In this document: positions 1 to 59,038 of the stretch, one piece after another | Layout: each line of letters starts with the position of its first letter | How positions within the stretch are numbered: the first letter of the stretch is position 1 | Assembly: GCA_027592325.1 (NCBI GenBank) | Contig: JAQCKO010000006.1 | Coordinates: 1 to 59,038 of the forward strand | DNA length: 59,038 nt | Direction: 5' to 3' | From: a bacterium | Lineage (GTDB): Bacteria > Patescibacteriota > Patescibacteriia > UBA9934 | Notes under the pieces: model-generated | Seen by the model: the letters and a program-made list of their open reading frames with translations, nothing else | Databases searched by the model: none | Told to the model about the DNA's origin: nothing | Program-made: the position numbers and the translations under genes

Positions 1-133
1 TCCACTTTCCTTGACTCACCCTGTATTCAACAATCTCTCCTACAACCCGAATACGCTCTGCCGGAATGGTCGCAAGGGCTCCATTCACAAGGTCAACATA
101 TTCCGAAACAGTGAGTTTTTGCGCGTCTTCCAT
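1..133 (-). CDS. xseA: Exodeoxyribonuclease VII large subunit, N-terminal part (runs off window start)
   Basis: Manual translation MEDAQKLTVSEYVDLVNGALATIPAERIRVVGEIVEYRVSQGKW matches the XseA N-terminal pattern (xTVSExxxxxxxxL...V.GEI). Not in the ORF track. Confidence 0.65.
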   Translation of the reverse strand, partial: MEDAQKLTVSEYVDLVNGALATIPAERIRVVGEIVEYRVSQGKW

Positions 134-225
134 ATTGGGTAGGTTAGCATAGGTTGTAGGTGGTCGGTAGTGGGTTGTATGTGGTAGGGGCCGATAGCAT
201 ACGCCCAAAGGTTGGAGGCATGAGG

Positions 226-254
226 TTGACGAATTAACGAAAATTCGTTAATAT
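226..254 (+). promoter_or_regulatory. Sigma70-type promoter overlapped by a 20-bp palindromic operator-like site
   Basis: TTGACG(226-231)-17 nt-TAATAT(249-254); ATTAACGAA-aa-TTCGTTAAT at 233-252. Confidence 0.6.
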
Positions 255-289
255 TATGCCAAAGGAGGTGCACCATAAGTACACATAAG

Positions 290-598
290 GTGACATTTTC
301 AACCCAGATTGCAAGGTTTCGCGTTGATGATGGGTGGCTCATCATCACGCCAGTCAATCAGGAGTCTGCTCCTCTAAGCATTCGCCTGTCTCATCTGATC
401 GATCCAAGTGCTTCAGACATGGAGATCCAAGCTCTGATGAATGGAGCAATGGTCACGCTCAATGCAAGGGGTTGTCCGATCAAGATCGTCTTCGCTCACA
501 ACAGCTACATGTTCAACAGGCAAGCGATCCGTGATCCTTGTACCGAGTACCCTGATGGCCACTTCCACAAGAATTGGAAACCAGGCCCGTTCAACTGA
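290..598 (+). CDS. Hypothetical protein, stand-alone minigene (start may be ATA at 275)
   Basis: 102-aa ORF with its own promoter, SD AAGGAGGT at 262-269 and a terminator right after the stop. Confidence 0.6.
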   Translation: MTFSTQIARFRVDDGWLIITPVNQESAPLSIRLSHLIDPSASDMEIQALMNGAMVTLNARGCPIKIVFAHNSYMFNRQAIRDPCTEYPDGHFHKNWKPGPFN

Positions 599-606
599 CC
601 CCCTCG

Positions 607-647
607 CCCCGTCGCTCCCCGTATGAGCGGCGGGGAGTTCTCTTTTT
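607..647 (+). terminator. Intrinsic terminator
   Basis: CCCCGTCGCTC/GAGCGGCGGGG stem (G.U on + strand) followed by a T-rich tail. Confidence 0.7.
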
Positions 648-734
648 GGGAGCTGTAAAAGGATGGGTTTAATCTTAAAGGTGTAATTCGTCACCCCAGG
701 CTTGACCCGGGGTCCAACGTACACCGAACAAACC

Positions 735-854
735 GTTATTGCGAGGAACAAAGGACGAAGCAATCTGTGCGAATCTGATATATCCTTCGACTCGCTTTTA
801 CTCGATCAAGATGACAGAAAAATACACTTGATTACGAAATCCACAGATTGCTTC
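735..854. repeat. REP-like doublet (GTYATTGCGAGG...GAAGCAATC type)
   Basis: GTTATTGCGAGG start; perfect 13-bp inverted repeat GAAGCAATCTGTG (757-769) / CACAGATTGCTTC (842-854). Confidence 0.55.
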
Positions 855-947
855 AGATGGTGGTGACAATCGAGGACCGAAGTGATACATACTAGAACGT
901 ACGTTGAACGAGGATCGGAGATTGGAGCCGCTAGATGTGGTGAGCTG
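848..947. repeat. Palindromic MITE-like element, family copy 1
   Basis: Aligns by eye with 56355-56454 and 23140-23260 (AGAT..GGTG..CGAG.ACCGAA.TGA...TACTAGA.CGTACG.TGAA.GAGG...GCC.C.AGATG). Confidence 0.6.
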
Positions 948-957
948 AGGATTCCGA

Positions 958-2010
958 CTACAAAATCAACATTGCGTCTCCAAAGGAATAAAACCGATAT
1001 TTTTTCTCGACAGCTTCATGATACGCATTGAGAATATTCTCCCGCCCAGCAAGAGCCGAAACGAGTACAAGCAAAGTCGTCTTTGGCAAATGAAAATTGG
1101 TCATCAACCCATCAATGATTTGAAAATCAAACCCTGGTCGAATAAATAAATCCACATCGCCAATGAATCCGTCCTGAGGCAATAGCCCCCCTCTTACTGC
1201 CCCTTCAAGCGCTCTCGTTGTCGTCGTCCCGACGGCGATCACACGTCGACCATCCGCTTTTGCTGCATTAATATGCTGACTTGTTTCTGGCGTAATCTCC
1301 ACCCACTCGCTATGCATCGCATGATCGTCAAGCTCGTCAAACCAAAGCGGTTGAAAGGTTCCAATACCAACATGGAGCGTCACAAATTCTAGTTGCACGC
1401 CTTTTTCTTTGAGTGCATCGATTATTCGCTCCGTAAAATGAAGCCCTGCTGTCGGCGCCGCAACCGAACCCGTTTGCTTCGCATAAATTGTTTGATAGGC
1501 ATTCAGACTCTCAAGCGTGTTTTCGATGTACGGAGGAAGTGGGACTTCACCGATTTCATTCGCCTTTTCAATCACTTCAAGCTTTGGCATGTCAAATTGA
1601 ATCACCGCAATCCCCGCCTTCAGATTCTTCTTCATAAGTTTCGCTGTAAGAGATGATCCGAAATCGAGCACATCACCAGTATGGACCTTACGCATGCGTT
1701 TTAAGAGAACTTCCCACGTTGACGAATCGTGCGTTTCTACAATCGGCCGTATAAGAATAACTTCACGTTTCTCTTTAAAATTTCGTCCCTTAATTTGGGC
1801 AAATAATCTCGCTTTAAATACTTTCGTCTGATTCATCACGAGCACATCACCTTCGTTCAGCATCGAAACAAGATCTGGAATATGATGGTGGGCAATATCA
1901 CCCGTTGTTTTATTCAAATGCAAAAGCCGCGCAGAATCACGCGGGTCAGCCGGGGTTTGTGCAATCAATTCTTCCGGAAGATGATAATCGTAATCGCTCG
2001 CTTTATTCAT
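958..2010 (-). CDS. queA: S-adenosylmethionine:tRNA ribosyltransferase-isomerase
   Basis: DYDYHLPEELIAQ, GEVPLPPYI, GSVAAPTAGLHFT, AVGTTTTRALE, TNFHLPK, YRFYSFGDAM motifs; likely start ATG 2010. Confidence 0.97.
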   Translation of the reverse strand: MNKASDYDYHLPEELIAQTPADPRDSARLLHLNKTTGDIAHHHIPDLVSMLNEGDVLVMNQTKVFKARLFAQIKGRNFKEKREVILIRPIVETHDSSTWEVLLKRMRKVHTGDVLDFGSSLTAKLMKKNLKAGIAVIQFDMPKLEVIEKANEIGEVPLPPYIENTLESLNAYQTIYAKQTGSVAAPTAGLHFTERIIDALKEKGVQLEFVTLHVGIGTFQPLWFDELDDHAMHSEWVEITPETSQHINAAKADGRRVIAVGTTTTRALEGAVRGGLLPQDGFIGDVDLFIRPGFDFQIIDGLMTNFHLPKTTLLVLVSALAGRENILNAYHEAVEKKYRFYSFGDAMLIL

Positions 2011-2043
2011 AGACACGAAGCGTAACAAAAATTTGTCGAACAC

Positions 2044-2078
2044 AAAAGAAAACCCCCGCCCAGCAAGCCGGACGGGGT
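2044..2078 (-). terminator. Intrinsic terminator 35 nt upstream of queA
   Basis: ACCCCGUCCGG-CUUG-CUGGGCGGGGGU then UUUCUUUU on the minus strand. Confidence 0.7.
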
Positions 2079-2300
2079 AAGAGGCAGAGGCAGTATCTGC
2101 TAATTGTCGTCGTCGAGTACATCGTCATGCACTCGACGACTTCAAACCGGCTATCAAGGCACTCGCTACTGCCGCGAGTGTTACATCCTTGACAGTGCCC
2201 CCCGTTTAATGCGCTAAAGCGCTGGGGAGCTTATGCCGTCGAGCAATACGGATTATTAGGTCCGCACCACTCCCTTTTATTCAGCTTGCGAACGAACTGA
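2044..2300 (-). ncRNA. Candidate ~255-nt structured RNA / queA leader
   Basis: Promoter, five or more hairpins whose G.U pairs all fit the minus strand, then a terminator; no long ORF. Confidence 0.55.
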
Positions 2301-2306
2301 AAAAAC

Positions 2307-2335
2307 ATATTACAACAAAATGTGCATATTGTCAA
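2307..2335 (-). promoter_or_regulatory. Sigma70-type promoter
   Basis: TTGACA-17 nt-TAATAT on the minus strand. Confidence 0.7.
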
Positions 2336-2357
2336 CCCTCATCGCCAATAAAAAGAT

Positions 2358-3182
2358 CTAAGGCGCAGTAAATAGCACTCTTTTTGCCCCATTCGCTGGG
2401 TCGCCATTATTCCAGTCCCCGATAGCATTCATGAGGACATCAAAATCGTAAACAAAATCCGCACCGCGGCGCGTGCCGGGATCGTGTGTGATAAATCCTT
2501 CTTCTGAATACCCTTTCACAACAAGCATATGATAAACAGGTCCAAGCCCGCTAAAAAACGGATTTTCAAGCTTTTGACCGGCGGCAGGGATGATTACTGG
2601 ACGCCCTTCCACAATTTGCGCTTTAATTTGATCAATCGTTGGATTCTCAACAACAACACCTGTAAAGCCAAAGTATAGATCGATCAGCTCAGCTGTTTGC
2701 TCAACTGTTGTATCTTCATATTCACCAAAAAGATCAAGTTGAAAATCGACGGACTCCAGAATCTTTGCGTCAACAGCATCGGCACTCAGCACTCCTACAG
2801 CTGCACCCGCATAGTACTCCGCGACCATTAGTGCAGAGGCTTCTTCGCACGCCTCTTGATACGGCAACTCCCAGTTCGCATGTGGCGCTTGCGAGGTAAA
2901 TGGCACGGCAAGATTGAACGCTGATGGTTGTGAAGGTTTATCCTTCATGATCAATTCGTCAAGGACTTCATCATCTCCTCGCAATGACGTGTCCAATTCG
3001 ATATCCGTCTCCTCGATTCGTAGATTTATATCATTCGTAGAATCGTCACGCTCCGCAGTGATCTCGGCAAAACTCGTCTCTTCAACATCAATATCAAGCA
3101 TCTTTGGTTCCCGATCAAAACCATACCAAACTGCCCCTGCTACAAACAATATTCCCAATAGTGTCAATCCTATCTTGCGCAT
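2358..3182 (-). CDS. C39-like peptidase family protein with N-terminal membrane anchor
   Basis: LAVPFTSQAP...EACEEAS (catalytic Cys), YHMLVVKGY, ITHDPG pattern. Confidence 0.75.
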   Translation of the reverse strand: MRKIGLTLLGILFVAGAVWYGFDREPKMLDIDVEETSFAEITAERDDSTNDINLRIEETDIELDTSLRGDDEVLDELIMKDKPSQPSAFNLAVPFTSQAPHANWELPYQEACEEASALMVAEYYAGAAVGVLSADAVDAKILESVDFQLDLFGEYEDTTVEQTAELIDLYFGFTGVVVENPTIDQIKAQIVEGRPVIIPAAGQKLENPFFSGLGPVYHMLVVKGYSEEGFITHDPGTRRGADFVYDFDVLMNAIGDWNNGDPANGAKRVLFTAP

Positions 3183-3499
3183 ATACCAATTCCATCAATG
3201 ATGTTAATGCAGGCAAATCCGAATGGACACGTATCATTCGATGTGCATTCACATACCTCAACGCACACTTGAATACATGCCCCCTCTTCTTCCCCTCGGC
3301 AAGCACTGCTGCAACTATTCCACTGACCGCCTGATGATACACACATCTGCTCGCTGAGCTCAATCAGATTCACCGGCTCTGGTAGCGCGTCTGCTTCATT
3401 GTTAATAAGCTGAACGACCCCAAGTATCGCGGCAAAAAGTATCACACAAAACCCTAAAACCAGATGAAACATGCCTAATTCTCCTTCTGTTTTCCTCAT
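3170..3499 (-). CDS. Small Cys-rich exported hypothetical protein
   Basis: N-terminal TM helix; C-terminal CVSSGGQW...CSSAC...CIQVC...CPFGFAC. Confidence 0.65.
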   Translation of the reverse strand: MRKTEGELGMFHLVLGFCVILFAAILGVVQLINNEADALPEPVNLIELSEQMCVSSGGQWNSCSSACRGEEEGACIQVCVEVCECTSNDTCPFGFACINIIDGIGICAR

Positions 3500-4884
3500 A
3501 GCTTTTCAAGTGCCCAATTTCGTACTAACCAGGTTGCCCGAACATCATCTTCATTGTACTCAATGATATCTTTTCGTGCAGATTCATCTCCATTTTCTAT
3601 CCATTCGTGGTACCACAGTATCGAATCTAAGCCCGACGCATCTGGAATTCTCCACTTGAATCCAAGCTGTTTTGCGACATCTTTCAGGGAATAGAATGGC
3701 GTTGGGAAAATCACTGATTCGCGCATTGGAGGGAGCACATCAACCAATCGATTTTGAAACAAGGCCTTTACCTTTTCAGGAGCGTCATAGAGTTCGACTT
3801 TTTTACGAAAAACATCTTGCTCATACCATCCATAATGATACATGCGCACTGTATCGGGGAATGTGTCCAGATACGCCGTAAAAGCTTGCCAAGCGGTTTT
3901 TTCATCTTCCGGTTTTTCTGCAATGAATGCTTTGTATTCCTCTTCCCCGTCTTTAATAACCAAAAGCCCAAATAAATAATCCACATCACGAAGTGGGTCT
4001 GATTCAATGTCGACCACGAGTGCAAGATTGTCATCATCCGCTGGAAGTGCAACTGGTGAAAGTGTAATAATGTTGCCTTCTTTGAGCGCAATCGCCTGTT
4101 GCTGCAAAAAGAGAAGACGATCTTCTGTCATCCCCGTGACTGACCGGAGTGCATCTTTCGTTGCCCGTGAAAGCCCCTCTACAGTGTCTATGCCCGCTGC
4201 TGAAAGTGCCTTTGCCTCACTTCTCCAAATGCGATTGATGAGCGAAAGATCATCGCAGCCTTTTGCCCCTTCTGTGCATTTATGAAACCAAGGCGACTGC
4301 TTACAAGCCGAAGTCAAAAAATGCGCTTCAGCATGACCTTCAAGAATCGACTCAATTTTATCTAGCGTAAGGGCATACTCGAGCTCAAATGACTCAAGCA
4401 AATAACTGCTCATATGCCCGTCACCGTGCAACACATAACCTTGTACAGGACGAACACCTTGAAGCCGCTCTAACATATCGGCGTAAAAACTGCCCTGAAA
4501 CTTATATTCATCCTTTAGCCGTGATGAACGCTTTATGTCGCAAGCGATGTAATACCATTTTCCAAGATCAGAATCACCCTCAACACGCTCAAGTAGATCA
4601 GGCTTACCGACCCAAGTGCCATGAATAAGCGTGCCCTTATAGATTGTTTCCACCCCTTCTTTCATGAGCTCAAGGGTACGTTGCGCCGCTTCATCAAGAT
4701 CATCAAGCTCTACGCTGACATATTCTCGTCCTTCGAGTAGTACTTTTTCTTTTTCCGGCAGCAGTCCCTCATCTTGCAGTGTGCGACGAAGTGCTTCCCG
4801 ATCATCACCAAGATCCCGCTCATGCGAAAGCCATGAGGGACAGGTAAGATATTTGTAGAAGCTTTGATCGGTTACTCTATTCAG
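3496..4884 (-). CDS. TM0106-family RecB-like putative nuclease with C-terminal RNase H-like domain
   Basis: GKPDLLER...DIK (PD-D/ExK), VDIESDP, YNEDDVRAT. The frame stays open 73 codons upstream of the ORF-track start, to CTG at 4884 (NRVTDQSFYKYLTCP). Confidence 0.75.
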   Translation of the reverse strand: MNRVTDQSFYKYLTCPSWLSHERDLGDDREALRRTLQDEGLLPEKEKVLLEGREYVSVELDDLDEAAQRTLELMKEGVETIYKGTLIHGTWVGKPDLLERVEGDSDLGKWYYIACDIKRSSRLKDEYKFQGSFYADMLERLQGVRPVQGYVLHGDGHMSSYLLESFELEYALTLDKIESILEGHAEAHFLTSACKQSPWFHKCTEGAKGCDDLSLINRIWRSEAKALSAAGIDTVEGLSRATKDALRSVTGMTEDRLLFLQQQAIALKEGNIITLSPVALPADDDNLALVVDIESDPLRDVDYLFGLLVIKDGEEEYKAFIAEKPEDEKTAWQAFTAYLDTFPDTVRMYHYGWYEQDVFRKKVELYDAPEKVKALFQNRLVDVLPPMRESVIFPTPFYSLKDVAKQLGFKWRIPDASGLDSILWYHEWIENGDESARKDIIEYNEDDVRATWLVRNWALEKL

Positions 4885-5485
4885 ACGTTTTCTCTTCGAT
4901 TGTTACCTTTGTCATTTTGTCCCCAATGAGGATGCTGTCAATGACGTCTATTCCTTCCGTGACGCGGCCAAAAATACTATATGCCTTTGGAAGAGGTGTA
5001 TCGGCTAGCATGATAAAAAACTGACTTCCATTTGTGTCTGGACCTGCATTCGCCATCGCAACAATTCCGCGGTCATACGCGTATGCATCATCGAGCTCGT
5101 CTTCAAAACGATACCCCGGACCACCTGTACCCGTTCCCTGTGGATCTCCACCTTGAATAACGAAATTTTCAACGCGTCGGTGAAATGTGAGGCCATCGAA
5201 GTATCCTTCATCTGCAAGATAAACAAAATTTGAAACGGTTTTTGGCGCAGTATCTGCGTAAAGTTCAAAAACAATGGTGCCCTTTTCTGTTTCAAGCCGG
5301 ACTTGTTTATTGTCAATACGTTCAGCATCGAGTGTTCCTGGAAATGCGTATGTCATAGTTATTGGTTTCATATTCTTTACCTCATCTACGATGATATTGG
5401 AAGAGACCTCGGGTGTCTTATTGACGCATCCTGCGCCAATAACGAATAGGATACTGCAAAGACCCATTAATGGAAAATAATTCAT
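4877..5485 (-). CDS. Cyclophilin-type peptidyl-prolyl cis-trans isomerase, lipoprotein-like
   Basis: APKTVSNF, FHRRVENFVIQGGDP, AMANAGPDTNGSQFFI. Confidence 0.92.
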   Translation of the reverse strand: MNYFPLMGLCSILFVIGAGCVNKTPEVSSNIIVDEVKNMKPITMTYAFPGTLDAERIDNKQVRLETEKGTIVFELYADTAPKTVSNFVYLADEGYFDGLTFHRRVENFVIQGGDPQGTGTGGPGYRFEDELDDAYAYDRGIVAMANAGPDTNGSQFFIMLADTPLPKAYSIFGRVTEGIDVIDSILIGDKMTKVTIEEKTSE

Positions 5486-5489
5486 ATGC

Positions 5490-6209
5490 TTACAGTGTGT
5501 CAGGTAGTGAGAAATCTCTCAAGGAGAAATCCCCGATTGTACAAAGCGGCTCTGGAATTAACGAGAATCTCGCAGCTGTTTTTAACTGATAGTTCTCTTC
5601 TTTAAGCCGAATGGTATGTGAGATGGAAGAAAATTCTGCACGATCAGTAACGAAGTACTCTCCCGAGCATCCCCCTTGATATTCACTATTCGGAACAATG
5701 ACCGGATACCCTTCTGCAAGAAATAGTTCGGACCATATATCTACCCCGGCTGCATGACGAGGCATACTGGCGATAAGTGCGCTATGATCTGACGCGAATA
5801 TTGGTGCCGCTTCTGGGATTGCCGGCGCTATCATTATGGGGGAAATAAGATCAAGTGTGAGTGATGAAATATTCTCCTGAGCTAAAAACCGCCAAACCCG
5901 CAAGAATGGATCGAACTGATACAGTGCCATATCTTCCGTTGCGTTGAGTAATTCCCATTGAATTTCAATGCGCAGATCACGATCAGCATATTCCCCTTCC
6001 GGCAAAAGTGTGTACACACGAATTTCCTGTTCTGTCTTCTGCTCAATATGCAGAGGAACATCGATGCTTTGAACTCCCGATAACTCAATCACCAAGTCAT
6101 CTGAGCGCACTTCAGTATATTCTGGTTCTGGAGTAACAAGCAGAACAACCCCAAAAAAAAGAAGGACCACAGCAATAAGAAGACCGATAGACGAACGATC
6201 AATTTTCAT
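5490..6209 (-). CDS. Membrane-anchored hypothetical protein
   Basis: 239-aa ORF with N-terminal TM helix, in line with neighbouring genes. Confidence 0.7.
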   Translation of the reverse strand: MKIDRSSIGLLIAVVLLFFGVVLLVTPEPEYTEVRSDDLVIELSGVQSIDVPLHIEQKTEQEIRVYTLLPEGEYADRDLRIEIQWELLNATEDMALYQFDPFLRVWRFLAQENISSLTLDLISPIMIAPAIPEAAPIFASDHSALIASMPRHAAGVDIWSELFLAEGYPVIVPNSEYQGGCSGEYFVTDRAEFSSISHTIRLKEENYQLKTAARFSLIPEPLCTIGDFSLRDFSLPDTL

Positions 6210-6227
6210 ACTCGTATTTTAGCACGT

Positions 6228-6349
6228 AAAAACCCCTTCTTAGCCGAAGGGGCGACGAACGTCTGTAGAAAGCCCTAGATTGCACGCTCAGTGCCGGAGA
6301 AGCAACACTAGTAGACATCTGCTCGTGCAATCTAGGGCTAAATGTACGA
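6228..6349 (-). ncRNA. Candidate ~120-nt sRNA or attenuator leader
   Basis: Promoter TTGACA(6379-6384)-17-TAGGGT(6356-6361); perfect 16-bp stem 6271-6286/6324-6339; terminator CCCCUUC/GAAGGGG+U5 at 6228-6252. Confidence 0.45.
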
Positions 6350-6387
6350 AAAACAACCCTATCATCTATCACTTATTCTGTCAAATG

Positions 6388-6610
6388 AAAAACCCCTGCC
6401 TATCGTACCGATAGACAGGGGTTGATTCGCGCGGGATTTTCACCGCCGTGGGCACTATAGAGGGTGCCCGCGTTCCGCGTTCACGGAAAAAGTGGTCAGA
6501 ACTGATGCTCATATTTAGCGCCGACCATAGTGGCCGTATGTTTATCAGTTCTGACCAGAACGAACAGAGGAGCAGCTCACCGTATTGCTACTGTTCTGTC
6601 AAGTCTCTTG
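6388..6610 (-). ncRNA. Candidate ~220-nt structured RNA downstream of the MetK-like gene
   Basis: 14-bp perfect stem 6493-6506/6544-6557, GUA-GCAA-UAC tetraloop, several more hairpins, terminator at 6388-6423. Confidence 0.4.
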
Positions 6611-7567
6611 CTACTCTGCAAACAATTCCGCTACTATTCGATCTGTACGACATGTTTCTTTATCAATAAAGTTCGTCAAATCCTCTCCTTGTTCATTCCG
6701 TGCCGCAACGTAAATAGGTGCACGTTCCCCTGCATGATAGACAAGCGTGACAAATGCGGCTTTAGCCTTCTTAAGGCGCACCAATTCTTCAGAGATTGCC
6801 CGAGCTTTTTTCGCGCCAGCTCGTGCCGGATGCAAAGGATCTTTCCCCTCAGACGCGTGCGAAGATGCAGGAAGCAAATCACCGTACATGCCTCTCTCTT
6901 TGATCTGTCCTGATCTGCCTGCACGTATATCGAATCCGCCATTCAAAAACGGACCGCCCGGATTCACCGAAATGCGCACCCCCTCTAACTGTCGAATCAC
7001 CGGCTGAATGATGTCATTTGTTACGAATTCACGCAGCCTGTTGACGTCTATTTCTGCCTTATGCTGAACAAGAACTTGTACATCTGTTACCAATTTTCCT
7101 TGCATGCCTATTTGCACCGAGCCATCCGGTAAAATCCCTTGCATGCCTACTCCATGCTTCTCCGCTTCATCAAGCCGCTTCAGGATTTCATGCAAATACA
7201 CAACAGGGCGTGGAAGCATTTCTCGTGTTGCCGCCGTCGCGTAACCACGCACAATGACGGGTTCATCAGCACCAGAAACATGCAGTCTCCCTGTTTCTTC
7301 GGATTGTCCTTCAATATTGACGAAAGGCTCAATTTCACATTGATGCCCAATGCGCGCATACGCTTCTTTCACAATGTGGCTAACGTCAAAATCTGCACGA
7401 GAATCAACCGTACCACCGATCATCATCATGCCATGTGACCCAATCGCAGAAATATTCAAGCGGGATTTTGGATCACGCTCTAAATACGCTGCAACAATCG
7501 CCTCAATGACAACATCACAAATACGGTCACTTCCTCCTGCTCTTGGAAGCTGAACAAATTGCTTCAT
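6611..7567 (-). CDS. Divergent methionine adenosyltransferase (MetK)-like protein
   Basis: SDRICD, PDGSVQ, VNPGGPF.NGG, GKDP recognisable, but several catalytic motifs are altered. Confidence 0.8.
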   Translation of the reverse strand: MKQFVQLPRAGGSDRICDVVIEAIVAAYLERDPKSRLNISAIGSHGMMMIGGTVDSRADFDVSHIVKEAYARIGHQCEIEPFVNIEGQSEETGRLHVSGADEPVIVRGYATAATREMLPRPVVYLHEILKRLDEAEKHGVGMQGILPDGSVQIGMQGKLVTDVQVLVQHKAEIDVNRLREFVTNDIIQPVIRQLEGVRISVNPGGPFLNGGFDIRAGRSGQIKERGMYGDLLPASSHASEGKDPLHPARAGAKKARAISEELVRLKKAKAAFVTLVYHAGERAPIYVAARNEQGEDLTNFIDKETCRTDRIVAELFAE

Positions 7568-7584
7568 ACACAAGCGAACTTACC

Positions 7585-8358
7585 TTACAGTTCTGCAATA
7601 CGCAAATTAAATTCTTCGATTTTCTTATTCTCAGGATTCACTGACGTTAATATTTTAAGCGTTGCTTTCGCCCCCTTTTTATCTTTCAACAGAATAAGTG
7701 AGTCAATAAGAAAATCAAGATATTTGGGGTTTTTCGGCTGTAATTCGGTCGCCTTTTCGAAATATTCCTTTGCAAGTTCTTCATTTTTGAGGAGCCGTTC
7801 AACCTCACCGAGCGATGCAAGTACGCTTGCATCATCAGGAGAAAGTTTTGCCAAAAATCGGAATGTCTCTTTTGCAGAATCGTATTCTTTTTTTTGTAGA
7901 TAGAGCCTACCGAGAGATTCATATGCCTGAACATGCTTCGGATCAGCACTAATGACTTCAATAAACGCTTTTTCTGCACGGTCGTAATGCTCCGCTTGCA
8001 TCATATTTAACCCCTCTTGTAGACGTTCTTCAAGAACTGCACCATCAACCCCTGCTTGCTCGCGTCGCTTTTTTTTATGAGCGCGATCTGCAGCGACAAG
8101 CCTTCCAGCTAATCGACGAAACGCATCTTGCACCCCCTTTGCTGCTGGCGCAATTACACTTGTATGCAAAGCTTTCGCTCCTTTTCCTGATGCACGCTCA
8201 ATACGCTCACGAAGAATTTTGTTTTTAAGCTCAGATGAACGAATCGTTTCCGACGTATGCGGATTGAGCATTCTCAGCTGTGGAAGTTTTTTCGCAAATA
8301 ATCGAAGTAAAATTCCTAATGAGACGCATGCAAGGAAACAAAATAAGAACGCTACCAT
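7585..8358 (-). CDS. Tetratricopeptide repeat protein with N-terminal TM helix
   Basis: Repeated helical TPR-like units (AYESLGRLY, VLASLGEV, AKEYFEKATELQP). Confidence 0.8.
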   Translation of the reverse strand: MVAFLFCFLACVSLGILLRLFAKKLPQLRMLNPHTSETIRSSELKNKILRERIERASGKGAKALHTSVIAPAAKGVQDAFRRLAGRLVAADRAHKKKRREQAGVDGAVLEERLQEGLNMMQAEHYDRAEKAFIEVISADPKHVQAYESLGRLYLQKKEYDSAKETFRFLAKLSPDDASVLASLGEVERLLKNEELAKEYFEKATELQPKNPKYLDFLIDSLILLKDKKGAKATLKILTSVNPENKKIEEFNLRIAEL

Positions 8359-8359
8359 A

Positions 8360-9127
8360 TTACGACTGCATTTCTACAACTTCTTTCGCGCGCGTAAGAA
8401 TCGCGCAAAACTCGTTTAATTTAACACTTGCCCCACCAACCAACACCCCATCAATATCACGCTCACGAAGTAATTGATACGCATTATCTCCATTCACCGA
8501 ACCTCCGTATAAAATGTGTACGGTTTTCGCAGCACTGACTTCTTTCGCAACTTCTCGTCGAATGTGGGTATGCATGTCAAGAATTTGCTCCAAAGATGCT
8601 GGAGCACCCGTGCCAATTGCCCAAACTGGCTCATAGGCAATGATCACGCGTTTTTTCGATGGGATACGCAAATTTTGCAATGCAACTTGAATTTGCTTTG
8701 AAATATACGCATGCTCTCCTCCCTTTGTACGTACTTCTTTTGGCTCGCCGATACAAAGCACAGGTTGCATGGACGATTTCATCGCACGCTCTAATTTTGC
8801 GCGCACAAGCTCGTTTGTCTCACCAAATAACTGTCTACGCTCAGAATGACCTATGAGCACGTACTCGGTTCGAAGCTCTTCTAACATTCCCGAAGACACT
8901 TCACCAGTGTAAGCCCCCGAGACTTCCGCTGCCATATTTTGAGCACCAAATTTCATCCTAGAGCGCGTCAAAAGCTTGCGAATCTCGCTCAGTGCCGTAA
9001 ACGAAGGAAAAATAACAAGCTCAGGCAAATGCTCCGCACCTCGAATAGAACGCAAAATGCCCCTCGTAAGCGCAATACTTTCGCGCACCCCTAATTCCAT
9101 TTTCCAATTACCAAAGACGTATTTCAT
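8360..9127 (-). CDS. tpiA: Triosephosphate isomerase
   Basis: GNWKM, IGHSERR, AYEPVWAIGTG, LYGGSV, GVLVGGAS. Confidence 0.97.
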   Translation of the reverse strand: MKYVFGNWKMELGVRESIALTRGILRSIRGAEHLPELVIFPSFTALSEIRKLLTRSRMKFGAQNMAAEVSGAYTGEVSSGMLEELRTEYVLIGHSERRQLFGETNELVRAKLERAMKSSMQPVLCIGEPKEVRTKGGEHAYISKQIQVALQNLRIPSKKRVIIAYEPVWAIGTGAPASLEQILDMHTHIRREVAKEVSAAKTVHILYGGSVNGDNAYQLLRERDIDGVLVGGASVKLNEFCAILTRAKEVVEMQS

Positions 9128-9178
9128 ACACAAAAACTCAGGGTTTCTTTCGCTTCTATGATAGCAGAACTTGAACGT

Positions 9179-10441
9179 TTACGGGAGGAGCTTCAAAAAG
9201 TCTTCATCCGTAGCATATGGTCCAATCACTGCATACACCACCTGCCCAGAACGGAAAATAATCTTCGCGACACGGGCAATATCCTCTTTTGACACCGCTT
9301 TATACTCAGAAATCAGCTCGTCTGTCGTTCGCACGTAGCCATAATTTAGTTGATCTTCTGCGTCATCATGTGCGCGAGCTGACGTATCTTCATATGTGAG
9401 TTTCATATCGCCAGCCACGTGATCTTTTGCGGCCTCAAGCTCTTCATCACTAACACCCTCCTCGACTATTTTCTGTACTTCCGCATGAATGGCAGCAAGC
9501 GCTTCTTCCAGCCGCGCCGCATCTAACCCTGCGCGAATTTTCATCATACCGCTATCAGTGTAACTATCTGAACCAGCGCGAATGCTGTAACACAGACCGC
9601 GGCGCTCACGAATTTCGGTAAAGAGTCGTGAACTCATCGTTCCGCCCAAAATGATGCCAAGCAGACGCTGTGTTGGATCATCTTCACTCATATGGCTCAA
9701 GGCAGGAAACCCAATCCCAAGCTGAACCTGTTCAATGTCCTTATAGTCACGTTCTAGTCGAATAGATTCAGCACTCATTTGATGCAGCTCAGCAAGAGTG
9801 GGATTCTTTGCCTTTTGCACGGTTCCGAACGTTGATTCAAGCAATGCATCGGCATGATCTGGAATCGCCCCTACGAGCACGACCGTCATATTATCGGCGC
9901 CATAATAGGCATCGCGATACGCAAGAACATCATCACGATTCATTTCAAGAACCGATTTAGCTGTACCTGCAATATCGAGCCCAAGACGACTTCCCTTATA
10001 CATCGCCTGCTCAAGAAGATCTCCAATATGCATGATTGGATTCTCGGCATACATTTTAATCTCCTCAACAATCACCTTTTTCTCACGTTCCATTTCTTCT
10101 TCATCGAATGTGGAAAAGAAGAGCATGTCATGCAAAAGATCAACTGCCATTCCAATCTGATCACCGGCAATTTTGACGTAGTATCCCGTATATTCCTTCC
10201 CTGTAAACGCATTGTATTGCGCCCCATGACGATCAAGCTTTTTTGAAATATCGAGCGTCGTAGGATGTTTTTCTGTTCCCTTGAACATGAGATGCTCAAT
10301 AAAGTGCGAGCCTCCCCAAACGGCATCATGCTCATGACGCGAGCCAATGCGAAAGAGTACCATGGCAGTTGCCGACTCAGCACCAGGAACGGAAATGAGA
10401 TGGTACGGCAAGCCATTTGAAAGTGTTTTTGGGTTAAGCAT
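9179..10441 (-). CDS. M16 (pitrilysin) family zinc peptidase
   Basis: Inverted zinc motif HFIEHLMFKGT; SSRLFTEIRERRGLCY. Confidence 0.92.
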   Translation of the reverse strand: MLNPKTLSNGLPYHLISVPGAESATAMVLFRIGSRHEHDAVWGGSHFIEHLMFKGTEKHPTTLDISKKLDRHGAQYNAFTGKEYTGYYVKIAGDQIGMAVDLLHDMLFFSTFDEEEMEREKKVIVEEIKMYAENPIMHIGDLLEQAMYKGSRLGLDIAGTAKSVLEMNRDDVLAYRDAYYGADNMTVVLVGAIPDHADALLESTFGTVQKAKNPTLAELHQMSAESIRLERDYKDIEQVQLGIGFPALSHMSEDDPTQRLLGIILGGTMSSRLFTEIRERRGLCYSIRAGSDSYTDSGMMKIRAGLDAARLEEALAAIHAEVQKIVEEGVSDEELEAAKDHVAGDMKLTYEDTSARAHDDAEDQLNYGYVRTTDELISEYKAVSKEDIARVAKIIFRSGQVVYAVIGPYATDEDFLKLLP

Positions 10442-10471
10442 GTGAAGGGTTTACATTTTGTTTGAGTTCGT

Positions 10472-10520
10472 CACACTGGGCTTGTCTGCCGGCGGGCAGT
10501 ATGGCACGGGTTCAGCGTTT
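10472..10520. repeat. REP-like remnant with nested CTGCC..GGCAG hairpin
   Basis: GTCACACTGGGCTTG followed by TCTGCCGGCGGGCAG. Confidence 0.35.
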
Positions 10521-10589
10521 CTCGATTATAATTCGTTCGATCCCGTTTCCGTAGGAATACTGATTTGCAACAAGATATCTGAGTGACTT

Positions 10590-11969
10590 CTACGCTAATT
10601 TCGCTTCAAAATACGATTCGAGTTCATCGATCGCAATGCGTTCTTGCTCCATGGTATCGCGATCGCGAACGGTGACGCATTTATCTTCAAGGGTATCGAA
10701 GTCAACCGTAACACAATACGGTGTTCCAATTTCATCTTGACGCCGGTAGCGTTTTCCGATGGATTGTGTTTCGTCGTAGTCGACGGACCACTTTTGTGAA
10801 AGCGTCTGCCAAATAGGCTCGGCCACGGCTTGTAATTCTTCTTTTTTCGAAAGCGGGAGAATCGCCACCTTATACGGTGCCACTTTTGGATGAAATTTTA
10901 GAACGACGCGTGTTTCACCATCTACTTCTTCTTCGGTATAGGCTTCAGAAAGGAACATGAGCATCGTGCGGCCAACACCAACGGCGGTTTCAACAATATG
11001 CGGAACATATTTTTCTCCACGGACTTGATCATTATATTCGAGCGGCTTTCCAGAATGCTTTGCATGCACCGTCAAATCATAGTCACCACGCGCATGAAGT
11101 CCTTCAAGCTCTTTCCAACCGAATGGATACTGATACTCAATATCATAGGCTTCTTTTGCATAGAAAATGAGATTTTCATGCTCATGATAGCGAAGATTGT
11201 CCGCAGAAATACCCAGGCTTGTATAGTAATCCATACGCTTCTGTTTCCAATCCTCGTATACTGTCTTTGCCTCATCTGGATGGACAAAATATTGCATTTC
11301 CATTTGCTCGAATTCACGCGTACGGAAAATAAATTGCCGAGCCGTCACCTCATTTCGGAATGATTTACCAACCTGCGCAATTCCAAATGGAACCTTTACA
11401 CGCATTGAATCAAGGACATGTTTATAATTCACGTAAATTCCCTGTGCTGTTTCTCCGCGCAAATAGACGGGGTCACTTCCGCTATCAGTAAAGTCTCCCA
11501 GATTTGATTTCACCAAGAGATTAAATTGCTTTACATCACTGAGCTCCCCCATTTTCGGATACTTTTCGCGAATAGCATCAATATTCTCATCTAATAGCGT
11601 CTGCATTTCATCGCGTGTCATTTTTTCATCTGCCTGGACGCCAACTTCTTCAAGTAGATGATCAACACGATATCGCTGATGATTGTCTTTATCCTCAACA
11701 AGCGGATCAGAGAACCCTCCTACATGACCGCTTGCCTCCCATACTTTCGGCGACATGAAAATCGCTGCATCAAGCCCAACAATTTCTCTATGCTCCTGCA
11801 CCGTCGCCTTCCACCAAAGCGTTTTTACATTATTCGCAAGAAGCACGCCAAGTGGTCCGTAGTCATAAACCGCTGCTAAACCGCCATAAATTTCAGAGGA
11901 CGGGAAAACAAAGCCGCGACGTTTCGCAAAAGAAACGATTTTCTTCATGAGATCCTCTGAATTTGCCAT
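10590..11969 (-). CDS. glyQS: Glycine--tRNA ligase (alpha2, class II)
   Basis: LRGETAQG, GKSFRNE, FRTREFEQME, IGKRYRRQDEIGTP. Confidence 0.96.
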   Translation of the reverse strand: MANSEDLMKKIVSFAKRRGFVFPSSEIYGGLAAVYDYGPLGVLLANNVKTLWWKATVQEHREIVGLDAAIFMSPKVWEASGHVGGFSDPLVEDKDNHQRYRVDHLLEEVGVQADEKMTRDEMQTLLDENIDAIREKYPKMGELSDVKQFNLLVKSNLGDFTDSGSDPVYLRGETAQGIYVNYKHVLDSMRVKVPFGIAQVGKSFRNEVTARQFIFRTREFEQMEMQYFVHPDEAKTVYEDWKQKRMDYYTSLGISADNLRYHEHENLIFYAKEAYDIEYQYPFGWKELEGLHARGDYDLTVHAKHSGKPLEYNDQVRGEKYVPHIVETAVGVGRTMLMFLSEAYTEEEVDGETRVVLKFHPKVAPYKVAILPLSKKEELQAVAEPIWQTLSQKWSVDYDETQSIGKRYRRQDEIGTPYCVTVDFDTLEDKCVTVRDRDTMEQERIAIDELESYFEAKLA

Positions 11970-11970
11970 A

Positions 11971-12510
11971 CTAGATCGTTGTAATGCGTTCTTCTTTTTT
12001 CTTTGCAATCTCCTCTACCTCGGCATTCATCTCTTTCACAAGATCGTCGAGCTTTGATTGCGCCCCACGTTGTTCATCTTCCCCACCATCCATGCTGTCG
12101 ATTTGCTTCTTGACATCCTCACGGATTTTGCGAATAGCAATACGCGCATCTTCTTGCTTGGTCTTCACAAGCTTCACCAGCTTTTGCCGAAGTTCATCCG
12201 TCATCATTGGCATAACAAGACGAATAGTCTTCCCAGAAACATTGGGGTTGATTCCAAGGTCTGATTTCATGAGCGCAGATTCAATTGCCTTCACATTCGC
12301 CTGATCCCATGGATCAATTTGAATAGTCTTTGGATCAGGAATTGAAATAGAAGCGACGGTTTTTATTGGCGACATTGCTCCGTACGACTCGACCTGAATA
12401 TTGTCGAGAAGTGCGGGATTTGCTTCTCCGGTGCGAATAGTCGCGAGTTCAGACTTAAAGTGCTCAATCGCCTTTTGAAATTGTGGTTTTGCGTCGTTTA
12501 CTGGTTGCAT
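11971..12510 (-). CDS. frr: Ribosome recycling factor
   Basis: IRTGEANP, VESYG, IDPWD, ARIAIRKIR; start taken at 12510 because the upstream extension is REP sequence. Confidence 0.95.
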   Translation of the reverse strand: MQPVNDAKPQFQKAIEHFKSELATIRTGEANPALLDNIQVESYGAMSPIKTVASISIPDPKTIQIDPWDQANVKAIESALMKSDLGINPNVSGKTIRLVMPMMTDELRQKLVKLVKTKQEDARIAIRKIREDVKKQIDSMDGGEDEQRGAQSKLDDLVKEMNAEVEEIAKKKEERITTI

Positions 12511-12526
12511 ATTGTTCTCATTATTC

Positions 12527-12601
12527 GTCATCCCGGGCTTGATCAGGGATCCATCGTTATTCAATTGTGGTTCGATGGATTCCTCCCTTCGCAGAAATGA
12601 C
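12527..12601. repeat. REP-like doublet GTCATCCC...GGATCC / GGATTCC...AATGAC
   Basis: Inverted termini and internal hairpins; related to 21883, 23040 and 45028. Confidence 0.65.
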
Positions 12602-12642
12602 GAGGATGATCAAATCTTGTCAAAATAAGCTGTTTTCGTCAA

Positions 12643-13710
12643 CTATTCCTCAAGCAATGTTGCAAGCCCAACAATCACCCTTTGATCAAGATCTGGATGA
12701 ATAGTCATGATATTTGCAACGCGCTCCCCCGGAAATTCTTCTGCCTTCCATGCCGCACCGCGTGAATCGGACTGATAAAAGGCATTCGGTGTTGCGTAGG
12801 CAAGCAACTGATCATTATGTGGGTGCACGGCCATCGAAACGACTAGCGTATCGCCCGCCGCCGAAACAAGCGGAAGACGATCCCATGTTGTGCCTGCATC
12901 TCCTGATATGATAATGCCGGATTCAACAAGGGCGAGCATGGTATTTCCATTTGCCGTTTGATCGAAGGCACGTACCTCGCGAATATTATCAATGTCTAAC
13001 TCCTTTCGAAAAATCGTCCAATTCTCCCCTGCATCACTTGTACGATAAAAACTTGATCCATCAGTCCCAACAAGGACAATTCGGCTATCGCTATTTCCTA
13101 CAATGATATCGTTAATCGCTTCAGGAAAAAGAAAGGCAAGTGCCCAAGTTGCCCCACCATCACCTGTTTTAAGCAAATCACCATCAGTTGACCCAAGCCA
13201 AAGCACATCTGGATTAAACCAATCAAGCGACATGGAACGAAGCGTGATATTGGTTTGCGTTTCGGTATACACATCGTCCCATGTACGACCGCAATCGGTG
13301 GTCTTCAAAAGCTCACGCGAAAGAAGCGCGTACACGGTACAAACATCACGCGGGTCAACTTCAATATCAAGTACTGCGCTCTCACGAAGACGAGGATCTT
13401 CTGGCCGCGCCCATGTTTGTGCCGCATCGGTTGAGGTAAACATGCCATTCTCTCGGGTGCCAATATAATACGCGCTTGAGTCTCCGGGATCGAGTTCAAA
13501 ACTCACGACATTCACACCGCCAATCGATCCAGTCCCGCTTGCTTGCGGAAGCACGTTCATACGAAACCAACTCACGCCAGCATCATCGGTATGCCAGACA
13601 CCACCTGACGTATCAGAAACCTTATCTCCTCCAAAAAAGAGGCAGCCCTGACCGGTAGTAGTAAGAAGTATAGAAAGCGCAAGAAAAGAAATAATACGTG
13701 AACGTTTCAT
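12643..13710 (-). CDS. BNR/Asp-box beta-propeller lipoprotein (YCF48/sialidase-like fold)
   Basis: Repeated TxDxGxxW boxes; signal peptide with GQGC. Confidence 0.8.
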   Translation of the reverse strand: MKRSRIISFLALSILLTTTGQGCLFFGGDKVSDTSGGVWHTDDAGVSWFRMNVLPQASGTGSIGGVNVVSFELDPGDSSAYYIGTRENGMFTSTDAAQTWARPEDPRLRESAVLDIEVDPRDVCTVYALLSRELLKTTDCGRTWDDVYTETQTNITLRSMSLDWFNPDVLWLGSTDGDLLKTGDGGATWALAFLFPEAINDIIVGNSDSRIVLVGTDGSSFYRTSDAGENWTIFRKELDIDNIREVRAFDQTANGNTMLALVESGIIISGDAGTTWDRLPLVSAAGDTLVVSMAVHPHNDQLLAYATPNAFYQSDSRGAAWKAEEFPGERVANIMTIHPDLDQRVIVGLATLLEE

Positions 13711-14666
13711 ATTGATGGAGTTATATGGGTGGCGATGCGCTCTAGAACGAGCGATTTTTGTACATTATGTGTGAGAGCTGCTTCCGCTTCAAGCAGCACG
13801 TCTAATATGCCCGCCCAGTCATTTGCTGTATGCAAGCCGGTGTGCGGATATACAGGTTCTGAAATTTTTGCCGCCTCAATTCCAGCCGCTTCGTGCAAAC
13901 AATGACGTGCACTCACCATCCACGACTCAAGATATTCCGCGATATCGGTCTTCGATGCCGAGCGCGCAATTTTTCCTATATCGCCAAATGATTTCGCGAG
14001 TGAACCTGCTGCAAAGGTTTCAAAGAGTTGATCCGCAACAATTGCGCGTGCTTTGTATTCCGCATCTTCAAGCAGACGAAAAGCGATACCAGGGCGACCT
14101 TCAGCACGCTTTGCAATCTGAAGAGCCTTCCCGCGATCTGCCCCCACCGCAACAAGTGCTGTCACGATATTCTCATCTTTCACCCGCGGGATATCGAATG
14201 CAACAACGCGCGAGAGAATCGTTCCGAGAAATTGATCGCGCCGGCGAGCCGTTAAGAAAATGGTCGTTCGTGCGCGGGGTTCTTCGAGGAATTTCAGCAG
14301 GGCATTCTGCGCCTGATGCGTCATGGTATGGGCATCTTCCAATATCAATACGGACTGCTGCCCTTCTGGAACCATGGTCGAAAATGGGAGCCTGAGCGCA
14401 CGAATGGCGTCAGCAGAAATACGCCCACCGGCCCCTTGTGTTTTCTCAATAGGCACCACGTAGTGAAAATGCCGATGCTTCCCTGGACGAGCCATTGCAT
14501 CACCAAGAATTTCCCTCGCGGCCCGCACTGCAAGCGTACGTTTTCCTATTCCAGACGGACCAAAAAGCGCAAACGCGTGACTATGCCCAGCCTTTTGCGC
14601 GCGCAAAAGAACCTTAAACACGTCGTTTTGTCCTATGACTTGCGATTTAATCGGACGAAATGACAT
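13707..14666 (-). CDS. holB: DNA polymerase III delta-prime-like subunit
   Basis: GPSGIGK, AQNALLKFLEEP, TILSR. Confidence 0.85.
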   Translation of the reverse strand: MSFRPIKSQVIGQNDVFKVLLRAQKAGHSHAFALFGPSGIGKRTLAVRAAREILGDAMARPGKHRHFHYVVPIEKTQGAGGRISADAIRALRLPFSTMVPEGQQSVLILEDAHTMTHQAQNALLKFLEEPRARTTIFLTARRRDQFLGTILSRVVAFDIPRVKDENIVTALVAVGADRGKALQIAKRAEGRPGIAFRLLEDAEYKARAIVADQLFETFAAGSLAKSFGDIGKIARSASKTDIAEYLESWMVSARHCLHEAAGIEAAKISEPVYPHTGLHTANDWAGILDVLLEAEAALTHNVQKSLVLERIATHITPSI

Positions 14667-14761
14667 GCGGTTATTATAACAGGTGATCCCAAATACAACG
14701 AATGTACTCAGGAATAATCCTCTATTCGTTCCGTTTATAAATTCGTAACGCTCTTTGCACC

Positions 14762-14790
14762 TTGACAGAACCCCTATTTTCTGATACAGT
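14762..14790 (+). promoter_or_regulatory. Sigma70-type promoter of an antisense mini-unit
   Basis: TTGACA-17-TACAGT; SD GGAGGAGG at 14810-14817. Confidence 0.55.
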
Positions 14791-14825
14791 GTCTGGTCCC
14801 CTCACACCTGGAGGAGGAGAGAGCG

Positions 14826-14975
14826 ATGAGGATGTATTTGCTTGTCGCAAGAAAACTCAAGTGCATACACTTGGCCTTGGCTAACTGCATGCACATACCC
14901 GAGTTTTCTCGCTGTATATGGCCTTGGCCGTCACTGCAGCATTCTGGCTCAGCCGGGCCTCACCTCCAGATTTGA
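14826..14975 (+). CDS. Putative 49-aa small protein
   Basis: ATG 8 nt after a strong SD; MRMYLLVARKLKCIHLALANCMHIPEFSRCIWPWPSLQHSGSAGPHLQI; below the ORF-track cutoff. Confidence 0.35.
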   Translation: MRMYLLVARKLKCIHLALANCMHIPEFSRCIWPWPSLQHSGSAGPHLQI

Positions 14976-15090
14976 AGGGATTTTTTGTTTCACTAATAAA
15001 GGGAAAATCGTTAACGATTCATTACGAACACCCCCTCGTTCTCCCACGTCATTCGGTAAGGAAACGTTGGGGCACTTGTTTTAACGCCAG

Positions 15091-15864
15091 TCACGACGCA
15101 TACTCCTTTGAAAGTCGCTCCGCTTCTTTGAACGCAAGCTCCAAACTTGCGCGCGCTGTATCGGCAATCGATTTCGAGGTTATTTCGACTGCCATAATCC
15201 CACTATCATAAGAAAACGTCGCAAGTCGATTCCCACAAACAGTCATTTCTCCGCGTACATCGAATAAGGTAGGAGATACCGTAATGACATGCATTCCGGG
15301 TGATACAGCATCAACTATTTTCTGATCTGTTACAAGAATAGATCGAATACTTCGATGAGGATTTGCAATAATGTTCTCTCGGTGGTCTTTTGAAAAATCA
15401 TCTCCATATAAATTCATGAATGTGTCAAACCCGACCATTTGTAATATATCGTCATCCAGTTGTTCGTATTCTTGCTGCATTACTCGCACACCTTCTGGAC
15501 CCTCAAATGCACGAACACGTGGGCGATCAAGGGTTTCAGAAAACAAAAGAGACAGCGCGGGAATGACTGACTCCGCATAGGCAACACGTCGACGCAATTC
15601 TTCGTGCTCGCCTTGCAGCATACGCAAAATCAACTCAGGACTTCCAGGAAAATACCGTCGCACTTCACCAATATGTTCGTAGCAAGAAATGAGCTCACGC
15701 GCCGTCAGGTTTGAAAGAATCGAATACACAGTCCCTCGCGGCATACCCAACACATCCGCGAGTTCCTGCGCCGTAGCACTTCCTTTTTTTAATAACGCAA
15801 GATAAATACACGCATCCTTTTCACTAAACCCGAGTGCGATTAAATGCTCAACCGATGTCTCCAT
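15091..15864 (-). CDS. TrmB-family transcriptional regulator
   Basis: N-terminal wHTH (LGFSEKDACIYLALLKKGSATAQELA...RGTVY), FEGPEGV. Confidence 0.85.
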   Translation of the reverse strand: METSVEHLIALGFSEKDACIYLALLKKGSATAQELADVLGMPRGTVYSILSNLTARELISCYEHIGEVRRYFPGSPELILRMLQGEHEELRRRVAYAESVIPALSLLFSETLDRPRVRAFEGPEGVRVMQQEYEQLDDDILQMVGFDTFMNLYGDDFSKDHRENIIANPHRSIRSILVTDQKIVDAVSPGMHVITVSPTLFDVRGEMTVCGNRLATFSYDSGIMAVEITSKSIADTARASLELAFKEAERLSKEYAS

Positions 15865-16990
15865 ACGTAAGCTGCGTTAATAGATCGAAGGTTGCGCTTG
15901 CTGTTCTGTCCCAGTCATATTGCTGCAATCGTTTTCTCCCATGCTCTACAAGCTCAGCGGCCTTCGCCTTATGTTCGTCAAGGACTTCAAATGCATGCAG
16001 TATACCCTCTATACGTTCTGGATCAAAATAGATCGCTGCATTTCCTGCCACTTCACGAATAGCTGGAATAGAGGACGCAATAAGCGGAATCCCAGCCGCC
16101 ATGGCTTCAAGCGAAGGAATGCCAAACCCTTCGTACACACTCGGAAATACATATGCCTTGGCTCCGCACATAAGCGCCTCTACATCGGCGTCAGGAACGT
16201 ATCCTAGAAAACAAATATCATCTTTACATTTCGCTGCCGATGCAATTGATACAATCTCGTCATAGCCGTATCCTGGGCTCCCGGCAATGATTAACTTCAC
16301 ATTGTTTGATGTGCGACGCTTATACGCGATAAATGCCTCAACAAGTCGCTGTATATTTTTCTTTTTCTCAACACGGCCAACCGTAAAAAAATACTGTCCT
16401 TTTTTTACATCGTACTGCCGCATAGCTGATGTTACTGTTTCTTCTGGAAGACAAAAACGCGAAGCATCGACGGCAAGCGGGATTACCTGTACACGCTCAT
16501 GAGAGATGCTATAATGCTTCATCAAATCCGCTTGTGTTGAAAATGAAACGGTTATGATTTTCTTCGCACATCTGAGTGCACGCCTAATCGCCCATTTTTG
16601 ACGCAAACGCCCCAAGAAGGTGTAAACATCTGGATGTTCAATGAATGCAATATCATGAATGGTGGAAACGACCTGCGTTTGTTTTGCAACTTTTAGCGGA
16701 ATTTCATGGGCTGGAGAAAAAAAGACGTGCGGCGGATGATTCATGAGTTCGATGGCAAGCGCCCCATGTGTCCATCCTTTTTTTGGAAGCCATGTTAATT
16801 TTTTCAGCTGAATGTAATCTGGAAGCTGAATCGTATTCGATAAATCGTGCGCCGAATATAGTCGATACGTCACTCCCTCTTTTTTTGGTTGCTTAGCAAG
16901 CCATTCAATAAGACGAAAAACATACCGCTCTATTCCTGTAACCCTTCCTCGTGTCAGACAATTTACGTCAATCCCTATCACTTTTTCCAT
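15848..16990 (-). CDS. Glycosyltransferase family 4
   Basis: TIHDIAF, VGRVEKKKN, PSVYEGFGIPSLEAM. Confidence 0.93.
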   Translation of the reverse strand: MEKVIGIDVNCLTRGRVTGIERYVFRLIEWLAKQPKKEGVTYRLYSAHDLSNTIQLPDYIQLKKLTWLPKKGWTHGALAIELMNHPPHVFFSPAHEIPLKVAKQTQVVSTIHDIAFIEHPDVYTFLGRLRQKWAIRRALRCAKKIITVSFSTQADLMKHYSISHERVQVIPLAVDASRFCLPEETVTSAMRQYDVKKGQYFFTVGRVEKKKNIQRLVEAFIAYKRRTSNNVKLIIAGSPGYGYDEIVSIASAAKCKDDICFLGYVPDADVEALMCGAKAYVFPSVYEGFGIPSLEAMAAGIPLIASSIPAIREVAGNAAIYFDPERIEGILHAFEVLDEHKAKAAELVEHGRKRLQQYDWDRTASATFDLLTQLTYGDIG

Positions 16991-16991
16991 A

Positions 16992-17999
16992 TCACTCGCT
17001 AAAGACACTACGCTTATATGCGTCAAGGTTATCGAGGGCAATACCCGTTCCACGCGCTACCGCCATTTGCGGCTCTTCCGCAACATACGTCGGCACGCCT
17101 GTAGCTTCTGCAAATAATCGATCTAGATTTCGCAACTGGCTTGTCCCACCAGAAATCACGATTCCCTTATCCATGACATCGGCAGATAACTCAGGAGGTG
17201 TCTGATTGAGCACTTCTTTCATCGCATTCAAAATCCCTTCAAGAAGCGGTTGGATTGCTTCGGTCACATCATCAGAACTCACTTCTACCGTTTTTGGAAG
17301 ACCGCTCATCATATCACGACCTTTTACGTCCATTGTCAAACGATTCTCTAAATAGAGTGCTGACCCAACAGAAATCTTCACATCTTCTGCTGTTCTTTCC
17401 CCTATTGCTAGATTGTACTTTCGACGAATATGTTCAATGATGGCTTTATCGAATTTCACTCCGCCAATACGAACGGAATCCGAGGCCACAATTCCCCCAA
17501 GGGCAATGACGGCGATTTCGGTTGTTCCGCCTCCCATTTCGACAATCATATGTCCTGATGGACTCCCAATCGGGATATTTGCCCCAATCGCAGCAACAAG
17601 CGGCTGCTTGATGATATACGCCGATCGTGCACCTGCCGAAAGCGTCGCATCGATAACAGCACGACGCTCGGTTGAGGTAATGCCCCCTGGAACCGCAATC
17701 ATCACCTCGGGACGAAACAAGCGCATTCCACCCATGGCTTTATTAATAAAATAGCGAAGCATGGCTTCGGTTGTACGATAATCGGCAATCACTCCATCTT
17801 TGAGCGGACGATGTGCAATAATCGTGTCAGGGGTACGACCAAGCATATCCTTTGCCTCTTTACCAACAGCAAGGACCGTTTTATCAATGCGCGAAATCGC
17901 CACAACGGAAGGTTCGTTGATAATAATTCCGCGTTTTGGCAAATACACCAAAATACTCGTCGTCCCAAGATCGATGCCGATTTTTTTCGATAGCGCCAT
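16992..17999 (-). CDS. mreB: Rod shape-determining protein MreB/Mbl
   Basis: IGIDLGT, RPLKDGVIAD, GGGTTEIA, GIVISGG. Confidence 0.95.
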   Translation of the reverse strand: MALSKKIGIDLGTTSILVYLPKRGIIINEPSVVAISRIDKTVLAVGKEAKDMLGRTPDTIIAHRPLKDGVIADYRTTEAMLRYFINKAMGGMRLFRPEVMIAVPGGITSTERRAVIDATLSAGARSAYIIKQPLVAAIGANIPIGSPSGHMIVEMGGGTTEIAVIALGGIVASDSVRIGGVKFDKAIIEHIRRKYNLAIGERTAEDVKISVGSALYLENRLTMDVKGRDMMSGLPKTVEVSSDDVTEAIQPLLEGILNAMKEVLNQTPPELSADVMDKGIVISGGTSQLRNLDRLFAEATGVPTYVAEEPQMAVARGTGIALDNLDAYKRSVFSE

Positions 18000-18010
18000 A
18001 ACGGGAAGGA

Positions 18011-19996
18011 TTAAAATTCCACCAAAAAGCGCTCATCCCCCTTCATTACCCCCTCGTAATCAAATCGATTATCGCCAAACTGTTCCGGATCTTCGCCCGG
18101 TAGCGCATATGACACGTTTTTATCAAATTGAAGCTGAAGCGTCAACGCATCTTCACCGCTCCCTATTTGCCGTGGCATATTCAGCCGATACAGGTTGTTT
18201 GTATCGATGTCATCTGGAAGATAGTACGAAAATGTGAGCGTACCATCCCCATTTGGTTCGATAGCGGTAAACGCGCCAAGCGACATAATGCCGCTTTCTA
18301 ATGGCTCAATCACAATTTCGTCGGGTGCAGCTTCAGGATTGAGGAGTCGATCATTCCGTAGCGAACCGTCATGCGATATATACTCACTCCCTTCAGGAAT
18401 AAAAACACGTGTAAATGTTCGATAGCGCGTTGTAACAAGGTCAAAATTTCCACGATGCGCATAGTGCACTGTCACGTCGGCACGCATGCGACCGTTCTCT
18501 TCCGTTACTGTATATATGACGTCTCGCTGTATATGTCGATTTGTTTTGAGCGCACCAAGATTGGCGTCAACAACCATAAGAAAATCCTCCGCCTCTTTCC
18601 GTTCATATGTCCCTGCCCATTCGCTGTCAAGAAATACTTGCTGAGTGTGATCGTTTGTTGAGTATAATGCAACTTGTTTTTGCGAAATCGCTTCCGTCAT
18701 AATCTCAAATAGCTCTGGATACTGAGAAAGCTCTAAGCTGAGGAGTCGCTCGATGACTTTCACTGAAAGCTCCTCAACAACGAGCTTTCTTTGCTCAACG
18801 GACAGTTCTTCGATTTTAAATCCGAACTGAACCGTGTATTCTAAGAGTTCACTCAAATTATCTGAAGTATATGTATCGCCGCCTGCTTCTATCGGGCCAA
18901 TAAATTCAAGTAGTTTTGCGGCAAAATCCGTCGTCATGGCAAAGACATGCGGAACAGGATCTATCGTTTGACCGCCATGCGATCGTTCCTGACGGTAAAG
19001 CGTACGCGCAAATTCTGCACTTTCTGCAAAATCAGGCGACCAATTTGCATCACGAAAATACCATTTGTCTACGCCTAAATATTCCGTTATTGGTGCGGGC
19101 GGCGACAGTTGATACCCATCATCACCCGCAACCAGATTATCAACTTCATAGGTATCATTTGCTTCAAAATGCACAATAGCACCTGCACTCGTTTCGAGTA
19201 ACGCATACATTCCAATAAATCCTCCGCCAGGACGAAGTTCATTATCATTCATGAATAGCACCATCCATTGTTCATTCGCATCAATACCCGTAATCGCAGG
19301 AAGAGCGTGCACAAGTGGTCGTATTTTCGTTGCAATTGTCGATAATCGTTCACTCTCACGCGTCAGCATCGCAAAATCATCCTGAAAGCGAGGAAAAACG
19401 CTCAACATTGAAATTCGCTGAATCGTCTGAGACAGCTGCGCGAGATGCAAGAGCGCAAGATCGTATTCATCACGCGCAGTAGAAATCGCACGCAGAATCT
19501 CACGACGATGACCATCAGAAAGGGAGAAAAATCCTGCATCTTCCGGAAGTCCATCAAGTCCATCTTCATACGTTTCTTGTACCTGCAGTGCAAGTGGCAA
19601 GGCAAAATTCGCAATGGACTGCATATCTTCTATTGCATCAATAGCAAGATCGGCGAATTCAACGTAGTCGCCTAGTACCGGAACCCATTTTGACCAAAAA
19701 ACAAGTGTGATTCCGGTTTGAACCGAACGAAGTGAAGGAATCAGTTCATCGAGGATAGAAAGATCCGTATCTAAAGTGAGTATTTCGCCCTCCGTAATTG
19801 TACGAATAGGTGCAAGCCCAACCACCCCTCGAAGAATGTATGCAGCCGCAATAAGATGGTAAACGCAAAAAATGGCAACAAAGACGAATAGAAGCCTTGT
19901 CCCCCACTTTGGCTTTTTTTGAAAAGATTTTCTATCTAAGTGATTGTTCAATGCGGTTTGCATGGGCAAATTGTCTACGCGGATTTGGTTCTCCAC
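18011..19996 (-). CDS. DUF4012-like membrane-anchored protein (start uncertain)
   Basis: ELRPGGGFIG, WYFRDANWSPDFAESA, VDANLGALK pattern typical of this family. Confidence 0.7.
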   Translation of the reverse strand: MENQIRVDNLPMQTALNNHLDRKSFQKKPKWGTRLLFVFVAIFCVYHLIAAAYILRGVVGLAPIRTITEGEILTLDTDLSILDELIPSLRSVQTGITLVFWSKWVPVLGDYVEFADLAIDAIEDMQSIANFALPLALQVQETYEDGLDGLPEDAGFFSLSDGHRREILRAISTARDEYDLALLHLAQLSQTIQRISMLSVFPRFQDDFAMLTRESERLSTIATKIRPLVHALPAITGIDANEQWMVLFMNDNELRPGGGFIGMYALLETSAGAIVHFEANDTYEVDNLVAGDDGYQLSPPAPITEYLGVDKWYFRDANWSPDFAESAEFARTLYRQERSHGGQTIDPVPHVFAMTTDFAAKLLEFIGPIEAGGDTYTSDNLSELLEYTVQFGFKIEELSVEQRKLVVEELSVKVIERLLSLELSQYPELFEIMTEAISQKQVALYSTNDHTQQVFLDSEWAGTYERKEAEDFLMVVDANLGALKTNRHIQRDVIYTVTEENGRMRADVTVHYAHRGNFDLVTTRYRTFTRVFIPEGSEYISHDGSLRNDRLLNPEAAPDEIVIEPLESGIMSLGAFTAIEPNGDGTLTFSYYLPDDIDTNNLYRLNMPRQIGSGEDALTLQLQFDKNVSYALPGEDPEQFGDNRFDYEGVMKGDERFLVEF

Positions 19997-20780
19997 GATA
20001 TTTGAGGTGATATTTTAGCGCACTATGGATTTGAATCCATGTCATTTTATTGCGAATTTGGCGCCAAAAACCACCATCCGCCGTCGCGCGACGATGGTAG
20101 TGTATCATGGTTGATTCGGGATAATACATAACTGCCTTTCCAGATAACCAGGTACGACGACAAAGGTCATTATCTTCGTAATACAAGAAAAAGCGTTCAT
20201 CAAATCCTTTTAGTTCTGCAAGCAGTTCCGCACGCGCAAAAAGCGCTGCACCTATGAGTGAATCGACAGGCATCTCTTCGTCGTGACTCATTTCCGTCAT
20301 TAAATAATCATCAACGGTTTTCTTTGCAAACGAAAGTCTGCCAAGCGGCGTTCTCCGGTAGACAGGAATAAGCAAATTCGGCTGCCTATAACAGGAATAC
20401 TGAAGTGTGCCGTCTGGATTCATCAATTTTGGCCCACAGATACCTACTTCAGGGTGTGCTTCCATATACTCCACCATTGCTTCGAGTGAACCTGGCTGCA
20501 CAATGATATCTGGGTTAAAGACGAGGATATAACGACCATTTGCCTTTTCGATGCCTTTATTCATTCCCCCACCAAAACCCAGATTACGCTCTTGTGGCAA
20601 ATAAATCAGCCCATCATATGGCGTTAATACATCCATCAGACCATCAGTCGGATTATTATCAATCAGAATGATCTCGTACGAGATTTTTGGTGCTGCCCTG
20701 CGAATTGATCGGATCGTCTGGCGAATCTGATGCTTTTCAAAGGTATGAACAATAAGAATAGAAACATCAACGGTCGACAT
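19932..20780 (-). CDS. Glycosyltransferase family 2 (rhamnosyltransferase-like)
   Basis: NLGFGGGMN, VFNPDI, FDERFFLYYEDNDLC. Confidence 0.92.
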   Translation of the reverse strand: MSTVDVSILIVHTFEKHQIRQTIRSIRRAAPKISYEIILIDNNPTDGLMDVLTPYDGLIYLPQERNLGFGGGMNKGIEKANGRYILVFNPDIIVQPGSLEAMVEYMEAHPEVGICGPKLMNPDGTLQYSCYRQPNLLIPVYRRTPLGRLSFAKKTVDDYLMTEMSHDEEMPVDSLIGAALFARAELLAELKGFDERFFLYYEDNDLCRRTWLSGKAVMYYPESTMIHYHRRATADGGFWRQIRNKMTWIQIHSALKYHLKYRGEPNPRRQFAHANRIEQSLR

Positions 20781-21816
20781 ACTTCAAAATTTCTTGCGCA
20801 GTAACGTTGCGCATTTCTAATAGCTTTTTACGCTTTTTCCACATTTTTGGAAAGAGGCCCGGAATTTCGAGCAGACGCTTTCGCGTCATAGATTCAAAAA
20901 TCAACCCATAAAACGTGCGCGGAATCTCGCTAATCAACACAGCGGGAAGAATCTTCAGCGCAAGATCGAAATGAAGATGCTTAATGAGAAGAAGAAGCTG
21001 ATTACGCGTTGAAAGTGCGGCAAAAAATGGACGTTGGCCGCGGCGATTGTTAATGCGTTGTAACCATGTTTGCTTTTCTGCTCCGAACATTCCCCGGTAA
21101 TGCCAAGCACGCGCAGACGGAACAAAAATGGACTTCATCCCAAGCTCGCGCATACGAAGCGCAAGATCACAGTCCTCGCGATACGCAAAAAAATCACCGT
21201 CATAAAATTCTCCCGCTTCCATTAATGCATGAACAGCAGAGAGTCGAATCATCATCATGGTCCCCGTTGGCGCAAAAATATCAATCCTGTCATCGTATTG
21301 CCCGTGATCCTTCTCCCCTGCCCCACGATCTGACATACGAAGACTTTTAGTGGTCCGTATGCCAGTGGTATCGAGAATATCGGATTGCAAAACATCCGTT
21401 GTCCCTTCTTCATCGGTTATTTCGCCAAATGCGCGAAGGAGCTTGGGCTGCGAAGCGACCGCATCTTTATCGTCATCAAGTGCCTTTGCAAGATTGTTCA
21501 CAATATTCTTATCCCAAATCATGTCTGAATTGGCGATTAAGATATACGTTGATTCCTGATCTTCGCCAGTAAGATGATCGAGGGTAAATTTCATCAGCTG
21601 ATTATGACCACCGGCAAATCCTTCATTTTTTGTGTTCCGAGAAACAATATAATGCGGCGCCTTTTCTTGCAGATACTTCACCGTATCGTCCGTGCTGCCA
21701 TTATCGAGCATGCGTATGGTGAGGTCTTCATGCGTTTGCACGTCAATGCTTTTGAGGAGCTTCTCAAGGTAGCGCTCGTCATTCCAAACGAGAATATGCG
21801 TGATGACTTTCGACAT
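20767..21816 (-). CDS. Glycosyltransferase family 2
   Basis: DNGSTD, NEGFAGGHN, ANSD, FFAYREDCDL. Confidence 0.92.
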   Translation of the reverse strand: MSKVITHILVWNDERYLEKLLKSIDVQTHEDLTIRMLDNGSTDDTVKYLQEKAPHYIVSRNTKNEGFAGGHNQLMKFTLDHLTGEDQESTYILIANSDMIWDKNIVNNLAKALDDDKDAVASQPKLLRAFGEITDEEGTTDVLQSDILDTTGIRTTKSLRMSDRGAGEKDHGQYDDRIDIFAPTGTMMMIRLSAVHALMEAGEFYDGDFFAYREDCDLALRMRELGMKSIFVPSARAWHYRGMFGAEKQTWLQRINNRRGQRPFFAALSTRNQLLLLIKHLHFDLALKILPAVLISEIPRTFYGLIFESMTRKRLLEIPGLFPKMWKKRKKLLEMRNVTAQEILKYVDR

Positions 21817-21882
21817 AATGTCTGCATGGTAGGGGATAAGTTAGCGATTAGCAAGTAGTGATTAGCTCGAAGTCCACATCTC

Positions 21883-21975
21883 GTCATTCCTGCGAAGTCA
21901 GGAATCCATCGAATCGAAACCAGAGAATGCTGAATCCTTGCTTTTCTGCCCGTCGGCAGGCTGGCGCAGGGTGAC
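21883..21975. repeat. REP-like element with nested CTGCCCGTCGGCAG hairpin
   Basis: GTCATTCCTGCGAAGTCAGGAATCC ... CAGGGTGAC. Confidence 0.65.
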
Positions 21976-22159
21976 GCGCAACGATCACCAATGCACCAGT
22001 GACCCACGGTTCATTGACGAGCTGGACCAAGACATGCTCGATGGCCCTACCTTCACCATCGAATAACCCTGCGCCCGGACAACTGTCCGGGCGCGCTTTC
22101 TGTTCAAAACGAAAACCCCCACGTCATTCCTTGCGAAATTTCGTAGGGGCAGAGCGACG

Positions 22160-22591
22160 CTAGCGGCGGACGGTCGTGACGCGCCTTGTCGTCGTTCGCG
22201 CCGCAGGACCACGAACATCTGGGCATGGATGCTGAGCGTTCAACAGCGGAGGCGGCGAGACGACGTCAGCATGTCTCGGATGCACCGGAACCAAAAGTAC
22301 AGTCGCAGGCTGCCGCAACCGAGTCTTGGTGGGCCGCGGCGTACGCACGGGAGGAGTCACAATCGGCATCCCCCCGAACGTCACTGAAAGACCATTGCCG
22401 AGCGGTCCGGTCAATGCGACCGACGCAGCGGCCGGCGTCGTGACCGTGGTACAGCGCTGCACGCCACGCGGACCGATCACGCATGCGCGCTCAATCACGC
22501 GCGGTACGAAACCGAGGTCGAAGGCGGCCCTCTGTTGCGCAGCTGCGGTGCCCGAGACCGCAAGTGCAACTAGCAAGACGAAATTCCTCAT
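22160..22591 (-). CDS. GC-rich secreted hypothetical protein, Pro/Thr/Arg-rich tail
   Basis: Signal peptide MRNFVLLVALAVSGTAAA; SD GGAGG at 22596-22600; terminator-like hairpin at about 22110-22148. Confidence 0.55.
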   Translation of the reverse strand: MRNFVLLVALAVSGTAAAQQRAAFDLGFVPRVIERACVIGPRGVQRCTTVTTPAAASVALTGPLGNGLSVTFGGMPIVTPPVRTPRPTKTRLRQPATVLLVPVHPRHADVVSPPPLLNAQHPCPDVRGPAARTTTRRVTTVRR

Positions 22592-22744
22592 GCAACCTCC
22601 AAGTGGTTTGCATGTTTAGCCTAGCGCGATTTGATTCTATTGAAAAGCTATACTGGTTTTATAGAGGGTGATGTATCTCGCTTCTTCAATACTATACGGT
22701 TAATAAGATACGCAAATTCTCGAGCGAAGCGAGAGATCAATACG

Positions 22745-22808
22745 AATAGATCCCTCACATTCGTTCCCGCCTACGCTCTTCGAGCTTCGGACGGGCAGGC
22801 GGGAATGT
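22745..22808. repeat. AGATCCCTCACATTCG-type element with nested hairpin insertion
   Basis: Related to 56187-56215 and 58018-58047; the insert CTCTTCGAGCTTCGGACGGGCAGGC is shared with 45101-45126. Confidence 0.55.
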
Positions 22809-23039
22809 ACGAACAAACTCATTCACGTTTCCAGTCAAAATAGTCGATCTTCCCGACAATTCTGCATTTGTACGCGAAAGCATGTGAATCGCCTCAAGGA
22901 TTTCTGTATTTGTCATTTCTTCCTTCATATTTTTCAAAAATAAAACTCTCCAATCAATGGGAGTTTCATCGCTACCTTCCCTACCTTTTCATGATCTCAG
23001 AGAGCGTCCGTCAATCGAATTTTGCACAAGGAAGACGCT

Positions 23040-23119
23040 GGATTCTCCGGCGAAGCCACGGCAGAGCCGGGCGGCCGGACCAGGCTCCGCCTTGGCTGCC
23101 GCTCGTTCGCAGGAATGAC
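23040..23119. repeat. REP-like right half with nested GC-rich insertion
   Basis: GGATTC ... TTCGCAGGAATGAC. Confidence 0.5.
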
Positions 23120-23139
23120 GAATACTCGCCTCAAATTTA

Positions 23140-23260
23140 GAAGTGCTCAAATTGCCGTAGATGCAGGTGCGCCCGCGAGCACCGAAATGAGCCGTACTAG
23201 ACCGTACGGTGAATGAGGCGCGCAGCTGCAAGCCTGCAGATGCGGTGATTTGAGCACTTC
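23140..23260. repeat. Palindromic MITE-like element, most complete copy
   Basis: 13-bp perfect termini GAAGTGCTCAAAT/ATTTGAGCACTTC extended by imperfect pairing; central CCGTAC/GTACGG. Confidence 0.7.
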
Positions 23261-23261
23261 C

Positions 23262-24740
23262 CTACCGTTTCTTTTTCGTGACATTAAAGCCAAGATACTT
23301 GCCGAGTGCCAGACGAGTCTGCGCATCAATGGCCGGAATGGCTCCGAATATAATAAATGTGATTGGAAGAAGCGCCCATTGAAACATCATCACAATCCAC
23401 TGATACCATTTCACTTTTTTCGGCCTCGGCGGAAGCAGCGAAAGTCCAAGAACACCAGTGACAAAAATTCCTATCGTCGCAATGCGCATCATCCATTCAA
23501 GCGTAAACGGTGAATTTGCGATGATGGCCGCCGTTTCCCCTGATGAAAAGAAGAATGGCAAATATCCAAGTACGAAAATCAACATCGGTGCAGTAGTCCA
23601 TGTATACATCCCCTCAAAATGATTGAAGAGATATCGAGCCTTAATACGCCATGGAAGCTCTTTTTTCTCGCGAAACTTTCCAACCATATACGGCCCATGC
23701 TCCACTCCCCAAGCCCATCTCCGCTTTTGCTTATAGAGCGCTTTCATGGTGTCCCAGAAGCCGTCGCCTTCAACAGCATCCATCGAAACAGGAAGAAAAA
23801 TCGGCGTAACACGATACTCCCCATTGTAATGAAGTAGCCCCTGCAAAAAAATGCGCGAATCTTCACTCACCATATTTTTCTCCCAGTACCCAACATCTAC
23901 GAGCATTTGCCATGGCATTGAATGCGAAGAGAATGTCCACAGTCGTTCAGGACGAACGAGCTCTCCAAAAAGCCAAAATGTTGTACCAAATGATTCTACA
24001 CGCACTGGAACAGACGCATTCCAAATATTATTTGAGAAGAGAATCACCGGCTGATACGAAGATCGGAGCGGATTAGGGGACTCTAAAAAGGTTTTTGTAA
24101 GCAGAGCAAAATACTGTGGATGAGCTGCTGTGTCGATATCAAATGCGGAAACAATAACGTCCTCATACGGCACTTCGTTCTGATCAAGATACGCCTTCAC
24201 CGATGTCGCCATAAACGAGAGATTCGATCCTTTTCCGGGAATCTCGCCTGGCAAATCTTTTGGATGAACAGTAAATTCTAAATGCCCGAATATATCGCCA
24301 AATTCAGTATGGAGCTGTCGCGCATATTTCTCAAAATTTGCTTTATCGCGTTCTTCGCCTCCAACGAATACCAAGAATTTTTCATTCGGATACTTCGCCT
24401 GTTGGAGCGACTTGAGTGCGTCACGCAGCACCGGAAGCGATTCTTTGTACGTCGGAAGCATCATGACATGATAGATCTTCTCCCAATCATCACGTTTTTT
24501 TAGCTTACGAAGCCAATTTACGGAAAGATGATGACGATACTGCTTATACGCCCAAAAAATATGAATGACAAAATACAGGACCCGAAGCGTCCAGTAGAGG
24601 TCGAAAATAATAATGAAAACAACAGCAACAATTGGTTGAAAAAGTGAAAAGAATACAGCTAAAAAAAACGTTGTCCAGAGTAAAATCGCTGAAAACGCCT
24701 CCCAAAATCGATATTTCCCGTATTGGCCGTACATGGTCAT
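23262..24740 (-). CDS. Membrane-bound processive-type GT2 glycosyltransferase
   Basis: GKGSN, FDID, SED, QKRRWAWG (QxxRW-like), several TM helices. Confidence 0.85.
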   Translation of the reverse strand: MTMYGQYGKYRFWEAFSAILLWTTFFLAVFFSLFQPIVAVVFIIIFDLYWTLRVLYFVIHIFWAYKQYRHHLSVNWLRKLKKRDDWEKIYHVMMLPTYKESLPVLRDALKSLQQAKYPNEKFLVFVGGEERDKANFEKYARQLHTEFGDIFGHLEFTVHPKDLPGEIPGKGSNLSFMATSVKAYLDQNEVPYEDVIVSAFDIDTAAHPQYFALLTKTFLESPNPLRSSYQPVILFSNNIWNASVPVRVESFGTTFWLFGELVRPERLWTFSSHSMPWQMLVDVGYWEKNMVSEDSRIFLQGLLHYNGEYRVTPIFLPVSMDAVEGDGFWDTMKALYKQKRRWAWGVEHGPYMVGKFREKKELPWRIKARYLFNHFEGMYTWTTAPMLIFVLGYLPFFFSSGETAAIIANSPFTLEWMMRIATIGIFVTGVLGLSLLPPRPKKVKWYQWIVMMFQWALLPITFIIFGAIPAIDAQTRLALGKYLGFNVTKKKR

Positions 24741-24779
24741 AACGGGCGGATATTAGCAAATTTGCACCATAATCGCAAG

Positions 24780-25694
24780 CTAAACACGCAAATACCGACG
24801 CATAGCAACAGCCGTCGTCAGAAGGCTCAGCATGCTCGCAAGAAGCAGCTGTGTTCCAAAAATTGGTACAGCGTTTTGCATGAAATAGGTCCCAACGTTC
24901 ACATCTATCCCTGAAAAATAACGTGCCATCCACGGATCAAGCACGTTAAACGCGAGCGTAAGTAGCCCGATAACAATTCCTAGCGCCAGCACACTATAAA
25001 GCACCGCCTCGAGCAAAAACGGGCCTCGCACAAACCAGTCATTCGCTCCAACAAGCTTCATAATCCCAATCTCATCGCGATGCACATAAATCGCAACGCG
25101 AATGGTATTGAAAATAATCAAAATCGCAACGAGCGTGAAGAATCCAGCCAAAATGTATCCTCCAACACGTACACGATCATTGAGCGTTTTTATATTATCT
25201 ATGACCTGTTCGTAATTTGTAAAATCTTTCTCCTCAATAAATGGAGCGTATTCAGGTGTTTCTATTGCTTCTAAAAGAAATGGAAAATTTTCAGGAGATT
25301 CAGCTGAAATGACAAGGGAATGTCCGAAGGGGTTATTCCCAACCTCATCAAGCGAAGACAAAATGACATCATCGCCAGCATGACGTTCTATAAATGTTTC
25401 AAGCGCGCTTTCAGCAGAAACAAATCGCACATCGCGTACCTGCGCAAAACCAAGCAAATATCCTTGGGCGCTTTTGACAAGTGTGTCTGATGCATCAGAG
25501 GTAAAATACACTGCCACCTCAACCCGATCTTCAATCGACTCAAGTGCCCGATCAGCAACATAATTCATGAAAATCATTGCATTCACAATGATGAGCGTCA
25601 GAACGAAAATGGTTACCGTCACAAATGATAACCAAAAGTTTCGGAAAAAGTTCTGAAAGGTAAATTTAAGCAATCGGTAAAATGTACGCAACAT
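24780..25694 (-). CDS. ftsX: Cell division permease FtsX
   Basis: Four TM helices, RDEIGIMKLVGA...FVRGPFLLE; follows ftsE. Confidence 0.93.
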   Translation of the reverse strand: MLRTFYRLLKFTFQNFFRNFWLSFVTVTIFVLTLIIVNAMIFMNYVADRALESIEDRVEVAVYFTSDASDTLVKSAQGYLLGFAQVRDVRFVSAESALETFIERHAGDDVILSSLDEVGNNPFGHSLVISAESPENFPFLLEAIETPEYAPFIEEKDFTNYEQVIDNIKTLNDRVRVGGYILAGFFTLVAILIIFNTIRVAIYVHRDEIGIMKLVGANDWFVRGPFLLEAVLYSVLALGIVIGLLTLAFNVLDPWMARYFSGIDVNVGTYFMQNAVPIFGTQLLLASMLSLLTTAVAMRRYLRV

Positions 25695-25696
25695 AT

Positions 25697-26380
25697 CTAG
25701 GAAAGTACATATTTACCACGTGCGACATCTGAGGCGATTTCACCATTTTGCAACGTTACCACGCGTTTTTTGAGCCCATTCACAATATCACGATCATGTG
25801 TGACCAAAACGACGGTAGTCCCAAATTCGTTGATTTTTTTTAACAGATGGATAATTTCTTGCGCATGAATGGCATCGAGATTTCCGGTTGGCTCGTCAGC
25901 GATAATAAGTTTAGGTCGATGCACAAGTGAACGCGCAATGCTCACGCGCTGCTGCTCCCCGCCTGAAAGCTGACGTGGATACCGATTCGCTTTTTCTTCA
26001 AGTCCAACAATCTTGAGCACATGACCAACAATTTCTTTCATCCGCGCACTGTGCTCACCTGCAACTTCAAGTGCAAAAGCAATATTTTCTGCCGCAGTCT
26101 TTCTTGGGAGCAATTTAAAATCTTGAAAGACAACCCCAATTTGACGCCGAAGCGTTGGGACATCAGCCTGTTTAATTTTACTAATATCCCATTCACCAAT
26201 CACAACCTCTCCTTTTGTCGGACGTTCTTCTGCAAAAAGCATTTTCGCAAGCGTTGATTTTCCACTTCCACTTTGACCAACAATTGAAACAAACTCCCCC
26301 GGCTTCACATTTAGCGAGATATTCTGAAGCGCCTTTATATTAGGCTGGTATGTTTTACTTACACCCTTGAGGTGGATCAT
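25697..26380 (-). CDS. ftsE: Cell division ATP-binding protein FtsE
   Basis: [36 protein letters not shown]. Confidence 0.95.
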
Positions 26381-26419
26381 GCATGCATTATATCATCTAT
26401 TGTCGCTTCATTGTAAGTG

Positions 26420-26448
26420 TAGACAAAACGGTGACTTCACAGTAAGAT
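26420..26448 (+). promoter_or_regulatory. Sigma70-type promoter
   Basis: TAGACA-17-TAAGAT. Confidence 0.5.
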
Positions 26449-26476
26449 CTCCCTGAATCTCACACTCGGAGTAGAC

Positions 26477-26650
26477 GTGACGATCGACCTATCAGAGTTT
26501 CTTCACATTGCGACGGGGATCACTATTGCGGTCCCAATGTTCATCGCAGGGTTTTGGGGATCAATGCACCCGATCATGTGGTGCATCATTGCTCCAATTC
26601 CTGTTAGCCTAATTGCCTACGCACTCAGCGCTCTAATCGCTGGTAAGTAG
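26477..26650 (+). CDS. 57-aa two-TM small membrane protein
   Basis: GGAG SD, GTG start, MTIDLSEFLHIATGITIAVPMFIAGFWGSMHPIMWCIIAPIPVSLIAYALSALIAGK; hairpin ACGCACCC/GGGTGCGT at 26656-26677. Missed by the ORF track. Confidence 0.65.
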   Translation: MTIDLSEFLHIATGITIAVPMFIAGFWGSMHPIMWCIIAPIPVSLIAYALSALIAGK

Positions 26651-26920
26651 GCCTCACGCACCCTCGCATGGGTGCGTTCGCGTTTTAAGCGAATAATTTT
26701 CCCATGGCCTGAGAATGACCTTCATGTGCACTCCATCTGATCAGCCATTCTTACTTTATTCTTATCAAAAATGAGCGCCCTCAACCAATAATTCAACGTG
26801 TTAGTATTCCCCACAAACGGTTAAGGCTTTACCCACCTCTACAATCGAGCTCCCGGACTACCCATTCCTTGCTAAATTCAATATAATTTGCTAATATTGC
26901 TGACTGAAGGGGGAGTTTTC

Positions 26921-27097
26921 ATGAATCGATTCGACCAATTCATCGTCGCTACCATGATTCTGGTGGCAGTCGTTTGTAGCGGATTCATCATCTTCGGAGA
27001 TTTCAACGCAAAGAATATGACATCCTATATCATATTCTGCTTCAGCGGGGCCAGCTCGATTGGCCTCGCGAGCATCATTGTACTCTCGCCGCGGTAG
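26921..27097 (+). CDS. 58-aa two-TM small membrane protein
   Basis: GGGGGAG SD, ATG 26921, two hydrophobic segments; hairpin ACGCGCCCC/GGGGCGCGT downstream. Confidence 0.65.
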   Translation: MNRFDQFIVATMILVAVVCSGFIIFGDFNAKNMTSYIIFCFSGASSIGLASIIVLSPR

Positions 27098-27198
27098 AAG
27101 GAGCCGCGTCCGCAGCCGAGCTTCGCCTCACGCGCCCCGACATTCAGGGGCGCGTTTGCATTTATGAAAAAGAAAACCGACCAAATGGTCGAATTCCA

Positions 27199-27274
27199 TG
27201 GAGCCACCGAGCGGATTTGAACCGCTGACCTCTACTTTACGAAAGTATTGCTCTACCAACTGAGCTACGGTGGC
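27199..27274 (-). tRNA. tRNA-Thr(CGU)
   Basis: 76-nt cloverleaf, anticodon CGT, TTCAAAT T-loop, encoded CCA. Confidence 0.97.
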
Positions 27275-27437
27275 TTGCTTGTTCATTTCTTCTCATATCT
27301 ACTTGGGAATGCGTCATTGTCTATACAGACTTTTGCGGCGAAATTGTAGCAATTATGAAATGTATCGTCAATCATGAACGCGTACTAACGAGAAACCAGC
27401 GATTCAACGTTCCAATAAGCAAGGCGTTCTAACAATG

Positions 27438-28220
27438 TTAGCGTCTACTTTCCACCAAGATGTTCACCTCCTTCCCATCTATCACTTCCTGAATCCCATT
27501 TTTCTTTTTTGTGACAATATACAGCCCAACCTGATCTTTCTCGGCTCCGTCGTAAATCACATCGTAAACCTCGACAAAAGCAAAATCATTTTCGCGTTCA
27601 ACAATGGAGGATACGTCTCCGAATTCAAGGGCAAACCAATCTGATTCTGAACCTGATAATTCTGATCGCGTGAAATAGCCAATATTCCCCGCATGAGCCG
27701 AGGATGGATCGTCTGATTTTTGACTCGCAATGAGAGCAATAGACTCTCCATTAGCCACACGTTCGTAAAGTGCTTCAATTTGCAAACGCGGACCCTCATG
27801 TGCAGATTGGTCATCATGTATATTTACTTCAAGCTCTGAAAGGCAAACAGAAAAATCATCACTGTAAAAATCATCCTGTTGTAATTTCAAAAAATCATCA
27901 CAAACAGCACGCAGCGAATACTGTTCACGCATCTGATTCAATGCCGTCATGCGAACCGTATAGTCAATCTGCTCTGGAAGCGCATACTCTCCCAATGCGT
28001 GAAGCAGTCGATTTGCACGCCCAAGATCGCGCAATGTCACAAATTCGCTATCAACCTCTGCAATGCGGATTGGTAGCATGAATCCACTTAGCTTTGTCAG
28101 AAACGTAATGCGTCCTTGTGACAATAAATGATAGCGACCAAGCCCAATGAGAACGCAAAAAAACACGAACCCAAAAAAAAGGATCATCGACCAATTATCT
28201 TTTCTTACAACTTGAAACAC
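27438..28220 (-). CDS. Parvulin/PpiC-type peptidyl-prolyl isomerase domain protein (start uncertain)
   Basis: IASQKSDDPSSAHAGNIGYF; N-terminal TM helix. Confidence 0.75.
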   Translation of the reverse strand: MFQVVRKDNWSMILFFGFVFFCVLIGLGRYHLLSQGRITFLTKLSGFMLPIRIAEVDSEFVTLRDLGRANRLLHALGEYALPEQIDYTVRMTALNQMREQYSLRAVCDDFLKLQQDDFYSDDFSVCLSELEVNIHDDQSAHEGPRLQIEALYERVANGESIALIASQKSDDPSSAHAGNIGYFTRSELSGSESDWFALEFGDVSSIVERENDFAFVEVYDVIYDGAEKDQVGLYIVTKKKNGIQEVIDGKEVNILVESRR

Positions 28221-28221
28221 A

Positions 28222-28584
28222 TTATTCACCAAAAAAATAGAAGAACCATTTTTCCGGATTAGAACGCTCCCGTAATGGTTCAATCGGAGTCGCTTCTGGT
28301 TCTGTTTCGGCAAAGACAATCACATCTTCTCCAGGTGCGGCAAGTCCATACTCTGTTCTTGCTTCGGTCTCTAAAAAATACTCACTTGAGAGCTGCTCTA
28401 TTAGTTCAAATGAAGCAAGTCGATCTTGTTCGAGTGCTTCCCTTCTTAGTTCATAGGCGCGAATTTCGCGATCAAGTGCTCGGTTTCCTAAATACTCACG
28501 GGAGAATGCGAAAAAAACCAGGCAAAATACAACGATATTTGCGACGAATATCAATTTAATGTTCTTTCCGGAGGATTTTGACAT
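28222..28584 (-). CDS. Septum formation initiator (FtsB/DivIC-like)
   Basis: TM helix, coiled coil, EARTEYGLAAPGE. Confidence 0.8.
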   Translation of the reverse strand: MSKSSGKNIKLIFVANIVVFCLVFFAFSREYLGNRALDREIRAYELRREALEQDRLASFELIEQLSSEYFLETEARTEYGLAAPGEDVIVFAETEPEATPIEPLRERSNPEKWFFYFFGE

Positions 28585-28783
28585 GCGTATTTATGATACC
28601 AGAAATCGTTAACGCATACCGCACCATACGCCCAAACAGCAAACAAAAGCCTATAAAAAACATGGTGACACCAAACCATCCTAACATAAAAAGCGGTATA
28701 AAGAACCAGCGAGCATACACGCAAAGAAGCGCAAACTGCACAAACAGATTGAATGTTTTCGAGTTGGGCAATTCATGCTTCAT
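28556..28783 (-). CDS. Small membrane hypothetical protein
   Basis: Hydrophobic ORF that fills the gap and overlaps the murE stop. Confidence 0.45.
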   Translation of the reverse strand: MKHELPNSKTFNLFVQFALLCVYARWFFIPLFMLGWFGVTMFFIGFCLLFGRMVRYALTISGIINTHVKILRKEH

Positions 28784-30083
28784 ACGCATCGATTGCCTTC
28801 TTTGCGACGGTTATGTCGCTCCATGCAATCTTCTCTCCTCCTGCAACGGCCATTACAGGTTCAGAACCCTTCCCTGTAATAAGTACGGCATCTCCCGATT
28901 TTGCTATCGAAATTGCGTATTGTATCGCCTGCTTACGATCGTCAATCAAAAAGAGATCTTCGCCTTCAACTTTCCCACCCTGCTCGGCACCTTTTGCAAC
29001 CGCTTCGATGATTGTTCGTGGGTTTTCATCGTACGGATCTTCATTTGTCACAATCACAATATCCTCCTGTTCCGCAGCGAGCCTGCCAATAATCGCTCTT
29101 CGTGCCACATCACGGCCACCACCAGCCGAACCATGAACACCTATAATACGCTTCGGGTTAAATTTTGCGGTTGATTCATACAATGCTTGAAGCGCATATG
29201 GCTCGTAGGCATAGTCAACAATGACATAAATATCATGTGGATTTTCAATCAATTGAAATCGTCCTTCTATTGCATGCAGCTGCTCCGAGGCTCGGGCCAG
29301 TTTAGAAATAGGAAACCCCATCCCATAGAGTGTTGAAAGTGCGGCAAATGCATTTTTTTGCTGAAAATTTGCTGCCAGAGGAATATCAATTTTTTGCTCA
29401 TCTAAGGTAACAGTAATTCCGGTTTTTCTCTCGTTGATCTGTTTAGCCGCGACATCTCCTTTTCCATTGAGCGAGTACCTGAAAACTTCATCGGCTTTAA
29501 AGTTGGCGAAGTAATCGCTATATTCATCATCTTTATTCACGAAAATGATTTTCGGTATACGCTTCCCACCAATTGTTTTATGTGGACGTTTTGTGAGATG
29601 TCGGAAGAGTTTCCCTTTCGCTTTTTTGTAATGTTCAAATCCACCATGTGCTTCAATATGCTCTGGGGTCAGATTGGTAAATACCGCTACATCGTAATTA
29701 ATCCCAATATGTCGGAATTGTGCAAGACCTTGCGATGACGTTTCTATAATCGCATATCGACACCCATTGTTGACCATTTTTCTCAGCAGTCGCTGCAAGA
29801 CAAAACGACCCGGCATGGTCATTTTCATTCGATTTTCAATATCTTCACCGGCGATGCAAAATCCAGCAGTTGTTGTATAGCCAACTCTCTCACCAAGAGC
29901 CTCAAGCAATTGTGCCATGAACTGAACCGTCGATGATTTTCCATTTGTTCCTGTTACGCCAATAATAATCAACTTACGTGACGGAAATCCATAACAAATC
30001 ATTGCAAATACAGCCAAAACATAATGATAGACTTGCAAAATGGGCTGCGGAATAATTTGTTTGATTCTGTGTACCAATGACAT
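28773..30083 (-). CDS. murE: UDP-N-acetylmuramoyl-tripeptide synthetase
   Basis: GVTGTNGKSS, ETSSQG, TNLTPEHIE, VDYAYEP, GGGRD, TGKG. Confidence 0.9.
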   Translation of the reverse strand: MSLVHRIKQIIPQPILQVYHYVLAVFAMICYGFPSRKLIIIGVTGTNGKSSTVQFMAQLLEALGERVGYTTTAGFCIAGEDIENRMKMTMPGRFVLQRLLRKMVNNGCRYAIIETSSQGLAQFRHIGINYDVAVFTNLTPEHIEAHGGFEHYKKAKGKLFRHLTKRPHKTIGGKRIPKIIFVNKDDEYSDYFANFKADEVFRYSLNGKGDVAAKQINERKTGITVTLDEQKIDIPLAANFQQKNAFAALSTLYGMGFPISKLARASEQLHAIEGRFQLIENPHDIYVIVDYAYEPYALQALYESTAKFNPKRIIGVHGSAGGGRDVARRAIIGRLAAEQEDIVIVTNEDPYDENPRTIIEAVAKGAEQGGKVEGEDLFLIDDRKQAIQYAISIAKSGDAVLITGKGSEPVMAVAGGEKIAWSDITVAKKAIDAYEA

Positions 30084-30089
30084 ACCAGC

Positions 30090-31550
30090 CTACAGTTTTC
30101 TCACCTCTTCGCGGAATTGCTCTCCCCTGTCAAATTCGTTCTGAAACATATTAAAGCTTGCTGCTCCTGGCGAAAGAAGCACAATATCGCCCGTTGCAGA
30201 TACAGCCTTCGCACCCGTCACTGCTTCTTCCATACTCGTTGCATGACTGACAGGAACCCGCCCAGCAATCGCCTTTTCAATCGCTTCAGAGGCGTCCCCG
30301 TCAAAAAGCACCACATGCTTACAAGTCTTCATTATTTCGTCTGCCAGCTCGCTGTATTCCCCATTGACTTTATCAACACCTCCCGCTATGAGAACGATAT
30401 CCCCATCTGCACCAAATGTTTTTAACGCCACAATAACGGCACCCGGATTCGTCGCGGTTGTATCGTTAATATAGGTGATTTCGTCTACCTCGCGAACAAG
30501 TTCCTGCCTGTCAGAGACACCCACAAATGTTTTCAGAGTTTCTTGGACATGCGAAAGATCAATCCCGTACAGGAGCGCCGCCGCAATACTCGTAAGCACA
30601 TTTTCTAAATTATGCTCACCCTTTAGCGCAACTTCATTGCGCGCAATGACATCAATTTCTGTTCCATCTTGCATCAATGCAATACGGCCATTCTCTTTTA
30701 CATAACATCCATTCCCTTCTTGCGTTATTTTTGATGCCCAGAAAAGATGCGCATGTGCATCAGCCGACATAAGCCGCGTTGTTTCTTGATCATAATTCAA
30801 AACGGTAAATTGATCGTTTGCTTGATACTGAAAAATAATACTCTTCGATGCCACATAATCACCAAATGATTCATACCGATTCAAGTGATCGGGAAACACA
30901 TTGGTGACAACCGATACTTGTGGACCGCGCCCCAGTTCTTGAAAAACTCCTGGGAGACTTTCAAGCATCCACGAAGAAAGCTCAAGAACGATAGGAATCT
31001 CCTCTCCGTTTTTCAGTAAATCGTCTAAAAATTCAAGGGGAGAAGTATTAATATTCCCCGCGATAACCGCTTCTGGATGTTGTTTTTTGAGCATTTCGCC
31101 GAGCATCTTTGTTGTCGTCGTTTTTCCTTTTGTTCCAGTAACAGCAATAGTCGGAAACGGACAATAACGAAAAAAGAGACTAACGTCGGACTCTATGGCA
31201 ACACCGTTCTTTCTTGCTTCTTGTACAAATTCAGATTCACTCGGCACACCAGGATTCTGCACAACACAATCAGCATCCACAAAATCATCTTTTCGATGTT
31301 CGCCTAGAACAAAAATCGGCTGATAAATGGTGCGCTCAGGATACTCATTCCGATATTTTTCATACCATTCCATCACGAGCGACATTGACTCTTCAAGCTC
31401 TTCTTCATCTTTCAGGTCGGTAATAATCGTCTGTGCGCCGTGTCGAATAAGCCATTTTGCTGCGCCCATGCCGCTTCCTCGCTTATACCTCCCAAGTCCC
31501 ATCACGGTCACCACGGCATCTTGAAAATTCTCAATTTTGCTTAAATCCAT
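30090..31550 (-). CDS. murD: UDP-N-acetylmuramoyl-L-alanine--D-glutamate ligase
   Basis: QNPGVP, AVTGTKGKTTT, ELSSWML, INDTTATN, LLSPGAASFNMF. Confidence 0.95.
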   Translation of the reverse strand: MDLSKIENFQDAVVTVMGLGRYKRGSGMGAAKWLIRHGAQTIITDLKDEEELEESMSLVMEWYEKYRNEYPERTIYQPIFVLGEHRKDDFVDADCVVQNPGVPSESEFVQEARKNGVAIESDVSLFFRYCPFPTIAVTGTKGKTTTTKMLGEMLKKQHPEAVIAGNINTSPLEFLDDLLKNGEEIPIVLELSSWMLESLPGVFQELGRGPQVSVVTNVFPDHLNRYESFGDYVASKSIIFQYQANDQFTVLNYDQETTRLMSADAHAHLFWASKITQEGNGCYVKENGRIALMQDGTEIDVIARNEVALKGEHNLENVLTSIAAALLYGIDLSHVQETLKTFVGVSDRQELVREVDEITYINDTTATNPGAVIVALKTFGADGDIVLIAGGVDKVNGEYSELADEIMKTCKHVVLFDGDASEAIEKAIAGRVPVSHATSMEEAVTGAKAVSATGDIVLLSPGAASFNMFQNEFDRGEQFREEVRKL

Positions 31551-34176
31551 AGGCTTTCTTTCGAAGATTGTACACGGCTTTTGCCCCCTCAATCAAGACA
31601 AGGTTCAAAATTGCAAGGATAGCAAGGAGAAAGACGTCTTCCGCGCGAATGGAAGTGAATCCAAACAGTGTGCGTAATGCTGGAATAATAACTGGAAACA
31701 CATGAAGGAGGAGGCCACAGAATACGGCTCCCAACAGCCATTTATTCGAAAGAGGTGAGACCTGCCAAATTGGCTGCCGAAGACTGCGAATGGAAAAAAT
31801 GTAAAGAAGCGAATCAATTCCGAGCTTCAAAAAGAGAAGCGTGCGAACGTGTTCAATCTGCAGACCTGATCGCAACATCACAAGATAATATCCAATGAGC
31901 AATACATTGGTCACAATCACAATGACAATGATATATCCAAGCAGTCGCCTACTGAGCACGCGCTCCCCCCTTGGACGTGGCGGTAAATGCATAATGCCTT
32001 TTTCCCCAGGTTCAAATGTAAGAGCGACGCTCGGCAGCCCGTCCGTAACAAGATTAATCCAAAGGATATGAATGGGAAGAAGTGGCATCGGTAGTCCAGC
32101 TGTAAGCGCAACCAAAATAAGCAACACTTCATTCCAAGATCCGGAAAGCAAATACACAACAACTTTGCGAACATTGTCAAAAATGATTCGTCCCTCTTTA
32201 ATCGCCTCAACAATCGTCTTGAAATTATTGTCGAGCAAAACCATGTCGGCCGTTTGTTTTGAGACCTCGGTACCCGAACCAACAGCAAGACCAATGTCCG
32301 CAGCCTTAATCGCAGGTGCGTCATTGACTCCATCTCCCGTCATAGCAACAGTTTCGTTATGACGCCTGAGGGCACGGACAATGCGAAGCTTATGCTCAGG
32401 GACAACACGAGCAAATACTTGAATTCTCTGTACGACGTCAAAAAGCGCATCATCAGAAAGTACATCGATCTCGTTACCAGTGATTACTTGATCGTCATCT
32501 TCAAGAATACCCGCTTGACGTGCAATCGATGCCGCCGTTTCTCTGTGGTCCCCGGTAATCATCACCGGTCGCAGCCCTGCCTGTCTTGCGGAATCAACGG
32601 TCTTTTTTGCCGATTCTCGCAAAGGATCTTGCAGCCCAATCGCTCCTGCAAAATGCAGATCGCAAACATCTTCCTCTGTATATGTGTCGCGTTTTTCCAT
32701 CACGCGTGTCCCGGCGATAAGGACACGCAATCCATTTACTGCCATCGCTTCAGAAAGCCGTAGAATACGGGCATGACCATCGTCGGTCATATCCATCTGC
32801 TTAAGAAGATATTCTGGAGCTCCCATGGCATAAACCGTTACCTCACCATGTTCGTCGAAGAATTTTGCCGAGTATTTTTTCTCAGAATCAAAGCTCACTG
32901 AACCAACACGTTTTCGACCCTCTACTCCCGTCCACAGTTGTTCCTTTCCATTCGTGAGGCGGGAATTCGGCCTTGCAAACGATTCGTAAATGGCGATATC
33001 AGTCGGCGTTCCCGCATACCGGATACTGCCATTCGCCTCTTCAGGAGCAGCATCTTGCGCATGCAAAAAAATGTCTTGAATGATTTTTCCTTCCGGGCTC
33101 TCACGATCAACCAACCCACGCATGCTTCGGAGTTCAACCACGCGCATATCTCCTGTCGTAAGTGTCCCGGTCTTATCCATGCAAATAACAGATACGCTTC
33201 CAAGTGTTTCAGAAGCAACAATGTGACGAACAAGCGCATTCTTTTTCAAAATACGCTGCATTCCAACCGCAAGAATGACGGTTACTCCAACCGCAAGTCC
33301 TTCAGGAATCGCTGAGACAGCAAGTGCCACGGCGATTTCAAGACTATGCACAAAATTGGTCCCACGAAGAAGACTGAGAAGAATAACCACAATTGCAATA
33401 ATGAAAACCATGCCACTCAATACACGCGCGAGCCTGTCGAGTTCTTGTTGCAATGGCGTTTTCTCATCCTGAACCTCTGCAACAAGCGAGCCAATACGCC
33501 CAATTTCTCGCTGATTCCCTGTTGCTGTGACAACAAATTCAGCATTTCCACGCAGAACCGATGTTCCTGCAAAGACCATATTCGTCCTGTCACCAAGCCC
33601 AAGTCTCTCTGTCCTCTGTGCCAGGATACTGGTCATTTTCGCAATCCCCATCGATTCACCCGTTAGAGCAGCTTCATTGACTTCAAACCCTTCTGCCAAA
33701 ACCATCCTTCCATCGGCAGTAATTTGATCACCTTGGTGCAGAATCATCATGTCGCCCGGCACAACCTTAGATACATCAATCACTTTCACGATACCCTCTC
33801 GACGAACGCGCGCTTCTTCAGGTAAATACGATTTTAGCGCTTCAAGCGAACGATCCGCTTTTAACTCTTCAACAAACCCTAACAATACATTTACGATAAT
33901 TGCTGTCGAAATAACGGATACATCAAGCCATTCCGTAAGAAGGGCTGAAAAGCCCGCAGCAACAATAAGCACAATCATGAACGGGCTACGGAATTGTGCA
34001 AAAAACAGATGAACAGGAGAAACCCGCTTTGAATTATGCAGATTATTGCTTCCGTATTCGTGAAACAGTTCTTGGGCGCGCGTATTACTCAATCCATTTT
34101 TTGAACTCGAAAATGCATCTAAAACATCGTCCGAAGTTTGTAAATGCCAAGCAAATTGAGAATCAGAAGCACTCAT
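31531..34176 (-). CDS. Cation-transporting P-type ATPase (type II, Ca2+-like)
   Basis: LTGES, PEGL, DKTGT, TGDGVND, WINLVTD. Confidence 0.95.
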   Translation of the reverse strand: MSASDSQFAWHLQTSDDVLDAFSSSKNGLSNTRAQELFHEYGSNNLHNSKRVSPVHLFFAQFRSPFMIVLIVAAGFSALLTEWLDVSVISTAIIVNVLLGFVEELKADRSLEALKSYLPEEARVRREGIVKVIDVSKVVPGDMMILHQGDQITADGRMVLAEGFEVNEAALTGESMGIAKMTSILAQRTERLGLGDRTNMVFAGTSVLRGNAEFVVTATGNQREIGRIGSLVAEVQDEKTPLQQELDRLARVLSGMVFIIAIVVILLSLLRGTNFVHSLEIAVALAVSAIPEGLAVGVTVILAVGMQRILKKNALVRHIVASETLGSVSVICMDKTGTLTTGDMRVVELRSMRGLVDRESPEGKIIQDIFLHAQDAAPEEANGSIRYAGTPTDIAIYESFARPNSRLTNGKEQLWTGVEGRKRVGSVSFDSEKKYSAKFFDEHGEVTVYAMGAPEYLLKQMDMTDDGHARILRLSEAMAVNGLRVLIAGTRVMEKRDTYTEEDVCDLHFAGAIGLQDPLRESAKKTVDSARQAGLRPVMITGDHRETAASIARQAGILEDDDQVITGNEIDVLSDDALFDVVQRIQVFARVVPEHKLRIVRALRRHNETVAMTGDGVNDAPAIKAADIGLAVGSGTEVSKQTADMVLLDNNFKTIVEAIKEGRIIFDNVRKVVVYLLSGSWNEVLLILVALTAGLPMPLLPIHILWINLVTDGLPSVALTFEPGEKGIMHLPPRPRGERVLSRRLLGYIIVIVIVTNVLLIGYYLVMLRSGLQIEHVRTLLFLKLGIDSLLYIFSIRSLRQPIWQVSPLSNKWLLGAVFCGLLLHVFPVIIPALRTLFGFTSIRAEDVFLLAILAILNLVLIEGAKAVYNLRKKAYGFKQN

Positions 34177-34258
34177 GAGGATAGTATACAGGAGCGTCGG
34201 TATACGGTGTTTAAGGTTCGTTTCGTTATAACGATTGGACAGCTCGGTGTTCTTTCGA

Positions 34259-35380
34259 TTAATGCCTTGCCGTTAAATACACTCCCTCCACCTGCTCTGC
34301 AACCTTATCCCAAGAAAAATCATGCTCAACAATCGCGCGTGCCTCTTCCCCACCATCATGAACACGCGATGTACTCCGAAGAAGCGACTGAAGCTTTTTC
34401 GTTAAATCATCCACATCTCCTTTCTTAAATGTCTCCCCGGATTGCTTAATCGCCTCTTTATTCCCTGCGATATCGGAAACAAGCGGCATCACCCCCGCTG
34501 CCATTGCTTCGAGCACGACAACAGGCAAACCTTCTGAATCGGAAGGATGTACATACAAATATGCTCCGGCAAAAATCTTCTCTACCACATCATGTGGCTG
34601 CCTTCCTAAAAACCGAATCCGATCATCCCCATCCGCTAGGGCAAATAATGCATCAACATAGCGAGCAGTATCGCTTGTATCGCCAACGAGAACGAGTCTG
34701 CGAGTCGTTCTCAGTCGTCGAAACGCCTCAATTAAATAATGTAGGCCTTTTTCTGGCACAAGGCGTCCTACAAACAGGATATACTCTTTCGACTTGATGC
34801 TAAATGCGGCCAGCGCCTGGTCTAAGTCTTTTTTCTTATACGCAACAATCTCTGCGCCATTTGGTATATACACCACCTGTTTTCCGAATGTTTCGCGACA
34901 ATACATCTGAATTTCATGCGAGACGGCAATGGTGTAATGCGGAAAAAGCACTGAAGCACGCTCTGAACATCGCAAATACATCCGGCCAAATAACCCCCAT
35001 TTTGCATGTAACGCATCGCGCGCATGAAAGGTGGCGATGACAGTTGTTTTTGGTCGGAACAGCCGAACAAGCGCACCAAATGTTGACGCACCTACGCCGT
35101 GGTAATGAACAATGTCGTAAGGATGCAGGACTACGTGAAGCGTCGCAACAAAGGCATGTATACCAGCCTCAACCCCTTTTATTGGGATCGTTGGAAGATA
35201 GACAAGTGGAATAGTGTCGATATGCGACTCAGGCTTCGCATAGTATCGCCGACGCGCAGCAACTCGCACGGCATGACCAGCCTTAAGAAGTCGAAGCGAT
35301 ACTTGCCGCACATGCTCCTCAATGCCCCCAAAACGCGTTGCATCGCCAATACCTTTTTGTCCAATCATGAAAATACGCAT
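34259..35380 (-). CDS. Glycosyltransferase family 4
   Basis: GGIEEHV, VGRLVPEKG, PSDSEGLPVVVLEAM. Confidence 0.92.
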   Translation of the reverse strand: MRIFMIGQKGIGDATRFGGIEEHVRQVSLRLLKAGHAVRVAARRRYYAKPESHIDTIPLVYLPTIPIKGVEAGIHAFVATLHVVLHPYDIVHYHGVGASTFGALVRLFRPKTTVIATFHARDALHAKWGLFGRMYLRCSERASVLFPHYTIAVSHEIQMYCRETFGKQVVYIPNGAEIVAYKKKDLDQALAAFSIKSKEYILFVGRLVPEKGLHYLIEAFRRLRTTRRLVLVGDTSDTARYVDALFALADGDDRIRFLGRQPHDVVEKIFAGAYLYVHPSDSEGLPVVVLEAMAAGVMPLVSDIAGNKEAIKQSGETFKKGDVDDLTKKLQSLLRSTSRVHDGGEEARAIVEHDFSWDKVAEQVEGVYLTARH

Positions 35381-35697
35381 AGCAGAAGTATAACAAACCG
35401 TGTACCACCACACCTGGGCGTTAAAAGGGTGCTACATGAACCAAACGCTCCGTAACCAAGTTACGGAATGATGGGTTCATCGTTGATGTTAAACGAGCGA
35501 AGCGATTTTGTCACAACGTTCCGCAGTATGCGAAGTCCCGCCCTTCTTTATCAGCACAAACTTTCACTTCACAACAAATCTAATTTACCGCTTTAAACTC
35601 TCAATTTCAAGAGCGGGATTTGAGTGAAGTGAAGAAGAAATTATTGATTTTTTTCCTTAAATTTAGGGCTTTTTTTAATTTTTTTGTCCTTCGTAAC

Positions 35698-35726
35698 TTG
35701 ACAGGTGGGAAGAGGTCTGCTATGAT
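35698..35726 (+). promoter_or_regulatory. Sigma70 promoter with extended -10
   Basis: TTGACA-17-TATGAT preceded by TG. Confidence 0.75.
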
Positions 35727-35764
35727 GTAAAGTCGCAATTCCGCGACTAATGTAGGAGGACAAC

Positions 35765-36151
35765 ATGAAGTACGCTTTTGTTCGGTACGACGTAAATCGC
35801 AAGGTTGCCGATGGCGGCACCAGCTTCCATAGCGTTCTGATCAAGGGAGAGGCGTCTGAAACCCGCGAATCCTGCCAGAGGTGGATCGAGGAGAACTTCT
35901 CGCCCAACGGCCCGGTCAGGATCCTCTACCGATTCGAGGTACCGGAGGTGTGGACAGAGGATGCGGGCGAGTTCGACGGCTGCCTGAACAGCGCCCTCGA
36001 TGCGGTGACGGGTCTCGACGCACTCACTAACAGTCCTCTGGCGTCCGACCTTCTCGGCGCGATCTTCATGGCGGGGTTCACCTGTGGTATGAGGTTCGAC
36101 TCGGAACTGCAGTCGGCGTTCTACCGAGGTGGCGCAGCCAAGAATAAGTAG
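35765..36151 (+). CDS. Hypothetical protein (antisense minigene inside S1)
   Basis: 128 aa, SD AGGAGG, own promoter, hairpin CGCCCTGTTC/GGACAGGGCG at about 36174-36203. Confidence 0.8.
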   Translation: MKYAFVRYDVNRKVADGGTSFHSVLIKGEASETRESCQRWIEENFSPNGPVRILYRFEVPEVWTEDAGEFDGCLNSALDAVTGLDALTNSPLASDLLGAIFMAGFTCGMRFDSELQSAFYRGGAAKNK

Positions 36152-36296
36152 CTATCGTGTACTTCCGTCAAAGACGCCCTGTTCGAGACATCTTGGACAG
36201 GGCGCTTCACTTTCTGAGAGAAAAAATTGAAAAGAGCCCAATTAAAAATGAAAAGCAAAATCAATAATTTCTTCTTCACGCAACCGCATACTCAGT

Positions 36297-36382
36297 GTTG
36301 TGCGATGTCGCGTAGCGATGAGCACGACAGCGACGATAGGCGCCGCCGTTGTGACGAAGAAGCGAAGCGATTTTGTCACAAC
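36297..36382. repeat. Empty micro-cassette module B + mini-site + D
   Basis: Same module at 43499-43584 and 44632-44717. Confidence 0.8.
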
Positions 36383-36472
36383 GTTTCTGCATATGCGATG
36401 TTTTGCGTAGCAAATATGGGTGAATTGAGTAGGAGGTACGACGACGAACGGACCGCATATTCTGTGTTAGGC
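36376..36472. repeat. attC-like site S2
   Basis: TCACAAC..ATATGCG / CGCATAT..GTTAGGC. Confidence 0.75.
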
Positions 36473-36489
36473 GATGGATAAATAATTTT

Positions 36490-36927
36490 CTATCTATTCA
36501 TGTGAATTGCCAAAACCGTCGGTCTCAATCCTAAAGCGCGGCAGCCGAGGAGTCTGGAATCTCCTGCTAGTAAGTTTGGTTGGTGTCCTTCTCGGAAAAG
36601 AACTACAGGAGCGGGTATGACTGCACCGTTCCTGAGTCCATCTTCGATTTTTTGAAAATCACGTTTGCCTTCCAGATGCTCATGTATTTGTTCACTTGTC
36701 CATGTTGTGTCTCGAGAATCACAATTTTTCATATTTTCCCACTCTTCATCACTAAGCTCCTGTAGCTCTGCTCGTTTGAATGCTTCGATAAGGGAATTAA
36801 GAGCAATTCCAGACTCCTTGGCATGTCTTTCAAGTTCTCCCATTTCTTCTGCAAGTGATGGTTTTAGCCATTGAGGTTTTGGCAATTCATTTTCTGCGCC
36901 AGCTTCATATGATGGAAATTCACTCAT
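36490..36927 (-). CDS. Cassette hypothetical protein (possible ParB/Srx-like C-terminal motif)
   Basis: 145 aa; APVVL...LLAGDSRL loosely resembles ParB-N. Confidence 0.7.
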   Translation of the reverse strand: MSEFPSYEAGAENELPKPQWLKPSLAEEMGELERHAKESGIALNSLIEAFKRAELQELSDEEWENMKNCDSRDTTWTSEQIHEHLEGKRDFQKIEDGLRNGAVIPAPVVLFREGHQPNLLAGDSRLLGCRALGLRPTVLAIHMNR

Positions 36928-36956
36928 ATTGATAGTTTAAAAATTTTAAATCTTTC

Positions 36957-37045
36957 GCCTAACGGCGGCGCCTGATGCGATCGTTTCGAGAGATAAAACC
37001 GAAGGTTTTAGATCGAGAAATGTCGCATAGGCGCTGCCGTTGTGA
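36957..37045. repeat. attC-like site S3 (type A)
   Basis: AACGGCGGCGCCTGATGCGA...TCGCATAGGCGCTGCCGTT; followed by D at 37039-37073. Confidence 0.8.
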
Positions 37046-37066
37046 CGAAGAAGCGAAGCGATTTCG

Positions 37067-37184
37067 TCACAACGTTCGCGCATATGCAGAGTTGTTGCGC
37101 GGTACAATTTAGCGCGGAGCGCTCTACCGCGCAACAATTTGGGTGAGCGACCGCAAGGAGCGAACTGCATATGCGCTGTTGTAC
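37067..37184. repeat. attC-like site S4
   Basis: CGCATATGCAG / CTGCATATGCG arms. Confidence 0.78.
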
Positions 37185-37198
37185 GATGTGCGGCTTTC

Positions 37199-37609
37199 TT
37201 ATTCTTTTACCGGTGTTCCTTGGTGAAATTTTAATTTCCAACCTTTCGGCGTTTTGACCCAGATAGAGCTTCTATTACCTACCTCTACTTCTCCATCATA
37301 CTCAACTTCGCTGGTGTAAGTAACCTGAATGACATCTTGGGCGATGGGGCGCATTTCAAAATTTTTAAAAGGTAGCCTTGCTTTGATTTCATCCCGACGT
37401 GCACCAAGCGTATCTTCCCGTTGGTATATGCGCCCCGATCGCCCGAATTCAAAAAAATCCGGAGCAAGTACACTTTCCATATATACTCTGTCAAATCGTG
37501 TTTCAGCTATCCACATTGAATCTTCAAGCTGCCTTAGTTTTTCACGGTCCTCCTTGCTAATCTCAATCTCTCGTTCGTGGCTCATAGCTAACTCTTTTTT
37601 TGAATTCAT
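37199..37609 (-). CDS. NTF2-like / DUF4440 family protein
   Basis: LAPDFFEFGRSG, RSSIW, WKLKFHQGT. Confidence 0.85.
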   Translation of the reverse strand: MNSKKELAMSHEREIEISKEDREKLRQLEDSMWIAETRFDRVYMESVLAPDFFEFGRSGRIYQREDTLGARRDEIKARLPFKNFEMRPIAQDVIQVTYTSEVEYDGEVEVGNRSSIWVKTPKGWKLKFHQGTPVKE

Positions 37610-37657
37610 ATGTCATTCAGGTTACGTTAGTAAATGATTTTAAGAAAGCCGCATTTC

Positions 37658-37798
37658 GTACAGCGGCGGCGTGTATGAGAAGTTTCGCCGACTTCCTTAT
37701 CCTTATTATAGAGGAAGTGAAATTTGGGTGAAAGAAAAAGTGCAACCTTTGAAAATTATTACGCATTTTTTTCTTGAACCTCATACACGCTGTTATGT
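37658..37798. repeat. attC-like site S5 (R box degenerate: AGC)
   Basis: GCGTGTATGAG / CTCATACACGC arms; closely similar to S6. Confidence 0.72.
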
Positions 37799-38359
37799 GC
37801 TGTTGGTTGCCGATTTAATCGCACTGAATATTGAATGATAATCAATACTTTCAAAGTCGGTAGTGTCTATGTCAAAAACTTTGCCTCCTATATTAAGGGC
37901 CCGATATTCGCCTTTTAGTAGAACTTCTTTGAACTCATCATAGTTTTGATCGTCAACGTGACCTGGATGACGCTCGCGAGATTCCGAACGCTTTTTGAAA
38001 CGCTCAAAGAGAATTTCGCCGTCGGTTTTGCACATTACTTGCATTGCCTGAAAATCATATTTTTTCTGCAAATCAAGGAATCTCTCTTCGTCATATTCAG
38101 GTTTCAGTGGTGTTTCTATGATGAATGAATTTTTTGACTCTAGCAGCGTTTCGATGAGGTGATAGAGAATGTTATAACTTGCAATCCCTAGCTTCTTTGA
38201 CCATTCACGATCTTTCACGCCAAGAGAATCAAAGAGAGATTCCTTGATGTCATCACGACTAATTAAAGGCAGGCGAAATTCTCGTGCTATTTTCTTTGCA
38301 AGAGTCGTTTTTCCGGTACACGGAGGGCCCGATATTATTAAAAGCAAAGTTTTTGACAT
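37793..38359 (-). CDS. P-loop kinase (AAA_33-like)
   Basis: IISGPPCTGKTT; stop TAA inside the GCACATAAC R box. Confidence 0.85.
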   Translation of the reverse strand: MSKTLLLIISGPPCTGKTTLAKKIAREFRLPLISRDDIKESLFDSLGVKDREWSKKLGIASYNILYHLIETLLESKNSFIIETPLKPEYDEERFLDLQKKYDFQAMQVMCKTDGEILFERFKKRSESRERHPGHVDDQNYDEFKEVLLKGEYRALNIGGKVFDIDTTDFESIDYHSIFSAIKSATNST

Positions 38360-38389
38360 GTTTTTATTTTAACTTAGGCAACCAATTGC

Positions 38390-38531
38390 ACATAACGTTT
38401 GCGTGTGTGAGAAGTTTCGCCGACTTTCTTCATTTTATAAATAGAGGGGGCGAAATTTGGGTGAAAGAAATAGTGCAACCTTTGAAAATTATTACGCATT
38501 TTTTTCTTGAACCTCATACACGATGTTGTAC
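38390..38531. repeat. attC-like site S6
   Basis: CGTGTGTGAG / CTCATACACG arms. Confidence 0.78.
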
Positions 38532-38557
38532 GATGTTGCGAGACAACCGTCGTTGCA

Positions 38558-38863
38558 TTATTCCGTTCTATCTAAAATTATTCTTTGCTTAAAACCACCA
38601 CGTTCTTTCGCTTTTTTCTGGCGGACTTCTTCGAGCATCTGCAAATCCACACCTTTCAGAGCGCAAATTGCGTGTAAAACTTCTAAAATATCAGCGGCCT
38701 CTTCCACGCTTGGATTTTCTAGAAATTCACCGACTTCTTCGTGCAACTTGCGCGTCAAAGCTTCCTCGTACTCTTTTTCTTCAGCAATATGAGTAATCGG
38801 CGTCTCACCTTTATTTTGTATGATCTCGGGAATGTTATCCCTGACTAATTTGTTGTATTCCAT
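38558..38863 (-). CDS. MazG-superfamily NTP pyrophosphohydrolase (KLVRD-IPE type)
   Basis: YNKLVRDNIPEII, KLHEEVGEF, EAADILEV, RGGFKQRI. Confidence 0.85.
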   Translation of the reverse strand: MEYNKLVRDNIPEIIQNKGETPITHIAEEKEYEEALTRKLHEEVGEFLENPSVEEAADILEVLHAICALKGVDLQMLEEVRQKKAKERGGFKQRIILDRTE

Positions 38864-38908
38864 AAGAAAAAGCGGAATTAATATATAATAGGTTGTCTTG
38901 CGATTTCG

Positions 38909-39036
38909 TCACAACGTTTCTGACATGCGAAGTTGAAAACCCCCGCCTCCTAGTTCAATCTTATCAATAAGAGCAGGGTTTTCAATTTGGGTGAGGGCTT
39001 TCATAAAAAGCCCGAACCACATGTCCAGTGTTAGCT
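38909..39036. repeat. attC-like site S7
   Basis: GACATG / CATGTC arms; AATTTGGGTG...AACC core. Confidence 0.72.
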
Positions 39037-39205
39037 GAAATATTCCTTTTCTTTTCCTACGATAGTCGGTTGTTTTGAAAATTTTCAAATTTCTTTTCGA
39101 CAATGAGGAGGAAGAGCGAATATTAACAATTTAACACACAAATGGTAGTTTGTAATGTCATTTCTTGACCCGATCAGCTGTGGTTAGCTGGTATTGGAGG
39201 AGTCC

Positions 39206-39589
39206 ATGAATCGCACGATCAGGCTGACCGAGCTGTCTTTCGAGGACGGCATCACCAGACGGGACTCTGAGGTGAAGTACTTCGTTCAGGCGGAGTACAG
39301 CTACGTGGAAAATGAGGTCATCATGGGCCTTTACGCTGGTGACGAACACTTCGACCGAGTGTGGAGCTTTCCGATCGAGCTCCTGCTCGAGGGCCGAGTG
39401 GTCGACTTCAGCAACTTTGAAGGCCCTTACATCCTCGCCGATGCAGTACTTGCAATCGTCGCCGAGAACACGTCCGTCAGGCTCCACTTCGTGGAGGACC
39501 GAAGCGTAGTTAGCATCACGGTTTGTGATGAGACCGTCTCTCACCCTCTGGACAACGACGTGGCTCGCCGGATGTTCAGAGGGATCTGA
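39206..39589 (+). CDS. Hypothetical protein (antisense cassette minigene)
   Basis: SD GGAGGAG at 39196, ATG 39206; hairpin GAACCGCCTAC/GTGGGCGGTTC downstream. Confidence 0.8.
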   Translation: MNRTIRLTELSFEDGITRRDSEVKYFVQAEYSYVENEVIMGLYAGDEHFDRVWSFPIELLLEGRVVDFSNFEGPYILADAVLAIVAENTSVRLHFVEDRSVVSITVCDETVSHPLDNDVARRMFRGI

Positions 39590-39723
39590 CCTCCGATCGA
39601 CTCCCCGCCCCCTACGAACCGCCTACTGGTTCATCTGGTGGGCGGTTCTTCGTTTTAGAAAGAAATTTGAAAATTTTAAAACAATTGGGCGACAGCCCAG
39701 AAAAGAAAAGGAATATTTCAGCT

Positions 39724-39780
39724 AACAGCGACGATAGGCGCCGCCGTTGTGACGAAGAAGCGAAGCGGTTTCGTCACAAC
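39724..39780. repeat. Mini-site + empty micro-cassette D
   Basis: AACAGCGACGATAGGCGCCGCCGTT then GTTGTGACGAA...TTCGTCACAAC. Confidence 0.78.
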
Positions 39781-39867
39781 GTCAGGGATATGAGAAGTTG
39801 CGACCGTAAGGAGCAATTTGGGCGGAGGATTTTGTACAAAGCCGTAGCCTCATACACGCTGTTATAT
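39774..39867. repeat. attC-like site S8
   Basis: ATGAG / CTCAT arms; AAGTTGC..GCAATTTGGGCG core. Confidence 0.7.
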
Positions 39868-39953
39868 TCCCGAAGGGCTGAAATTTAGTGCAACGTCCCG
39901 AAGGGAAATTTTAGAGTTGTCGTGTCTAAAACAAAATTGTAGTCGGGCACACA

Positions 39954-40991
39954 CTAATTCTCAAATATTTTTTCAATCAATTTAAATTCTTTTTTATGGC
40001 AATCAAACTCAGCTTTTATTCCTAATGGCAAAATCCATTGCGGATCAGTATGACCAAAATCCATATTCGTGATTATCGGAAGACTTAAATTATTAAACTC
40101 AGTATTTACCACATTGAGAACATTTTCGTTTAAACTTTTCTTTTCATCTTCAGAATAGTCTCTTGGTCTTCCGATAAGCAATGCGGAGATTTTGTCAAAC
40201 ACTCCTTGTATTCCATAGTTTCGTAGCATCCATTTGACTTGGTCTGGAGATGGCTTGTCTTCAGATGTTTCTAAGAAAAGGATTTTGCCATTCCAAAAAT
40301 CATCATTAGGCCAATATTTTGTGCTTTTCATAAATTCAAGAACCTCAATACAACCGCCAAATAATTCTCCTTGAATTTTTGAACTTCCTTGTAAAATATT
40401 CCAGCCAGTATTTTTTGACATTGGTTTTACTTGCCCGACATTGGACTTGTCTCCCCAATCCAAATATCCCTCGGAATAAGAATCATATGACTTGTATTCA
40501 TAATTTTCTGGATTTTCAAATAAGATTGTTTTGACATGCTCTTGGAAATTTTTCCCTAATGCATCCCATTGAGAAAATCCTGCCATGATTGCAGGACCAT
40601 GTAGAGTGACAAGTCCTAATTGATTAAAGTATGTCAAAAGAGTGGTTGTATCAGAATAACCGATGATGATTTTTGGGTTTTTCCGAATTACATCTACACT
40701 TAGAAAAGGCATTATTCTTACAGAATCATCCCCGCCGATTGATACAAAAATTGCTTTCACTTCTTCATCAGCAAAAGCATCATTTATATCTTTGGCTCTA
40801 AATTCCGGATTTTTGTAAAGATAATCTGCATCTTTTCTTGCAGAGGGATATTCTTTAATTTTAAGACCTAAATTTTCAAGCGTCTTAATGCCTGATTCAT
40901 AAATATGAGGAAAAACACTTGGTCCGCCCCACGATGGAGATACAATTGCAACGATATCTCCTTTCTGTAATTTTTTTAGTTTGATTGCCAT
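39954..40991 (-). CDS. S66 family peptidase (LD-carboxypeptidase / MccF-like)
   Basis: IVSPSWG, SIGGDDS, IGYSDTT, LFLETSE, MDFGHTDP. Confidence 0.92.
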   Translation of the reverse strand: MAIKLKKLQKGDIVAIVSPSWGGPSVFPHIYESGIKTLENLGLKIKEYPSARKDADYLYKNPEFRAKDINDAFADEEVKAIFVSIGGDDSVRIMPFLSVDVIRKNPKIIIGYSDTTTLLTYFNQLGLVTLHGPAIMAGFSQWDALGKNFQEHVKTILFENPENYEYKSYDSYSEGYLDWGDKSNVGQVKPMSKNTGWNILQGSSKIQGELFGGCIEVLEFMKSTKYWPNDDFWNGKILFLETSEDKPSPDQVKWMLRNYGIQGVFDKISALLIGRPRDYSEDEKKSLNENVLNVVNTEFNNLSLPIITNMDFGHTDPQWILPLGIKAEFDCHKKEFKLIEKIFEN

Positions 40992-41063
40992 ACTATTTTG
41001 ATAAATTGATTGATTTATATAATTTGTATGCCCGACTACTCCTAATTAATTTGCACGACAATT

Positions 41064-41150
41064 GAATATACGGTGGCGCCTGATGCGTTCGTTTCGAGAG
41101 ATAAAACCGAAGGTTTTAGATCGAGAAATGTCGCATAGGCGCTGTTGTGC
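41064..41150. repeat. attC-like site S9 (type A, left R box degenerate)
   Basis: GAATATAC instead of ATATAAC; type A body. Confidence 0.72.
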
Positions 41151-41177
41151 GATGTTATAAAATATTAAATTTTATCC

Positions 41178-41726
41178 TTACAATTTTAATACAGATTTCA
41201 AAGCGGCTGGAAGTTCGTTTACTCCATCGTCACCGCTAAAATGTTTCATATCTTGTTGAATAATAATGTCTGCGCTGAGGTTATTCCTGAAGAAGTCGGC
41301 ATAATGAAGCGAAACATACGGATCATTGGATGAATGAATGGCTACAAATTTATCGCAGTGAGATTTTATTTTAGACCAATCTATTTTACTTTGGAAAAAT
41401 GTGTCCAATTCATCATAGCCCAGATTTGAAGTGAAACCAGCGACTAAAACTGCGCCGCCAATTTTTTGATCTGCCTTGAGCGACTCGATATATCTCAATA
41501 TTATAATACTACCCAAACTATGACCAACGAAATAGCAGTTTTCATCTGGGCTACCGACAAGTTTTTTCAAATGATCTAGCCATTCATTCATCTTTGGTTT
41601 CGCTGAATTTGGCATCAAAGGAACAATTACCTCAAACCCGTGTTTCTCCAAATCATTCTTGAGCCAAGGATACCACCCATGTTCGGGTGAACCTTCCCAG
41701 CCGTGTATTAAAATTGCTTTTTTCAT
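41178..41726 (-). CDS. RBBP9/YdeN-family alpha/beta hydrolase
   Basis: IHGWEGSP...WYPWL, VGHSLG, HSSNDPYV, KHF. Confidence 0.92.
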   Translation of the reverse strand: MKKAILIHGWEGSPEHGWYPWLKNDLEKHGFEVIVPLMPNSAKPKMNEWLDHLKKLVGSPDENCYFVGHSLGSIIILRYIESLKADQKIGGAVLVAGFTSNLGYDELDTFFQSKIDWSKIKSHCDKFVAIHSSNDPYVSLHYADFFRNNLSADIIIQQDMKHFSGDDGVNELPAALKSVLKL

Positions 41727-41755
41727 AATCGTAAAATGTAATATTTTTTATTTCG

Positions 41756-41832
41756 TCACAACGTCAGTTGTATCTGATGTTGCGAAGCAAATATGGGTGG
41801 AACGTAGCGGAACCGCATAGCCAGTGTTATGT
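41756..41832. repeat. attC-like site S10
   Basis: TCACAAC...GGGTG..AACCGCATAGCCAGTGTTATGT. Confidence 0.7.
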
Positions 41833-41858
41833 GCAATACCCTTCGTCCGTCATCTTTG

Positions 41859-42677
41859 TCATAGCAAACCTTTACCAGAATTGATAACAATGATTTTATC
41901 TTCCTTTTTTATTTTCAAATCTGACAACACCCCAAATACAATAGCACTGGAAGGCTCACATTTGATGTATTTTTTTGCAAGTGAGTAGGCTTGTTTTATT
42001 GTTTCTTCTGACAATCTAATTACTTTGTGTTTGCGCCAAAATATTGATTTCATTTTTGAGGAATAAGGTGTCCAGGGAGTGTGAAGTTTATCAGCAAAAG
42101 ACGGACTACTTTTTGGCGCAACACCAATAAGCGTGGTATTCAATTTGTATTTTTTTATTCCATTAAACAAGCCTGCGAACGTCTCGCCGCTACCCACTGG
42201 CGTGATTAAAAAATTTGGCCGGCTGTTTTTGATTTCTTTGATGATGTCCTCATATGCATCGTGCCAGCCATTAGTCACGTCCCAGATGACTTCCTCGTCA
42301 GTTTCTCTCGCCAAAGAAATAACCTCTTCAGGTTTGAGTATGTGAGATGACAAATCAACCTGAATAACTTTGCAAGAAACGGTGACGAGATTTTCGTAAA
42401 TTGTGGCAGGAAGTTTTTTATCAACAATACAGACGACTTTAAGATTGGAGCCGTTGGCAAATTTGGCGAGAGAAACGCCAGCATTTCCGGACGTGATGAG
42501 TGCTAGCTTATCAATATGTTCATCCAGCGCTTTCTTGACGATAGCTTCGGAGCGCCTATCTTTGTATGTCCCAAATGGATTTTTAGACTCGTCTTTAATA
42601 AAAAGATTAGGCAGACCAAATTTTTTACAAAAATATTCTTCTTTAATTAAGGGGGTGTTGCCTGATTTATATTTCAT
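41859..42677 (-). CDS. PLP-dependent fold-type II enzyme (threonine synthase/cysteine synthase-like)
   Basis: GNTPLI, KDESKNPFGTYKDR, TSGNAG, PVGSGET, CEPSSA. Confidence 0.88.
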   Translation of the reverse strand: MKYKSGNTPLIKEEYFCKKFGLPNLFIKDESKNPFGTYKDRRSEAIVKKALDEHIDKLALITSGNAGVSLAKFANGSNLKVVCIVDKKLPATIYENLVTVSCKVIQVDLSSHILKPEEVISLARETDEEVIWDVTNGWHDAYEDIIKEIKNSRPNFLITPVGSGETFAGLFNGIKKYKLNTTLIGVAPKSSPSFADKLHTPWTPYSSKMKSIFWRKHKVIRLSEETIKQAYSLAKKYIKCEPSSAIVFGVLSDLKIKKEDKIIVINSGKGLL

Positions 42678-42748
42678 AATGACAAAATCATTGTGACATT
42701 GTATAAAAACATTTCTACAATGTCAGCAATAAGGACGAAGGGCATTGC

Positions 42749-42900
42749 ACATAACGGCGGCGCCTGATGCGATCGTTTCGAGAGATAAAACCGAAGGTTT
42801 TAGATCGAGAAATGTCGCATAGGCGCTGTTGCGACCAACGGGAGCGAGAATGTAGGTGAAGGCCGAGCCGAGGCCTGAACCGCATATCGTGCTGTTAGGC
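42749..42900. repeat. attC-like sites S11 (type A) and S12 separated by a 12-nt body
   Basis: Type A at 42753-42830; GTTGCGACCAAC at 42828-42839; S12 ends AACCGCATATCGTGCTGTTAGGC. Confidence 0.7.
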
Positions 42901-43012
42901 GAGGGTTCATTTTGGCTTCCTTATTATTTAATCAAGAAAAGATCCAAAATGAAAGCGCAGCGCCCCCTTACGTTTATTTTTCCAAACTGCTTTTCACACC
43001 AGCTTTCGCTAC

Positions 43013-43041
43013 TTGACAGTTTGCCCACCTCATGGTAATCT
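43013..43041 (+). promoter_or_regulatory. Sigma70 promoter with extended -10
   Basis: TTGACA-17-TAATCT preceded by TG. Confidence 0.7.
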
Positions 43042-43099
43042 GCAACGTCCTTTGGACTGCGCCTCAAGTGGGGCGTAAACCCGCACTTTGGAAGAAGAA

Positions 43100-43303
43100 A
43101 TGAAAGTCAAGACTTTCGTGGTCGGATTGGTCGATGGGGTGGTCCCATCGTTGACACGACTCGACGAATGCGTCGCCGAGCTCGGTAATGTCGTCATCCA
43201 CAGCTTGGTCGACACCGTCTACTCGGCGGATAGCAATTCGTTAGGAAGACCGCCGGGTGAGCGCATCGCTCGAGTGATCGTCTACACACCCGAGAGCAGG
43301 TAG
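43100..43303 (+). CDS. 67-aa hypothetical protein (antisense cassette minigene)
   Basis: Own promoter; hairpin CCCGTGTTTG/CAAACACGGG downstream. Confidence 0.7.
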   Translation: MKVKTFVVGLVDGVVPSLTRLDECVAELGNVVIHSLVDTVYSADSNSLGRPPGERIARVIVYTPESR

Positions 43304-43419
43304 CCCCCCGTGTTTGCACGCAACATCGTCAAACACGGGCGGGCAAACACATTCACTCTACCGAGTGTTTTTTTATTGTACAAAATTTTCATGAAAAGCG
43401 ATTTGATAAAATAAATGTC

Positions 43420-43584
43420 GCCTAACGGCGGCGCCTGATGCGATCGTTTCGAGAGATAAAACCGAAGTTTTTAGATCGAGAAATGTCGCATAGGCGCTGT
43501 TGTGCGATGTCGCGTAGCGATGAGCACGACAGCGACGATAGGCGCCGCCGTTGTGACGAAGAAGCGAAGTGATTTCGTCACAAC
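43420..43584. repeat. attC-like S13 (type A) + B + mini-site + D
   Basis: Near-identical to 44553-44717. Confidence 0.82.
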
Positions 43585-43687
43585 GTTTATGAATATCTGA
43601 TGTTTTCATCCCGTTTCATGGAGATAAAGTTTATTTTTCAGGCATTCTTTGTTCGTAAATATTCCGCCCAGATATTCATTGTTATGT
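43578..43687. repeat. attC-like site S14
   Basis: ATGAATATCTG / CAGATATTCAT arms. Confidence 0.78.
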
Positions 43688-43731
43688 GATGTAGCCAGAA
43701 ATTTCTATTCCTAAATTATTTTGTTGGTAAT

Positions 43732-44002
43732 TTATTGTTTGACTTCGATGCTTTCCGAAGCAATATTTTTTTGCTTATCTTTCTTGCCCACGACTAATTG
43801 ATAGATTTTTCTTACAACAATAATGAATACTACAAACCCTACAATTTCAGCGACTGCCTCAAGATTTGCTGCTGCCCTTGGGCCTGAAATTCCCATCGGA
43901 CCTAACACAAATGGCCCAGACAATAAAAGCGTGTATTTAGCGATCATCCATGCGACGTAACCTACTAATACACTTGCGATACCTCCGAGTATTTTTTTTC
44001 AT
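43732..44002 (-). pseudogene. Small membrane protein cassette, frameshifted in an A8 run right after ATG
   Basis: ATG 44002 + A8 is out of frame with KKILGGIASVLVGYVAWMIAKY...; A7 would give a ~89-aa two-TM protein. Confidence 0.6.
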
Positions 44003-44114
44003 AAGCTTTTGAATAACGTTATGTAATTGGTTAAATTTTATCACAAGCTATGTTCGACCTGAAATAAATTGCCAAAAAAATCTAAAAAATAATAAAGAAA
44101 TTTCTGGCTATTTC

Positions 44115-44192
44115 ACATAACGTTTCTGAATATCTGAAGTTGCGATAGCAATTTGGGTGAAGCGAAGCGGAACCAGATATTCAGTGTTATCG
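44115..44192. repeat. attC-like site S15
   Basis: CTGAATATCTG / CAGATATTCAG arms. Confidence 0.8.
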
Positions 44193-44203
44193 GATGTAAT
44201 TTT

Positions 44204-44527
44204 TTATTTATCTTTTTTCAGCCATGCATTGCTGATCCACTTTTTATCAATAGCTTCTTCTAAGTCGATACCGAGAAGATGAGCATTGACCATTGCCATA
44301 CCAACAACATCAGCAAGCTCTTTTGCCACCTCTCTTTTTGAAACATCTTCCGTCACATGTTTCTCTGGACGACTCTTTTTTCTATGAATCAAAACTGCTT
44401 GCGAAAATTCACCAACCTCTTCATATAATTTTATCAATGCGAAATCTTCGTCAATTTCAACATCATACTCCTTACCGTAACGGATAGCATTCTCCACTAC
44501 TTTTTGTTGTATATCTTTGAATTTCAT
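44204..44527 (-). CDS. MazG-like nucleotide pyrophosphohydrolase
   Basis: KLYEEVGEFSQA, KELADVV, DLEEAIDKKW. Confidence 0.85.
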   Translation of the reverse strand: MKFKDIQQKVVENAIRYGKEYDVEIDEDFALIKLYEEVGEFSQAVLIHRKKSRPEKHVTEDVSKREVAKELADVVGMAMVNAHLLGIDLEEAIDKKWISNAWLKKDK

Positions 44528-44552
44528 AAAAAGAAAAATTAAAAATTATTTC

Positions 44553-44717
44553 CGATAACGGCGGCGCCTGATGCGATCGTTTCGAGAGATAAAACCGAAG
44601 GTTTTAGATCGAGAAATGTCGCATAGGCACTGTTGTGCGATGTCGTGTAGCGATGAGCACGACAGCGACGATAGGCGCCGCCGTTGTGACGAAAAAGCGA
44701 AGCGATTTCGTCACAAC
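44553..44717. repeat. attC-like S16 (type A) + B + mini-site + D
   Basis: First module of the array in transcription order. Confidence 0.82.
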
Positions 44718-44775
44718 TCGTTTTTATCCGAACATTATAATACGATTTTAGCAATTATTGTACATAATACGAACT
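44711..44775 (-). promoter_or_regulatory. Candidate attI site and Pc promoter
   Basis: GATAAAAACGAG|TTGTGA core, 9-bp direct repeat, extended -10 TGCTAAAAT. Confidence 0.45.
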
Positions 44776-44901
44776 ATCCCTGTTGTTGAGGCAGCCTTAT
44801 TCGATTATGCCATTTGACATGAAATCCACCAAACACCTTCTAGCGGTGGATTCTTACCCCATCAAAAGAAAAACACCCAAGCTTTCACTTGCGTACTTTT
44901 C

Positions 44902-44977
44902 TGGTGCGCCGGGTGGGATTCGAACCCACGACCACGGGCTTAAAAGGCCCTTGCTCTACCAACTGAGCTACCAGCGC
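44902..44977 (-). tRNA. tRNA-Lys(UUU)
   Basis: 76-nt cloverleaf, anticodon TTT, TTCGAAT T-loop, encoded CCA. Confidence 0.97.
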
Positions 44978-45027
44978 TTGCTTGTTATTTTTTCCCTTTT
45001 TTACTCAGGACTCCGTATCTCACATTC

Positions 45028-45134
45028 GTCATCCCTGCGAAGACAGGAATCCATCGAGTAGATTCTTCTGCTTAGGTCAGAGGCCTACACTTCCGCCGAC
45101 ACTCTTCGAGCTTCGGACGGGCAGGCAGGATGAC
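45028..45134. repeat. REP-like element with nested hairpin insertion
   Basis: GTCATCCCTGCGAAGACAGGAATCC ... CAGGATGAC. Confidence 0.65.
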
Positions 45135-45180
45135 AGTAAGCAGTTTGGTGGCACGATGATAGCAAAAAACAAAGAATAAA

Positions 45181-46248
45181 TCAAGTTTTCGCCAATCCAA
45201 TCATATCTAATATCTTCTCTGCGCCGCCTTGTTCAAAGACAATCCTCGCCGCCGATTCCATTTTTGCTTGTGTTGAACGGTCATTTGCAAGCTTCAGCAC
45301 CTCTTGCTTCATGACCTGAGGATTCACATGAGTAAGTCGAATCGCCGCTCCCCGTTTTTCATATAGCCGTGCATTCTCTTCCTGATGCCCTGAAAGAGGC
45401 ATCAAAATCGCCGGTTTTCCGTACCCTGCAAGTTCCATAAGGGTCCCCATTCCTGCCCTGCAAACGACAATATCGGCAGCGGCATACCAACGTGCCATTT
45501 CTCCATCAAGCAACTCCTCGACCGCATACCCGTCGGTGGAACGAAGGTTTTCCGGTTTTTTCCCTTTTCCTGAAAGATGCAGCACATTCACCTCTTTAAG
45601 TAAATCAGGAAGAATAGACGCGAGCATAGTATTGATTTGTACGGCTCCCGTCCCCCCACCAAAAAAGAATACCGTGGGCTTTTTTGGGTCAAGGTGTTTT
45701 TCCTGCATGAATGCAAATGTACCCCTCTCTACCTGTGGTTTCCGAATCAGCGCGCCTACATGTTCGGTACGACGTTTGAAATGCTGCCGCGTTTCATCCC
45801 ATGTTACACTAATATGCTCTGCAAACGGTGCGACCACTTTATTTGCAAGAAGTGGGAGCGCGTCAAGCTGATGGACCCAAACCGGAATTCCCAGCATTTT
45901 TGCGGCATACACAACAGGAATTCCAACATACCCTCCCGCAACAAATACCCGCTCTGGACGAATATCTTTGAGCAACTTGATCGCCTGCGCTGTTGCGAGC
46001 ACCAGATGCGGAGCAATAAACGGCCAAAGATATGTTCGCGTCCTGTCGAGTTTTGGAGCAGATAATGCATGAAATGCGGCACCGGTTGCCACAATAAGTG
46101 CGCGTTCTGGACCATGCGGCGTTCCAATCCAATGAAAACGCGCTGCCTCAACACGTTCTTTATATGCGTCTTGAACAGCAAGTAGCGGTACTACAGGGCC
46201 GAGGGTTCCCCCTCCTGCAAATACAATGCAATGTTTTAATCCTTCCAT
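45181..46248 (-). CDS. murG: Undecaprenyl-PP-MurNAc-pentapeptide GlcNAc transferase
   Basis: GGGTLGPVVP, AGGYVGIP, GGGTGA, CRAG, HQEENA. Confidence 0.93.
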   Translation of the reverse strand: MEGLKHCIVFAGGGTLGPVVPLLAVQDAYKERVEAARFHWIGTPHGPERALIVATGAAFHALSAPKLDRTRTYLWPFIAPHLVLATAQAIKLLKDIRPERVFVAGGYVGIPVVYAAKMLGIPVWVHQLDALPLLANKVVAPFAEHISVTWDETRQHFKRRTEHVGALIRKPQVERGTFAFMQEKHLDPKKPTVFFFGGGTGAVQINTMLASILPDLLKEVNVLHLSGKGKKPENLRSTDGYAVEELLDGEMARWYAAADIVVCRAGMGTLMELAGYGKPAILMPLSGHQEENARLYEKRGAAIRLTHVNPQVMKQEVLKLANDRSTQAKMESAARIVFEQGGAEKILDMIGLAKT

Positions 46249-46252
46249 ACCC

Positions 46253-47356
46253 CTAGTGTTTCATATGCGTCGAGATCTGCAAAATCACTCCGACAGCAGC
46301 AAGCGATATGGCAAGCGATGTTCCTCCAAAGCTGAGAAATGGAAGCGGGACGCCGGTAATCGGAAGTAGCGCCACCATTGATCCAATATTTAAAAATGCC
46401 TGCACGGCAAACCAGGCAGTAATACCCACGACAACATAACGTGCAAAACCAGCAACATGTTCAGCAATGTACAATGCACGCCACAGCATGAAGCCGTACG
46501 CTGTTAAAAACATAATCGTGAGCAAAAATCCAAGCTCTTCACTCATTACCGCAAAAATCGAGTCTCCGAGGACTTCGGGTAAGTACTGATACTTTTGCAG
46601 TGAGTGTCCGAATCCTCTTCCAAAAAATCCCCCTGAACCGATGGCTAGTAATGCTTGATTCACCTGGTATCCAACACCAAGCGGATCAAGTTCAGGGTGT
46701 AAAAATGTCGCAAATCGTTCTGATCGATACGGTGATGAGCTGATAAGCACTGCTAATGTTGTCACGCCAAATGCTCCTAAACCAAATAAATATGTCATTG
46801 GCCCACCTGCAACAAAGTAAACAATAAACGCCATGGCAGCAATAACGGAAAGTGTTCCCATGTCTGGTTGTAGAAGCATGAGCGCAGCAATGATGCCAAG
46901 TGAAAATAAAAACGGTACAAAGCCAGCATTGAAATCGGCAAGATCGCGACCACGTTTCTCAAGCCATGCAGCGAGATAAAAGAGAAACGTGAGTTTTACA
47001 ATTTCCGCAGGTTGAAAAGATATTGGTCCAATAACCACCCAACTTTTTGCGAATGTCCCAAAATCTGTCCCTATTCCAGGAACGAAAACGAGTGCAAGAA
47101 GCAAGATAGATACTCCCATCATGAACAGTGCATACCGCTGATACAACGCATGTGGGAGGCGCATTGCAGCAACCATCAAGATCACTCCCGGGATGAAACC
47201 TTTTATCAACTGGTTTTTAATGTAGTAATAACTATCACCAAAACGTGCGAATCCAAGGGGACCTGAAGCCGATGCAAGCATAATCAGCCCGAAGATTGCC
47301 ATCCCAATGGCGAGTGCAAGAAACACGTAATCAACATGCCCACGAGTTTGTGTCAT
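46253..47356 (-). CDS. ftsW: Peptidoglycan glycosyltransferase FtsW
   Basis: FQPAEIVK, QPDMGT, YLPEVLGDSIF, TGVPLPFLSFGG. Confidence 0.93.
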   Translation of the reverse strand: MTQTRGHVDYVFLALAIGMAIFGLIMLASASGPLGFARFGDSYYYIKNQLIKGFIPGVILMVAAMRLPHALYQRYALFMMGVSILLLALVFVPGIGTDFGTFAKSWVVIGPISFQPAEIVKLTFLFYLAAWLEKRGRDLADFNAGFVPFLFSLGIIAALMLLQPDMGTLSVIAAMAFIVYFVAGGPMTYLFGLGAFGVTTLAVLISSSPYRSERFATFLHPELDPLGVGYQVNQALLAIGSGGFFGRGFGHSLQKYQYLPEVLGDSIFAVMSEELGFLLTIMFLTAYGFMLWRALYIAEHVAGFARYVVVGITAWFAVQAFLNIGSMVALLPITGVPLPFLSFGGTSLAISLAAVGVILQISTHMKH

Positions 47357-48420
47357 AACTGTGTGATATCAATCATCGCAGCGTCTAAAAAGGCAAGAAT
47401 AAGCCCTAGACTCGCTGCAATCCATGAAATCACCCAAAATCGCATAACAACTTTTGGCTCCGGCCATCCGAGTGCTTCATAATGGTGATGGATCGGAGCA
47501 ACTTTGAATACTTTTTTCCCTCTGAATTTCTTCGAAAGAAGTTGAATGATCGTACTGACGGCCTCTAGAACAAAAACAAATCCAATAATTGGCAGCAACA
47601 GTGCTGAATTCGTAAACATTGCCACAACACCAAGAGTGACTCCGAGCGACATTGCCCCGGTATCCCCCATGAAAAATCGTGCGGGATATATATTGAACCA
47701 CAAAAAGGCAAGTAATGCGCCCATCATTGCTCCACAAAATGCCGCAAGATCGTAACGTCCCTGTAGGAGTGCAATTCCTGCAAATGCTCCGAATGCCGAG
47801 ACGAGCGTCCCACCAGCAAGACCATCAAGCCCATCGGTTTGATTCACAGAAAACGCCGTCCCTACAATCACAAGAACAAAAAGCGGCACAAACCAAATGC
47901 CAATATCAATAAATCCATAGAGCGGTACAAGCAGCACATGCCAATCAAGCTTATCGTAAAACCACCATGCACCAATAAGGGCAACAATCGTATAAAGTAC
48001 CAGCCGATGACGAATATCAATTCCTCCCCCATTCGGACCAATCTTTCGTACATTGAAAAAATCATCAAGAAGGCCGATCACACCGGCAGCAACAAGGGTA
48101 AACAACGGAAGCCATGTTTCTTCACGTGTCAAAAAGCTGAATTCTGCAATACGGGAGCCGGGAAATAATTCTTTCAGCAACACGAGCGTAAGCGCAACAA
48201 TAAGCACGGTCCCCCAAATCAGCACGCCGCCCATTGTTGGAGTCCCTGCTTTCTCCTTGTGCATTTTTGTAAAGATGGGCGCCTGTTTTGATGTACGTAA
48301 TGATTTTCCAAGACGATATTTATACAAAAAATGCGTAAGAACCGGCGTCCAGACAATAGCGAGGACGAACGTAAGCGTCGTTAAAACAAGAATTTTAAGG
48401 AGAACAAAAGGCTCAAGCAT
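47353..48420 (-). CDS. mraY: Phospho-N-acetylmuramoyl-pentapeptide transferase
   Basis: GTPTMGG, GLLDD, TDGLDGL, FMGDTG, APIHHHYE. Confidence 0.96.
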   Translation of the reverse strand: MLEPFVLLKILVLTTLTFVLAIVWTPVLTHFLYKYRLGKSLRTSKQAPIFTKMHKEKAGTPTMGGVLIWGTVLIVALTLVLLKELFPGSRIAEFSFLTREETWLPLFTLVAAGVIGLLDDFFNVRKIGPNGGGIDIRHRLVLYTIVALIGAWWFYDKLDWHVLLVPLYGFIDIGIWFVPLFVLVIVGTAFSVNQTDGLDGLAGGTLVSAFGAFAGIALLQGRYDLAAFCGAMMGALLAFLWFNIYPARFFMGDTGAMSLGVTLGVVAMFTNSALLLPIIGFVFVLEAVSTIIQLLSKKFRGKKVFKVAPIHHHYEALGWPEPKVVMRFWVISWIAASLGLILAFLDAAMIDITQL

Positions 48421-48817
48421 ACGTAAGATTGACAAGGACAACAAAAACCATCGCAATTGCAATAACCACATTTACGGCAATTGAAGTCATAAGGAGTAAA
48501 TTTCGAAGAACACGATCTTTTTCAAAAATAGTCATTGCAAGAATAGTGTTCACAATAAGAACAAGTGCGCCAAAAGCAGGATACAAAAACATTTTCCACC
48601 ACGGTCCTAGGCTATCTACACCAAAGTGAATATTGTAATGCAGTGGGATTGCCGGCTGTTCTTGAATATCAGGGAAGAGGCGCCAAATAGGAAGTAGAAC
48701 AGAAAATGCGAGAGAAATCAGTGAAAGCCCAACCGAAACAACAACAAGCTTTCGTTTGCGGGTGCTCTTTTTCGGTGACAGGAGAGCCATGAATGGACTT
48801 TGTCGTTTCTTGTTCAT
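48413..48817 (-). CDS. Membrane hypothetical protein (IPLHYN motif)
   Basis: Three TM helices; IPLHYNIHFGVD. Confidence 0.75.
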   Translation of the reverse strand: MNKKRQSPFMALLSPKKSTRKRKLVVVSVGLSLISLAFSVLLPIWRLFPDIQEQPAIPLHYNIHFGVDSLGPWWKMFLYPAFGALVLIVNTILAMTIFEKDRVLRNLLLMTSIAVNVVIAIAMVFVVLVNLTYA

Positions 48818-49065
48818 GTCACTGCTTCTACAGAATGAATTTGAGGAATATGCTCACGCATGAGACCTTCGATTCCCATTTTTAGCGTCATGCGAGAAAG
48901 CGGGCAGCCTTTACAGCCACCTAAAAACCGCACATAAACGGTTTTCTCTTCTTCATTATACTCTATGAGTTCAATATTCCCGCCATGCCGCGCAAGGGCC
49001 GGCCGCGCAAGCTCTAAAACGGCTTCAATTCGGTCTAACATGGGAAGAACGGTAGCACAGGGCAT
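48814..49065 (-). CDS. NifU-like domain protein
   Basis: RPALARHGGNIEL, GGCKGCPLS...TLKMGIE. Confidence 0.9.
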   Translation of the reverse strand: MPCATVLPMLDRIEAVLELARPALARHGGNIELIEYNEEEKTVYVRFLGGCKGCPLSRMTLKMGIEGLMREHIPQIHSVEAVT

Positions 49066-49120
49066 AGGGTGTAGGGAATAGGTCAAGTTTCAGCTGTCAG
49101 GTTGGAGGTTGTGGGCTAAG

Positions 49121-49178
49121 CGTACGGTGAATGAGGCGCGGAGCTGCAAGCCTGTAGATGCGGTGATTTGAGTGCTTC
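49121..49178. repeat. MITE-like family, right half
   Basis: Near-identical to 23203-23260. Confidence 0.75.
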
Positions 49179-49215
49179 TTTCAATCAAAAAACCGGCGCT
49201 TGGCCGACTTTTTGT

Positions 49216-49497
49216 TTATTTCCCTGTGAATACTTCTACAAAGGTTTTCTTTGAGAGTGCTCCGTGGAAATTTGGCATCATTTTCTTTCGAAACTTCACA
49301 ATGCCGTCTTTGATCGCGTAGAGGGTATCGTCCTTCCCTTTGCGTACACCGACGCCTGGGCGATACTTTGTTCCGCGCTGTTTGATGATAATTTGCCCAG
49401 TGGTTACCACTTGTCCATCAGACTTTTTAAGGCCGAGTCGTTTTGCAACGGAATCTCGACCGTTACTAGTGGATCCTTGGGCTTTTTTATGCGCCAT
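49216..49497 (-). CDS. rpmA: 50S ribosomal protein L27
   Basis: [25 protein letters not shown]. Confidence 0.97.
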
Positions 49498-49588
49498 AGG
49501 GTTGGTTTCTTAGATCAGATAATTCCCGGAGATATTACAATAATGGGGTAAAATTGTCAAGATAGCGCGAACTTTCGGCTGTTAGCAA

Positions 49589-51217
49589 TTATCGGTGCCG
49601 CTTTGCTGCAACCTCTAAAAACTTCATAAATAATGGATGCGGGCGAAGTGGACGGCTGAGGAATTCCGGGTGGAATTGCACACCTATAAAGAATGGATGA
49701 TTCTGAATTTCGACCATTTCAACCAAATTTTTCTCAGGATTCACCCCTGAAACCACAAGTCCAGCCGACTCAAGCTCTGCCCAATAGGCATTATTGAATT
49801 CATAGCGATGTCGATGCCGCTCCATCACCCGTTCGGCCCCATATGCCGTATGCGCCACAGTCCCTGGTGTCACCGCGCAGGCATATTCTCCAAGACGCAT
49901 GGTTCCGCCATAGGTCTTATCGCGAATCACCGTTTCTTGTCCTTCCATCAGGTGAATAACGGGATGCGCCGTTTGCGCATCGATTTCCTGTGTATGTGCA
50001 TCACTCCAACCCAGCACATTTCGTGCATATTCGATCACAACACATTGCATCCCATAGCAAAGCCCAAAATACGGAATTTGCTGCTCTCGTACATATTGAA
50101 TGGCCTTGATCTTCCCCTCAATACCGCGAGAACCGAACCCTCCTGGAATTAAAATTCCATCATAGGCAGAAAGCTCGCTTACTTGCTCTGGCTTTTCTTC
50201 ATAGGTCTCTGCATTTAACCAGTGAATCTCTGGCTTTACCCCTTGATACGCAGCCGCGTGCTTGATCGCCTCGAGTACAGAAAGATACGCGTCTGAGAGG
50301 ACAAATTTTCCTGTTGAGAAATATTTCCCAATCACACCAATTTTTACTGATGTCTTCGCTTCGGTAATCTTATTAGTAAATGCTCGCCATTCTGAAAGAT
50401 CATTTTGACGCGGCGAAAGCCCAAAATGCTTGAGAACAAGTTCAGCTAATTGTTGTTGTTCGAACAACTCGGGAATGTGATAAATGCTTTTTGCATCCGG
50501 TGCAGAAATGACATGATTCCAAGCGACCGAACAAAAACGGGAAATTTTCTCCTTCCGCGGCTGGTCAAGCTCGAGCGTTGAACGACAAATCACAAAATCC
50601 GGCTGAATTCCCGTTCCATTGAGTGTCCGTACCGCATATTGCGTAGGCTTTGTTTTCATCTCCCCAATCGATGGTGGGACAGGAAGATAGCTAACCAGAG
50701 CAAAGCCAACATCATCCGGAGTATCGACATGCATCATGCGCGCTGCTTCAAGGAAGAGGAGATTTTGATATTCCCCAACAGTTCCACCTACTTCGACCAA
50801 TGTAATTTCTGCATCTGCTTCTTCTGCTGCCGTTTTTATACGGGTAATCACTTCTTCTGGCACATGGGGAACCACCTCAACACATTTTCCTCCGTATTCT
50901 AAATTCCGCTCACGCTCAATGACGGACCGATACACACGCCCCGTCGTCATATAATTTGCTTTCCCAATATCAACACCTAGAAAGCGTTCGTACGTACCAA
51001 TATCTTGATCTGTTTCATCGCCGTCTTTTGTGACAAATACCTCACCATGCTCAACAGGATTCATCGTTCCTGCGTCAACATTCACATATGGGTCGACTTT
51101 AATCGCCGTGACACGATATCCTTTTGCTTTCAGCGTAAGACCTAGTGCTGCAGCTGATGTCCCTTTTCCAACACCGCTCATGACCCCGCCAACAATAAAC
51201 AAAAACTTTCTATGCAT
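49589..51217 (-). CDS. pyrG: CTP synthase
   Basis: GGVMSGVGKG, KTKPTQ, GLCYGMQ, HRHRYE, QFHPEF. Confidence 0.98.
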   Translation of the reverse strand: MHRKFLFIVGGVMSGVGKGTSAAALGLTLKAKGYRVTAIKVDPYVNVDAGTMNPVEHGEVFVTKDGDETDQDIGTYERFLGVDIGKANYMTTGRVYRSVIERERNLEYGGKCVEVVPHVPEEVITRIKTAAEEADAEITLVEVGGTVGEYQNLLFLEAARMMHVDTPDDVGFALVSYLPVPPSIGEMKTKPTQYAVRTLNGTGIQPDFVICRSTLELDQPRKEKISRFCSVAWNHVISAPDAKSIYHIPELFEQQQLAELVLKHFGLSPRQNDLSEWRAFTNKITEAKTSVKIGVIGKYFSTGKFVLSDAYLSVLEAIKHAAAYQGVKPEIHWLNAETYEEKPEQVSELSAYDGILIPGGFGSRGIEGKIKAIQYVREQQIPYFGLCYGMQCVVIEYARNVLGWSDAHTQEIDAQTAHPVIHLMEGQETVIRDKTYGGTMRLGEYACAVTPGTVAHTAYGAERVMERHRHRYEFNNAYWAELESAGLVVSGVNPEKNLVEMVEIQNHPFFIGVQFHPEFLSRPLRPHPLFMKFLEVAAKRHR

Positions 51218-51219
51218 AG

Positions 51220-51651
51220 TTACTCCAAAATCAATGTGAGTGTTGCTTCAAATCCTAGAGGAGATTCGAGCACTACCTCATATTCACCAAGCTCTTTCAC
51301 ACCATTCCATTTTATCCATTCTTTTTTGACATCAATCTCTTCCGCCTTCAATAACGTAACAATATCTTTTGCACCAAATGTCGCAAAGAGTTTTTGATTC
51401 TCAGATTTAGGTGCAGCAATCAGCTCGAGCCCGTCAATCACTGCCATTAAATCGCGCTCAGCGTGCTCCGACTGCCTTTCCCGATTCGATGCAGCGCGAT
51501 CGCGATCTTCCATTTCACGAAGTGACACATCTGTCGCTTCGACTGCCAGATGCTGCGGGAAGAGAAAATTTCTTGCATACCCATCGGAAACTTCAACAAC
51601 ATCTCCCTCTTTTCCATGACCTTTTATGTCTTCAAGCAATATCACCTTCAT
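51220..51651 (-). CDS. rplI: 50S ribosomal protein L9
   Basis: [27 protein letters not shown]. Confidence 0.95.
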
Positions 51652-51665
51652 ATAGCGTCAGTTTA

Positions 51666-52208
51666 TCATGATTCATCAAGTGTCCCTTTACTTTTCATGA
51701 TCTCAAGGGCCTTTGTGAGTATTGGTCGCATATCTTTGTATGAAGATTTCTCCACGACATCTTCTACAGGGGTCCACTTCACCTCATAAATACGCTCTCC
51801 TTTTTCCTGCAACTTTGGGCGCTTTACACGTGCGTAATAGGGCGCTTCAAAAAGATAGTAGTAAATATACTTGTGAATGAGTCGTCCCTTAAATACGAAT
51901 CTGTCACGAAACCAAATATCAATATGATCAAGAGAGGCTTTCATGCGCAAATTACGAAGCCCAACTTCTTCAGAAACTTCTCTCCGTGCAGCATTTTCAT
52001 ATGATTCTCCACGACGCACATGCCCTTTTGGAAAGGTCCATTTCCCATATGAATCCTTTACCATGGCAAAATACAGCCCGCTCCTTGTGCGCTTATATAC
52101 AATCCCACCCGCCGATACCTCAACGCGGGGACGCTCTTGCTTACGCCGATTAATTCCCTGTCTTGAGGAAATTGAGCGCCGCGTCGATTTGCGGGGTGTT
52201 CTCTGCAT
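51666..52208 (-). CDS. NUDIX hydrolase with Arg-rich N-terminus
   Basis: WTFPKGHV...ARREVSEEVG Nudix box. Confidence 0.9.
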   Translation of the reverse strand: MQRTPRKSTRRSISSRQGINRRKQERPRVEVSAGGIVYKRTRSGLYFAMVKDSYGKWTFPKGHVRRGESYENAARREVSEEVGLRNLRMKASLDHIDIWFRDRFVFKGRLIHKYIYYYLFEAPYYARVKRPKLQEKGERIYEVKWTPVEDVVEKSSYKDMRPILTKALEIMKSKGTLDES

Positions 52209-53388
52209 TATAATCGTCAATCGTGTATTCAACGTAAATATCTGGCTCTATACCAACGTCTTGAATCGAGTGCCCATTTGGTGTCAGCCATTCTGCTACC
52301 GTAATCTTTAGCGCAGATCCATCGCCGTATTCAAAGTAGTCTTGAACCGAACCTTTTCCGAAGCTCTTCTCTCCCATAATTGTCGCATATCCGTAATCAC
52401 GAAGCGCTCCTGCCAGAATTTCTGATGCAGATGCAGATCCTCCATTCATCAGCACAACGGTTTTCAAATTTGCCAATTCCCCACGACCAGAAGAAAAAAA
52501 TGGATTTTGGCGATCACCAATACGCTCTATCACAACAGGCTCATCTTGCACCCAATACCCAGCGAGGTCAATAGCTGTACTTAAGAGACCACCAGGATTA
52601 TTACGCAAATCGACAATAAGCGCACTTGCCCCTGCAGCGATAATATCTTCTGTCGCTTGTTCGAATAGAAGACTTGTCTCTTCGTTAAACATATACACAT
52701 CTATAACGGCAACACCGTCAGGACGAATTTCCCAAGCAACGCTATCAAGGTGAATTTCTGCGCGAATAATCGAAATATCAAGAATCTCCCCATCCCGCAA
52801 CATGGTCAGCTTGACTTCCGTGCCTTCTTCGCCGCGGATGCGCTGAACGGCTTCGGTAACAGTGAGGTCATACGAATCTTCGTCATTGATTGCAAGAATG
52901 GCATCACCTGCACGCACTCCAGAAGTCTCTGCAGGCGAACCTGTGAGAGGAGCAATCACAACTAATTGATCGTTACGCTCCCCAATTTCGGCGCCAATCC
53001 CAAAAAATGTTCCTTCAAGATCGGCATTGAATGCCTGTGCATCAACTGGACGAAAGAACACAGAATAATCGTCTCCGGCCGCCTTCACCATGCCAGAAAT
53101 TGCTCCATAAAATAAATCTGTTTCTGAAACTGGCCGATACAAATACTCCTCTTTCATGGCATTCCACACTTCCCAAAAAAGCGCAAAATCAATATCTTCC
53201 TCAACACTCCTTCCGTCAACCTCTTTTCCAATAACACGTCCTTCTCCTTCTGGGACAATTGAACGCACGCCCGATGTATGGCCAGACGCAAAACCAATAA
53301 AAAAGATGATGGCAAGAAAAATAAGACTACTTCCACCAAACAGTAATGACTTAAGTGGAGACTGAGTATTCGTCATAATATGACCCAT
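52150..53388 (-). CDS. S41 C-terminal processing peptidase with PDZ domain
   Basis: GIGAEI, DLRNNPGG, GSASASEI, GKGSVQ. Confidence 0.93.
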   Translation of the reverse strand: MGHIMTNTQSPLKSLLFGGSSLIFLAIIFFIGFASGHTSGVRSIVPEGEGRVIGKEVDGRSVEEDIDFALFWEVWNAMKEEYLYRPVSETDLFYGAISGMVKAAGDDYSVFFRPVDAQAFNADLEGTFFGIGAEIGERNDQLVVIAPLTGSPAETSGVRAGDAILAINDEDSYDLTVTEAVQRIRGEEGTEVKLTMLRDGEILDISIIRAEIHLDSVAWEIRPDGVAVIDVYMFNEETSLLFEQATEDIIAAGASALIVDLRNNPGGLLSTAIDLAGYWVQDEPVVIERIGDRQNPFFSSGRGELANLKTVVLMNGGSASASEILAGALRDYGYATIMGEKSFGKGSVQDYFEYGDGSALKITVAEWLTPNGHSIQDVGIEPDIYVEYTIDDYNAENTPQIDAALNFLKTGN

Positions 53389-53415
53389 CGTATCATAGTT
53401 GATCGAACCCCACCA

Positions 53416-54711
53416 CTATCGATACACGCCGATTCGAAGCAATGTCCCTTCTTCGGTTTGAAGAAATATATCGCCACCACTTTGGCTCAATCGGCTATTC
53501 TTAATAGTCTCATTCCCCCATGGAAGAGCGAGATAGTTGGGCGTTTCTCCTCGAATATCACGCTCAAGCGCATACCAATCGCCTTCCGAAAGCCCGTAAA
53601 TGATGTACTGCTCGGCCGGAAAAATGTGCTCCACAAGCCTCCCTTCACGAATGTAAAAGGTTTCACGTTTATTTTGCAGATCGTAGGTAAAAATGGCAAA
53701 TCCATCAGAATATACAAGCTGTGTTCGATGCAAATCAAGAACTAGCGCATCGGCACGAGCTTCAAACTCAACGGAGGCATTCTGAGAAACATTCAGAACG
53801 ACAAATTTTCGAGACGCATTTTCGATAATAATATACTCGCCAATGACGCCACGAACGTTAAGCATATCGGGGCTAAGCTCTGCAATCAACCGCCTCTCCC
53901 CTTCTTCAAGTCGGTAAACACGGACACTGTCGCCTTGGGGAGAAAACTCAATAAGTTGTGACCCGGCAGAAACAATCAACAAACTACTCGCAGAAAATCC
54001 ATCGCTTTCTACAGGATACGTTGTCGCAGTGACACCATTCACAATCACAACCTGATCATACTGTGGGTGCCAATACAGCTGCGCTTCAGAAGGAATTGTG
54101 AGCGTATCAATCACCCCATCATGTTGCATGACGTATACCTCGGTGCCAATACGCAACGTGACATGTTCTGAGACATGTGACCACGTAAGCTCGATTTGTT
54201 CGTCAGAAAACGAACGTACGCGTCCTTTCATGAATCGTGTTCCTGAGCGTAAATCGATTTGCCAAATTTCAATCCAATTTTCTGCTCGCTCCACATAGGC
54301 GGCAATATCCCGATTCGGATGCATCATGAGACTTGATGCATTCTCAAGAACAACCTGCATATCGCTTCCATCTTTTAGAAGCTGAACTCCTTCAATACTC
54401 GAGGTCATATTAGGCTCAACGGTAACAATACTTGACCAAGATAGATATCCTGTTTTCTTCAGCTCAATTTTATGTTTCCCTGGAAGAACTCGCTTAAAAA
54501 TGTACGGCGTATCACGGACAAACTCTTCATCATTGAAAATAATATCCGCAGCACGCGGCGAGGTAGAAATTGAGATGGAACCAGAACGGACAATGCGGCC
54601 GGTTTGCGGGCTAATTCGGTACCCTGCTGTATAAAAAACAGCGGCCGGCGCAAGCACAAAGAAGGCAAGAGCGAAGAACCAAAATAATGTCATGCGAAGA
54701 CCACGTTTCAT
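53416..54711 (-). CDS. PEGA domain-containing protein
   Basis: TM helix, GSISISTSPRAADI...TP...PGKHKIELKKTGY. Confidence 0.8.
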   Translation of the reverse strand: MKRGLRMTLFWFFALAFFVLAPAAVFYTAGYRISPQTGRIVRSGSISISTSPRAADIIFNDEEFVRDTPYIFKRVLPGKHKIELKKTGYLSWSSIVTVEPNMTSSIEGVQLLKDGSDMQVVLENASSLMMHPNRDIAAYVERAENWIEIWQIDLRSGTRFMKGRVRSFSDEQIELTWSHVSEHVTLRIGTEVYVMQHDGVIDTLTIPSEAQLYWHPQYDQVVIVNGVTATTYPVESDGFSASSLLIVSAGSQLIEFSPQGDSVRVYRLEEGERRLIAELSPDMLNVRGVIGEYIIIENASRKFVVLNVSQNASVEFEARADALVLDLHRTQLVYSDGFAIFTYDLQNKRETFYIREGRLVEHIFPAEQYIIYGLSEGDWYALERDIRGETPNYLALPWGNETIKNSRLSQSGGDIFLQTEEGTLLRIGVYR

Positions 54712-54732
54712 AACGCTCGTATGATATCAAAT

Positions 54733-55587
54733 CTAGAAGGTCGCTAGAAATGCATCAAGCGCATCGGTGCGCGAACGAAGCAGTGGGAACGTTGTCGATT
54801 TGAGTGCAGCAAACTTTGGACGCGCCGCTGGTTTTGGAAAGGCCGAAGATGGAACAGGATGATACGGTATCTGAACGTTGCGCTTTTCAAAAACCTCTTT
54901 TGCAAATTGATACCATGTGACTCCTGGACCTTCATTCACAAAATGATAGTTCCTATAGGCGAAATCACCCTCGAGAAGCATTATAGTTGCATCGGCAATG
55001 TCTTCTGTATAGGTTGGACTTCCTACTTCTTCATCGACAATACTGAGTTCAGGCTTTGACGCGGCCAAGCGGAGCATTAAATGAACGAAACTTTCTTTTG
55101 CTGCCTCTGATCGTCCGGCTGGACCGAAAATTTTTGAAAGCCTCACAATATAATGATTGACACCCATTGCCCGGATTGCTTTTTCCCCCGCCAGTTTTGA
55201 TATTCCGTATCGAGAGATTGGTTTCGGAATATCGTCTTCTGTATAGCCTTCCGGCTTATCTCCGGCAAAAACGTAATCTGTACTAAAATGCACAATGATC
55301 GCATCAAGTAGTTTTGCACTCGCTGCAAGCGAACGCACGGCATCTCTATTCACCGCCATCGCCTTCTTGAACCCTTCATCTGCTTCTGCATCGTCGACCG
55401 CATTATACGCCGCGCAATTCATGATCACGTCTGGCCGCTCAATTCGCATGCGTGCAAGAACCGCCTTATGATCGGTAAGGTCAAGATCGTTGCGATCTGA
55501 TTCAATCACCTCGTGTCCTGCCGCTTTCAATTTCGGGCAAAGAACACTCCCCAAATTCCCCATGGCTCCTGCAACAAATATCTTCAT
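54733..55587 (-). CDS. rfbD: dTDP-4-dehydrorhamnose reductase
   Basis: GAMGNLG, STDYVF, YGISK. Confidence 0.93.
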   Translation of the reverse strand: MKIFVAGAMGNLGSVLCPKLKAAGHEVIESDRNDLDLTDHKAVLARMRIERPDVIMNCAAYNAVDDAEADEGFKKAMAVNRDAVRSLAASAKLLDAIIVHFSTDYVFAGDKPEGYTEDDIPKPISRYGISKLAGEKAIRAMGVNHYIVRLSKIFGPAGRSEAAKESFVHLMLRLAASKPELSIVDEEVGSPTYTEDIADATIMLLEGDFAYRNYHFVNEGPGVTWYQFAKEVFEKRNVQIPYHPVPSSAFPKPAARPKFAALKSTTFPLLRSRTDALDAFLATF

Positions 55588-55592
55588 AGAAG

Positions 55593-56129
55593 TTAGAATG
55601 GCAGATCAAGATCTTTATAATTTGGCGCTACCTCATCGCGTCCTGAAAGCATTGGCTCAATCGGCCAATCAATACCAAAGGCTGGATCATCGTAACGTAC
55701 ATTGCCGTCAAGTTCGTTATCGTAGGTATTCGATGTTTTATACAGCACTTCACAATCCGTGAGCGCATAAAATCCATGACCAAATCCGGCTGGCACGTAA
55801 AGCATGCGCTTATTTTCTTCGCTGAGCACGAACCCTTCCCATTTCATAAAAGTGGGAGACTCTTTGCGTAGGTCCACAATACAGTCCCAAATTTTTCCGC
55901 CAGTTGCGCGCACAAGCTTTGCCATCGGTTTTGGAGGAAGCTGATAGTGTAGACCACGAAGCACACCGCGCTGAGATCGTGAATGATTATCCTGAACGAA
56001 AACATCATTAATACCTATTGCAGCGAATTTTTCGGCATTATAGCTTTCGTAGAAGAATCCGCGATCATCTCCGTAAACGTCTGGTTCAATGATATAGGCT
56101 CCTGCAAGGGTTGTTTCGATTTTGCGCAT
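55593..56129 (-). CDS. rfbC: dTDP-4-dehydrorhamnose 3,5-epimerase
   Basis: DDRGFF, QDNHS, LRGLHYQ, VPAGFGHG. Confidence 0.96.
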   Translation of the reverse strand: MRKIETTLAGAYIIEPDVYGDDRGFFYESYNAEKFAAIGINDVFVQDNHSRSQRGVLRGLHYQLPPKPMAKLVRATGGKIWDCIVDLRKESPTFMKWEGFVLSEENKRMLYVPAGFGHGFYALTDCEVLYKTSNTYDNELDGNVRYDDPAFGIDWPIEPMLSGRDEVAPNYKDLDLPF

Positions 56130-56307
56130 AGGTTCGTGATTAGGGTGTGGGTTGTCGGTATATGGGCCTTCGGCCCGTTCGTACGAATAGATCTCTCACA
56201 TTCGTTCGAGAATTTCGTGCATGCCACTCTCTTATCATACATTCTCGAGCGATTACAAGAGAGCAATTCGTTTAAACACCGCCAACGAGCGATTGAAGGC
56301 AAGGAGC

Positions 56308-56464
56308 GCTCAAATTGCCGTAGATGCTGATGCACGCTCGTAGAATGTCGCAGCTTGCCTTAGATAGTGGTGAAGATCGAGGAGCGAAGCGAGGTGTACT
56401 TCCTGATACATTGAGCAAGCACCGCAGATCTGAGCCGCCAGATGGGATGAGCTGCAACATTCTA
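56308..56464. repeat. MITE-like family: left-end fragment (56308-56327) plus full copy (56341-56464)
   Basis: 15-bp termini TAGAATGTCGCAGCT / AGCTGCAACATTCTA (1 mismatch); interior aligns to 848-947. Confidence 0.65.
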
Positions 56465-57478
56465 GACAGCGCGTTCTTCGCCGTATTGCTGTCTATACCA
56501 CCGACGGTACCCTGAACTTTGTTTAATCGGCCGCCACCAGTGTTCATTCTTTCGGTACCAGTCAACCATATCTTGAAGCCCCGATTCGAAGGTGTATTTA
56601 TGCTGCCATGAAAGCTCATGTTTCATCTTCGTAAAGTCAATTGCATAACGACGATCTTGCCCTGGGCGGTCAGGAATGAATTCAAGCATATGGTCGCCAT
56701 GCCCCATCACTTTAATAAGTGATTTTGCCGTCTGTTCAATAGAAAATTCGGCATCGCCTCCCATCATATAGGTGTGACCAATTTGCCCACGTTCCAAAAT
56801 ATGCAGAATCCCGTTCCCATGATCTTCCACATGAATCCAGTCTCGCACTTGGCGGCCATCTCCGTGCACATGAATAGGGCGACCATCAAGCAAATTCGTA
56901 ATCGAAATAGAGAGAAACTTTTCTGGGTATAAAAATGGACCGTAATTATTTGTACAGTTTGAAATGGTCGCCTGCAATTCATGCGTATGAATAGCAGCGC
57001 GGATTAAATGGTCTGATGCTGCCTTTGTTGCAGAATACGGATTACGCGGTGCATACGGGGTATGTTCGGTAAATTTTGGTTCTTCAGGAGCGAGCGAACC
57101 GAACACTTCATCGGTACTGACATGATGAAACCGCTTTTTAAACTTTGTACAGGCATCAATGAGCCGCTGCACCCCAAGAACATTCGTGAGAATAAACGGC
57201 TCATTATCAACAATAGAACGATCAACATGTGTTTCCGCAGCAAAATTCACCACAACATCGGCATTTTCGACGAGCTTATCGACAAGATTCTTATCGGTAA
57301 TCGATCCATAAACAAATCGATATTTTGGATGCGTTTGAATATCAAGGGTATTCGTCAAATTCCCGGCATAAGTAAGAGCATCAATATTGGTGACTTCCCA
57401 ATCCGGTCGCTCCCGAAGAATAATGCGAATAAAATGTGAGCCAATGAACCCACACCCTCCAGTAACAAGCATTTTCAT
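56462..57478 (-). CDS. rfbB: dTDP-glucose 4,6-dehydratase
   Basis: GGCGFIG, FAAETHVDRS, STDEV, YSATK. Confidence 0.96.
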   Translation of the reverse strand: MKMLVTGGCGFIGSHFIRIILRERPDWEVTNIDALTYAGNLTNTLDIQTHPKYRFVYGSITDKNLVDKLVENADVVVNFAAETHVDRSIVDNEPFILTNVLGVQRLIDACTKFKKRFHHVSTDEVFGSLAPEEPKFTEHTPYAPRNPYSATKAASDHLIRAAIHTHELQATISNCTNNYGPFLYPEKFLSISITNLLDGRPIHVHGDGRQVRDWIHVEDHGNGILHILERGQIGHTYMMGGDAEFSIEQTAKSLIKVMGHGDHMLEFIPDRPGQDRRYAIDFTKMKHELSWQHKYTFESGLQDMVDWYRKNEHWWRPIKQSSGYRRWYRQQYGEERAV

Positions 57479-57519
57479 AAAAAAATTCTCTAAAACAGTA
57501 TCAATTTGACCTTATCACG

Positions 57520-57942
57520 TCAGTTATTTTTGGCAAGTAACATCTCTTTACGAATAAGATCGGCGATTTCTTTCATCTCTTCCGGGGGGATGCCCTGTTT
57601 TTCGAAGGTACGAGCCTCTCCTTCGTAGCGCGGCATGAGGTGAATATGCGTATGGAAGACTTCTTGTCCAGCAATGGCTCCATGATTCATCCCAAGATTG
57701 TAGCCGGTTGCGCCAAGTGCTTTCATGATGCGCGGGGCGACATGGTAAATCGTTTTCATGAGCTCGATTGCATCTTCTTCAGACCCTGATTGCAAATCAC
57801 GTGCATAGTGTTTTGGTACCACAAGAACATGCCCACGACTAACCGGATTGATATTCATAAAGACAATTGTGGCGTTGTTTTCGTAGACAATTTCAGCTGG
57901 GATTTCGCGGCGGATGATTTTTTCGAATAAGTCGTCGTGCAT
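57520..57942 (-). CDS. HIT family hydrolase
   Basis: GHVLVVPKH, HTHIHLMPR. Confidence 0.93.
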   Translation of the reverse strand: MHDDLFEKIIRREIPAEIVYENNATIVFMNINPVSRGHVLVVPKHYARDLQSGSEEDAIELMKTIYHVAPRIMKALGATGYNLGMNHGAIAGQEVFHTHIHLMPRYEGEARTFEKQGIPPEEMKEIADLIRKEMLLAKNN

Positions 57943-58250
57943 AGAGTACGAGTTAGAGTTTTCAGGTTGCAGGGACCGGCTAAGGTTTATGGGTTAGCAA
58001 CTAGTGGTCAGATAGGATAGATCCCTCACATTCGCTCGGGAATTTCTCGACGAACGCTGAGAGGAGAGATCTATTTTTTCTACATTCTACGGTCTACTTG
58101 CTACTAATAGTATGAGACCAAATATTGTCAGTGGAATCAAGAATATATGCGGACTTATGATCAAGCTCACAAATCCTGGACGAATGATATCAAGCACAAA
58201 AAAGAGTATCCACGAGGTAAAACTTACTTTATACGCCTCATTTATCCAAA

Positions 58251-59036
58251 TCATATGCCAGGAAGATACGCGACAAGTTCACGAAAAAATTCAAAGAACT
58301 TCAGCCTTGGTTTTTGGAAGATGACATCTATTTCGCCAAGTTCTATGCCTTCATCAATACTTGGCAGAGACAAAAGCAACTTATAGCTATCAGACGCATC
58401 AAGATAAGCTCCTGCAAGCGAGATAACACTTCTCGCCTTTCTGAGGCCATCTTCAACAACTACGGGTGATTCGTAGCTGGTGAGAAGATAATCGATACCC
58501 CCTTCTTCGAATAGTGCATCTGATGTCAGTGCTCTCGGATGCGGGTCGAAGAAGGCATCTTCTGAAAACGCGTACTTCCCTTTCCCGGCCAACGTAATCG
58601 AACCTGATGGAATATCGATGGTCTCAATCGTCATCGGATTGAGGTCAAGATTGTAGTGTTCATCAATTGACGCAATTGTAATCTCATCATCGTTTGAGGT
58701 GATGGTTTGAAGACCTTCATTGGTAATTGTTTCGAAGATAAGCTCATCAGCATTTGTCTGAAGTTCCACTTCATCCGTCGACACGATTTGCAGCCGATCA
58801 ATAAAGCTCATATATCGTAAATTTGTTTCCATCGAGGTGAAGACGATGTCCGATGTCGTGCTAAGTTGAATGGTATACACGCCTTCTGGGAGATCAGCTA
58901 TACGATATTCGAGCATGCCGATGGATTCCTCGGTATCTTCATATGCCTCACGTGCAACGATTTCATTTGCTGCATTACGAATCGCAATAACGATTTCATC
59001 TTCGCCTGGTACTTCATCTAGATCCTGATATGTGAG
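58251..59036 (-). CDS. Hypothetical protein, C-terminal part (frame open to window end)
   Basis: The ORF-track frame stays open upstream of 58916 to the edge; C-terminal basic/aromatic tail. Confidence 0.75.
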   Translation of the reverse strand, partial: LTYQDLDEVPGEDEIVIAIRNAANEIVAREAYEDTEESIGMLEYRIADLPEGVYTIQLSTTSDIVFTSMETNLRYMSFIDRLQIVSTDEVELQTNADELIFETITNEGLQTITSNDDEITIASIDEHYNLDLNPMTIETIDIPSGSITLAGKGKYAFSEDAFFDPHPRALTSDALFEEGGIDYLLTSYESPVVVEDGLRKARSVISLAGAYLDASDSYKLLLSLPSIDEGIELGEIDVIFQKPRLKFFEFFRELVAYLPGI

Positions 59037-59038
59037 TG

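Follow-up and report, generated by a model that had tools for sequence, protein, structure and literature searches.

The window, by which we mean the whole 59,038-nt stretch of DNA analysed here, derives from an uncultured groundwater CPR bacterium, and, judging from its queA protein, the organism belongs with the Magasanikbacteria-like Patescibacteria. The queA gene, encoding tRNA preQ1(34) S-adenosylmethionine ribosyltransferase-isomerase (351 aa, PF02547), lies on the minus strand at 958–2010, and its upstream neighbour on the same strand, at 2358–3182, encodes a Peptidase_C39_2-like protein of 274 aa (C39-like). Within the intergenic region between the two genes, which is 314–345 nt in length, the minus-strand segment 2335–2044 was found to comprise a promoter, a structured body and an intrinsic terminator, all on the same strand as the neighbouring genes. 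We refer to this segment as the element. Its GC content is ~0.54, versus ~0.45 for the genome. The stop codon of the C39-like gene is 22 nt ahead of the element's -35 box, with no terminator between that gene and the element, and at the other end 33 nt separate the end of the terminator U-tract from the queA ATG at 2010. A small protein gene was also considered and dropped, as the five ORFs inside the element encode just 21–41 aa and none is credible.

The element opens with a sigma-70-type promoter at 2307–2335 (TTGACA at 2335–2330 and TAATAT at 2312–2307, separated by 17 nt), and the predicted transcript is ~254 nt long, starting near 2299 (2300–2298) and extending to the U-tract at ~2046. 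All features that follow are on the minus strand. The first hairpin, P1, is at 2282–2299 (CAGUU-CGUUCGCA-AGCUG). In the minimum free energy (MFE) fold it is followed by P2 at 2241–2272, a 12-bp helix (GAGUGGUGCGGA/UCCGUAUUGCUC, loop CCUAAUAA) that extends the pairing GUGCGGA/UCCGUAU and contains four G-U pairs. A helix formed by GCUCCCC and GGGGGGC then closes around the mini-hairpin GCGC-UUUA-GCGC (2197–2230), and its G-run is a candidate antiterminator strand. P3, at 2151–2195, is a two-tier hairpin (CUGUCAAGG/CCUUGAUAG) with the bulge AUGUAA, the inner helix CACUCGC/GCGAGUG and the loop GGCAGUA, and P4, at 2109–2140, is a near-perfect 14-bp hairpin, GUCGUCGAGUGCAU-GACG-AUGUACUCGACGAC. A small hairpin, GCAGA/UCUGC, and a single-stranded CU-rich linker, CCUCUUA, occupy 2078–2100 and lead to the intrinsic terminator at 2044–2077 (CCCCGUCCGG-CUUG-CUGGGCGGGG, a 10-bp stem with eight GC pairs, then the U-tract UUUUCUUUU). 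The promoter, hairpins and terminator that an earlier note on this DNA had listed were thus all present on the minus strand at the positions given there.

Promoter and strand-specific fold

The promoter scores 10/12 and was the sole promoter-like site detected by a pattern scan of 1800–2600; the scan detected no such site between the element's terminator and queA. Across the window there are six occurrences of the pattern TTGACA-N16-18-TANNNT, compared to an expectation of 1.64, and none of 100 shuffles reached six. One of the other five sites, at 49560–49532 on the minus strand (TTGACAATTTTACCCCATTATTGTAATAT), is the promoter of rpmA (L27, 49216–49497). The element promoter (TTGACAATATGCACATTTTGTTGTAATAT) and the rpmA promoter have in common the -35 region TTGACAAT, the 17-nt length of the spacer and TTGTAATAT. 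This near-identity indicates that the promoter of the element is of the type used in this organism for a highly expressed gene. As a by-product, the two promoters provide a working consensus for strong promoters of the organism, TTGACAAT-N-TTGTAATAT.

Folding of the minus-strand RNA (262 nt) gave an MFE of −120.4 kcal/mol, compared to −83.8 ± 4.8 kcal/mol for dinucleotide shuffles (z −7.65), and none of 200 shuffles folded as well. The plus strand had an MFE of −93.9 kcal/mol (z −4.16), which is 26.5 kcal/mol worse than that of the minus strand. The earlier note had remarked that the wobble pairs fit the minus strand, and this is borne out by the MFE fold, in which 11 of the 85 pairs are G-U, four of them in the P2 helix. 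The presence of these 11 pairs, together with the weaker fold of the plus strand, indicates that the structure exists as a minus-strand RNA and is not a DNA palindrome. A GC-corrected 240-nt sliding fold across the whole 59-kb window had the element as its top minus-strand outlier (−5.3 sd), and the element was outside the top 25 on the plus strand.

In the ensemble of predicted structures, the terminator had pair probabilities of 0.97–0.996. Alternative pairings are also available to the RNA. In folds of the nascent chain, transcripts of 78–92 nt were predicted to pair GGGAG (2274–2270) with CUCCC, and this pairing was displaced by GCUCCCC:GGGGGGC once the G-run emerged at ~104 nt. The earlier note had drawn GGGAG/CUCCC as a helix enclosing GUGCGGA/UCCGUAU; the outer pairing is that of the predicted nascent fold, and the full RNA pairs differently at its MFE. 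The same note had pointed out that ACGGGG and AGCCGG could each pair with the 5′ arm of the terminator. Both are indeed complementary to it, with forced folds of ACGGGG:CCCCGU (the G-run with the terminator arm) and AGCCGG:CCGGCU lying 6.6 and 12.9 kcal/mol above the MFE, respectively. These competing pairings form the skeleton of a possible conditional attenuator in the modelled folds.

Related sequences and the C39–queA junction

Searches for known RNA families support the view of the earlier note that the element matches none of them. A scan of the whole window against Rfam 15 at gathering thresholds returned two tRNAs only. When the region 1950–2450 was searched at E ≤ 10, only noise was obtained, the best hit being NsiR1, which scored 16.9 bits on the terminator (gathering score, 39). 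At neither setting did cmscan of that region return a match to preQ1 I–III, SAM-class or T-box models. There was likewise no Rfam match to 6S, SRP, RNase P, tmRNA, ribozyme or large-ncRNA models, and ARAGORN found no tRNA or tmRNA in the element.

To place the element among relatives, the queA protein was searched against 5.8 billion protein clusters. Only one close protein was found (P0003, 84%), with another, P0004, belonging to the same species and the remainder at ≤57%. The contig of P0003 (L040/L042) has an identical gene order, i.e., MetK-like, a 239-aa gene, cyclophilin, RNase_H_2-like, a 109-aa gene, C39-like and queA. Its C39–queA spacer is 78 nt long and has just a short AU-rich hairpin inside, and neither nhmmer nor blastn found a trace of the element on this 11-kb contig. 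The only other copy comes from a second assembly of the same species (L041), which has 3 SNPs in ~1300 comparable bases. The two known copies of the element are 99% identical and differ only at 2292 (T>A) and 2287 (A>G), both at the apex of P1. With these changes, the apex becomes CG-AUCG-CG and the stem grows to 8 bp.

The earlier note had suggested that the queA upstream regions of relatives be examined for covariation. These were collected, and contained no element-like sequence either in the close relative or in 39 further queA loci (nhmmer and blastn), where the gap to the nearest upstream ORF was ≤166 nt; the wider set of 39+4 loci likewise showed no similarity upstream of queA. A covariance model built from a 134-nt core (R1) found only itself over 243 kb, leaving a single independent sequence of the element. 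A recurrent terminator ahead of queA was considered and dropped, since one was present just ahead of the gene in only 3 of 42 loci from relatives. Two more distant, syntenic relatives have quite different sequences at the junction. In L043 (1698–2471) an opposite-strand gene for a 257-aa secreted-looking protein lies between C39 and queA. In L045 (1176–1875) the junction contains a gene for a 151-aa multi-pass membrane protein and a 244-nt unrelated spacer, which is moderately structured (z −2.65 overall, −4.0 for a 141-nt part) and closes with CAUGCA-GAAA-UGCAUG and then a GAU7 tail. The C39–queA junction is a hot spot of gene turnover, and its content differs in every relative sampled. Because of this turnover the ancestral state cannot be fixed.

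The variable junction raises the question of whether the element is a non-functional or selfish palindrome-rich insert, recently acquired or locally generated, or the remnant of a mobile element or of turnover at a recombination hot spot, in which promoter-like and terminator-like sequences are present by chance. Its presence in one species only, the different inserts that occupy this junction in L043 and L045, and the near-perfect stems, which suggest youth, are all consistent with this explanation. So is a second lineage-specific hairpin insert in the window, at 6228–6384, and a palindrome-rich segment of this kind could yield similar fold statistics. The element resembles REP, MITE and BOX repeats in being a hairpin-rich intergenic insert in one lineage with an empty site in the relative. 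It differs from them in being single-copy, in its strand-asymmetric fold, in having a full promoter and terminator, and in having no terminal inverted repeats or target duplications. A match to a repeat family, which the earlier note had named as a possible refutation, was looked for and not found in the window, the run contigs, phages, plasmids or viral contigs. There was a single copy in the window, and the fully read contig sets of the source study's three runs contained no second contig with ≥80% likeness and no variants. Phage and plasmid collections searched with blastn in distant mode gave no match, and three scans of viral contigs with other segments of the element gave none. One metagenome scan with the 20-mer TTGATAGCCGGTTTGAAGTC gave two matches, both of which were chance occurrences inside unrelated ORFs. 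A look-up of sequencing runs found the element sequence in two DNA runs of one study only, and in no RNA run. Derivation from the genes present at this junction in L043 and L045 was rejected, since tblastn found no similarity between those genes and the element. In addition, the strand asymmetry (11 G-U pairs, 26.5 kcal/mol) argues for selection at the RNA level, and the promoter matches that of a ribosomal protein gene almost base for base. Overall, we consider such an insert to be a possible but rather unlikely explanation.

A proposed structured-RNA gene ahead of queA

Our preferred interpretation, to which we assign a probability of roughly 0.5, is that the element is a self-contained gene, specific to this species, whose product is a structured RNA (an orphan sRNA), and that it has an additional role in insulating or attenuating queA. 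The strong housekeeping-type promoter would drive a ~254-nt transcript from ~2299 that would fold into five stable hairpins and end at an efficient intrinsic terminator at ~2046. The same terminator would also stop transcription from the upstream operon, and queA would be reached only by read-through, because there is no promoter between the terminator and the gene. In this way the element would function as a constitutive attenuator or insulator. The unpaired CU-rich linker ahead of the terminator would be the most plausible surface for interactions in trans. Transcription of the unit, activity of its terminator and a function of the RNA in trans are what we infer from the DNA sequence. Most probably, the product would be a stable, structured RNA that stands alone.

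Several features support this interpretation. The promoter and terminator are in the correct order and orientation, with a body between them that has no credible ORF, and the helices are long and near-perfect, unlike those of aptamers. The two changes in L041 keep and extend P1. The absence of the element from the 84%-identical, syntenic relative indicates that queA does not need it. What counts against a stand-alone gene is that the element lies only 33 nt ahead of a same-strand gene with no promoter of its own, as would be expected of a cis-acting leader. In common with stand-alone bacterial sRNA genes, which have a sigma-70 promoter and a Rho-independent terminator, the element has a promoter, a structured body, a pyrimidine-rich single strand and a terminator with a U-tract, and it is intergenic, ORF-less and lineage-restricted. 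Unlike most base-pairing sRNAs it is larger (~254 nt), more structured (five stable hairpins) and located directly before a promoter-less gene. It also resembles the orphan ncRNA candidates of the GC-IGR pipeline (PMC8632094) and of a set of 224 candidate motifs (PMC5737381) in having a long intergenic region (314–345 nt), above-mean GC content and a strong predicted structure. However, those candidates have many representatives and covariation, and the element has a single representative. The GC-IGR pipeline designates motifs as “Unnamed”, for want of evidence, when they have three or fewer representatives, and by those rules the element would be filed as an “Unnamed IGR” (PMC8632094).

The location of the element suggests a second possibility, namely that it is a conditional cis-acting leader of queA, either riboswitch-like or a factor-dependent attenuator. 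In such a leader, either GGGAG (2274–2270) or the G-run (2204–2199) would capture CUCCCC (2229–2224). If GGGAG:CUCCC were held, the free ACGGGG would pair with the terminator arm CCCCGU and allow read-through into queA; otherwise GCUCCCC:GGGGGGC would form and the terminator would fire. The balance between the two would be shifted by a ligand such as preQ1, SAM, a tRNA or a protein. The same-strand position just upstream of queA, with no promoter-like site intervening, is in keeping with this proposal, as are the predicted nascent folds, in which GGGAG:CUCCC forms first and CUCCCC:GGGGGG after it, and the complementarity of ACGGGG to CCCCGU, with a forced fold just 6.6 kcal/mol over the MFE. 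The hairpin-plus-terminator insert at 6228–6384, which lies between a conserved promoter and a gene, suggests that terminator-like hairpins within leaders are tolerated in the genome. Like the terminating riboswitches and leaders (preQ1-I/II/III, SAM, T-box), the element is in a 5′-leader position, has its terminator immediately ahead of the gene and can form mutually exclusive pairings, and queA is likewise a gene of the queuosine pathway, whose product uses SAM and tRNA.

Nevertheless, we regard a conditional leader as possible but not probable. Neither the sole close relative nor any of the 42 other queA loci examined has the element, and unlike preQ1, SAM and T-box leaders the element has no match to a known aptamer model, even at E ≤ 10, and no conserved aptamer. 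Its helices are long, regular and near-perfect, with no demonstrable conserved irregular junction. Known preQ1 riboswitches control queCDEF, queT and yhhQ (PMC11625349); queA is not among these genes, and the gene downstream of the element therefore falls outside the listed targets. The terminator is predicted to be formed >97% of the time, and the low-energy antiterminator fold also needs extra 5′–3′ pairing. New riboswitches are recognised by an aptamer that is conserved with covariation upstream of functionally related genes in several species, which the element does not have, and by the criteria of the field a motif with no more than three representatives is unclassifiable (PMC8632094). 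The earlier note had considered two possibilities, an independent ncRNA and a new queA riboswitch or attenuator. Our data favour the ncRNA, based on the promoter, the strong terminator and the strand-specific fold, and speak against the riboswitch, based on the lack of conservation in relatives, which the note itself had named as a refutation, and of any aptamer match. In this one species the element may still act as a simple or conditional attenuator, because queA has no recognisable promoter downstream of the terminator.

We also considered leader-peptide attenuation, in which queuosine status would be sensed through the speed of the ribosome on a short frame, which would set whether the terminator forms. 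The candidate is a 10-codon frame within P4, at 2132–2100 on the minus strand (GUG-CAU-GAC-GAU-GUA-CUC-GAC-GAC-GAC-AAU-UAG, HDDVLDDDN). Seven of the nine codons after the start are NAY codons (His/Asp/Asn), which are read by Q34 tRNAs, and the frame is upstream of the terminator of a gene whose protein belongs to the queuosine pathway. However, the 14-bp helix of P4 encloses the frame entirely, GUG start included, and the GAC repeats simply complement the GUC repeats of the opposite arm. The 5′ arm of the terminator follows ~22 nt after the stop codon and ~30 nt after the last GAC. No alternative pairing joins P4 to the terminator. The frame is missing in relatives and has no ribosome-binding signal, though the organism rarely uses one (3/43 ORFs). 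Attenuation by this peptide is, in our estimation, very unlikely.

A further proposal, also of low probability, is that the element arose recently in this species as a conditional attenuator, linking queA expression to the state of the queuosine pathway or of its GUN-anticodon tRNAs by means of the competing GGGAG/CUCCCC/GGGGGG/CCCCGU helices. In the modelled structure, P3 and P4, which are rich in NAY codons and GUN, would sense a tRNA, a metabolite or a translating ribosome through their surface. If this is correct, queA would gain its first known regulatory RNA, and a complex leader would have arisen within one CPR species.

If the structured-RNA gene that we favour is transcribed as predicted, it would be one more lineage-restricted, highly structured RNA in a Magasanikbacteria-like CPR genome. 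Taken by itself, with its one representative, the element is an orphan that cannot be classified, and it should not be counted as a new class of queA riboswitch, because the queA of the nearest relative does without it.

Other features of the window

During our studies on the queA-upstream element, we noted a structured block behind the MetK-like gene, at 6388–6610 on the minus strand, that is conserved in the 84% relative (L042 5715–5990). The two versions have in common the promoter CTTGACAGAA, the segment CTCCTCTGTTCGTT, a terminator and a long stem (GGTCAGAACTGA/TCAGTTCTGACC), and between these parts they differ by lineage-specific indels. The block has no Rfam match. Unlike the unit upstream of queA, its sequence looks like that of a vertically inherited ncRNA.

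Next to it, at 6228–6384 on the minus strand, is a unit with a 16-bp hairpin and a terminator that is missing from the relative (L042 ~6000–6076). The promoter upstream of this unit, TTGACAGA, is conserved, and in L042 it leads straight into the 239-aa gene. The unit is a second lineage-specific structured insert, here between a promoter and its gene, and it is within 4 kb of the element upstream of queA.

Shine-Dalgarno-like motifs were found within 20 nt of the first ATG in only 3 of 43 long ORFs, based on a crude ORF call with uncurated starts. This suggests that initiation in this genome is largely SD-independent. The missing Shine-Dalgarno sequence at queA was dropped as a regulatory clue because so few of the long ORFs have one. 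Other long apparent intergenic regions (498–818 nt, also from a crude ORF call) are present in the window at 26381–27198, 19997–20766 and 51652–52149.

Follow-up and report, generated by a model that had tools for sequence, protein, structure and literature searches.

Sedentary chromosomal integrons and CALINs, such as the Vibrio superintegron (Neron et al. 2022, PMC9024848), are one-directional arrays of mostly single-ORF, promoterless cassettes. Their sites are imperfect palindromes with RYYYAAC...GTTRRRY ends, a G|TT crossover and complementarity between a cassette's own ends. Stop codons can lie inside the sites, reversed cassettes carry their own promoters, an attI site stands at the array head together with a divergent tyrosine recombinase, and the typical content comprises MazG, kinase/zeta-like proteins, hydrolases and unknowns. 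Arrays, mostly CALINs, have also been described in DPANN and methanogen/ANME MAGs, with cross-domain cassette sharing indicated (Ghaly et al. 2022, Sci Adv, PMC9668308). There, an IntI counted only if it had the additional domain; CPR/Patescibacteria are not mentioned, and no domain-less recombinase, junction core or long own-end repeats are described. The XerA and 'Cand' Xer-like recombinases (NF040815; PMC8138268) are two-domain enzymes of about 270 aa. In Acinetobacter, pdif modules are discrete gene modules bounded by sites of an Xer-family enzyme, and these sites are short, double-stranded and alternating in orientation.

The locus described here lies in a window (the whole stretch of DNA analyzed) of 59,038 nucleotides and shares the listed features of chromosomal integrons, the divergent recombinase being found in its relatives. 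It differs from them in that no integrase stands beside the array and the recombinase of the relatives is without the additional, IntI-specific domain. The attC sites of this family also differ, with an asymmetric spacer (1 nt versus 3 to 5 nt) in place of the absent T-N6-G extrahelical bases, a covarying three-way junction whose unpaired core is conserved, and an R box that is conserved across 12 bp and includes a fixed mismatch of 2 nt; about 30% of cassettes add 16 to 30 nt of cassette-specific end pairing outside the R box. As with the archaeal integrons, archaea are represented, with about 32 of 119 loci. The array recombinases resemble XerA and the 'Cand' enzymes in size and domain number (NF040815, 193 to 234 bits) but have VchIntIA as their nearest solved relative, share the C-terminal SPL motif of IntI, and are placed like intI, by attI and cassettes, and not like a chromosome-dimer resolvase. 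The array is like pdif in its discrete, site-bounded modules, but its sites are long single-strand hairpins in one orientation.

The array spans positions 35482 to 44776 (about 9 kb) and contains about 16 hairpin sites of one shared polarity, between which lie 12 ORFs, one per unit, and several mini-units without an ORF. Its top strand is the minus strand, so that it is read from 44776-44717 toward 35482, and each unit runs from a G|TT start through, usually, one ORF to an attC hairpin downstream. We regard it as probably a chromosomal integron-type cassette array with an attI-like site and without an adjoining recombinase gene. In IntegronFinder terms it would most likely be a CALIN, but one with attI, the sites having been called by our covariance model R1 and not by IntegronFinder's attC model. 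The integron lineage to which it appears to belong is widespread and apparently undescribed, and the recombinase of that lineage is without the domain by which classical integron integrases are defined. Integron-like working is supported; strict membership of the IntI-defined family is not shown, and no recombination was observed. Forward cassette ORFs have a GC content of 34 to 43%, reversed ones 56 to 59%, and the flanks 48 to 49%. Among the fetched genomes, the best DNA matches of the window's core genes are Ca. Uhrbacteria, and a DUF4012 protein is encoded in the window; the CPR origin suggested in an earlier note, made from sequence alone, is likely on these grounds but not proven. The features are collected in Table 1.

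Table 1. Features of the cassette array and its head (window coordinates)
Feature	Positions	Strand	Evidence or remark
tRNA-Lys	44902-44977	minus	occupies expected recombinase place, with murG
Gap at expected recombinase start	44777-44901	none	no recombinase remnant; followed by tRNA-Lys and murG
attI-like site	44717-44776	minus	three direct TCG(T/G)AT repeats; end ...TTCGGATAAAAACGAG|TT; crossover G at 44717; alignment A3
Candidate cassette promoter, TGTACA-16-TATTAT	44737-44764	minus	inside attI-like region, reads into array; consensus scan 9/12; weak evidence only
Mini-palindrome GTTGTGACGAA-(GCGAAGC loop)-TTCGTCACAAC	44683-44717	none	ORF-less, first unit after attI-like site; repeat family D3, inverted repeats I1-I7
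Further mini-palindrome copies	36348-36382, 37039-37073, 39746-39780, 43550-43584		D3 family
attC, A-type	44553-44638	minus	repeat family D2; R1 18.8 bits, E 0.012
MazG-like ORF, 107 aa	44204-44527	minus	Pfam
attC, B-type, three-way junction, TCACCCAAAT core	44110-44197	minus	R1 83.8 bits, E 3.9e-19
ORF, 71 aa, no family match	43732-43947	minus	cassette with 26-nt own-end inverted repeat (I10)
attC, B-type, divergent interior, no core	43573-43692	minus	R1 34.9 bits, E 1e-6
attC, A-type	43420-43505	minus	D2; R1 17.7 bits
Reversed ORF, 67 aa, 57% GC	43100-43303	plus	own promoter-like site and terminator
Composite/degenerate attC, B-type 3' part fused to neighboring A-type	42802-42905	minus	R1 18.9 bits, E 0.012
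attC, A-type	42749-42834	minus	D2
PLP-dependent enzyme (PALP), 272 aa	41859-42677	minus	Pfam; own-end inverted repeat I13
attC, B-type, degenerate L stem	41751-41837	minus	R1 41.2 bits; poor fold
Serine hydrolase, 182 aa	41178-41726	minus	Pfam
attC, A-type, AAC reduced to AC	41064-41150	minus	D2; R1 11 bits, E 1.2; junction seen in L067 comparison
LD-carboxypeptidase (S66), 345 aa	39954-40991	minus	Pfam; cassette common to L067
attC, B-type, LD-carboxypeptidase cassette	39769-39872	minus	R1 62.9 bits; travels with ORF in L067
Reversed ORF, 127 aa, 56% GC	39206-39589	plus	terminator 39616-39648; perfect 28-nt own-end inverted repeat (I4) of cassette
attC, B-type	38904-39041	minus	R1 69.1 bits; fold -25.3 kcal/mol, z -5.1
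ORF, 101 aa, weak MazG/PRA-PH-like match	38558-38863	minus	Pfam
attC, B-type, long hairpin	38388-38536	minus	R1 51.6 bits; 91% identity to 37653-37801 copy (D6)
AAA_33/zeta-toxin-like kinase, 188 aa	37793-38359	minus	Pfam
attC, B-type, R box with kinase stop codon	37653-37801	minus	R1 50.4 bits
DUF4440 ORF, 136 aa	37199-37609	minus	Pfam; own-end inverted repeat I9
attC, B-type	37062-37189	minus	R1 64.5 bits
attC, A-type, D2 reference copy	36957-37045	minus	fold -29.1 kcal/mol, z -7.1
ORF, 145 aa, no family match	36490-36927	minus	Pfam search
attC, B-type	36371-36477	minus	R1 58.8 bits
Reversed ORF, 128 aa, 59% GC	35765-36151	plus	terminator 36175-36204 downstream
Split B-type attC	35506-36308	minus	partial R1 matches 35506-35654 and 36273-36308
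Degenerate copy of 35-nt mini-palindrome	35482-35517	none	marks distal array end; D3

The model R1 was seeded with 60 diverse sites, 4 of them taken from the window itself. It returned nine strong matches (E ≤ 1e-6), three weaker ones (E about 0.01 to 0.02) and three marginal ones in the window, every one of them on the minus strand; two more copies of the five-member A-type repeat gave no separate match, and the total is consistent with about 16 sites. The A-type sites have the R/L architecture of the B-type, but a single long hairpin replaces the junction. In all four attC sites tested the fold of the bottom strand is the more stable one, as seen at 44110-44197 (plus, -13.9 kcal/mol; minus, -9.4). 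The hairpin loops on the bottom strand read GCGAAGC, GCGTAGC or GCGATAGC and are DNA-type GNA mini-hairpins on the noncoding strand. In the split attC, a 23-bp stem (35629-35651 with 36257-36279; inverted repeat I11, 100%) encloses a loop of 605 nt that holds a promoter, the ORF and its terminator.

These results bear on several readings of the earlier note, which had proposed covariance models as a check. Its count of about 16 sites held, as did the shared internal AATTTGGGYG...AACC core, a degenerate pattern with six matches in the window versus 0.00 expected from shuffles. The matching 7-mers that it had reported at cassette ends were recovered (GTTAGGC at 36466 with GCCTAAC at 36957-36963; GTTATGT at 37792 with ACATAAC at 38390-38396; GTTATCG at 44186 with CGATAAC at 44553-44559), and the TAA stop of the kinase ORF does lie inside ACATAAC on the coding strand. 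Own-end matching exceeded the claim, with pairing well past the 7-mers: five cassettes (I4, I9, I10, I11 and I13) have own-end inverted repeats of 23 to 28 nt with 86 to 100% complementarity, which is cassette-specific beyond 12 nt.

The sites form a genuine, structured family. It was found at 119 or more MAG/genome loci, where chance would give about 2, and its arrays have 2 to 9 same-strand sites; about 47 loci are CPR, about 32 archaeal, and the remainder other bacteria. Many of these loci are short MAG contigs of uncertain binning. Across the 60 diverse sites, 85% of cells are paired versus 26 to 43% in slid controls. Covariation scores 0.267 versus 0.09 when shuffled (reached by none of 500 shuffles), and 16 of the 25 pairs show changes on both sides.

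At the array head, the attI-like site aligns with a region conserved in 11 complete loci, where it lies 120 to 135 nt upstream of the start codon of the recombinase gene and ends in GAG|TT. The junction of gap and tRNA-Lys was confirmed independently by a Logan contig (L004) corresponding to window positions 44664-47536. No tyrosine recombinase was detected by Pfam among the 42 window ORFs of at least 178 aa and 8 shorter cassette ORFs, tblastn of the window with 11 array-associated recombinases gave no match, and none was found in the next 10 kb past the right end of the window.

In the relatives, an IntI-like recombinase is encoded at 16 of the 119 attC-bearing loci. It adjoins the array divergently in 10 of the 11 loci in which gene and site strands were compared, the gene being full length in 7 of those 11. 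Conversely, 15 of 16 metagenome loci (recombinase at least 49% identical to that of the Saccharibacteria integron locus L067, 600 nt or more available upstream of it) have attC matches upstream on the opposite strand. The additional domain is missing in all 11 full-length array-associated recombinases, which conserve the catalytic residues, and no domain-bearing IntI occurs among the 119 attC-bearing genome loci. Among solved structures VchIntIA (2A3V, E 1.5e-44) ranks first, before XerA (3e-40) and XerD. The enzyme, of 270 aa, stands nearest to the integrases of integrons and to archaeal XerA. Since the sites lack the canonical extrahelical bases and the enzyme lacks a domain needed for IntI activity, the mechanism may differ from that of classical integrons.

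Two comparisons suggest that cassettes move. The LD-carboxypeptidase ORF and its attC are 91.6% identical over 1307 nt to a cassette of L067; the homology breaks off precisely at the G|TT and AAC|G crossover points, and the neighbors differ. A sister assembly, 99.95% identical, has one extra 684-nt cassette unit. Identical copies of a 149-nt repeat lie on either side of this unit; therefore, the difference could reflect homologous recombination or assembly collapse and not site-specific excision. The earlier note had inferred an integron array or CALIN and had proposed looking for recombinases in relatives and comparing cassette order. The inference is supported by the homologous sites, the common cassette, the sister difference and the retained attI-like site, with the qualification that the relatives' recombinase is not a canonical IntI and the attCs lack its extrahelical bases. 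Its statement that no integrase is recognizable in the window held, and since the attI-like site is retained without a recombinase at the locus, it was right that the recombinase is elsewhere or lost.

Among the other explanations, a classical CALIN whose enzyme is a canonical IntI, with the domain and encoded elsewhere, the adjoining enzymes being unrelated Xer-type housekeeping recombinases, seems unlikely. In its favor, the R boxes fit RYYYAAC/GTTRRRY, canonical IntIs occur in some archaeal MAGs with mostly CALINs (PMC9668308), the recombinase family is very large and named XerD by JGI, and the 'Cand' group of CPR recombinases has been treated as Xer-like (Smyshlyaev et al. 2021, PMC8138268). 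Against it stand the complete absence of the domain at these loci (0/119; 11/11), the tight two-way linkage with integron geometry and a conserved attI-like site, and the lack of T-N6-G bases, which in IntI are contacted by the very domain that is missing.

We consider it very improbable that the hairpins are intergenic repeats (REP/MITE-like, terminators) or structured RNAs, with the cassette appearance as a by-product. They are indeed intergenic and repeated, some overlap terminator-like predictions, and a conserved unpaired core with covarying stems is also seen in structured RNAs. However, no Rfam family matched even at E ≤ 1, lineages that differ at phylum level have a whole ORF-plus-hairpin unit in common whose breakpoints fall at G|TT, own-end complementarity is cassette-specific, the sites occur in linkage with a recombinase and an attI-like site, the loops are GNA mini-hairpins of the DNA type on the noncoding strand, and it is the bottom strand that folds better. 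Equally hard to sustain is an Xer/dif-module system like the Acinetobacter plasmid pdif, with double-stranded Xer sites moved by the host's chromosome-dimer resolvase. The XerA-like scores and the inverted repeats flanking modules would fit, but the sites do not alternate, they are imperfect covarying hairpins of 60 to 150 nt instead of 28-bp double-stranded sites, the module-end repeats are cassette-specific beyond 12 nt, and the recombinase gene stands at the array head beside the attI-like site, as in integrons.

Under the preferred integron-type reading, and by analogy with integrons, the plus (bottom) strand of each attC would fold as single-stranded DNA. The fold would comprise an R box, in which AAC/GTT is lengthened to about 12 bp, an L stem of 11 bp and mostly a three-way junction. 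A tyrosine recombinase would cut at AA|C, and cassettes would leave as circles and re-enter at attI. At this locus the recombinase gene may have been deleted or may never have stood beside this copy; given its absence, only a recombinase working in trans, from another place in the genome or from the community, would keep the array from being static. Transcription of the forward cassettes would come from the attI end, and the three reversed, GC-rich ORFs are predicted to use their own promoters and terminators. The region's best sigma-70-like promoter (TTGACA-17-TATGAT, 35698-35726) lies upstream of the reversed ORF at 35765-36151.

The sites that separate the ORFs of the array were found to satisfy the definition of integron attC sites, that is, imperfect palindromes of the form R''-L''...L'-R' bounded by RYYYAAC/GTTRRRY, 50 to 150 nt long, in a single orientation and one per cassette. 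The earlier note had described them without database searches, and that description held in full: everything it listed was found in the window, including the matched 7-mers at the cassette ends and their positions, the kinase stop codon lying in the R box, and the internal core, whose degenerate pattern has 6 matches in the window versus 0.00 expected. It had also proposed a check with attC covariance models. Our own model, R1, built from 60 attC sites with 4 seeds from the window, returned 9 strong matches and several weaker ones, all on the minus strand; the weaker matches are A-type (single long hairpin) and composite sites. Each match, strong or weaker, lies downstream of a minus-strand ORF, and the minus strand is therefore the top strand. 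Repeat analysis of the array resolved three components, namely the A-type site (5 copies of about 85 nt each), the B-type site (a three-way junction with a conserved core) and a 35-nt mini-palindrome, GTTGTGACGAA-GAAGCGAAGCGA-TTTCGTCACAAC, with a GCGAAGC loop, present six times including one degenerate copy. The core of the B-type attCs is TCACCCAAAT, and the mismatch pair is GAAAT/ACATC. A CALIN is defined as at least two close attC sites without an integrase, as called by the attC model of IntegronFinder; the array fulfils this condition provisionally, with R1 as the model and no recombinase present.

Positions of the features of the array, its flanks and the loci compared with it (window coordinates unless a contig is named)
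Feature	Position	Strand	Remark
GT4 glycosyltransferase	34259-35413		Left flank, with P-type ATPase and Mur ligases
Mini-palindrome, degenerate copy	35482-35517
Split attC	35506-36308
Reversed ORF	35765-36151	+	56-59% GC in 34-48% GC context
Mini-palindrome	36348-36382
Mini-palindrome	37039-37073
Reversed ORF	39206-39589	+	56-59% GC in 34-48% GC context
Mini-palindrome	39746-39780
Cassette shared with L067	39765-41070		91.6% identity
attC of the shared cassette	39769-39872		L067 3217-3320
Reversed ORF	43100-43303	+	56-59% GC in 34-48% GC context
Mini-palindrome	43550-43584
Mini-palindrome	44683-44717
attI-like site	44776-44717	-	Ends GAG|TT
Recombinase start, expected	near 44840		Not present
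tRNA-Lys	44902-44977		Right flank, with MurG, FtsW, MraY, CTP synthase
GC-rich 1-kb bin	22001-23000		54% GC
M16 peptidase / Pro-tRNA ligase	9902-11470		Homologues near L038 array
L038 B-type array and homologues of window genes	1504-2372 and 5902-7347		Ca. Uhrbacteria LCMS01000006.1
L207 contig start	1-135		Ca. Uhrbacteria JAUSEV010000048.1

Some peculiarities of the repeats were also observed. The mini-palindrome resembles an empty cassette, consisting of two end repeats only, and it makes up, with an A-type site, a composite repeat of 178 nt found in 3 to 4 copies. In one split attC, hairpin A is a perfect 23-bp stem whose 605-nt loop contains a whole transcription unit; here the gene lies within the variable part of an attC and not between attCs.

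The 60 non-redundant sites align well (A1). The fold proposed for them consists of the R box and an L stem of 11 bp, with two inner hairpins that meet at a junction; the conserved unpaired stretches of this junction have the top-strand sequence ...G-GTTAC [hairpin A] TC-CRCCCAWAT [hairpin B] CTTC.... This fold is backed by covariation: 85% of the cells pair, versus 26 to 43% for slid partners; the covariation score of 0.267 compares with 0.09 in shuffles, none of 500 reaching it; and both sides change in 16 of the 25 pairs. When the sites were compared with the canonical features of attC (PMC3053210, PMC8946536), the extrahelical bases of the T-N6-G kind proved absent from the 60 sites. The L stem is gapless, with 11/11 positions paired in 22 sites and at least 9/11 in 40, and the asymmetry of the attC resides in a spacer between the R and L boxes of 1 nt on one side versus 3 to 5 nt on the other. 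The plus (bottom) strand folded more stably than the minus strand in all four sites tested, and its small hairpins carry the loops GCGAAGC, GCGTAGC or GCGATAGC; all three belong to the very stable class of GNA-loop DNA mini-hairpins. The fold bias and these loops agree with an integron-like recombination in which the bottom strand is folded (PMC8946536), but this evidence is only indirect and recombination itself is inferred.

Other readings of the sites were weighed. The three-way junction might be taken for a hammerhead-like or other ribozyme; this was dropped because the junction sequences do not fit, and the curated covariance models of Rfam 15 found only tRNAs in the window, even at E<=1. 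Another possibility, that each attC supplies a promoter for the next cassette, was also dropped, as no consistent -35/-10 pair occurs in the sites. Xer/dif modules would show short, double-stranded, alternating core sites, and the sites seen here are long covarying hairpins in one orientation.

In the window, the ORF units carry at both ends private inverted repeats of 23 to 28 nt, extending well beyond the 7-bp R box. Long own-end repeats are a trait of the family. Among 89 cassettes, each bounded by two detected sites, the ends were complementary over at least 16 nt in 26 (versus 1.2% of mismatched control pairs) and over at least 20 nt in 20 (versus 0.6%), with a fixed 2-nt mismatch at positions 10 and 11 (GTT-NNNN-GAAAT versus ACATC-NNNN-AAC). 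Within the array, where neighboring arms belong to different cassettes, they cannot pair, and in an excised circle they would lengthen the R-box stem. As to their role, which is inference only, they may stabilise a free cassette's attC ahead of insertion, or they may form an RNA stem around each cistron.

Next, one genome per species (GTDB) was searched with the degenerate B-type pattern. The family was found at no fewer than 119 loci, versus about 2 estimated by chance; going by the titles of the records, some 47 belong to CPR, about 32 to archaea (DPANN, methanogens, ANME) and the rest to other or unclassified bacteria. Sixty of these genome loci together held 132 R1 matches, typically arranged in arrays of 2 to 9 same-strand sites at cassette-like spacing. 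One attC variant (...GCGTATAACAAGGGATATACGGTTCAGCCCTCGGCTCGGGCTTCACCCAAATTTTTCTTCC...) is nearly identical across MAGs labelled Kerfeldbacteria, Omnitrophota, Chlorobium, Methanosarcinales, Gammaproteobacteria and Ignavibacteria, and in five loci (L009, L047, L062, L077 and L081) an identical 36-nt stretch (TGCGCTCTCCTCCTTTCAGTCGTCGGGGCGTATAAC) stands before it. Very recent cross-domain spread of one mobile unit, or its mis-binning, could possibly account for this variant.

To look for an associated recombinase, an IntI1 sequence was used, as a probe only, and it picked 16 of the 119 loci. The recombinase gene adjoins the array and is transcribed divergently from it, like intI, in 10 of the 11 loci whose strands were compared (7 full-length and 4 partial genes). 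Among NCBIfam models its product scores best on NF040815, 'site-specific tyrosine recombinase/integron integrase' (193 to 234 bits); TIGR02249 (integron integrase) matched in two pieces at 187 to 226 bits, under its cut-off of 265. The best solved structure, VchIntIA (2A3V, E 1.5e-44), also matched in two pieces, skipping residues 183 to 241. In a multiple alignment, all 11 full-length proteins lack the additional domain specific to IntI, about 41 residues at IntI1 ~192-250 (VchIntIA 183-241), and retain the catalytic residues and the IntI C-terminal SPL motif. In the complex of IntI with attC, the missing segment bears the residues that contact the two extrahelical bases (PMC3053210); an attC without such bases is consistent with a recombinase without the domain that contacts them. 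In the reverse direction, a metagenome scan with the recombinase alignment yielded 80 loci. Among those whose recombinase is at least 49% identical to that of the Saccharibacteria locus L067, and in which 600 nt or more lie upstream of the gene, 15 of 16 had R1 matches upstream on the opposite strand; among distant relatives (38 to 46% identity), only a few had R1 matches upstream. The recombinase family comprises more than 6900 proteins at E<=1e-40, nearly all of those listed being 270 to 271 aa long and named 'integron integrase', 'XerD' or plain 'recombinase' in their sources.

In the relatives, a conserved site with TTCGTATA-type repeats lies about 120 to 135 nt upstream of the recombinase start codon and ends in ...AAACGAG|TT, after which the first cassette starts. 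The head of the window array carries a site (...AGTTCGTATTATGTACAA...TGTTCGGATAAAAACGAG|TTGTGACGAAAT) that aligns with those of 11 loci. By alignment it therefore meets the definition of an attI, a site at the head of the array with its crossover at G|TT, its function being inferred. The likeness appeared in direct alignment only, as blastn-short with the array head and tail found no similarity in the other loci. Where the recombinase should start, the tRNA-Lys gene follows instead. The earlier note had recognised no integrase in the window, and this also held, since no tyrosine recombinase was found in the window or in the 10 kb beyond; the classical criterion of an adjacent intI with the additional domain (Messier & Roy 2001; the IntegronFinder rule) is thus unfulfilled in the window, and tblastn found no recombinase remnant at the array head. 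An independent Logan contig spans the junction between the attI-like site and tRNA-Lys, which therefore is not an assembly chimera of one pipeline. With neither gene nor remnant at the head, the platform either lost its integrase or never had one beside the array. A recombinase-bearing Uhrbacteria relative (L207) is not syntenic at the array locus, so that no deletion is shown by direct comparison. The 82-kb contig of this relative begins exactly at the attI-like GAG|TT, 120 nt before the recombinase gene, and the array of the same MAG is on another contig (L075). A break at this point is the expected behavior of an assembler when the first cassette varies within the population, and such variation is suggested here.

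The array holds 12 ORFs, one per unit. Pfam matches were obtained for 7, one of them weak (DUF4440, AAA_33/zeta-like kinase, two MazG-like, LD-carboxypeptidase, serine hydrolase and PLP enzyme), and Pfam and NCBIfam gave no family for the other 5. Mobility of cassettes as independent units bounded at G|TT was borne out by sharing with L067, which lies on a 376-kb contig. What the two have in common amounts to exactly one cassette, made up of the LD-carboxypeptidase ORF and its downstream attC; homology ends at AAC|G and G|TT, and the neighbors differ, with an A-type site in the window versus a B-type site in L067 on one side of the cassette. Within the shared attC, the hairpin A and one L arm of another attC type have replaced the original ones, leaving a mismatched L stem in the window copy, which suggests gene conversion between attCs. 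A sister assembly from ENA, 99.95% identical, has one extra 684-nt unit consisting of a B-type site, a 143-aa ORF with 24-nt own-end repeats (no NCBIfam family) and an A-type site. This unit sits between 149-nt identical repeats and remains ambiguous, because homologous recombination and assembly collapse explain it equally well.

Three reversed ORFs, without a match in Pfam or NCBIfam, each have their own promoter-like site and intrinsic terminator. They have 56 to 59% GC, compared with 34 to 43% for the forward cassette ORFs and 48 to 49% for the flanks. They resemble self-expressed cargo from a GC-rich donor and might conceivably encode a toxin or an immunity protein, or be of host origin.

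In an integron-like mechanism, as inferred, the bottom strand would fold, a tyrosine recombinase would bind the R and L boxes and cleave at AA|C, and cassettes would exit as circles and insert at attI. The motif CTTCGTATA is common to the attC 3' arm and attI, suggesting recognition that is more sequence-specific than in classical integrons. The window array would probably be frozen unless an enzyme acts in trans. By a modest margin, we favor a bolder reading, in which the window holds an orphan array of a distinct integron lineage, very common in CPR, DPANN and other archaea, and anaerobe MAGs. Its integrase would be a 270-aa IntI/XerA-like protein without the additional domain; its attCs would lack extrahelical bases and be marked instead by a 12-bp R box with a fixed mismatch, an asymmetric spacer and a conserved core at the three-way junction; and its cassettes would bear long private stems. 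That this lineage is a sister or ancestral form of integrons is no more than a possibility.

Integrase-less integron arrays are already well known from a wide range of taxa, and a 2022 report described archaeal integrons (PMC9668308). In the full-text literature searched, whose coverage is incomplete, we found no description of integrons in CPR, of such an attC architecture or of a domain-less recombinase tied to attC arrays; for that reason we hold with only moderate confidence that the variant is undescribed. CPR and DPANN have tiny genomes and live on other cells, and a platform shared among them and their neighbors would be a main route by which accessory genes reach them; in the present case, two phylum-level CPR lineages carry one cassette at 91.6% identity. 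The domain missing here is the one that defines integron integrases and has been shown to be needed for IntI activity. If the domain-less recombinase is active, the definition of integrons is too narrow, many 'CALINs' in MAGs are complete integrons, and the step from a Xer-like enzyme to an integron integrase becomes open to experiment. Current integron finders demand the IntI domain and would score these platforms as CALINs. The junction core and the own-end stems are leads on attC recognition and on the making of cassettes.

As to the setting, nearly all genes of the window are minus-strand core genes of a small-genome bacterium. A CPR origin is likely, being favored by a DUF4012 protein encoded in the window and by the best DNA matches of the core genes, which among the genomes fetched are to Ca. 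Uhrbacteria, but it is not proven. The sequence is also present in a metagenome scaffold of 87 kb from ENA (ERZ23495042 scaffold_435), and Logan contigs from run SRR2027816 contain it too. One 1-kb bin of the window is richer in GC than the adjoining bins (about 45%). In another Ca. Uhrbacteria locus (L038), about 4 kb separate a B-type array from homologues of the window genes M16 peptidase and Pro-tRNA ligase, a chromosomal position different from that of the window array.

Follow-up and report, generated by a model that had tools for sequence, protein, structure and literature searches.

The stretch of DNA analysed here, referred to as the window, comprises 59,038 nucleotides from an uncultured groundwater bacterium. 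Between about 35.48 and 44.72 kb, it carries an array of repeated, imperfectly palindromic sites with small minus-strand genes between them, including those for a DUF4440 protein, an AAA_33 kinase-like protein, an S66 peptidase, a serine hydrolase, and a PLP enzyme. About 16 attC-like sites lie between 35.5 and 44.7 kb. Ten of them follow one plan on the plus strand, consisting of AAC, a 6-8-nt spacer, a 7-10-nt box, AAG, hairpin 1, the linker ATTTGGGTGA, hairpin 2, GAAC, a complementary box, a 3-6-nt spacer, and GTT; linkers resembling ATTTGGGTGA occur in ten plus-strand copies from 35.6 to 44.2 kb. Since the cassette genes end beside the GTT side, the cassette (top) strand corresponds to the minus strand of the window and the bottom strand to its plus strand. 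The array also holds a second site family (D2) and a small hairpin flanked by R boxes (D3), each in five or six copies, and hairpins with a 12-nt loop, GTTGTGACGAA...TTCGTCACAAC, are present in six copies in the window.

A search of the window against Rfam returned two tRNAs and nothing else. Across the 59 kb, tyrosine-recombinase motifs were absent from every ORF of at least 150 aa and from the ten ORFs scanned with Pfam, which are housekeeping genes. A complete integron, with a divergent intI beside the array and attI between them, is thus lacking in the window and found in related loci. A cluster of attC sites without an integron integrase is termed a CALIN (Cury et al., PMC4889954). With about 16 attC sites, where at least two are called for, and no recombinase within the 59-kb window, the array is a CALIN under this definition.

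Anatomy of the composite site

At the left end of the array, positions 35511-36303 form one attC-like site of 793 nt with the commonest architecture of the array (the S1 family), in which R', L', hairpin 1, a ATTTGGGTGA-type linker, hairpin 2, L'', and R'' follow one another. This site, called composite below, and its surroundings contain the following features:

34259-35413, minus strand: GT4 glycosyltransferase gene, left neighbour of the array
35511-35517, plus strand: R' box TCACAAC (GTTGTGA on the cassette strand), with AAC at 35515-35517
35525-35532, plus strand: L' box AGTATGCG, pairing at 8 of 8 positions with 36285-36292
35533-35621, plus strand: hairpin 1, with stem core TCCCGC (35536-35541) / GCGGGA (35613-35618)
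35618-35627, plus strand: linker ATTTGAGTGA (family motif ATTTGGGTGA)
35629-35651, plus strand: left arm of a perfect 23-bp clamp
35652-35692, plus strand: inner left side of the clamp, imperfect and AT-rich, aligning with the reverse complement of 36216-36256
35698-35726, plus strand: sigma-70-like promoter TTGACA-17-TATGAT with an upstream TG, agreeing with the consensus at 11 of 12 positions
35732-35759, plus strand: 5' UTR with a small hairpin GTCGC-aattcc-GCGAC (35732-35747) and the SD sequence GGAGG (35755-35759)
35765-36151, plus strand: cargo ORF of 128 aa, 59% G+C, with a TAG stop
36175-36204, plus strand: intrinsic terminator, a 13-pair stem followed by a T-rich tail
36216-36256, plus strand: inner right side of the clamp, imperfect
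36257-36279, plus strand: right arm of the perfect 23-bp clamp
36280-36292, plus strand: GCAAC (family motif GAAC), then L'' box CGCATACT (36285-36292)
36297-36303, plus strand: R'' box GTTGTGC, with GTT at 36297-36299
36304-36383, plus strand: short cassette body without an ORF, belonging to the composite site and ending at the next R' box
44905-44977, minus strand: tRNA gene, right neighbour of the array, followed by murG

The original prediction had described box arms with array-like spacing, a first hairpin, a linker, and a 23-bp inverted repeat, enclosing a loop of about 600 nt in which promoter, SD sequence, 128-aa ORF, and terminator run antisense to the array, and every one of these elements was located as claimed. 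The cassette boundary, AA|C, falls at 35516/35517, and the spacers between R and L boxes measure 7 nt and 4 nt, as in other sites of the array. The two arms of the inverted repeat are 100% complementary over 23 nt and lie 605 nt apart, an arrangement of which about 1e-8 would be expected by chance in 1.2 kb, and imperfect pairing continues for about 40 bp further inward, to about 35692 and 36216. Clamp and loop together bring hairpin 2 to 651 nt, compared with 8-43 nt in the other nine sites of this plan. The expression unit in the loop, with its promoter, SD sequence, ORF, and terminator, runs on the plus strand, whereas the cassette genes run on the minus strand. Its G+C content also deviates, with 57% over the promoter-to-terminator stretch and 59% for the ORF itself, against 23-26% in the clamp and 45% in the window.

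In box architecture the composite is an attC site, an imperfect palindrome with outer R boxes (RYYYAAC / GTTRRRY) and inner, mutually paired L boxes set apart by unpaired spacers, on the same plan as ten sites of the array. Its length of 793 nt departs from that of attC sites, and its 8-bp L stem is perfect and lacks the bulge that an extrahelical base would produce, a sequence reading in which the box assignment could be off; the only unpaired bases next to the L stem are the AA after L', on the R'-L' arm. The short body that follows contains a hairpin, GTTGTGACGAA...TTTGTCACAAC (36347-36383), matching repeat families D1 and D3 of the array.

The long loop of hairpin 1 includes a promoter-like element, TTGAAA-17-TAAATT, on the minus strand from 35610 to 35582, whose hexamers are conserved in 16 of 17 instances although the spacer length varies. 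A role of this element in driving the neighbouring glycosyltransferase gene is not claimed, as a terminator-like hairpin (35468 to 35448, minus strand) lies in between.

Elsewhere in the window, two reverse-oriented modules of the ordinary kind, with a promoter of their own and located in cassette bodies, are found at 39030-39727 and 42893-43425. A derivation of the outer 7 nt of the clamp (GTGAAGA / TCTTCAC) from decayed R boxes, which would make the clamp homologous to the R-box clamp of 39030-39727, was considered and rejected, because the collinear similarity noticed by eye did not exceed that of composition-preserving shuffles (z = 1.0-1.5).

The scaffold and its cargos in other genomes

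Two ENA assemblies and one Logan assembly together supply three contigs that encode the identical 128-aa protein, and the structure is the same in all three. Among these strain variants, the composite site is constant while the neighbouring cassettes differ. One variant (L001) carries an extra cassette of 684 bp, an indel flanked by 142-nt repeats for which homologous recombination is a possible source, and another (L003) diverges at 36383, where R' of the following site lies, and has other cassettes beyond it on the right.

Scanning one genome per species with a 21-mer of the repeat yielded 58 loci, eight of which are species-representative loci carrying the composite, nearly all labelled Patescibacteria. 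The labels among the loci not attributed to chance are Patescibacteria, Magasanikbacteria, and Zambryskibacteria, together with one contig of a 'Gammaproteobacteria' MAG. These labels and the groundwater source suggest that the bacterium of the window is a relative of Patescibacteria. A further 49 matches look like chance single matches with unpaired arms in unrelated taxa; one of them, L046 (Falkowbacteria), was read and is a chance match. A scan of metagenomes with a 23-mer covering the arm and the first inner bases returned 14 contigs (L065-L078), all of which carry the composite scaffold, so that the composite is present in 22 other contigs, eight from genomes and 14 from metagenomes. All 22 hold it at the same position of the S1 site, and no copy was found at other places. 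Three sequence patterns gave 0 matches in viral contigs, and plasmid and phage records likewise gave 0.

In these relatives, the composite sites span about 620-780 nt and the clamp-bounded unit 480-650 nt. By BLAST, the segments 35515-35770 and 36174-36305 are 81-93% identical in L032, L034, L036, L052, and L053, with no match between them, and the right flank of the window is also matched in L007 and L028. Conservation among 11 composites starts at the AAC of R' and stops at the GTT of R'', with neighbours that differ per locus. The place of the composite in the array varies: in L028 and L078 it is the first cassette and adjoins the recombinase, L034 and L007 have it as the second, and in the window it comes last. 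The combination of conservation from AAC to GTT, differing neighbours, and varied array positions is counted here as a comparative indication that the site may be mobile as a unit.

Sites with and without the insert were both found. In 25 of the 26 occurrences of the S1 L' box and hairpin-1 start across all loci fetched, the repeat follows at +104 or +105. The exception, at position 1476 of L069, has the same L boxes, long hairpin-1 loop, linker, and GAAC-L''-R'' end, with a hairpin 2 of only 20 nt and L boxes about 150 nt apart. The stem of hairpin 1 covaries between the two forms, reading TCCCGC/GCGGGA in the window and CCGCGC/GCGCGG in L069. Relative to this short homologue, hairpin 2 of the composite has been replaced rather than split, and a target duplication is absent. 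On sequence grounds, the pairing of L' and L'' at 8 of 8 positions and the L069 homologue mark the composite as one site, not two. Other loci show incomplete forms. L069 also contains another site, in which the left half of the composite is fused to unrelated chromosomal genes. In L015 both parts of the clamp are joined directly, with a decayed right arm and without promoter, ORF, or terminator.

The slot between the flanks holds different genes. The slot ORFs encode 12 proteins distinct by BLAST, of 63-128 aa, that represent at least 11 cargo families, the window ORF and the L036 type looking related by eye in their C-terminal helices. The cargos have a G+C content of 47-61%, against 23-26% in the clamps; most stop with TAG, and most start 132-139 nt past the left arm. 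On the left, conservation covers R' (AAC), L', hairpin 1, the linker, the clamp, the -35 and -10 elements, part of the 5' UTR, the SD sequence, and the ATG, the -35 hexamer being invariant and the -10 conserved across instances; the 5' UTR of the window is conserved in L036, L071, and L079. On the right, conservation resumes at or just past the stop codon and continues through the terminator, clamp, L'', and R'' to GTT, and in six instances with five different cargos this flank begins with the G+C-rich element CGCCCCGCCGCCCCGCTCATCA. Two promoter subtypes and two terminator subtypes are variously combined with the cargos, which means that frames and cargos have recombined.

Neither Pfam nor PHROGs gave a match for the window ORF or for nine other cargos. 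The family of the window ORF is small: a word search found 2 clusters, and exhaustive profile-free scanning of 1.8 billion representatives found 12. An AlphaFold model of the protein, built from 13 sequences with a pLDDT of 77, had no Foldseek match at E <= 0.001 in PDB or BFVD. The closest homologue (P0002, 64% identity) is encoded between a TrmB-like gene and rpsA, without attC and without the repeat, a plain chromosomal context indicating that the window cargo gene is not tied to the scaffold. Another homologue, P0003 in L079, has the same promoter, UTR, and 3' element and is located in a cassette body of the ordinary type that follows a complete short site, so the expression module is older or wider than its placement in hairpin 2.

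Pairing, recombinases, and competing readings

Variation relative to the majority was compared across 11 non-redundant instances of the composite. It amounts to 0.4% in the left arm and 0.8% in the right arm of the clamp, about 2% in the L boxes and linker (2.3% in L') and in the R-proximal segments on both sides, and 9% in the hairpin-1 loop and inner clamp. The clamp arms carry three changes in all, each single and uncompensated, with no covariation. The arms are thus constrained at the level of sequence, a pattern compatible with pairing, protein binding, or both.

In folding calculations, the clamp belongs to the minimum-free-energy fold of both strands (z = -7.9 and -5.5), the inner clamp is also paired, and the mean pair probability of the 23 clamp pairs on the bottom strand is 0.89. 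The L stem has a mean pair probability of only 0.33 in the native sequence, and scrambling the right arm, with or without the inner clamp, did not lower it (0.27-0.46), in a model that ignores long-loop entropy and bound protein. Long clamps are widespread in the array. An inverted repeat of 20-40 nt that includes the R boxes encloses nearly all cassette bodies of the window, and several cassette genes have perfect inverted repeats of 15-17 nt near both ends. Folded as single-stranded DNA, seven of eight cassette bodies reach z-scores of -5 to -15 and one reaches -2.0 (scores from mononucleotide shuffles), with 29-62 pairs spanning more than 60% of the length in all eight, compared with z-scores of -0.1 to -2.7 and 0-21 long-range pairs in five housekeeping controls of similar size. 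The hairpin-2 unit, with 65 long-range pairs, behaves like the cassette bodies. The composite is thus one expression of an array rule by which genes sit in the loops of long clamps; the clamp is ordinarily rooted at the R boxes, and in the composite it is rooted at hairpin 2.

Recombinases accompany the array in related loci. L028, L078, L034, and L007 encode a tyrosine recombinase of 270-277 aa on the plus strand, to the right of the array and divergent from the cassettes, behind a conserved junction AAC|TCGTT(T/A)TTAT (TCCTTTTTAT in L028). The attI region beside the recombinase of L028 and L078 consists of the sequence around AAC|TCGTTTTTAT, and the same attI-like junction ends the window array at 44717/44718, where it is followed by the tRNA in place of a recombinase. 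For the L028 and L078 recombinases, the best family is TIGR02249 (NCBIfam integron integrase), matched in two stretches at 226-233 bits against a cutoff of 265; for the XerA-type model the values are 217-218 against 220. The best solved relative is VchIntIA (2a3v, E = 6e-48), in which a stretch of about 30 residues (chain positions 211-240) is left unmatched. This stretch is the IntI-specific insertion, an additional domain that contacts extrahelical bases. By these measures, the two recombinases lack the specific insertion and fall below the TIGR02249 cutoff of IntI proteins. The unbulged L stem of S1 sites fits a recombinase without the IntI-specific insertion, and rules learned from IntI1 and VchIntIA may not apply here.

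The reading preferred here, supported by the anatomy of the site and by comparison, is that the site is probably a working member of a mobile integron-type cassette family of Patescibacteria-like bacteria, with its payload carried inside attC. Cargo within the recombination site had been one of the two options of the original prediction, and the 22 contigs and the short L069 homologue speak for it. When the bottom strand, the plus strand of the window, becomes single-stranded, the clamp would zip up and rejoin the linker and L'' across 480-650 nt, allowing the R and L stems to form. Cutting would then occur at AA|C of R' in the way it does for a short site, with the clamp presumably enabling recombination of the long one. 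The slot gene would be expressed from its own promoter at any position in the array, and cargo could be exchanged if the conserved flanks recombine. When IntI1 was assayed on VCR, an attC site, putting three bases in place of the terminal structure had little effect (PMC2727003), suggesting, for canonical integrases, that this part of attC tolerates change and making a clamped insert plausible. Several observations weigh against this reading: the window is without a recombinase, the strain variants keep the composite unchanged, the pairing model of the L stem lends it no support, the arms are without covariation so that their invariance could reflect a protein-binding sequence, and the promoter, UTR, and 3' module also occurs in the ordinary cassette body of L079 and so is not tied to hairpin 2.

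The constancy of the site in three strain variants whose adjacent cassettes differ would also suit a locked relic, one that arose once by insertion or by fusion of cassette parts, recombines no longer as a single site, spreads passively with its neighbours or by homologous recombination, and is kept for a useful gene or its promoters. The left half joined to unrelated chromosomal genes in L069, the decayed, gene-less form in L015, and a thermodynamic model giving no sign of ready arm pairing (0.33 for the L stem, with long-loop entropy and protein ignored) agree with such a history. The pattern of constraint argues the other way, since variation of about 2% in the L boxes, linker, and R-proximal segments and below 1% in the clamp arms, against 9% elsewhere, would be unexpected for dead halves, and conservation ends exactly at the R boxes, with differing neighbours and a first, second, or last position in the array; a relic is considered unlikely. 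An artefact, in which an assembly chimera or foldback joined two broken sites, has next to no probability. Repeat-rich arrays are hard to assemble, and the contigs L052, L067, L068, and L072 end inside the element, but the same structure recurs in three assemblies of the window's population and, with order and spacing conserved, in 22 other contigs from different projects and assemblers, and together with the L069 homologue these exclude the chimera that the original prediction had named as its refutation.

The other option of the original prediction, a MITE-like unit with 23-bp terminal inverted repeats, can be phrased as a site-specific, non-autonomous unit of 480-650 bp that is mobilised in trans into hairpin 2 of S1 sites and carries passenger genes. 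As history it keeps some plausibility, the unit standing where L069 has a short hairpin 2; as an active transposon it finds no support, given the absence of target duplication, the replacement of hairpin 2, and the one fixed position. The perfect terminal inverted repeats are more conserved than their surroundings, an S1 site without the unit exists, a transposase is absent inside it, as in MITEs, and other elements are known to target attC (IS1111-attC and group IIC-attC introns). However, the unit sits at one identical nucleotide position, within a single site family, in all 22 of the other contigs, the remaining 49 matches of the 21-mer, of which L046 was read, appear single and unpaired in unrelated taxa, and the 20-nt hairpin 2 of L069 is missing from the composite rather than split. 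The zero counts in viral contigs, plasmids, and phages, the clamps of other array cassettes, which are equivalent and include R boxes, and the exchange of cargo ORFs between fixed promoter and terminator flanks, which is not normal for MITEs, point in the same direction. Among the hallmarks of MITEs, namely terminal inverted repeats, target-site duplication, and copies at many loci, the inverted repeats alone are present, and this explanation is judged rather improbable.

Beyond the preferred reading of a working cassette with its payload inside attC, a broader proposal is conceivable, although it is put forward only as an improbable conjecture: cassettes of these Patescibacteria systems might arise when an ORF is loaded into a hairpin scaffold that already exists on an attC core and receives the ORF in its loop, at an R-box or a hairpin-2 clamp. 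A short IntI-like recombinase blind to extrahelical bases would run this process or act alongside it. If this were true, the empty scaffolds, that is, the GTTGTGACGAA...TTCGTCACAAC hairpins and the gene-less L015, would be footprints of cassette creation, as would the frames kept around unrelated ORFs and the replacement of cargo precisely from start to stop. The mechanism of cassette creation is called unknown in the literature (PMC4889954). Conserved frames and empty scaffolds provide concrete sequence material on how cassettes arise.

Comparison with known systems

An integron cassette consists of a gene followed by a short recombination site, the length of attC is roughly 57-141 bp, and detection tools, like current ideas in the field, assume sites of up to about 150-200 nt. 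As with canonical cassettes and their attC sites, the cassettes around the composite share one orientation and have boundaries at the R' box, and in related loci the array starts at an attI-like junction beside a divergent tyrosine recombinase. Unlike them, it measures 793 nt (about 620-780 nt in relatives) with its payload inside the terminal structure, and its body is a stretch of 80-110 nt without an ORF. Described terminal structures of attC range from 3 nt up to the 65-nt branched structure of VCR, and the bottom strand is marked by extrahelical bases that the R''-L'' arm contributes to the L stem (PMC2727003). The L stem of the composite, in contrast, shows no visible extrahelical base, and the associated recombinase is without the IntI-specific insertion. 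In full-text searches of literature outside subscription journals, integrons with attC sites were not found described for Patescibacteria, and within the same scope genes inside attC were described only as introns and insertion sequences.

In sedentary chromosomal integrons, reverse-oriented cassettes with their own promoter are known, such as toxin-antitoxin cassettes. The composite shares with them an antisense gene, a promoter of its own, and expression independent of array position, but their genes lie in the body, from R' to R'', whereas its single small ORF lies between the linker and L'' in a reusable frame. IS1111-attC elements and group IIC-attC introns (title of PMC3001079) target attC sites. 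They are mobile DNA within such sites, in some cases with outward promoters. These introns and insertion sequences encode a reverse transcriptase or a transposase and have a ribozyme or IS ends, none of which is present in the composite unit; they insert near the R''/L'' side, whereas the unit replaces hairpin 2, holds varied cargo, and ends in plain 23-bp repeats. MITEs are likewise small, have perfect terminal inverted repeats, and are without transposase, but the unit differs from them in having no target duplication, one invariant location, and a complete, exchangeable expression unit. Phage morons are comparable as self-contained combinations of promoter, small gene, and terminator with deviant G+C (57% here), although the unit is embedded in a recombination site and has no phage or viral match.

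Such a composite, with a site four to five times the assumed length, a payload within the folded structure, and genes that are interchangeable across genomes, suggests that the terminal structure of attC can serve as a cargo bay. Cassettes of this kind will escape standard searches, and so, probably, will the entire integron-like system of this large uncultured lineage, the recombinase of which scores under the cutoff of the IntI model. The scaffold also represents a natural design for an insulated expression unit within a single-strand recombination site. Because its box architecture is that of attC while its length, the missing extrahelical base, and a recombinase short of IntI depart from the canonical family, the composite is best filed, as far as its sequence allows, as a variant of the integron cassette that stands outside that family.

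Conserved frames and inverted repeats in cassette bodies

One ordinary cassette in the window has flanks (43668-43740 and 44018-44121) that recur with 86-92% identity in the genomes of the related loci L034 and L007, but the ORF lying between them in both loci is a different gene from that of the window. Conserved frames around unrelated ORFs thus extend beyond the hairpin-2 slot, the position in the S1 site at which hairpin 2 is replaced by a gene-bearing unit.

Across the window array, each cassette body listed here is enclosed by an inverted repeat of 20-40 nt, which includes the R boxes (the outer boxes of the sites) and reaches 13-33 nt past them.

Cassette bodies bracketed by an inverted repeat
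36466-36963
37174-37668
37792-38396
39029-39727
41826-42755
43681-44121
44186-44559

Folded as single strands, the cassette bodies pair from one end to the other; z-scores of -5 to -15 were obtained for seven of eight and -2.0 for the remaining one, compared with -0.1 to -2.7 for housekeeping genes.

Cassette coding regions of the array also contain perfect inverted repeats of 15-17 nt, internally or at both ends; a rough estimate puts the chance expectation for the array at about 0.01 such pairs.

Perfect inverted repeats in cassette coding regions
36503-36517/36875-36889
37320-37335/37610-37625
38072-38088/38232-38248
39995-40009/40978-40992
41329-41344/41577-41592

Besides the hairpin-2 gene, two further small, G+C-rich genes, each with its own promoter and terminator, lie inside ordinary cassette bodies.

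Small genes antisense to the cassettes
ORF 39217-39589, in cassette body 39030-39727
ORF 43100-43303, in cassette body 42893-43425

In the first of these bodies the closing repeat, which contains the R boxes, is perfect over 28 bp and is accompanied by a second repeat of 23 bp; the right flank of this body is also carried by the related locus L052.

Small hairpins, site joins and a promoter-like element

A small hairpin, GTTGTGACGAA-12 nt-TTCGTCACAAC, occurs six times in the window, counting one degenerate copy, and looks like a cassette body with an empty loop.

Small hairpins flanked by R boxes
36347-36383
37038-37073
39745-39780
43549-43584
44682-44717
35481-35517, degenerate copy

It is frequently joined to the second site family (GCCTAACGGCGGCGCC...), for which two alternative pairing registers are possible (43407-43584). 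One type-1 site (42828-42900) lacks the R'-L' arm, its joint being a GTT within the usual AAGTTGCGA segment, fused to the end of a second-family site; it may be a product of recombination at a secondary GTT.

The loop of hairpin 1 of the S1 site carries a promoter-like element in the cassette-sense direction, whose hexamers are kept, with a variable spacer, in 16 of 17 S1 sites, including the site without an insert.

Elements near hairpin 1
35610 to 35582, - strand, promoter-like TTGAAA-N17-TAAAAT (TAAATT in the window)
35468 to 35448, terminator-like hairpin between this element and the glycosyltransferase gene

Array polymorphism, array end and recombinase

Assemblies of the same population differ in the cassette array: L001 (11189-11993) has one additional cassette of 684 bp, with an ORF of 143 aa, relative to window 36953-37094, and L003, from 6500, carries a cassette set unlike that of the window to the right of 36383.

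The window array ends at a junction of AAC with TCGTTTTTAT (44717/44718), followed by a tRNA where relatives have a recombinase. In L028, L078, L034 and L007, the same junction precedes a divergent IntI-like recombinase of 270-277 aa, which lacks the IntI-specific insertion and scores under the TIGR02249 cutoff.

Follow-up and report, generated by a model that had tools for sequence, protein, structure and literature searches.

The window, i.e., the whole stretch of 59,038 nt that was analysed, carries a chromosomal integron-like gene-cassette array between positions 35488 and 44717 (Table 1), and its host is an uncultured Patescibacteria-type bacterium. The array runs from right to left, with its distal (far) end at 35488 and its attI-proximal end at 44717, and lies between a GT4 glycosyltransferase gene and tRNA-Lys/murG. 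Its cassette-type genes encode DUF4440, zeta-like kinase, MazG-like, LD-carboxypeptidase, serine hydrolase and PALP enzyme products. No paper describing integron-like arrays in Patescibacteria/CPR was found.

Table 1. Features of the cassette array and of its flanks (positions in the window).
Feature	Coordinates	Strand	Remark
Cassette array, about 18 units bounded by AAC|...|GTT	35488..44717	- (cassette genes)	Site anatomy; homologous arrays adjoin a recombinase in L014, L020, L021, L022, L027, L028
D0, decayed D (GTTAAACGAGCGAAGCGATTTTGTCACAAC)	35488..35517	+	Far end, abuts host DNA; no longer folds; same position as D in L016, L017
Type-C site	35518..36296	+	Reverse-strand ORF inside second inner hairpin
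B copy 1	36297..36328	+	Type-A core on its left replaced by type-C site 35518-36296
19-nt AGCGACGATAGGCGCCGCC	36329..36347	+	3′ strand of Y-site basal stem, orphaned beside B copy 1
D copy 1	36348..36382	+	TTTTGTC variant common to D0
Short (75-nt) type-A site	36964..37038	+	Single hairpin, bulged G and T on 5′ arm; -29.1 kcal/mol, z -8.2
D copy 2	37039..37073	+	Place of sole structural difference from strain L029
19-nt type-A/Y site remnant	39727..39745	+	Directly after cassette body end (...AGCTAAC)
D copy 3	39746..39780	+	
Fused site	42756..42892	+	Type-A core (42756-42828) joined at G|TT to type-C site without 5′ arm; 12-mer 42828-42839 starts first inner hairpin
Y-shaped long type-A site	43427..43549	+	Basal stem GGCGGCGCCT/AGGCGCCGCC, core hairpin, B hairpin; -44 kcal/mol, z -8.3
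B copy 2	43499..43530	+	Inside Y site 43427-43549
D copy 4	43550..43584	+	
Y-shaped long type-A site	44560..44682	+	With B copy 3 (44632-44663); family 93% identical to 43407-43584
D copy 5	44683..44717	+	First unit at attI-proximal end
About 18 nt, TCGTTTTTATCCGAACAT	44718..44735	+	Resembles start of relatives' attI region TCGTTTATATACGAAAAC; rest of attI and recombinase gene absent
Promoter-like site TGTACA-16-TATTAT	44737..44764	-	9/12 matches, points into array; consensus match only
tRNA-Lys(UUU) gene, then murG-ftsW-mraY	44902..44977	-	Array flank

The array units and their recombination sites

The array consists of bodies (GTT...AAC) that alternate with imperfect-palindrome recombination sites (AAC|...|GTT). 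All the bodies carry the terminal arm TTCGTCACAAC and its inverse. They have terminal inverted repeats of 9-28 nt, in which a TG/AA asymmetry is fixed, and the cassette ends share a consensus (left GTTnnnnGATGT, right ATTTCnnnnAAC). An earlier note on this DNA had observed that a 32-nt repeat (B) and a 35-nt repeat (D) together reproduce the end geometry of full cassettes; indeed, the left end of B and the right end of D match this generic consensus. About 17 sites were recognized by their anatomy, not by the IntegronFinder model, with an attC defined as an imperfect palindrome of 57-141 nt that has conserved ...AAC / GTT... ends and is present once per cassette. The sites were 64-128 nt long, had AAC|...|GTT ends, gave folding z-scores of -4 to -8 and occurred once per body. 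They are of two kinds, type A and type C, the latter with the motif CAATTTGGGTGA.

The + strand of the sites always folded more stably than the - strand, and the GC skew marks it as the leading-strand template; a folding strand that serves as leading-strand template is the arrangement described for sedentary integrons. When the + strand was taken as the bottom strand from the unit boundaries, the predicted folds placed a bulged G and a bulged T (type A) or a 3-nt bulge (type C) on its 5′ (R′-L′) arm, and not on the R″-L″ arm, which carries the extrahelical bases in the recombining bottom strand of canonical attC sites.

The pairing scan closed AAC-GGCGGCGCCT...AGGCGCCGCC-GTT over 123 nt. The long type-A sites fold as a three-way junction, with -44 kcal/mol (z -8.3) in the window, -63.2 (z -12.4) in L014 and -42.7 (z -9.95) in L019. 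The basal stem of this Y co-varies, i.e., its sequence differs in the window, L014 and L019, and the pairing of the B stem is kept through changes in its loop (GTA, GGA, AAA). The three copies of B, all on the + strand and with 0-1 mismatch, are real (0 expected in shuffles). B had been read as a cassette of its own; this was ruled out, because it forms the third arm of the Y-shaped type-A site in two of the three window copies and in two other genomes.

A type-C site can also hold a gene. The ORF at 35765-36151 has its own predicted promoter (35698-35726) and terminator (36175-36204), and is predicted to be self-expressed; a gene within a type-C hairpin was also found in L021 (about 8003-8425). 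The 12-mer GTTGCGACCAAC, reported before as a third micro-cassette, is present at 42828, but not above chance (0.36 copies expected; at least one in 29 of 100 shuffles). As a unit of its own it was ruled out by its alignment with the first inner hairpin that type-C sites carry: it is a chance palindrome with which a hairpin of a truncated type-C site begins.

D, a cargo-free cassette body

D is a cargo-free cassette body, in which two inverted copies of the cassette terminal arm enclose a 13-nt loop; the loop sequence is conserved across genomes. Its five copies lie on the + strand with 0-1 mismatch, and no match was expected in 100 shuffles. The half copy reported to end at 35517 (GCGATTTTGTCACAAC) is also real, and in full it is a decayed whole D. 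As had been stated, no protein can be encoded by D, B or the 12-mer. All five copies (5/5) lie directly to the right of a type-A site or of its 19-nt remnant, whereas the site to the right of D differs each time, and the same partner rule holds in L014, L019/L020 and L029. Gene-less integron cassettes are known (PMC8876359, section 2.4.3). D corresponds to such an ORF-less cassette, as it is always paired with a type-A site and behaves as a unit in the polymorphism of strain L029 (see below). This is not the case for B, which lies inside the Y site, nor for the 12-mer, so that the minimal-cassette reading of the earlier note stands for D as a gene-less unit of the array, and falls for B (a Y-site arm) and for the 12-mer (part of a type-C site). 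D adjoins the putative attI only with its right-hand copy: the attI side is the right end of the array, and the left-end copy lies at the distal end.

Identity among three genomes was 91-94% for D, 75-84% for B and 54-64% for the core hairpin. The strongly conserved D loop points to a sequence-specific role, which the proposed idea of a selfish minimal cassette does not explain.

Neither D, B nor their associated motifs were found outside the array on either strand of the 59-kb window. In scans of larger collections, which needed exact matches and would overlook diverged copies of D, 185,579 species genomes gave 15 matches to the D-stem pattern, i.e., 14 unrelated hairpins with other loops and one true D in a homologous array, and the JGI metagenomes gave four true D loci, all in arrays or at array ends. 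The homologues of D (91-94% identical) occur only in related Patescibacteria arrays. D lies at the far end in all three arrays whose far end is visible (the window, L016 and L017), next to differing host flanks; the window and L020 also have a D at the proximal end. Gene-less bodies occupy the first position in 4/8 arrays, an enrichment that is not statistically secure, and gene-less micro-bodies of other sequence were observed in L022 (48 nt), L027 (87 nt, twice) and L017 (72 nt).

Recombinases, attI and a strain difference

No tyrosine recombinase was detected in any ORF of at least 110 aa in the window, which covers 35 kb to the left and 14 kb to the right of the array. The window therefore does not hold a complete integron, i.e., an IntI recombinase adjoining the array. 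The array corresponds to a CALIN, which is defined by at least two attC sites with no integron integrase nearby (PMC9024848), its approximately 17 sites being those recognized by anatomy. In relatives the recombinase is present. In L020, D lies about 120 nt from the gene for an IntI-like recombinase of 271 aa without the IntI-specific domain. The recombinases of L014 and L020, both from related arrays, align to VchIntIA (2a3v) in two blocks, skipping about 40-56 IntI residues, and lack the IntI-specific additional domain, which sits around patch III (PMC9668308). VchIntIA is also the best structural match of the L020 enzyme. With TIGR02249 the relatives' recombinases scored 179-207 bits, below the cut-off of 265, and their best NCBIfam model was NF040815 ('XerA / integron integrase'), with a score about at the cut-off.

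An attI region was recognized in relatives: ...AAC|TCGTTTATATACGAAAACATTTCGT... is conserved in L020, L021, L022, L025, L027 and L028, while their first cassettes differ, and the junction ...AAC|TCGT.. with this conserved region was seen in the same six. The region contains 11-mer arms (TTTCGTACAAC / TATATACGAAA / TTTCGTATATA) in a dif-core-like layout with a 5-6-nt centre.

Strain L029, which is 99.96% identical to the window, carries at D copy 2 an extra cassette and a second, identical type-A + D unit. The indel comprises exactly two units, each of a site and its right-hand body, and is flanked by the type-A + D repeat (110/110 identical). The unit duplicated in L021 also consists of a site and the body to its right. 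The unit boundary was placed at AAC| on the basis of this duplicated unit, the conserved attI junction and the L029 indel.

Proposed mechanism, alternatives and significance

We consider it probable that the locus is an integron-like array in which D is a cargo-free cassette, B is an arm of the Y site and the type-A + D unit is mobile. A tyrosine recombinase of approximately 270 aa, nearest to integron integrases though without their specific insertion, and encoded beside the relatives' arrays, outside this window, would carry out the strand exchange, at AA|C of the + strand (on the - strand, which codes for the cassettes, G|TT). Each cassette would consist of a site and the body on its right, and a type-A site with D (110-158 nt) would be a complete cassette made of recombination signals alone, which could be excised, re-inserted and copied like the other cassettes. 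The far-end D would represent the original right-hand partner of attI, and a D in first position would restore the native arm (GCGATTTCGTCACAAC) beside attI. D would thus function as a minimal mobile unit and as an attI partner arm. Cassettes bracketed by identical type-A + D copies would be lost or gained jointly; the gene-less units would mark places of cassette gain and loss. Since the window has no recombinase, recombination activity here is inferred from the strain difference alone, and the L029 difference could also be explained by RecA-type recombination between the 121-nt repeats. Other observations also speak against the mechanism. On the presumed recombining + strand, bulged and extra bases are found in the 5′ arm, opposite to the canonical attC extrahelical bases. 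A strict single-strand AA|C model does not predict the junctions that resemble a G|TT exchange on the + strand, namely that of the type-A core with B, that of the type-C site with B at 36297 and the one within the fused site at 42828.

It is unlikely, in our judgement, that D, B, the 19-mer and the 12-mer are neutral debris, i.e., leftovers without a role of gene loss by slippage across terminal inverted repeats or by illegitimate recombination. Such losses would be consistent with the 23-28-nt terminal inverted repeats of ORF cassettes, with the gene-less micro-bodies of other sequence in L022, L027 and L017, with the rearranged sites of the array (the 19-nt remnant at 39727 and the fused site) and with a metagenome contig that joins the left end of B straight to ...TTATTTCGTCACAAC, skipping the hydrolase gene (joint 36308->41750). 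However, D, loop included, is far better conserved than the adjoining core hairpins, the same D lies at the far end of three arrays with differing host flanks, the B stem pairs despite changes in its loop, and the Y basal stem co-varies. The earlier note had also suggested blanks from which new cassettes are built; D (or B...D) would then be an empty hairpin into whose loop genes are inserted, to give cassettes that inherit its arms. In two ORF cassettes (38525-38915 and 41144-41763) the start does resemble that of B (GTTGTRCGATGT) and the final 13-16 nt are those of D. In L019, the end of an ORF cassette on the reverse strand reads AAGAAGTGATTTCGTCACAAC, and a whole gene can lie within a type-C hairpin. 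We nevertheless regard this origin as very doubtful: the ends in common are for the most part the generic consensus found at every cassette end, the direction of descent (from empty to full or from full to empty) is unreadable from the sequences, no insertion mechanism is evident, and the only polymorphism seen concerns whole units and not an insertion in the D loop.

In classical integrons attC structures affect cassette translation. D and the Y site might similarly act as RNA or DNA hairpins (attenuator, insulator or leader) that tune the transcription or translation of downstream cassettes: the hairpins are stable, D copy 5 with its Y site separates the first cassette gene from the promoter-like site (44764-44737, - strand), and regulatory roles have been described for ORF-less cassettes (PMC8876359). 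This is improbable, as D and B lack a following T/U run on both strands and were not flagged by the terminator scan, which argues against the terminators proposed earlier, and the Rfam search gave no match. Moreover, the position of D after the last cassette at the far end, and beside attI in relatives, is a better fit to recombination. The sequencing runs found were all of DNA. D and B also resemble REP/BIME-like or MITE-like elements in being short, palindromic and multi-copy, and the earlier note had wondered whether they abound outside arrays as generic repeats. They had no copy in the other 50 kb of the window, the orientation and the neighbour of the copies are fixed, and among the species genomes and metagenomes every true match lay in an array, which makes generic genome-wide repeats extremely unlikely.

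The reading as an integron-like array with a mobile type-A + D unit places the locus beside known systems. As in sedentary chromosomal integrons and CALINs, there are single-gene cassettes, co-oriented genes typical of integron cargo, and imperfect-palindrome sites of 64-128 nt with invariant ...AAC / GTT... ends; relatives have a divergently transcribed tyrosine recombinase and a conserved attI-like region at the first cassette, and this array, like CALINs, has no nearby integrase in the window (PMC9024848). Several traits set it apart from integrons. The bodies are framed by terminal inverted repeats (9-28 nt) of fixed TG/AA asymmetry, and the sites branch, type A as a Y and type C into two hairpins, and can hold a gene. 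The bulges of the predicted folds are on the arm opposite the canonical extrahelical bases, the recombinase of related arrays lacks the IntI-specific domain, and D, which is conserved across genomes, marks the ends of arrays. To our knowledge, the ORF-less cassettes described are hundreds of nt long, whereas the D body has just 35 nt, two end-arms and a loop. With Xer/dif systems and the Acinetobacter plasmid pdif modules, the arrays share modules that lie between inverted sites; the recombinase is Xer-sized (about 270 aa) and the relatives' attI arms are dif-core-like. However, the inter-cassette sites are folded palindromes of 64-128 nt and not 28-bp duplex sites, the L020 recombinase is structurally nearest to VchIntIA, and the arrays have an integron layout. 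The 19-nt type-A remnant with D is also reminiscent of the Delta-attI-type cassettes of class 1 and 2 integrons, in which attI remnants of 14-18 nt, still recombination-competent, replace a full attC within arrays (PMC12901181). In those cassettes it is the left part of attI that remains, replacing the attC after a resistance gene (PMC12901181), whereas the piece repeated here corresponds to the right-hand partner arm of attI and stands alone without a gene.

We tentatively raise the possibility that these Patescibacteria arrays form a distinct integron class, with a small IntI-like recombinase without the IntI-specific domain, branched (Y-shaped) attC sites, a dif-like attI and a T.T/T.G mismatch mark that is read in place of extrahelical bases. 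In such a class D might be a portable attI partner arm, whose re-insertion in first position would restore the native attI and whose copies would set the break-points of gain and loss.

Integrons are the best understood natural gene-capture devices, and the origin of their cassettes and sites, and the minimal mobile unit, are still open questions. D with its type-A site is a cassette cut down to its recombination signals (110-158 nt) and conserved between genomes; this unit is found at both ends of arrays and brackets the sole structural difference between two near-identical strains. The setting is that of Patescibacteria/CPR hosts, with a partner recombinase that lacks the domain defining integron integrases. 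If this recombinase is active on these sites, D and its type-A site would offer a natural substrate of very small size, which could then be used to study site recognition, strand choice, attI function and the evolution of integrase specificity from Xer-like enzymes.

Array anatomy and the D unit

The window genes are ordinary chromosomal ones (mur/ftsW/mraY, mreB, ribosomal proteins and glycosyltransferases; Pfam scans of ORFs of at least 110 aa), nearly all on the - strand, and the same scans of all ORFs of at least 110 aa found no tyrosine recombinase in the window. The repeat-rich array (35488-44717) carries small, single genes (DUF4440, an AAA_33/zeta-like kinase, two MazG-like proteins, an LD-carboxypeptidase, a serine hydrolase and a PALP enzyme), which are of the kinds typical of integron cargo. 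Direct reading and repeat analysis resolved it into a chain of about 18 units, in which bodies (GTT...AAC) alternate with sites of 64-128 nt that are imperfect palindromes (AAC|...|GTT) of two types, A and C. Each end of a body can carry a terminal inverted repeat, the longest being 28 nt (I4, I9, I10, I11 and I13 in the repeat analysis), and their end consensus, GTTnnnnGATGT on the left and ATTTCnnnnAAC on the right, keeps a fixed TG-versus-AA asymmetry. All cassette bodies of the window share two fixed end differences, left ...GATGT and right ...ATTTC (e.g., 37178/37664, 43681/44121 and 44186/44559), which on the + strand produce a T.G wobble plus T.T mismatch, on the - strand produce C.A plus A.A, and may serve as a strand-choice mark.

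The copies of the 35-nt repeat D (GTTGTGACGAAGAAGCGAAGCGATTTCGTCACAAC) and the 32-nt repeat B listed in the earlier note were all recovered; D had no match in 100 dinucleotide-preserving shuffles, and no copy of B is expected from shuffles. The sequence read as a half copy of D is present, and turned out to be a whole D that has decayed. The 12-mer, in turn, lost its status as a unit: its chance expectation is 0.36, 29 of 100 shuffles hold at least one copy, and it aligns as G|TT plus the beginning of the first inner hairpin of a truncated type-C site (cf. 39796 GTTGCGACCGTAAGGAGCAATTTGGG). At this place (42756-42892) a type-A core is fused at G|TT with a type-C site without its 5′ arm, and the remainder aligns with type-C sites found in the window and in L028, a contig of a relative.

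The predicted fold of D is a hairpin of 11 perfect base pairs closed by a loop of 13 nt (-10.7 kcal/mol, z -5.1). Its right arm is a generic right cassette end, since the same 13-16 nt finish the ORF cassettes at 38915 and 41763, and the left arm repeats it exactly in inverse orientation; hence, D is a body made only of two end-arms, and together with its type-A site it is a 110-158-nt unit of recombination signals alone. To the left of every D is a type-A site or the remnant of one; to the right comes one of four different type-C sites or the flank. Identity between three genomes is 91-94% for D, 75-84% for B and 54-64% for the core hairpin, and the loop core of D, AGCGAAGCGAT, is unchanged in five lineages.

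Two further features of the array were observed. At 35518-36296 a whole gene, set between the arms of a perfect 23-nt inverted repeat of its own, lies inside the second inner hairpin of a type-C site, as does a whole gene in L021 (about 8003-8425), so that the "loop" of a site can hold cargo. In addition, small ORFs in reverse orientation, each with a strong promoter and a terminator of its own, occur here and in relatives; their GC content is 56-68% (49% in L019), versus 34-43% for co-oriented cassettes and 46% for the host. They had no Pfam match, and on comparison proved unrelated to each other.

Positions of the features (L014 to L029, contigs or scaffolds of relatives)
Feature	Position	Remarks
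GT4 glycosyltransferase	window 34259-35413	flanks the repeat-rich stretch
tRNA-Lys	window 44902-44977	other flank; then murG
Type-A site		GGCGGCGCCTGATGCG...CGCATAGGCGCTG; five copies, 81-100% identity
Type-C site		GTTTCTGCATATGCGAAG - hairpin - CAATTTGGGTGA - hairpin - GAACCGCATATTCAGT
D	window, starts 36348, 37039 (D2), 39746, 43550, 44683	+ strand only; 0-1 mismatch
Decayed D	window, ends 35517	GTTAAACGAGCGAAGCGATTTTGTCACAAC
B	window, starts 36297, 43499, 44632	
12-mer	window 42828	
Y site	window 43427-43549, 44560-44682	closes over 123 nt
Reverse-oriented small ORFs	window 35765-36151, 39206-39589, about 43088-43303; L021 7034-7387, 4186-4413; L022 7530-7874; L019 114-395	+ strand in the window
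Recombinase family, about 270 aa	L014 793-1623; L020 4488-5303; L021/L022/L027 10001-10816; L028 3280-4059	array-adjacent
Type-C motif downstream of recombinase	L021 11374; L027 12689; L028 5971; L025 3588	AAATTTGGGNGR; once in each
Strain indel	L029 19166-19900 vs window 36953-37094	at D2

B as an arm of a Y-shaped site, and other identities weighed

B had been taken for a cassette of its own. A pairing scan revealed that AAC-GGCGGCGCCT ... AGGCGCCGCC-GTT closes over a span that comprises the type-A core, B and a 19-mer, and the predicted fold of this long form is a three-way junction (-44 kcal/mol, z -8.3), whose basal stem opens into the core hairpin and an extended B hairpin, CGCTGTTGTGC...GCACGACAGCG. 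The same Y fold is predicted in L014 (z -12.4) and L019 (z -9.95), where the basal stems differ but co-vary (GGCCGGC/GCCGGCC and TGTCCGGCA/TGCCGGACA), and the inner 5-bp stem of B is retained while its loop varies (GTA, GGA, AAA). B is thus an arm of a composite site and not a cassette. A type-C site stands in place of the core left of B at 36297, and at 39727 the 19-mer alone remains; both look like secondary rearrangements.

Other identities were weighed for these elements. The earlier note had offered terminators as one reading of the micro-cassettes, which is rejected on the absence of a T-run and of any match in a terminator scan. Searched permissively against Rfam, the array region matched the tRNA alone, so that D, B and the sites do not belong to a known RNA family. 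If D and B were generic REP repeats, as the note had allowed, copies should be abundant outside arrays; a motif search with mismatches on both strands of the window found neither of them, nor associated elements, outside 35488-44717. When the D stem with any loop was scanned in 185,579 species genomes, 15 single matches were obtained, 14 of which were unrelated hairpins and one a true D (33/35 identical, on the Patescibacteria contig L014), and of the five loci that a scan of JGI metagenomes with D's right half turned up, four were true; all the true matches sit inside homologous arrays, which rejects the REP reading. A dif site of the housekeeping Xer system is unlikely as well, because the GC skew runs monotonically through the window and shows no terminus, the spacer is 13 nt, and there are 5-6 copies.

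Homologous arrays, recombinase and polarity

In L014 the order is a type-A-like site, B' (the homologue of B), 16 nt, D' (that of D), a type-C site and three further cassettes, followed after about 300 nt by a tyrosine recombinase of 270 aa whose transcription leads away from the array. In L019/L020 the series B', 21 nt, D' runs directly into a conserved region, and about 120 nt further along is the start of a gene for a 271-aa recombinase. In L021, L022/L023, L027 and L028, homologues of the L020 recombinase (69-71% identical) likewise have a cassette array on that side. At E<=1e-30 the family matches more than 7,600 proteins in the database, many of them named Patescibacteria, and names of Patescibacteria/Parcubacteria are also borne by the closest MurG homologues. 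The array-adjacent recombinases score about at the cut-off of NCBIfam NF040815 ("XerA / integron integrase") and below that of the integron-integrase model TIGR02249 (179-207 vs 265 bits). They align to VchIntIA, the best PDB match, in two blocks, and the about 40-56 residues skipped are the IntI-specific additional domain, the defining part of integron integrases (PMC9668308). No recombinase was found on the 5.6-kb contig matched through the dehydratase, and synteny with L022 is not claimed, the cation ATPases of L022 and the window being merely 30% identical.

The junction ...AAC|TCGTTTATATACGAAAACATTTCGTATATATGTCCACATCTTGCAT is common to L021, L022/L023, L027 and L028. A conserved attI-like region with AAC|TCGTTTATATACGAAAACATTTCGTATATATGTCCACATCTTGCAT lies just upstream of the recombinase gene in L020, L021, L022, L025, L026, L027 and L028, and holds a perfect 11-bp/3-nt palindrome in a dif-like layout whose arms resemble cassette right ends. 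The type-C motif found downstream of the recombinase is near TMEM43 and SBP genes, outside the main array. In the relatives, cassette genes and recombinase are divergent, which places the attI side of the window array at its right end. First cassettes vary, yet every one joins attI at ...AAC|, and the unit duplicated in L021 is a site plus the body to its right, bounded by AAC|...AAC|. From this polarity, the junction, the L021 duplication and the partners of D, the cassette is a site plus the body to its right (+ coordinates), and exchange would be at AA|C on the + strand. The opposite assignment, a body plus the site to its right in an array on the + strand, is contradicted by the right-hand sites of D, which all differ, by the duplication in L021 and the indel in strain L029, both of which consist of a site plus the body to its right, and by the recombinase and attI at the right end in relatives.

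For every site the + strand gives the more stable fold, because its G.T pairs become A.C mismatches on the - strand (predicted, + vs -: -44 vs -36.6, -29.1 vs -24.3 and -13.9 vs -9.4 kcal/mol; the L019 site, -42.7 vs -29.9). In sedentary integrons the recombining strand is reported to be the leading-strand template, which by GC skew is the + strand here.

D had been placed first beside attI, which holds for the window and L020, but other arrays begin otherwise and D is also the outermost unit at the far end, in three of the three arrays with that end visible (window, L016 and L017), whose far-end host flanks differ. The first unit is a different gene-less micro-body (48 nt) in L022, a 216-nt body with no obvious gene in L014 and an ORF cassette in L021 and L028, and in L027 (about 9450-9860) identical tandem gene-less cassettes (87-nt body plus type-C site) fill the first two positions. 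An enrichment of gene-less bodies at the first position (4/8 arrays) is only suggestive. In L016 (- strand, about 830-690), between the L25/Ctc and membrane-protein genes, a promoter-like TTGACA..TATTAAT precedes a GC-rich stretch of about 150 nt that ends in a terminator-like hairpin and may be a small RNA gene.

Strain difference at D and proposed mechanism

A MurG homologue (P0121, 99% identical) led to scaffold L029, which is co-linear with the window (99.96% over 19.3 kb) apart from one structural difference. At D2, L029 additionally carries a type-C site, a cassette whose 143-aa ORF has no recorded family, and another short type-A site plus D that is identical to the first (110/110). The indel amounts to exactly two units bounded by AA|C, and a perfect repeat of 121 nt flanks it. 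The D cassette could have been copied one position over and the window could later have lost the interval, through excision of two cassettes or through homologous recombination of the two copies; alternatively, a two-cassette circle could have been inserted. By either route, D plus its site is the break-point of the sole rearrangement between the window and L029. In contigs of a second aquatic metagenome sample (run X2), which are at higher depth than this organism, alternative joints were seen at B and D ends: joint 36308->41750 places B-left directly on ...TTATTTCGTCACAAC, the last 15 nt of the hydrolase cassette, and in another a type-C site is followed by B. As these joints come from assembler contigs, they are weak evidence. 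In the same run, cassette 43681-44121 occurs in a version 319 nt shorter (43712-44032).

The array works like a sedentary chromosomal integron and, within the window, like a CALIN (PMC9024848). D belongs with the ORF-less cassettes, a described class (PMC8876359), and differs from them by its extreme size and its conservation between genomes; the 19-nt remnant in the window is reminiscent of the delta-attI remnants of class 1 and 2 arrays (PMC12901181). The array departs from a canonical integron in the recombinase, absent from the window and without the IntI domain in relatives, and in the bulges, which in the predicted folds lie on the 5′ arm of the + strand (G and T in type A, TTT in type C), unlike those of canonical attC. 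We found no description in the literature of arrays of this kind in Patescibacteria/CPR; the finding itself is real, and a larger novelty is plausible.

We propose that the small IntI-like recombinase would cut at AA|C of the folded + strand sites and of attI, with TTTCGTnCAAC (cassette ends and D) and TATATACGAAA/TTTCGTATATA (attI) as putative binding arms. The apparent exchanges at + strand G|TT junctions, the arm that carries the bulges and the selection on the D loop do not fit this scheme neatly. The type-A site plus D would be excised and re-inserted as any other cassette, and its closed circle would bear the junction ...TTCGTCACAA|C-GGCGGCGCC... The far-end D would then represent the original partner of attI, and a D at the first position would restore the native attI arm.
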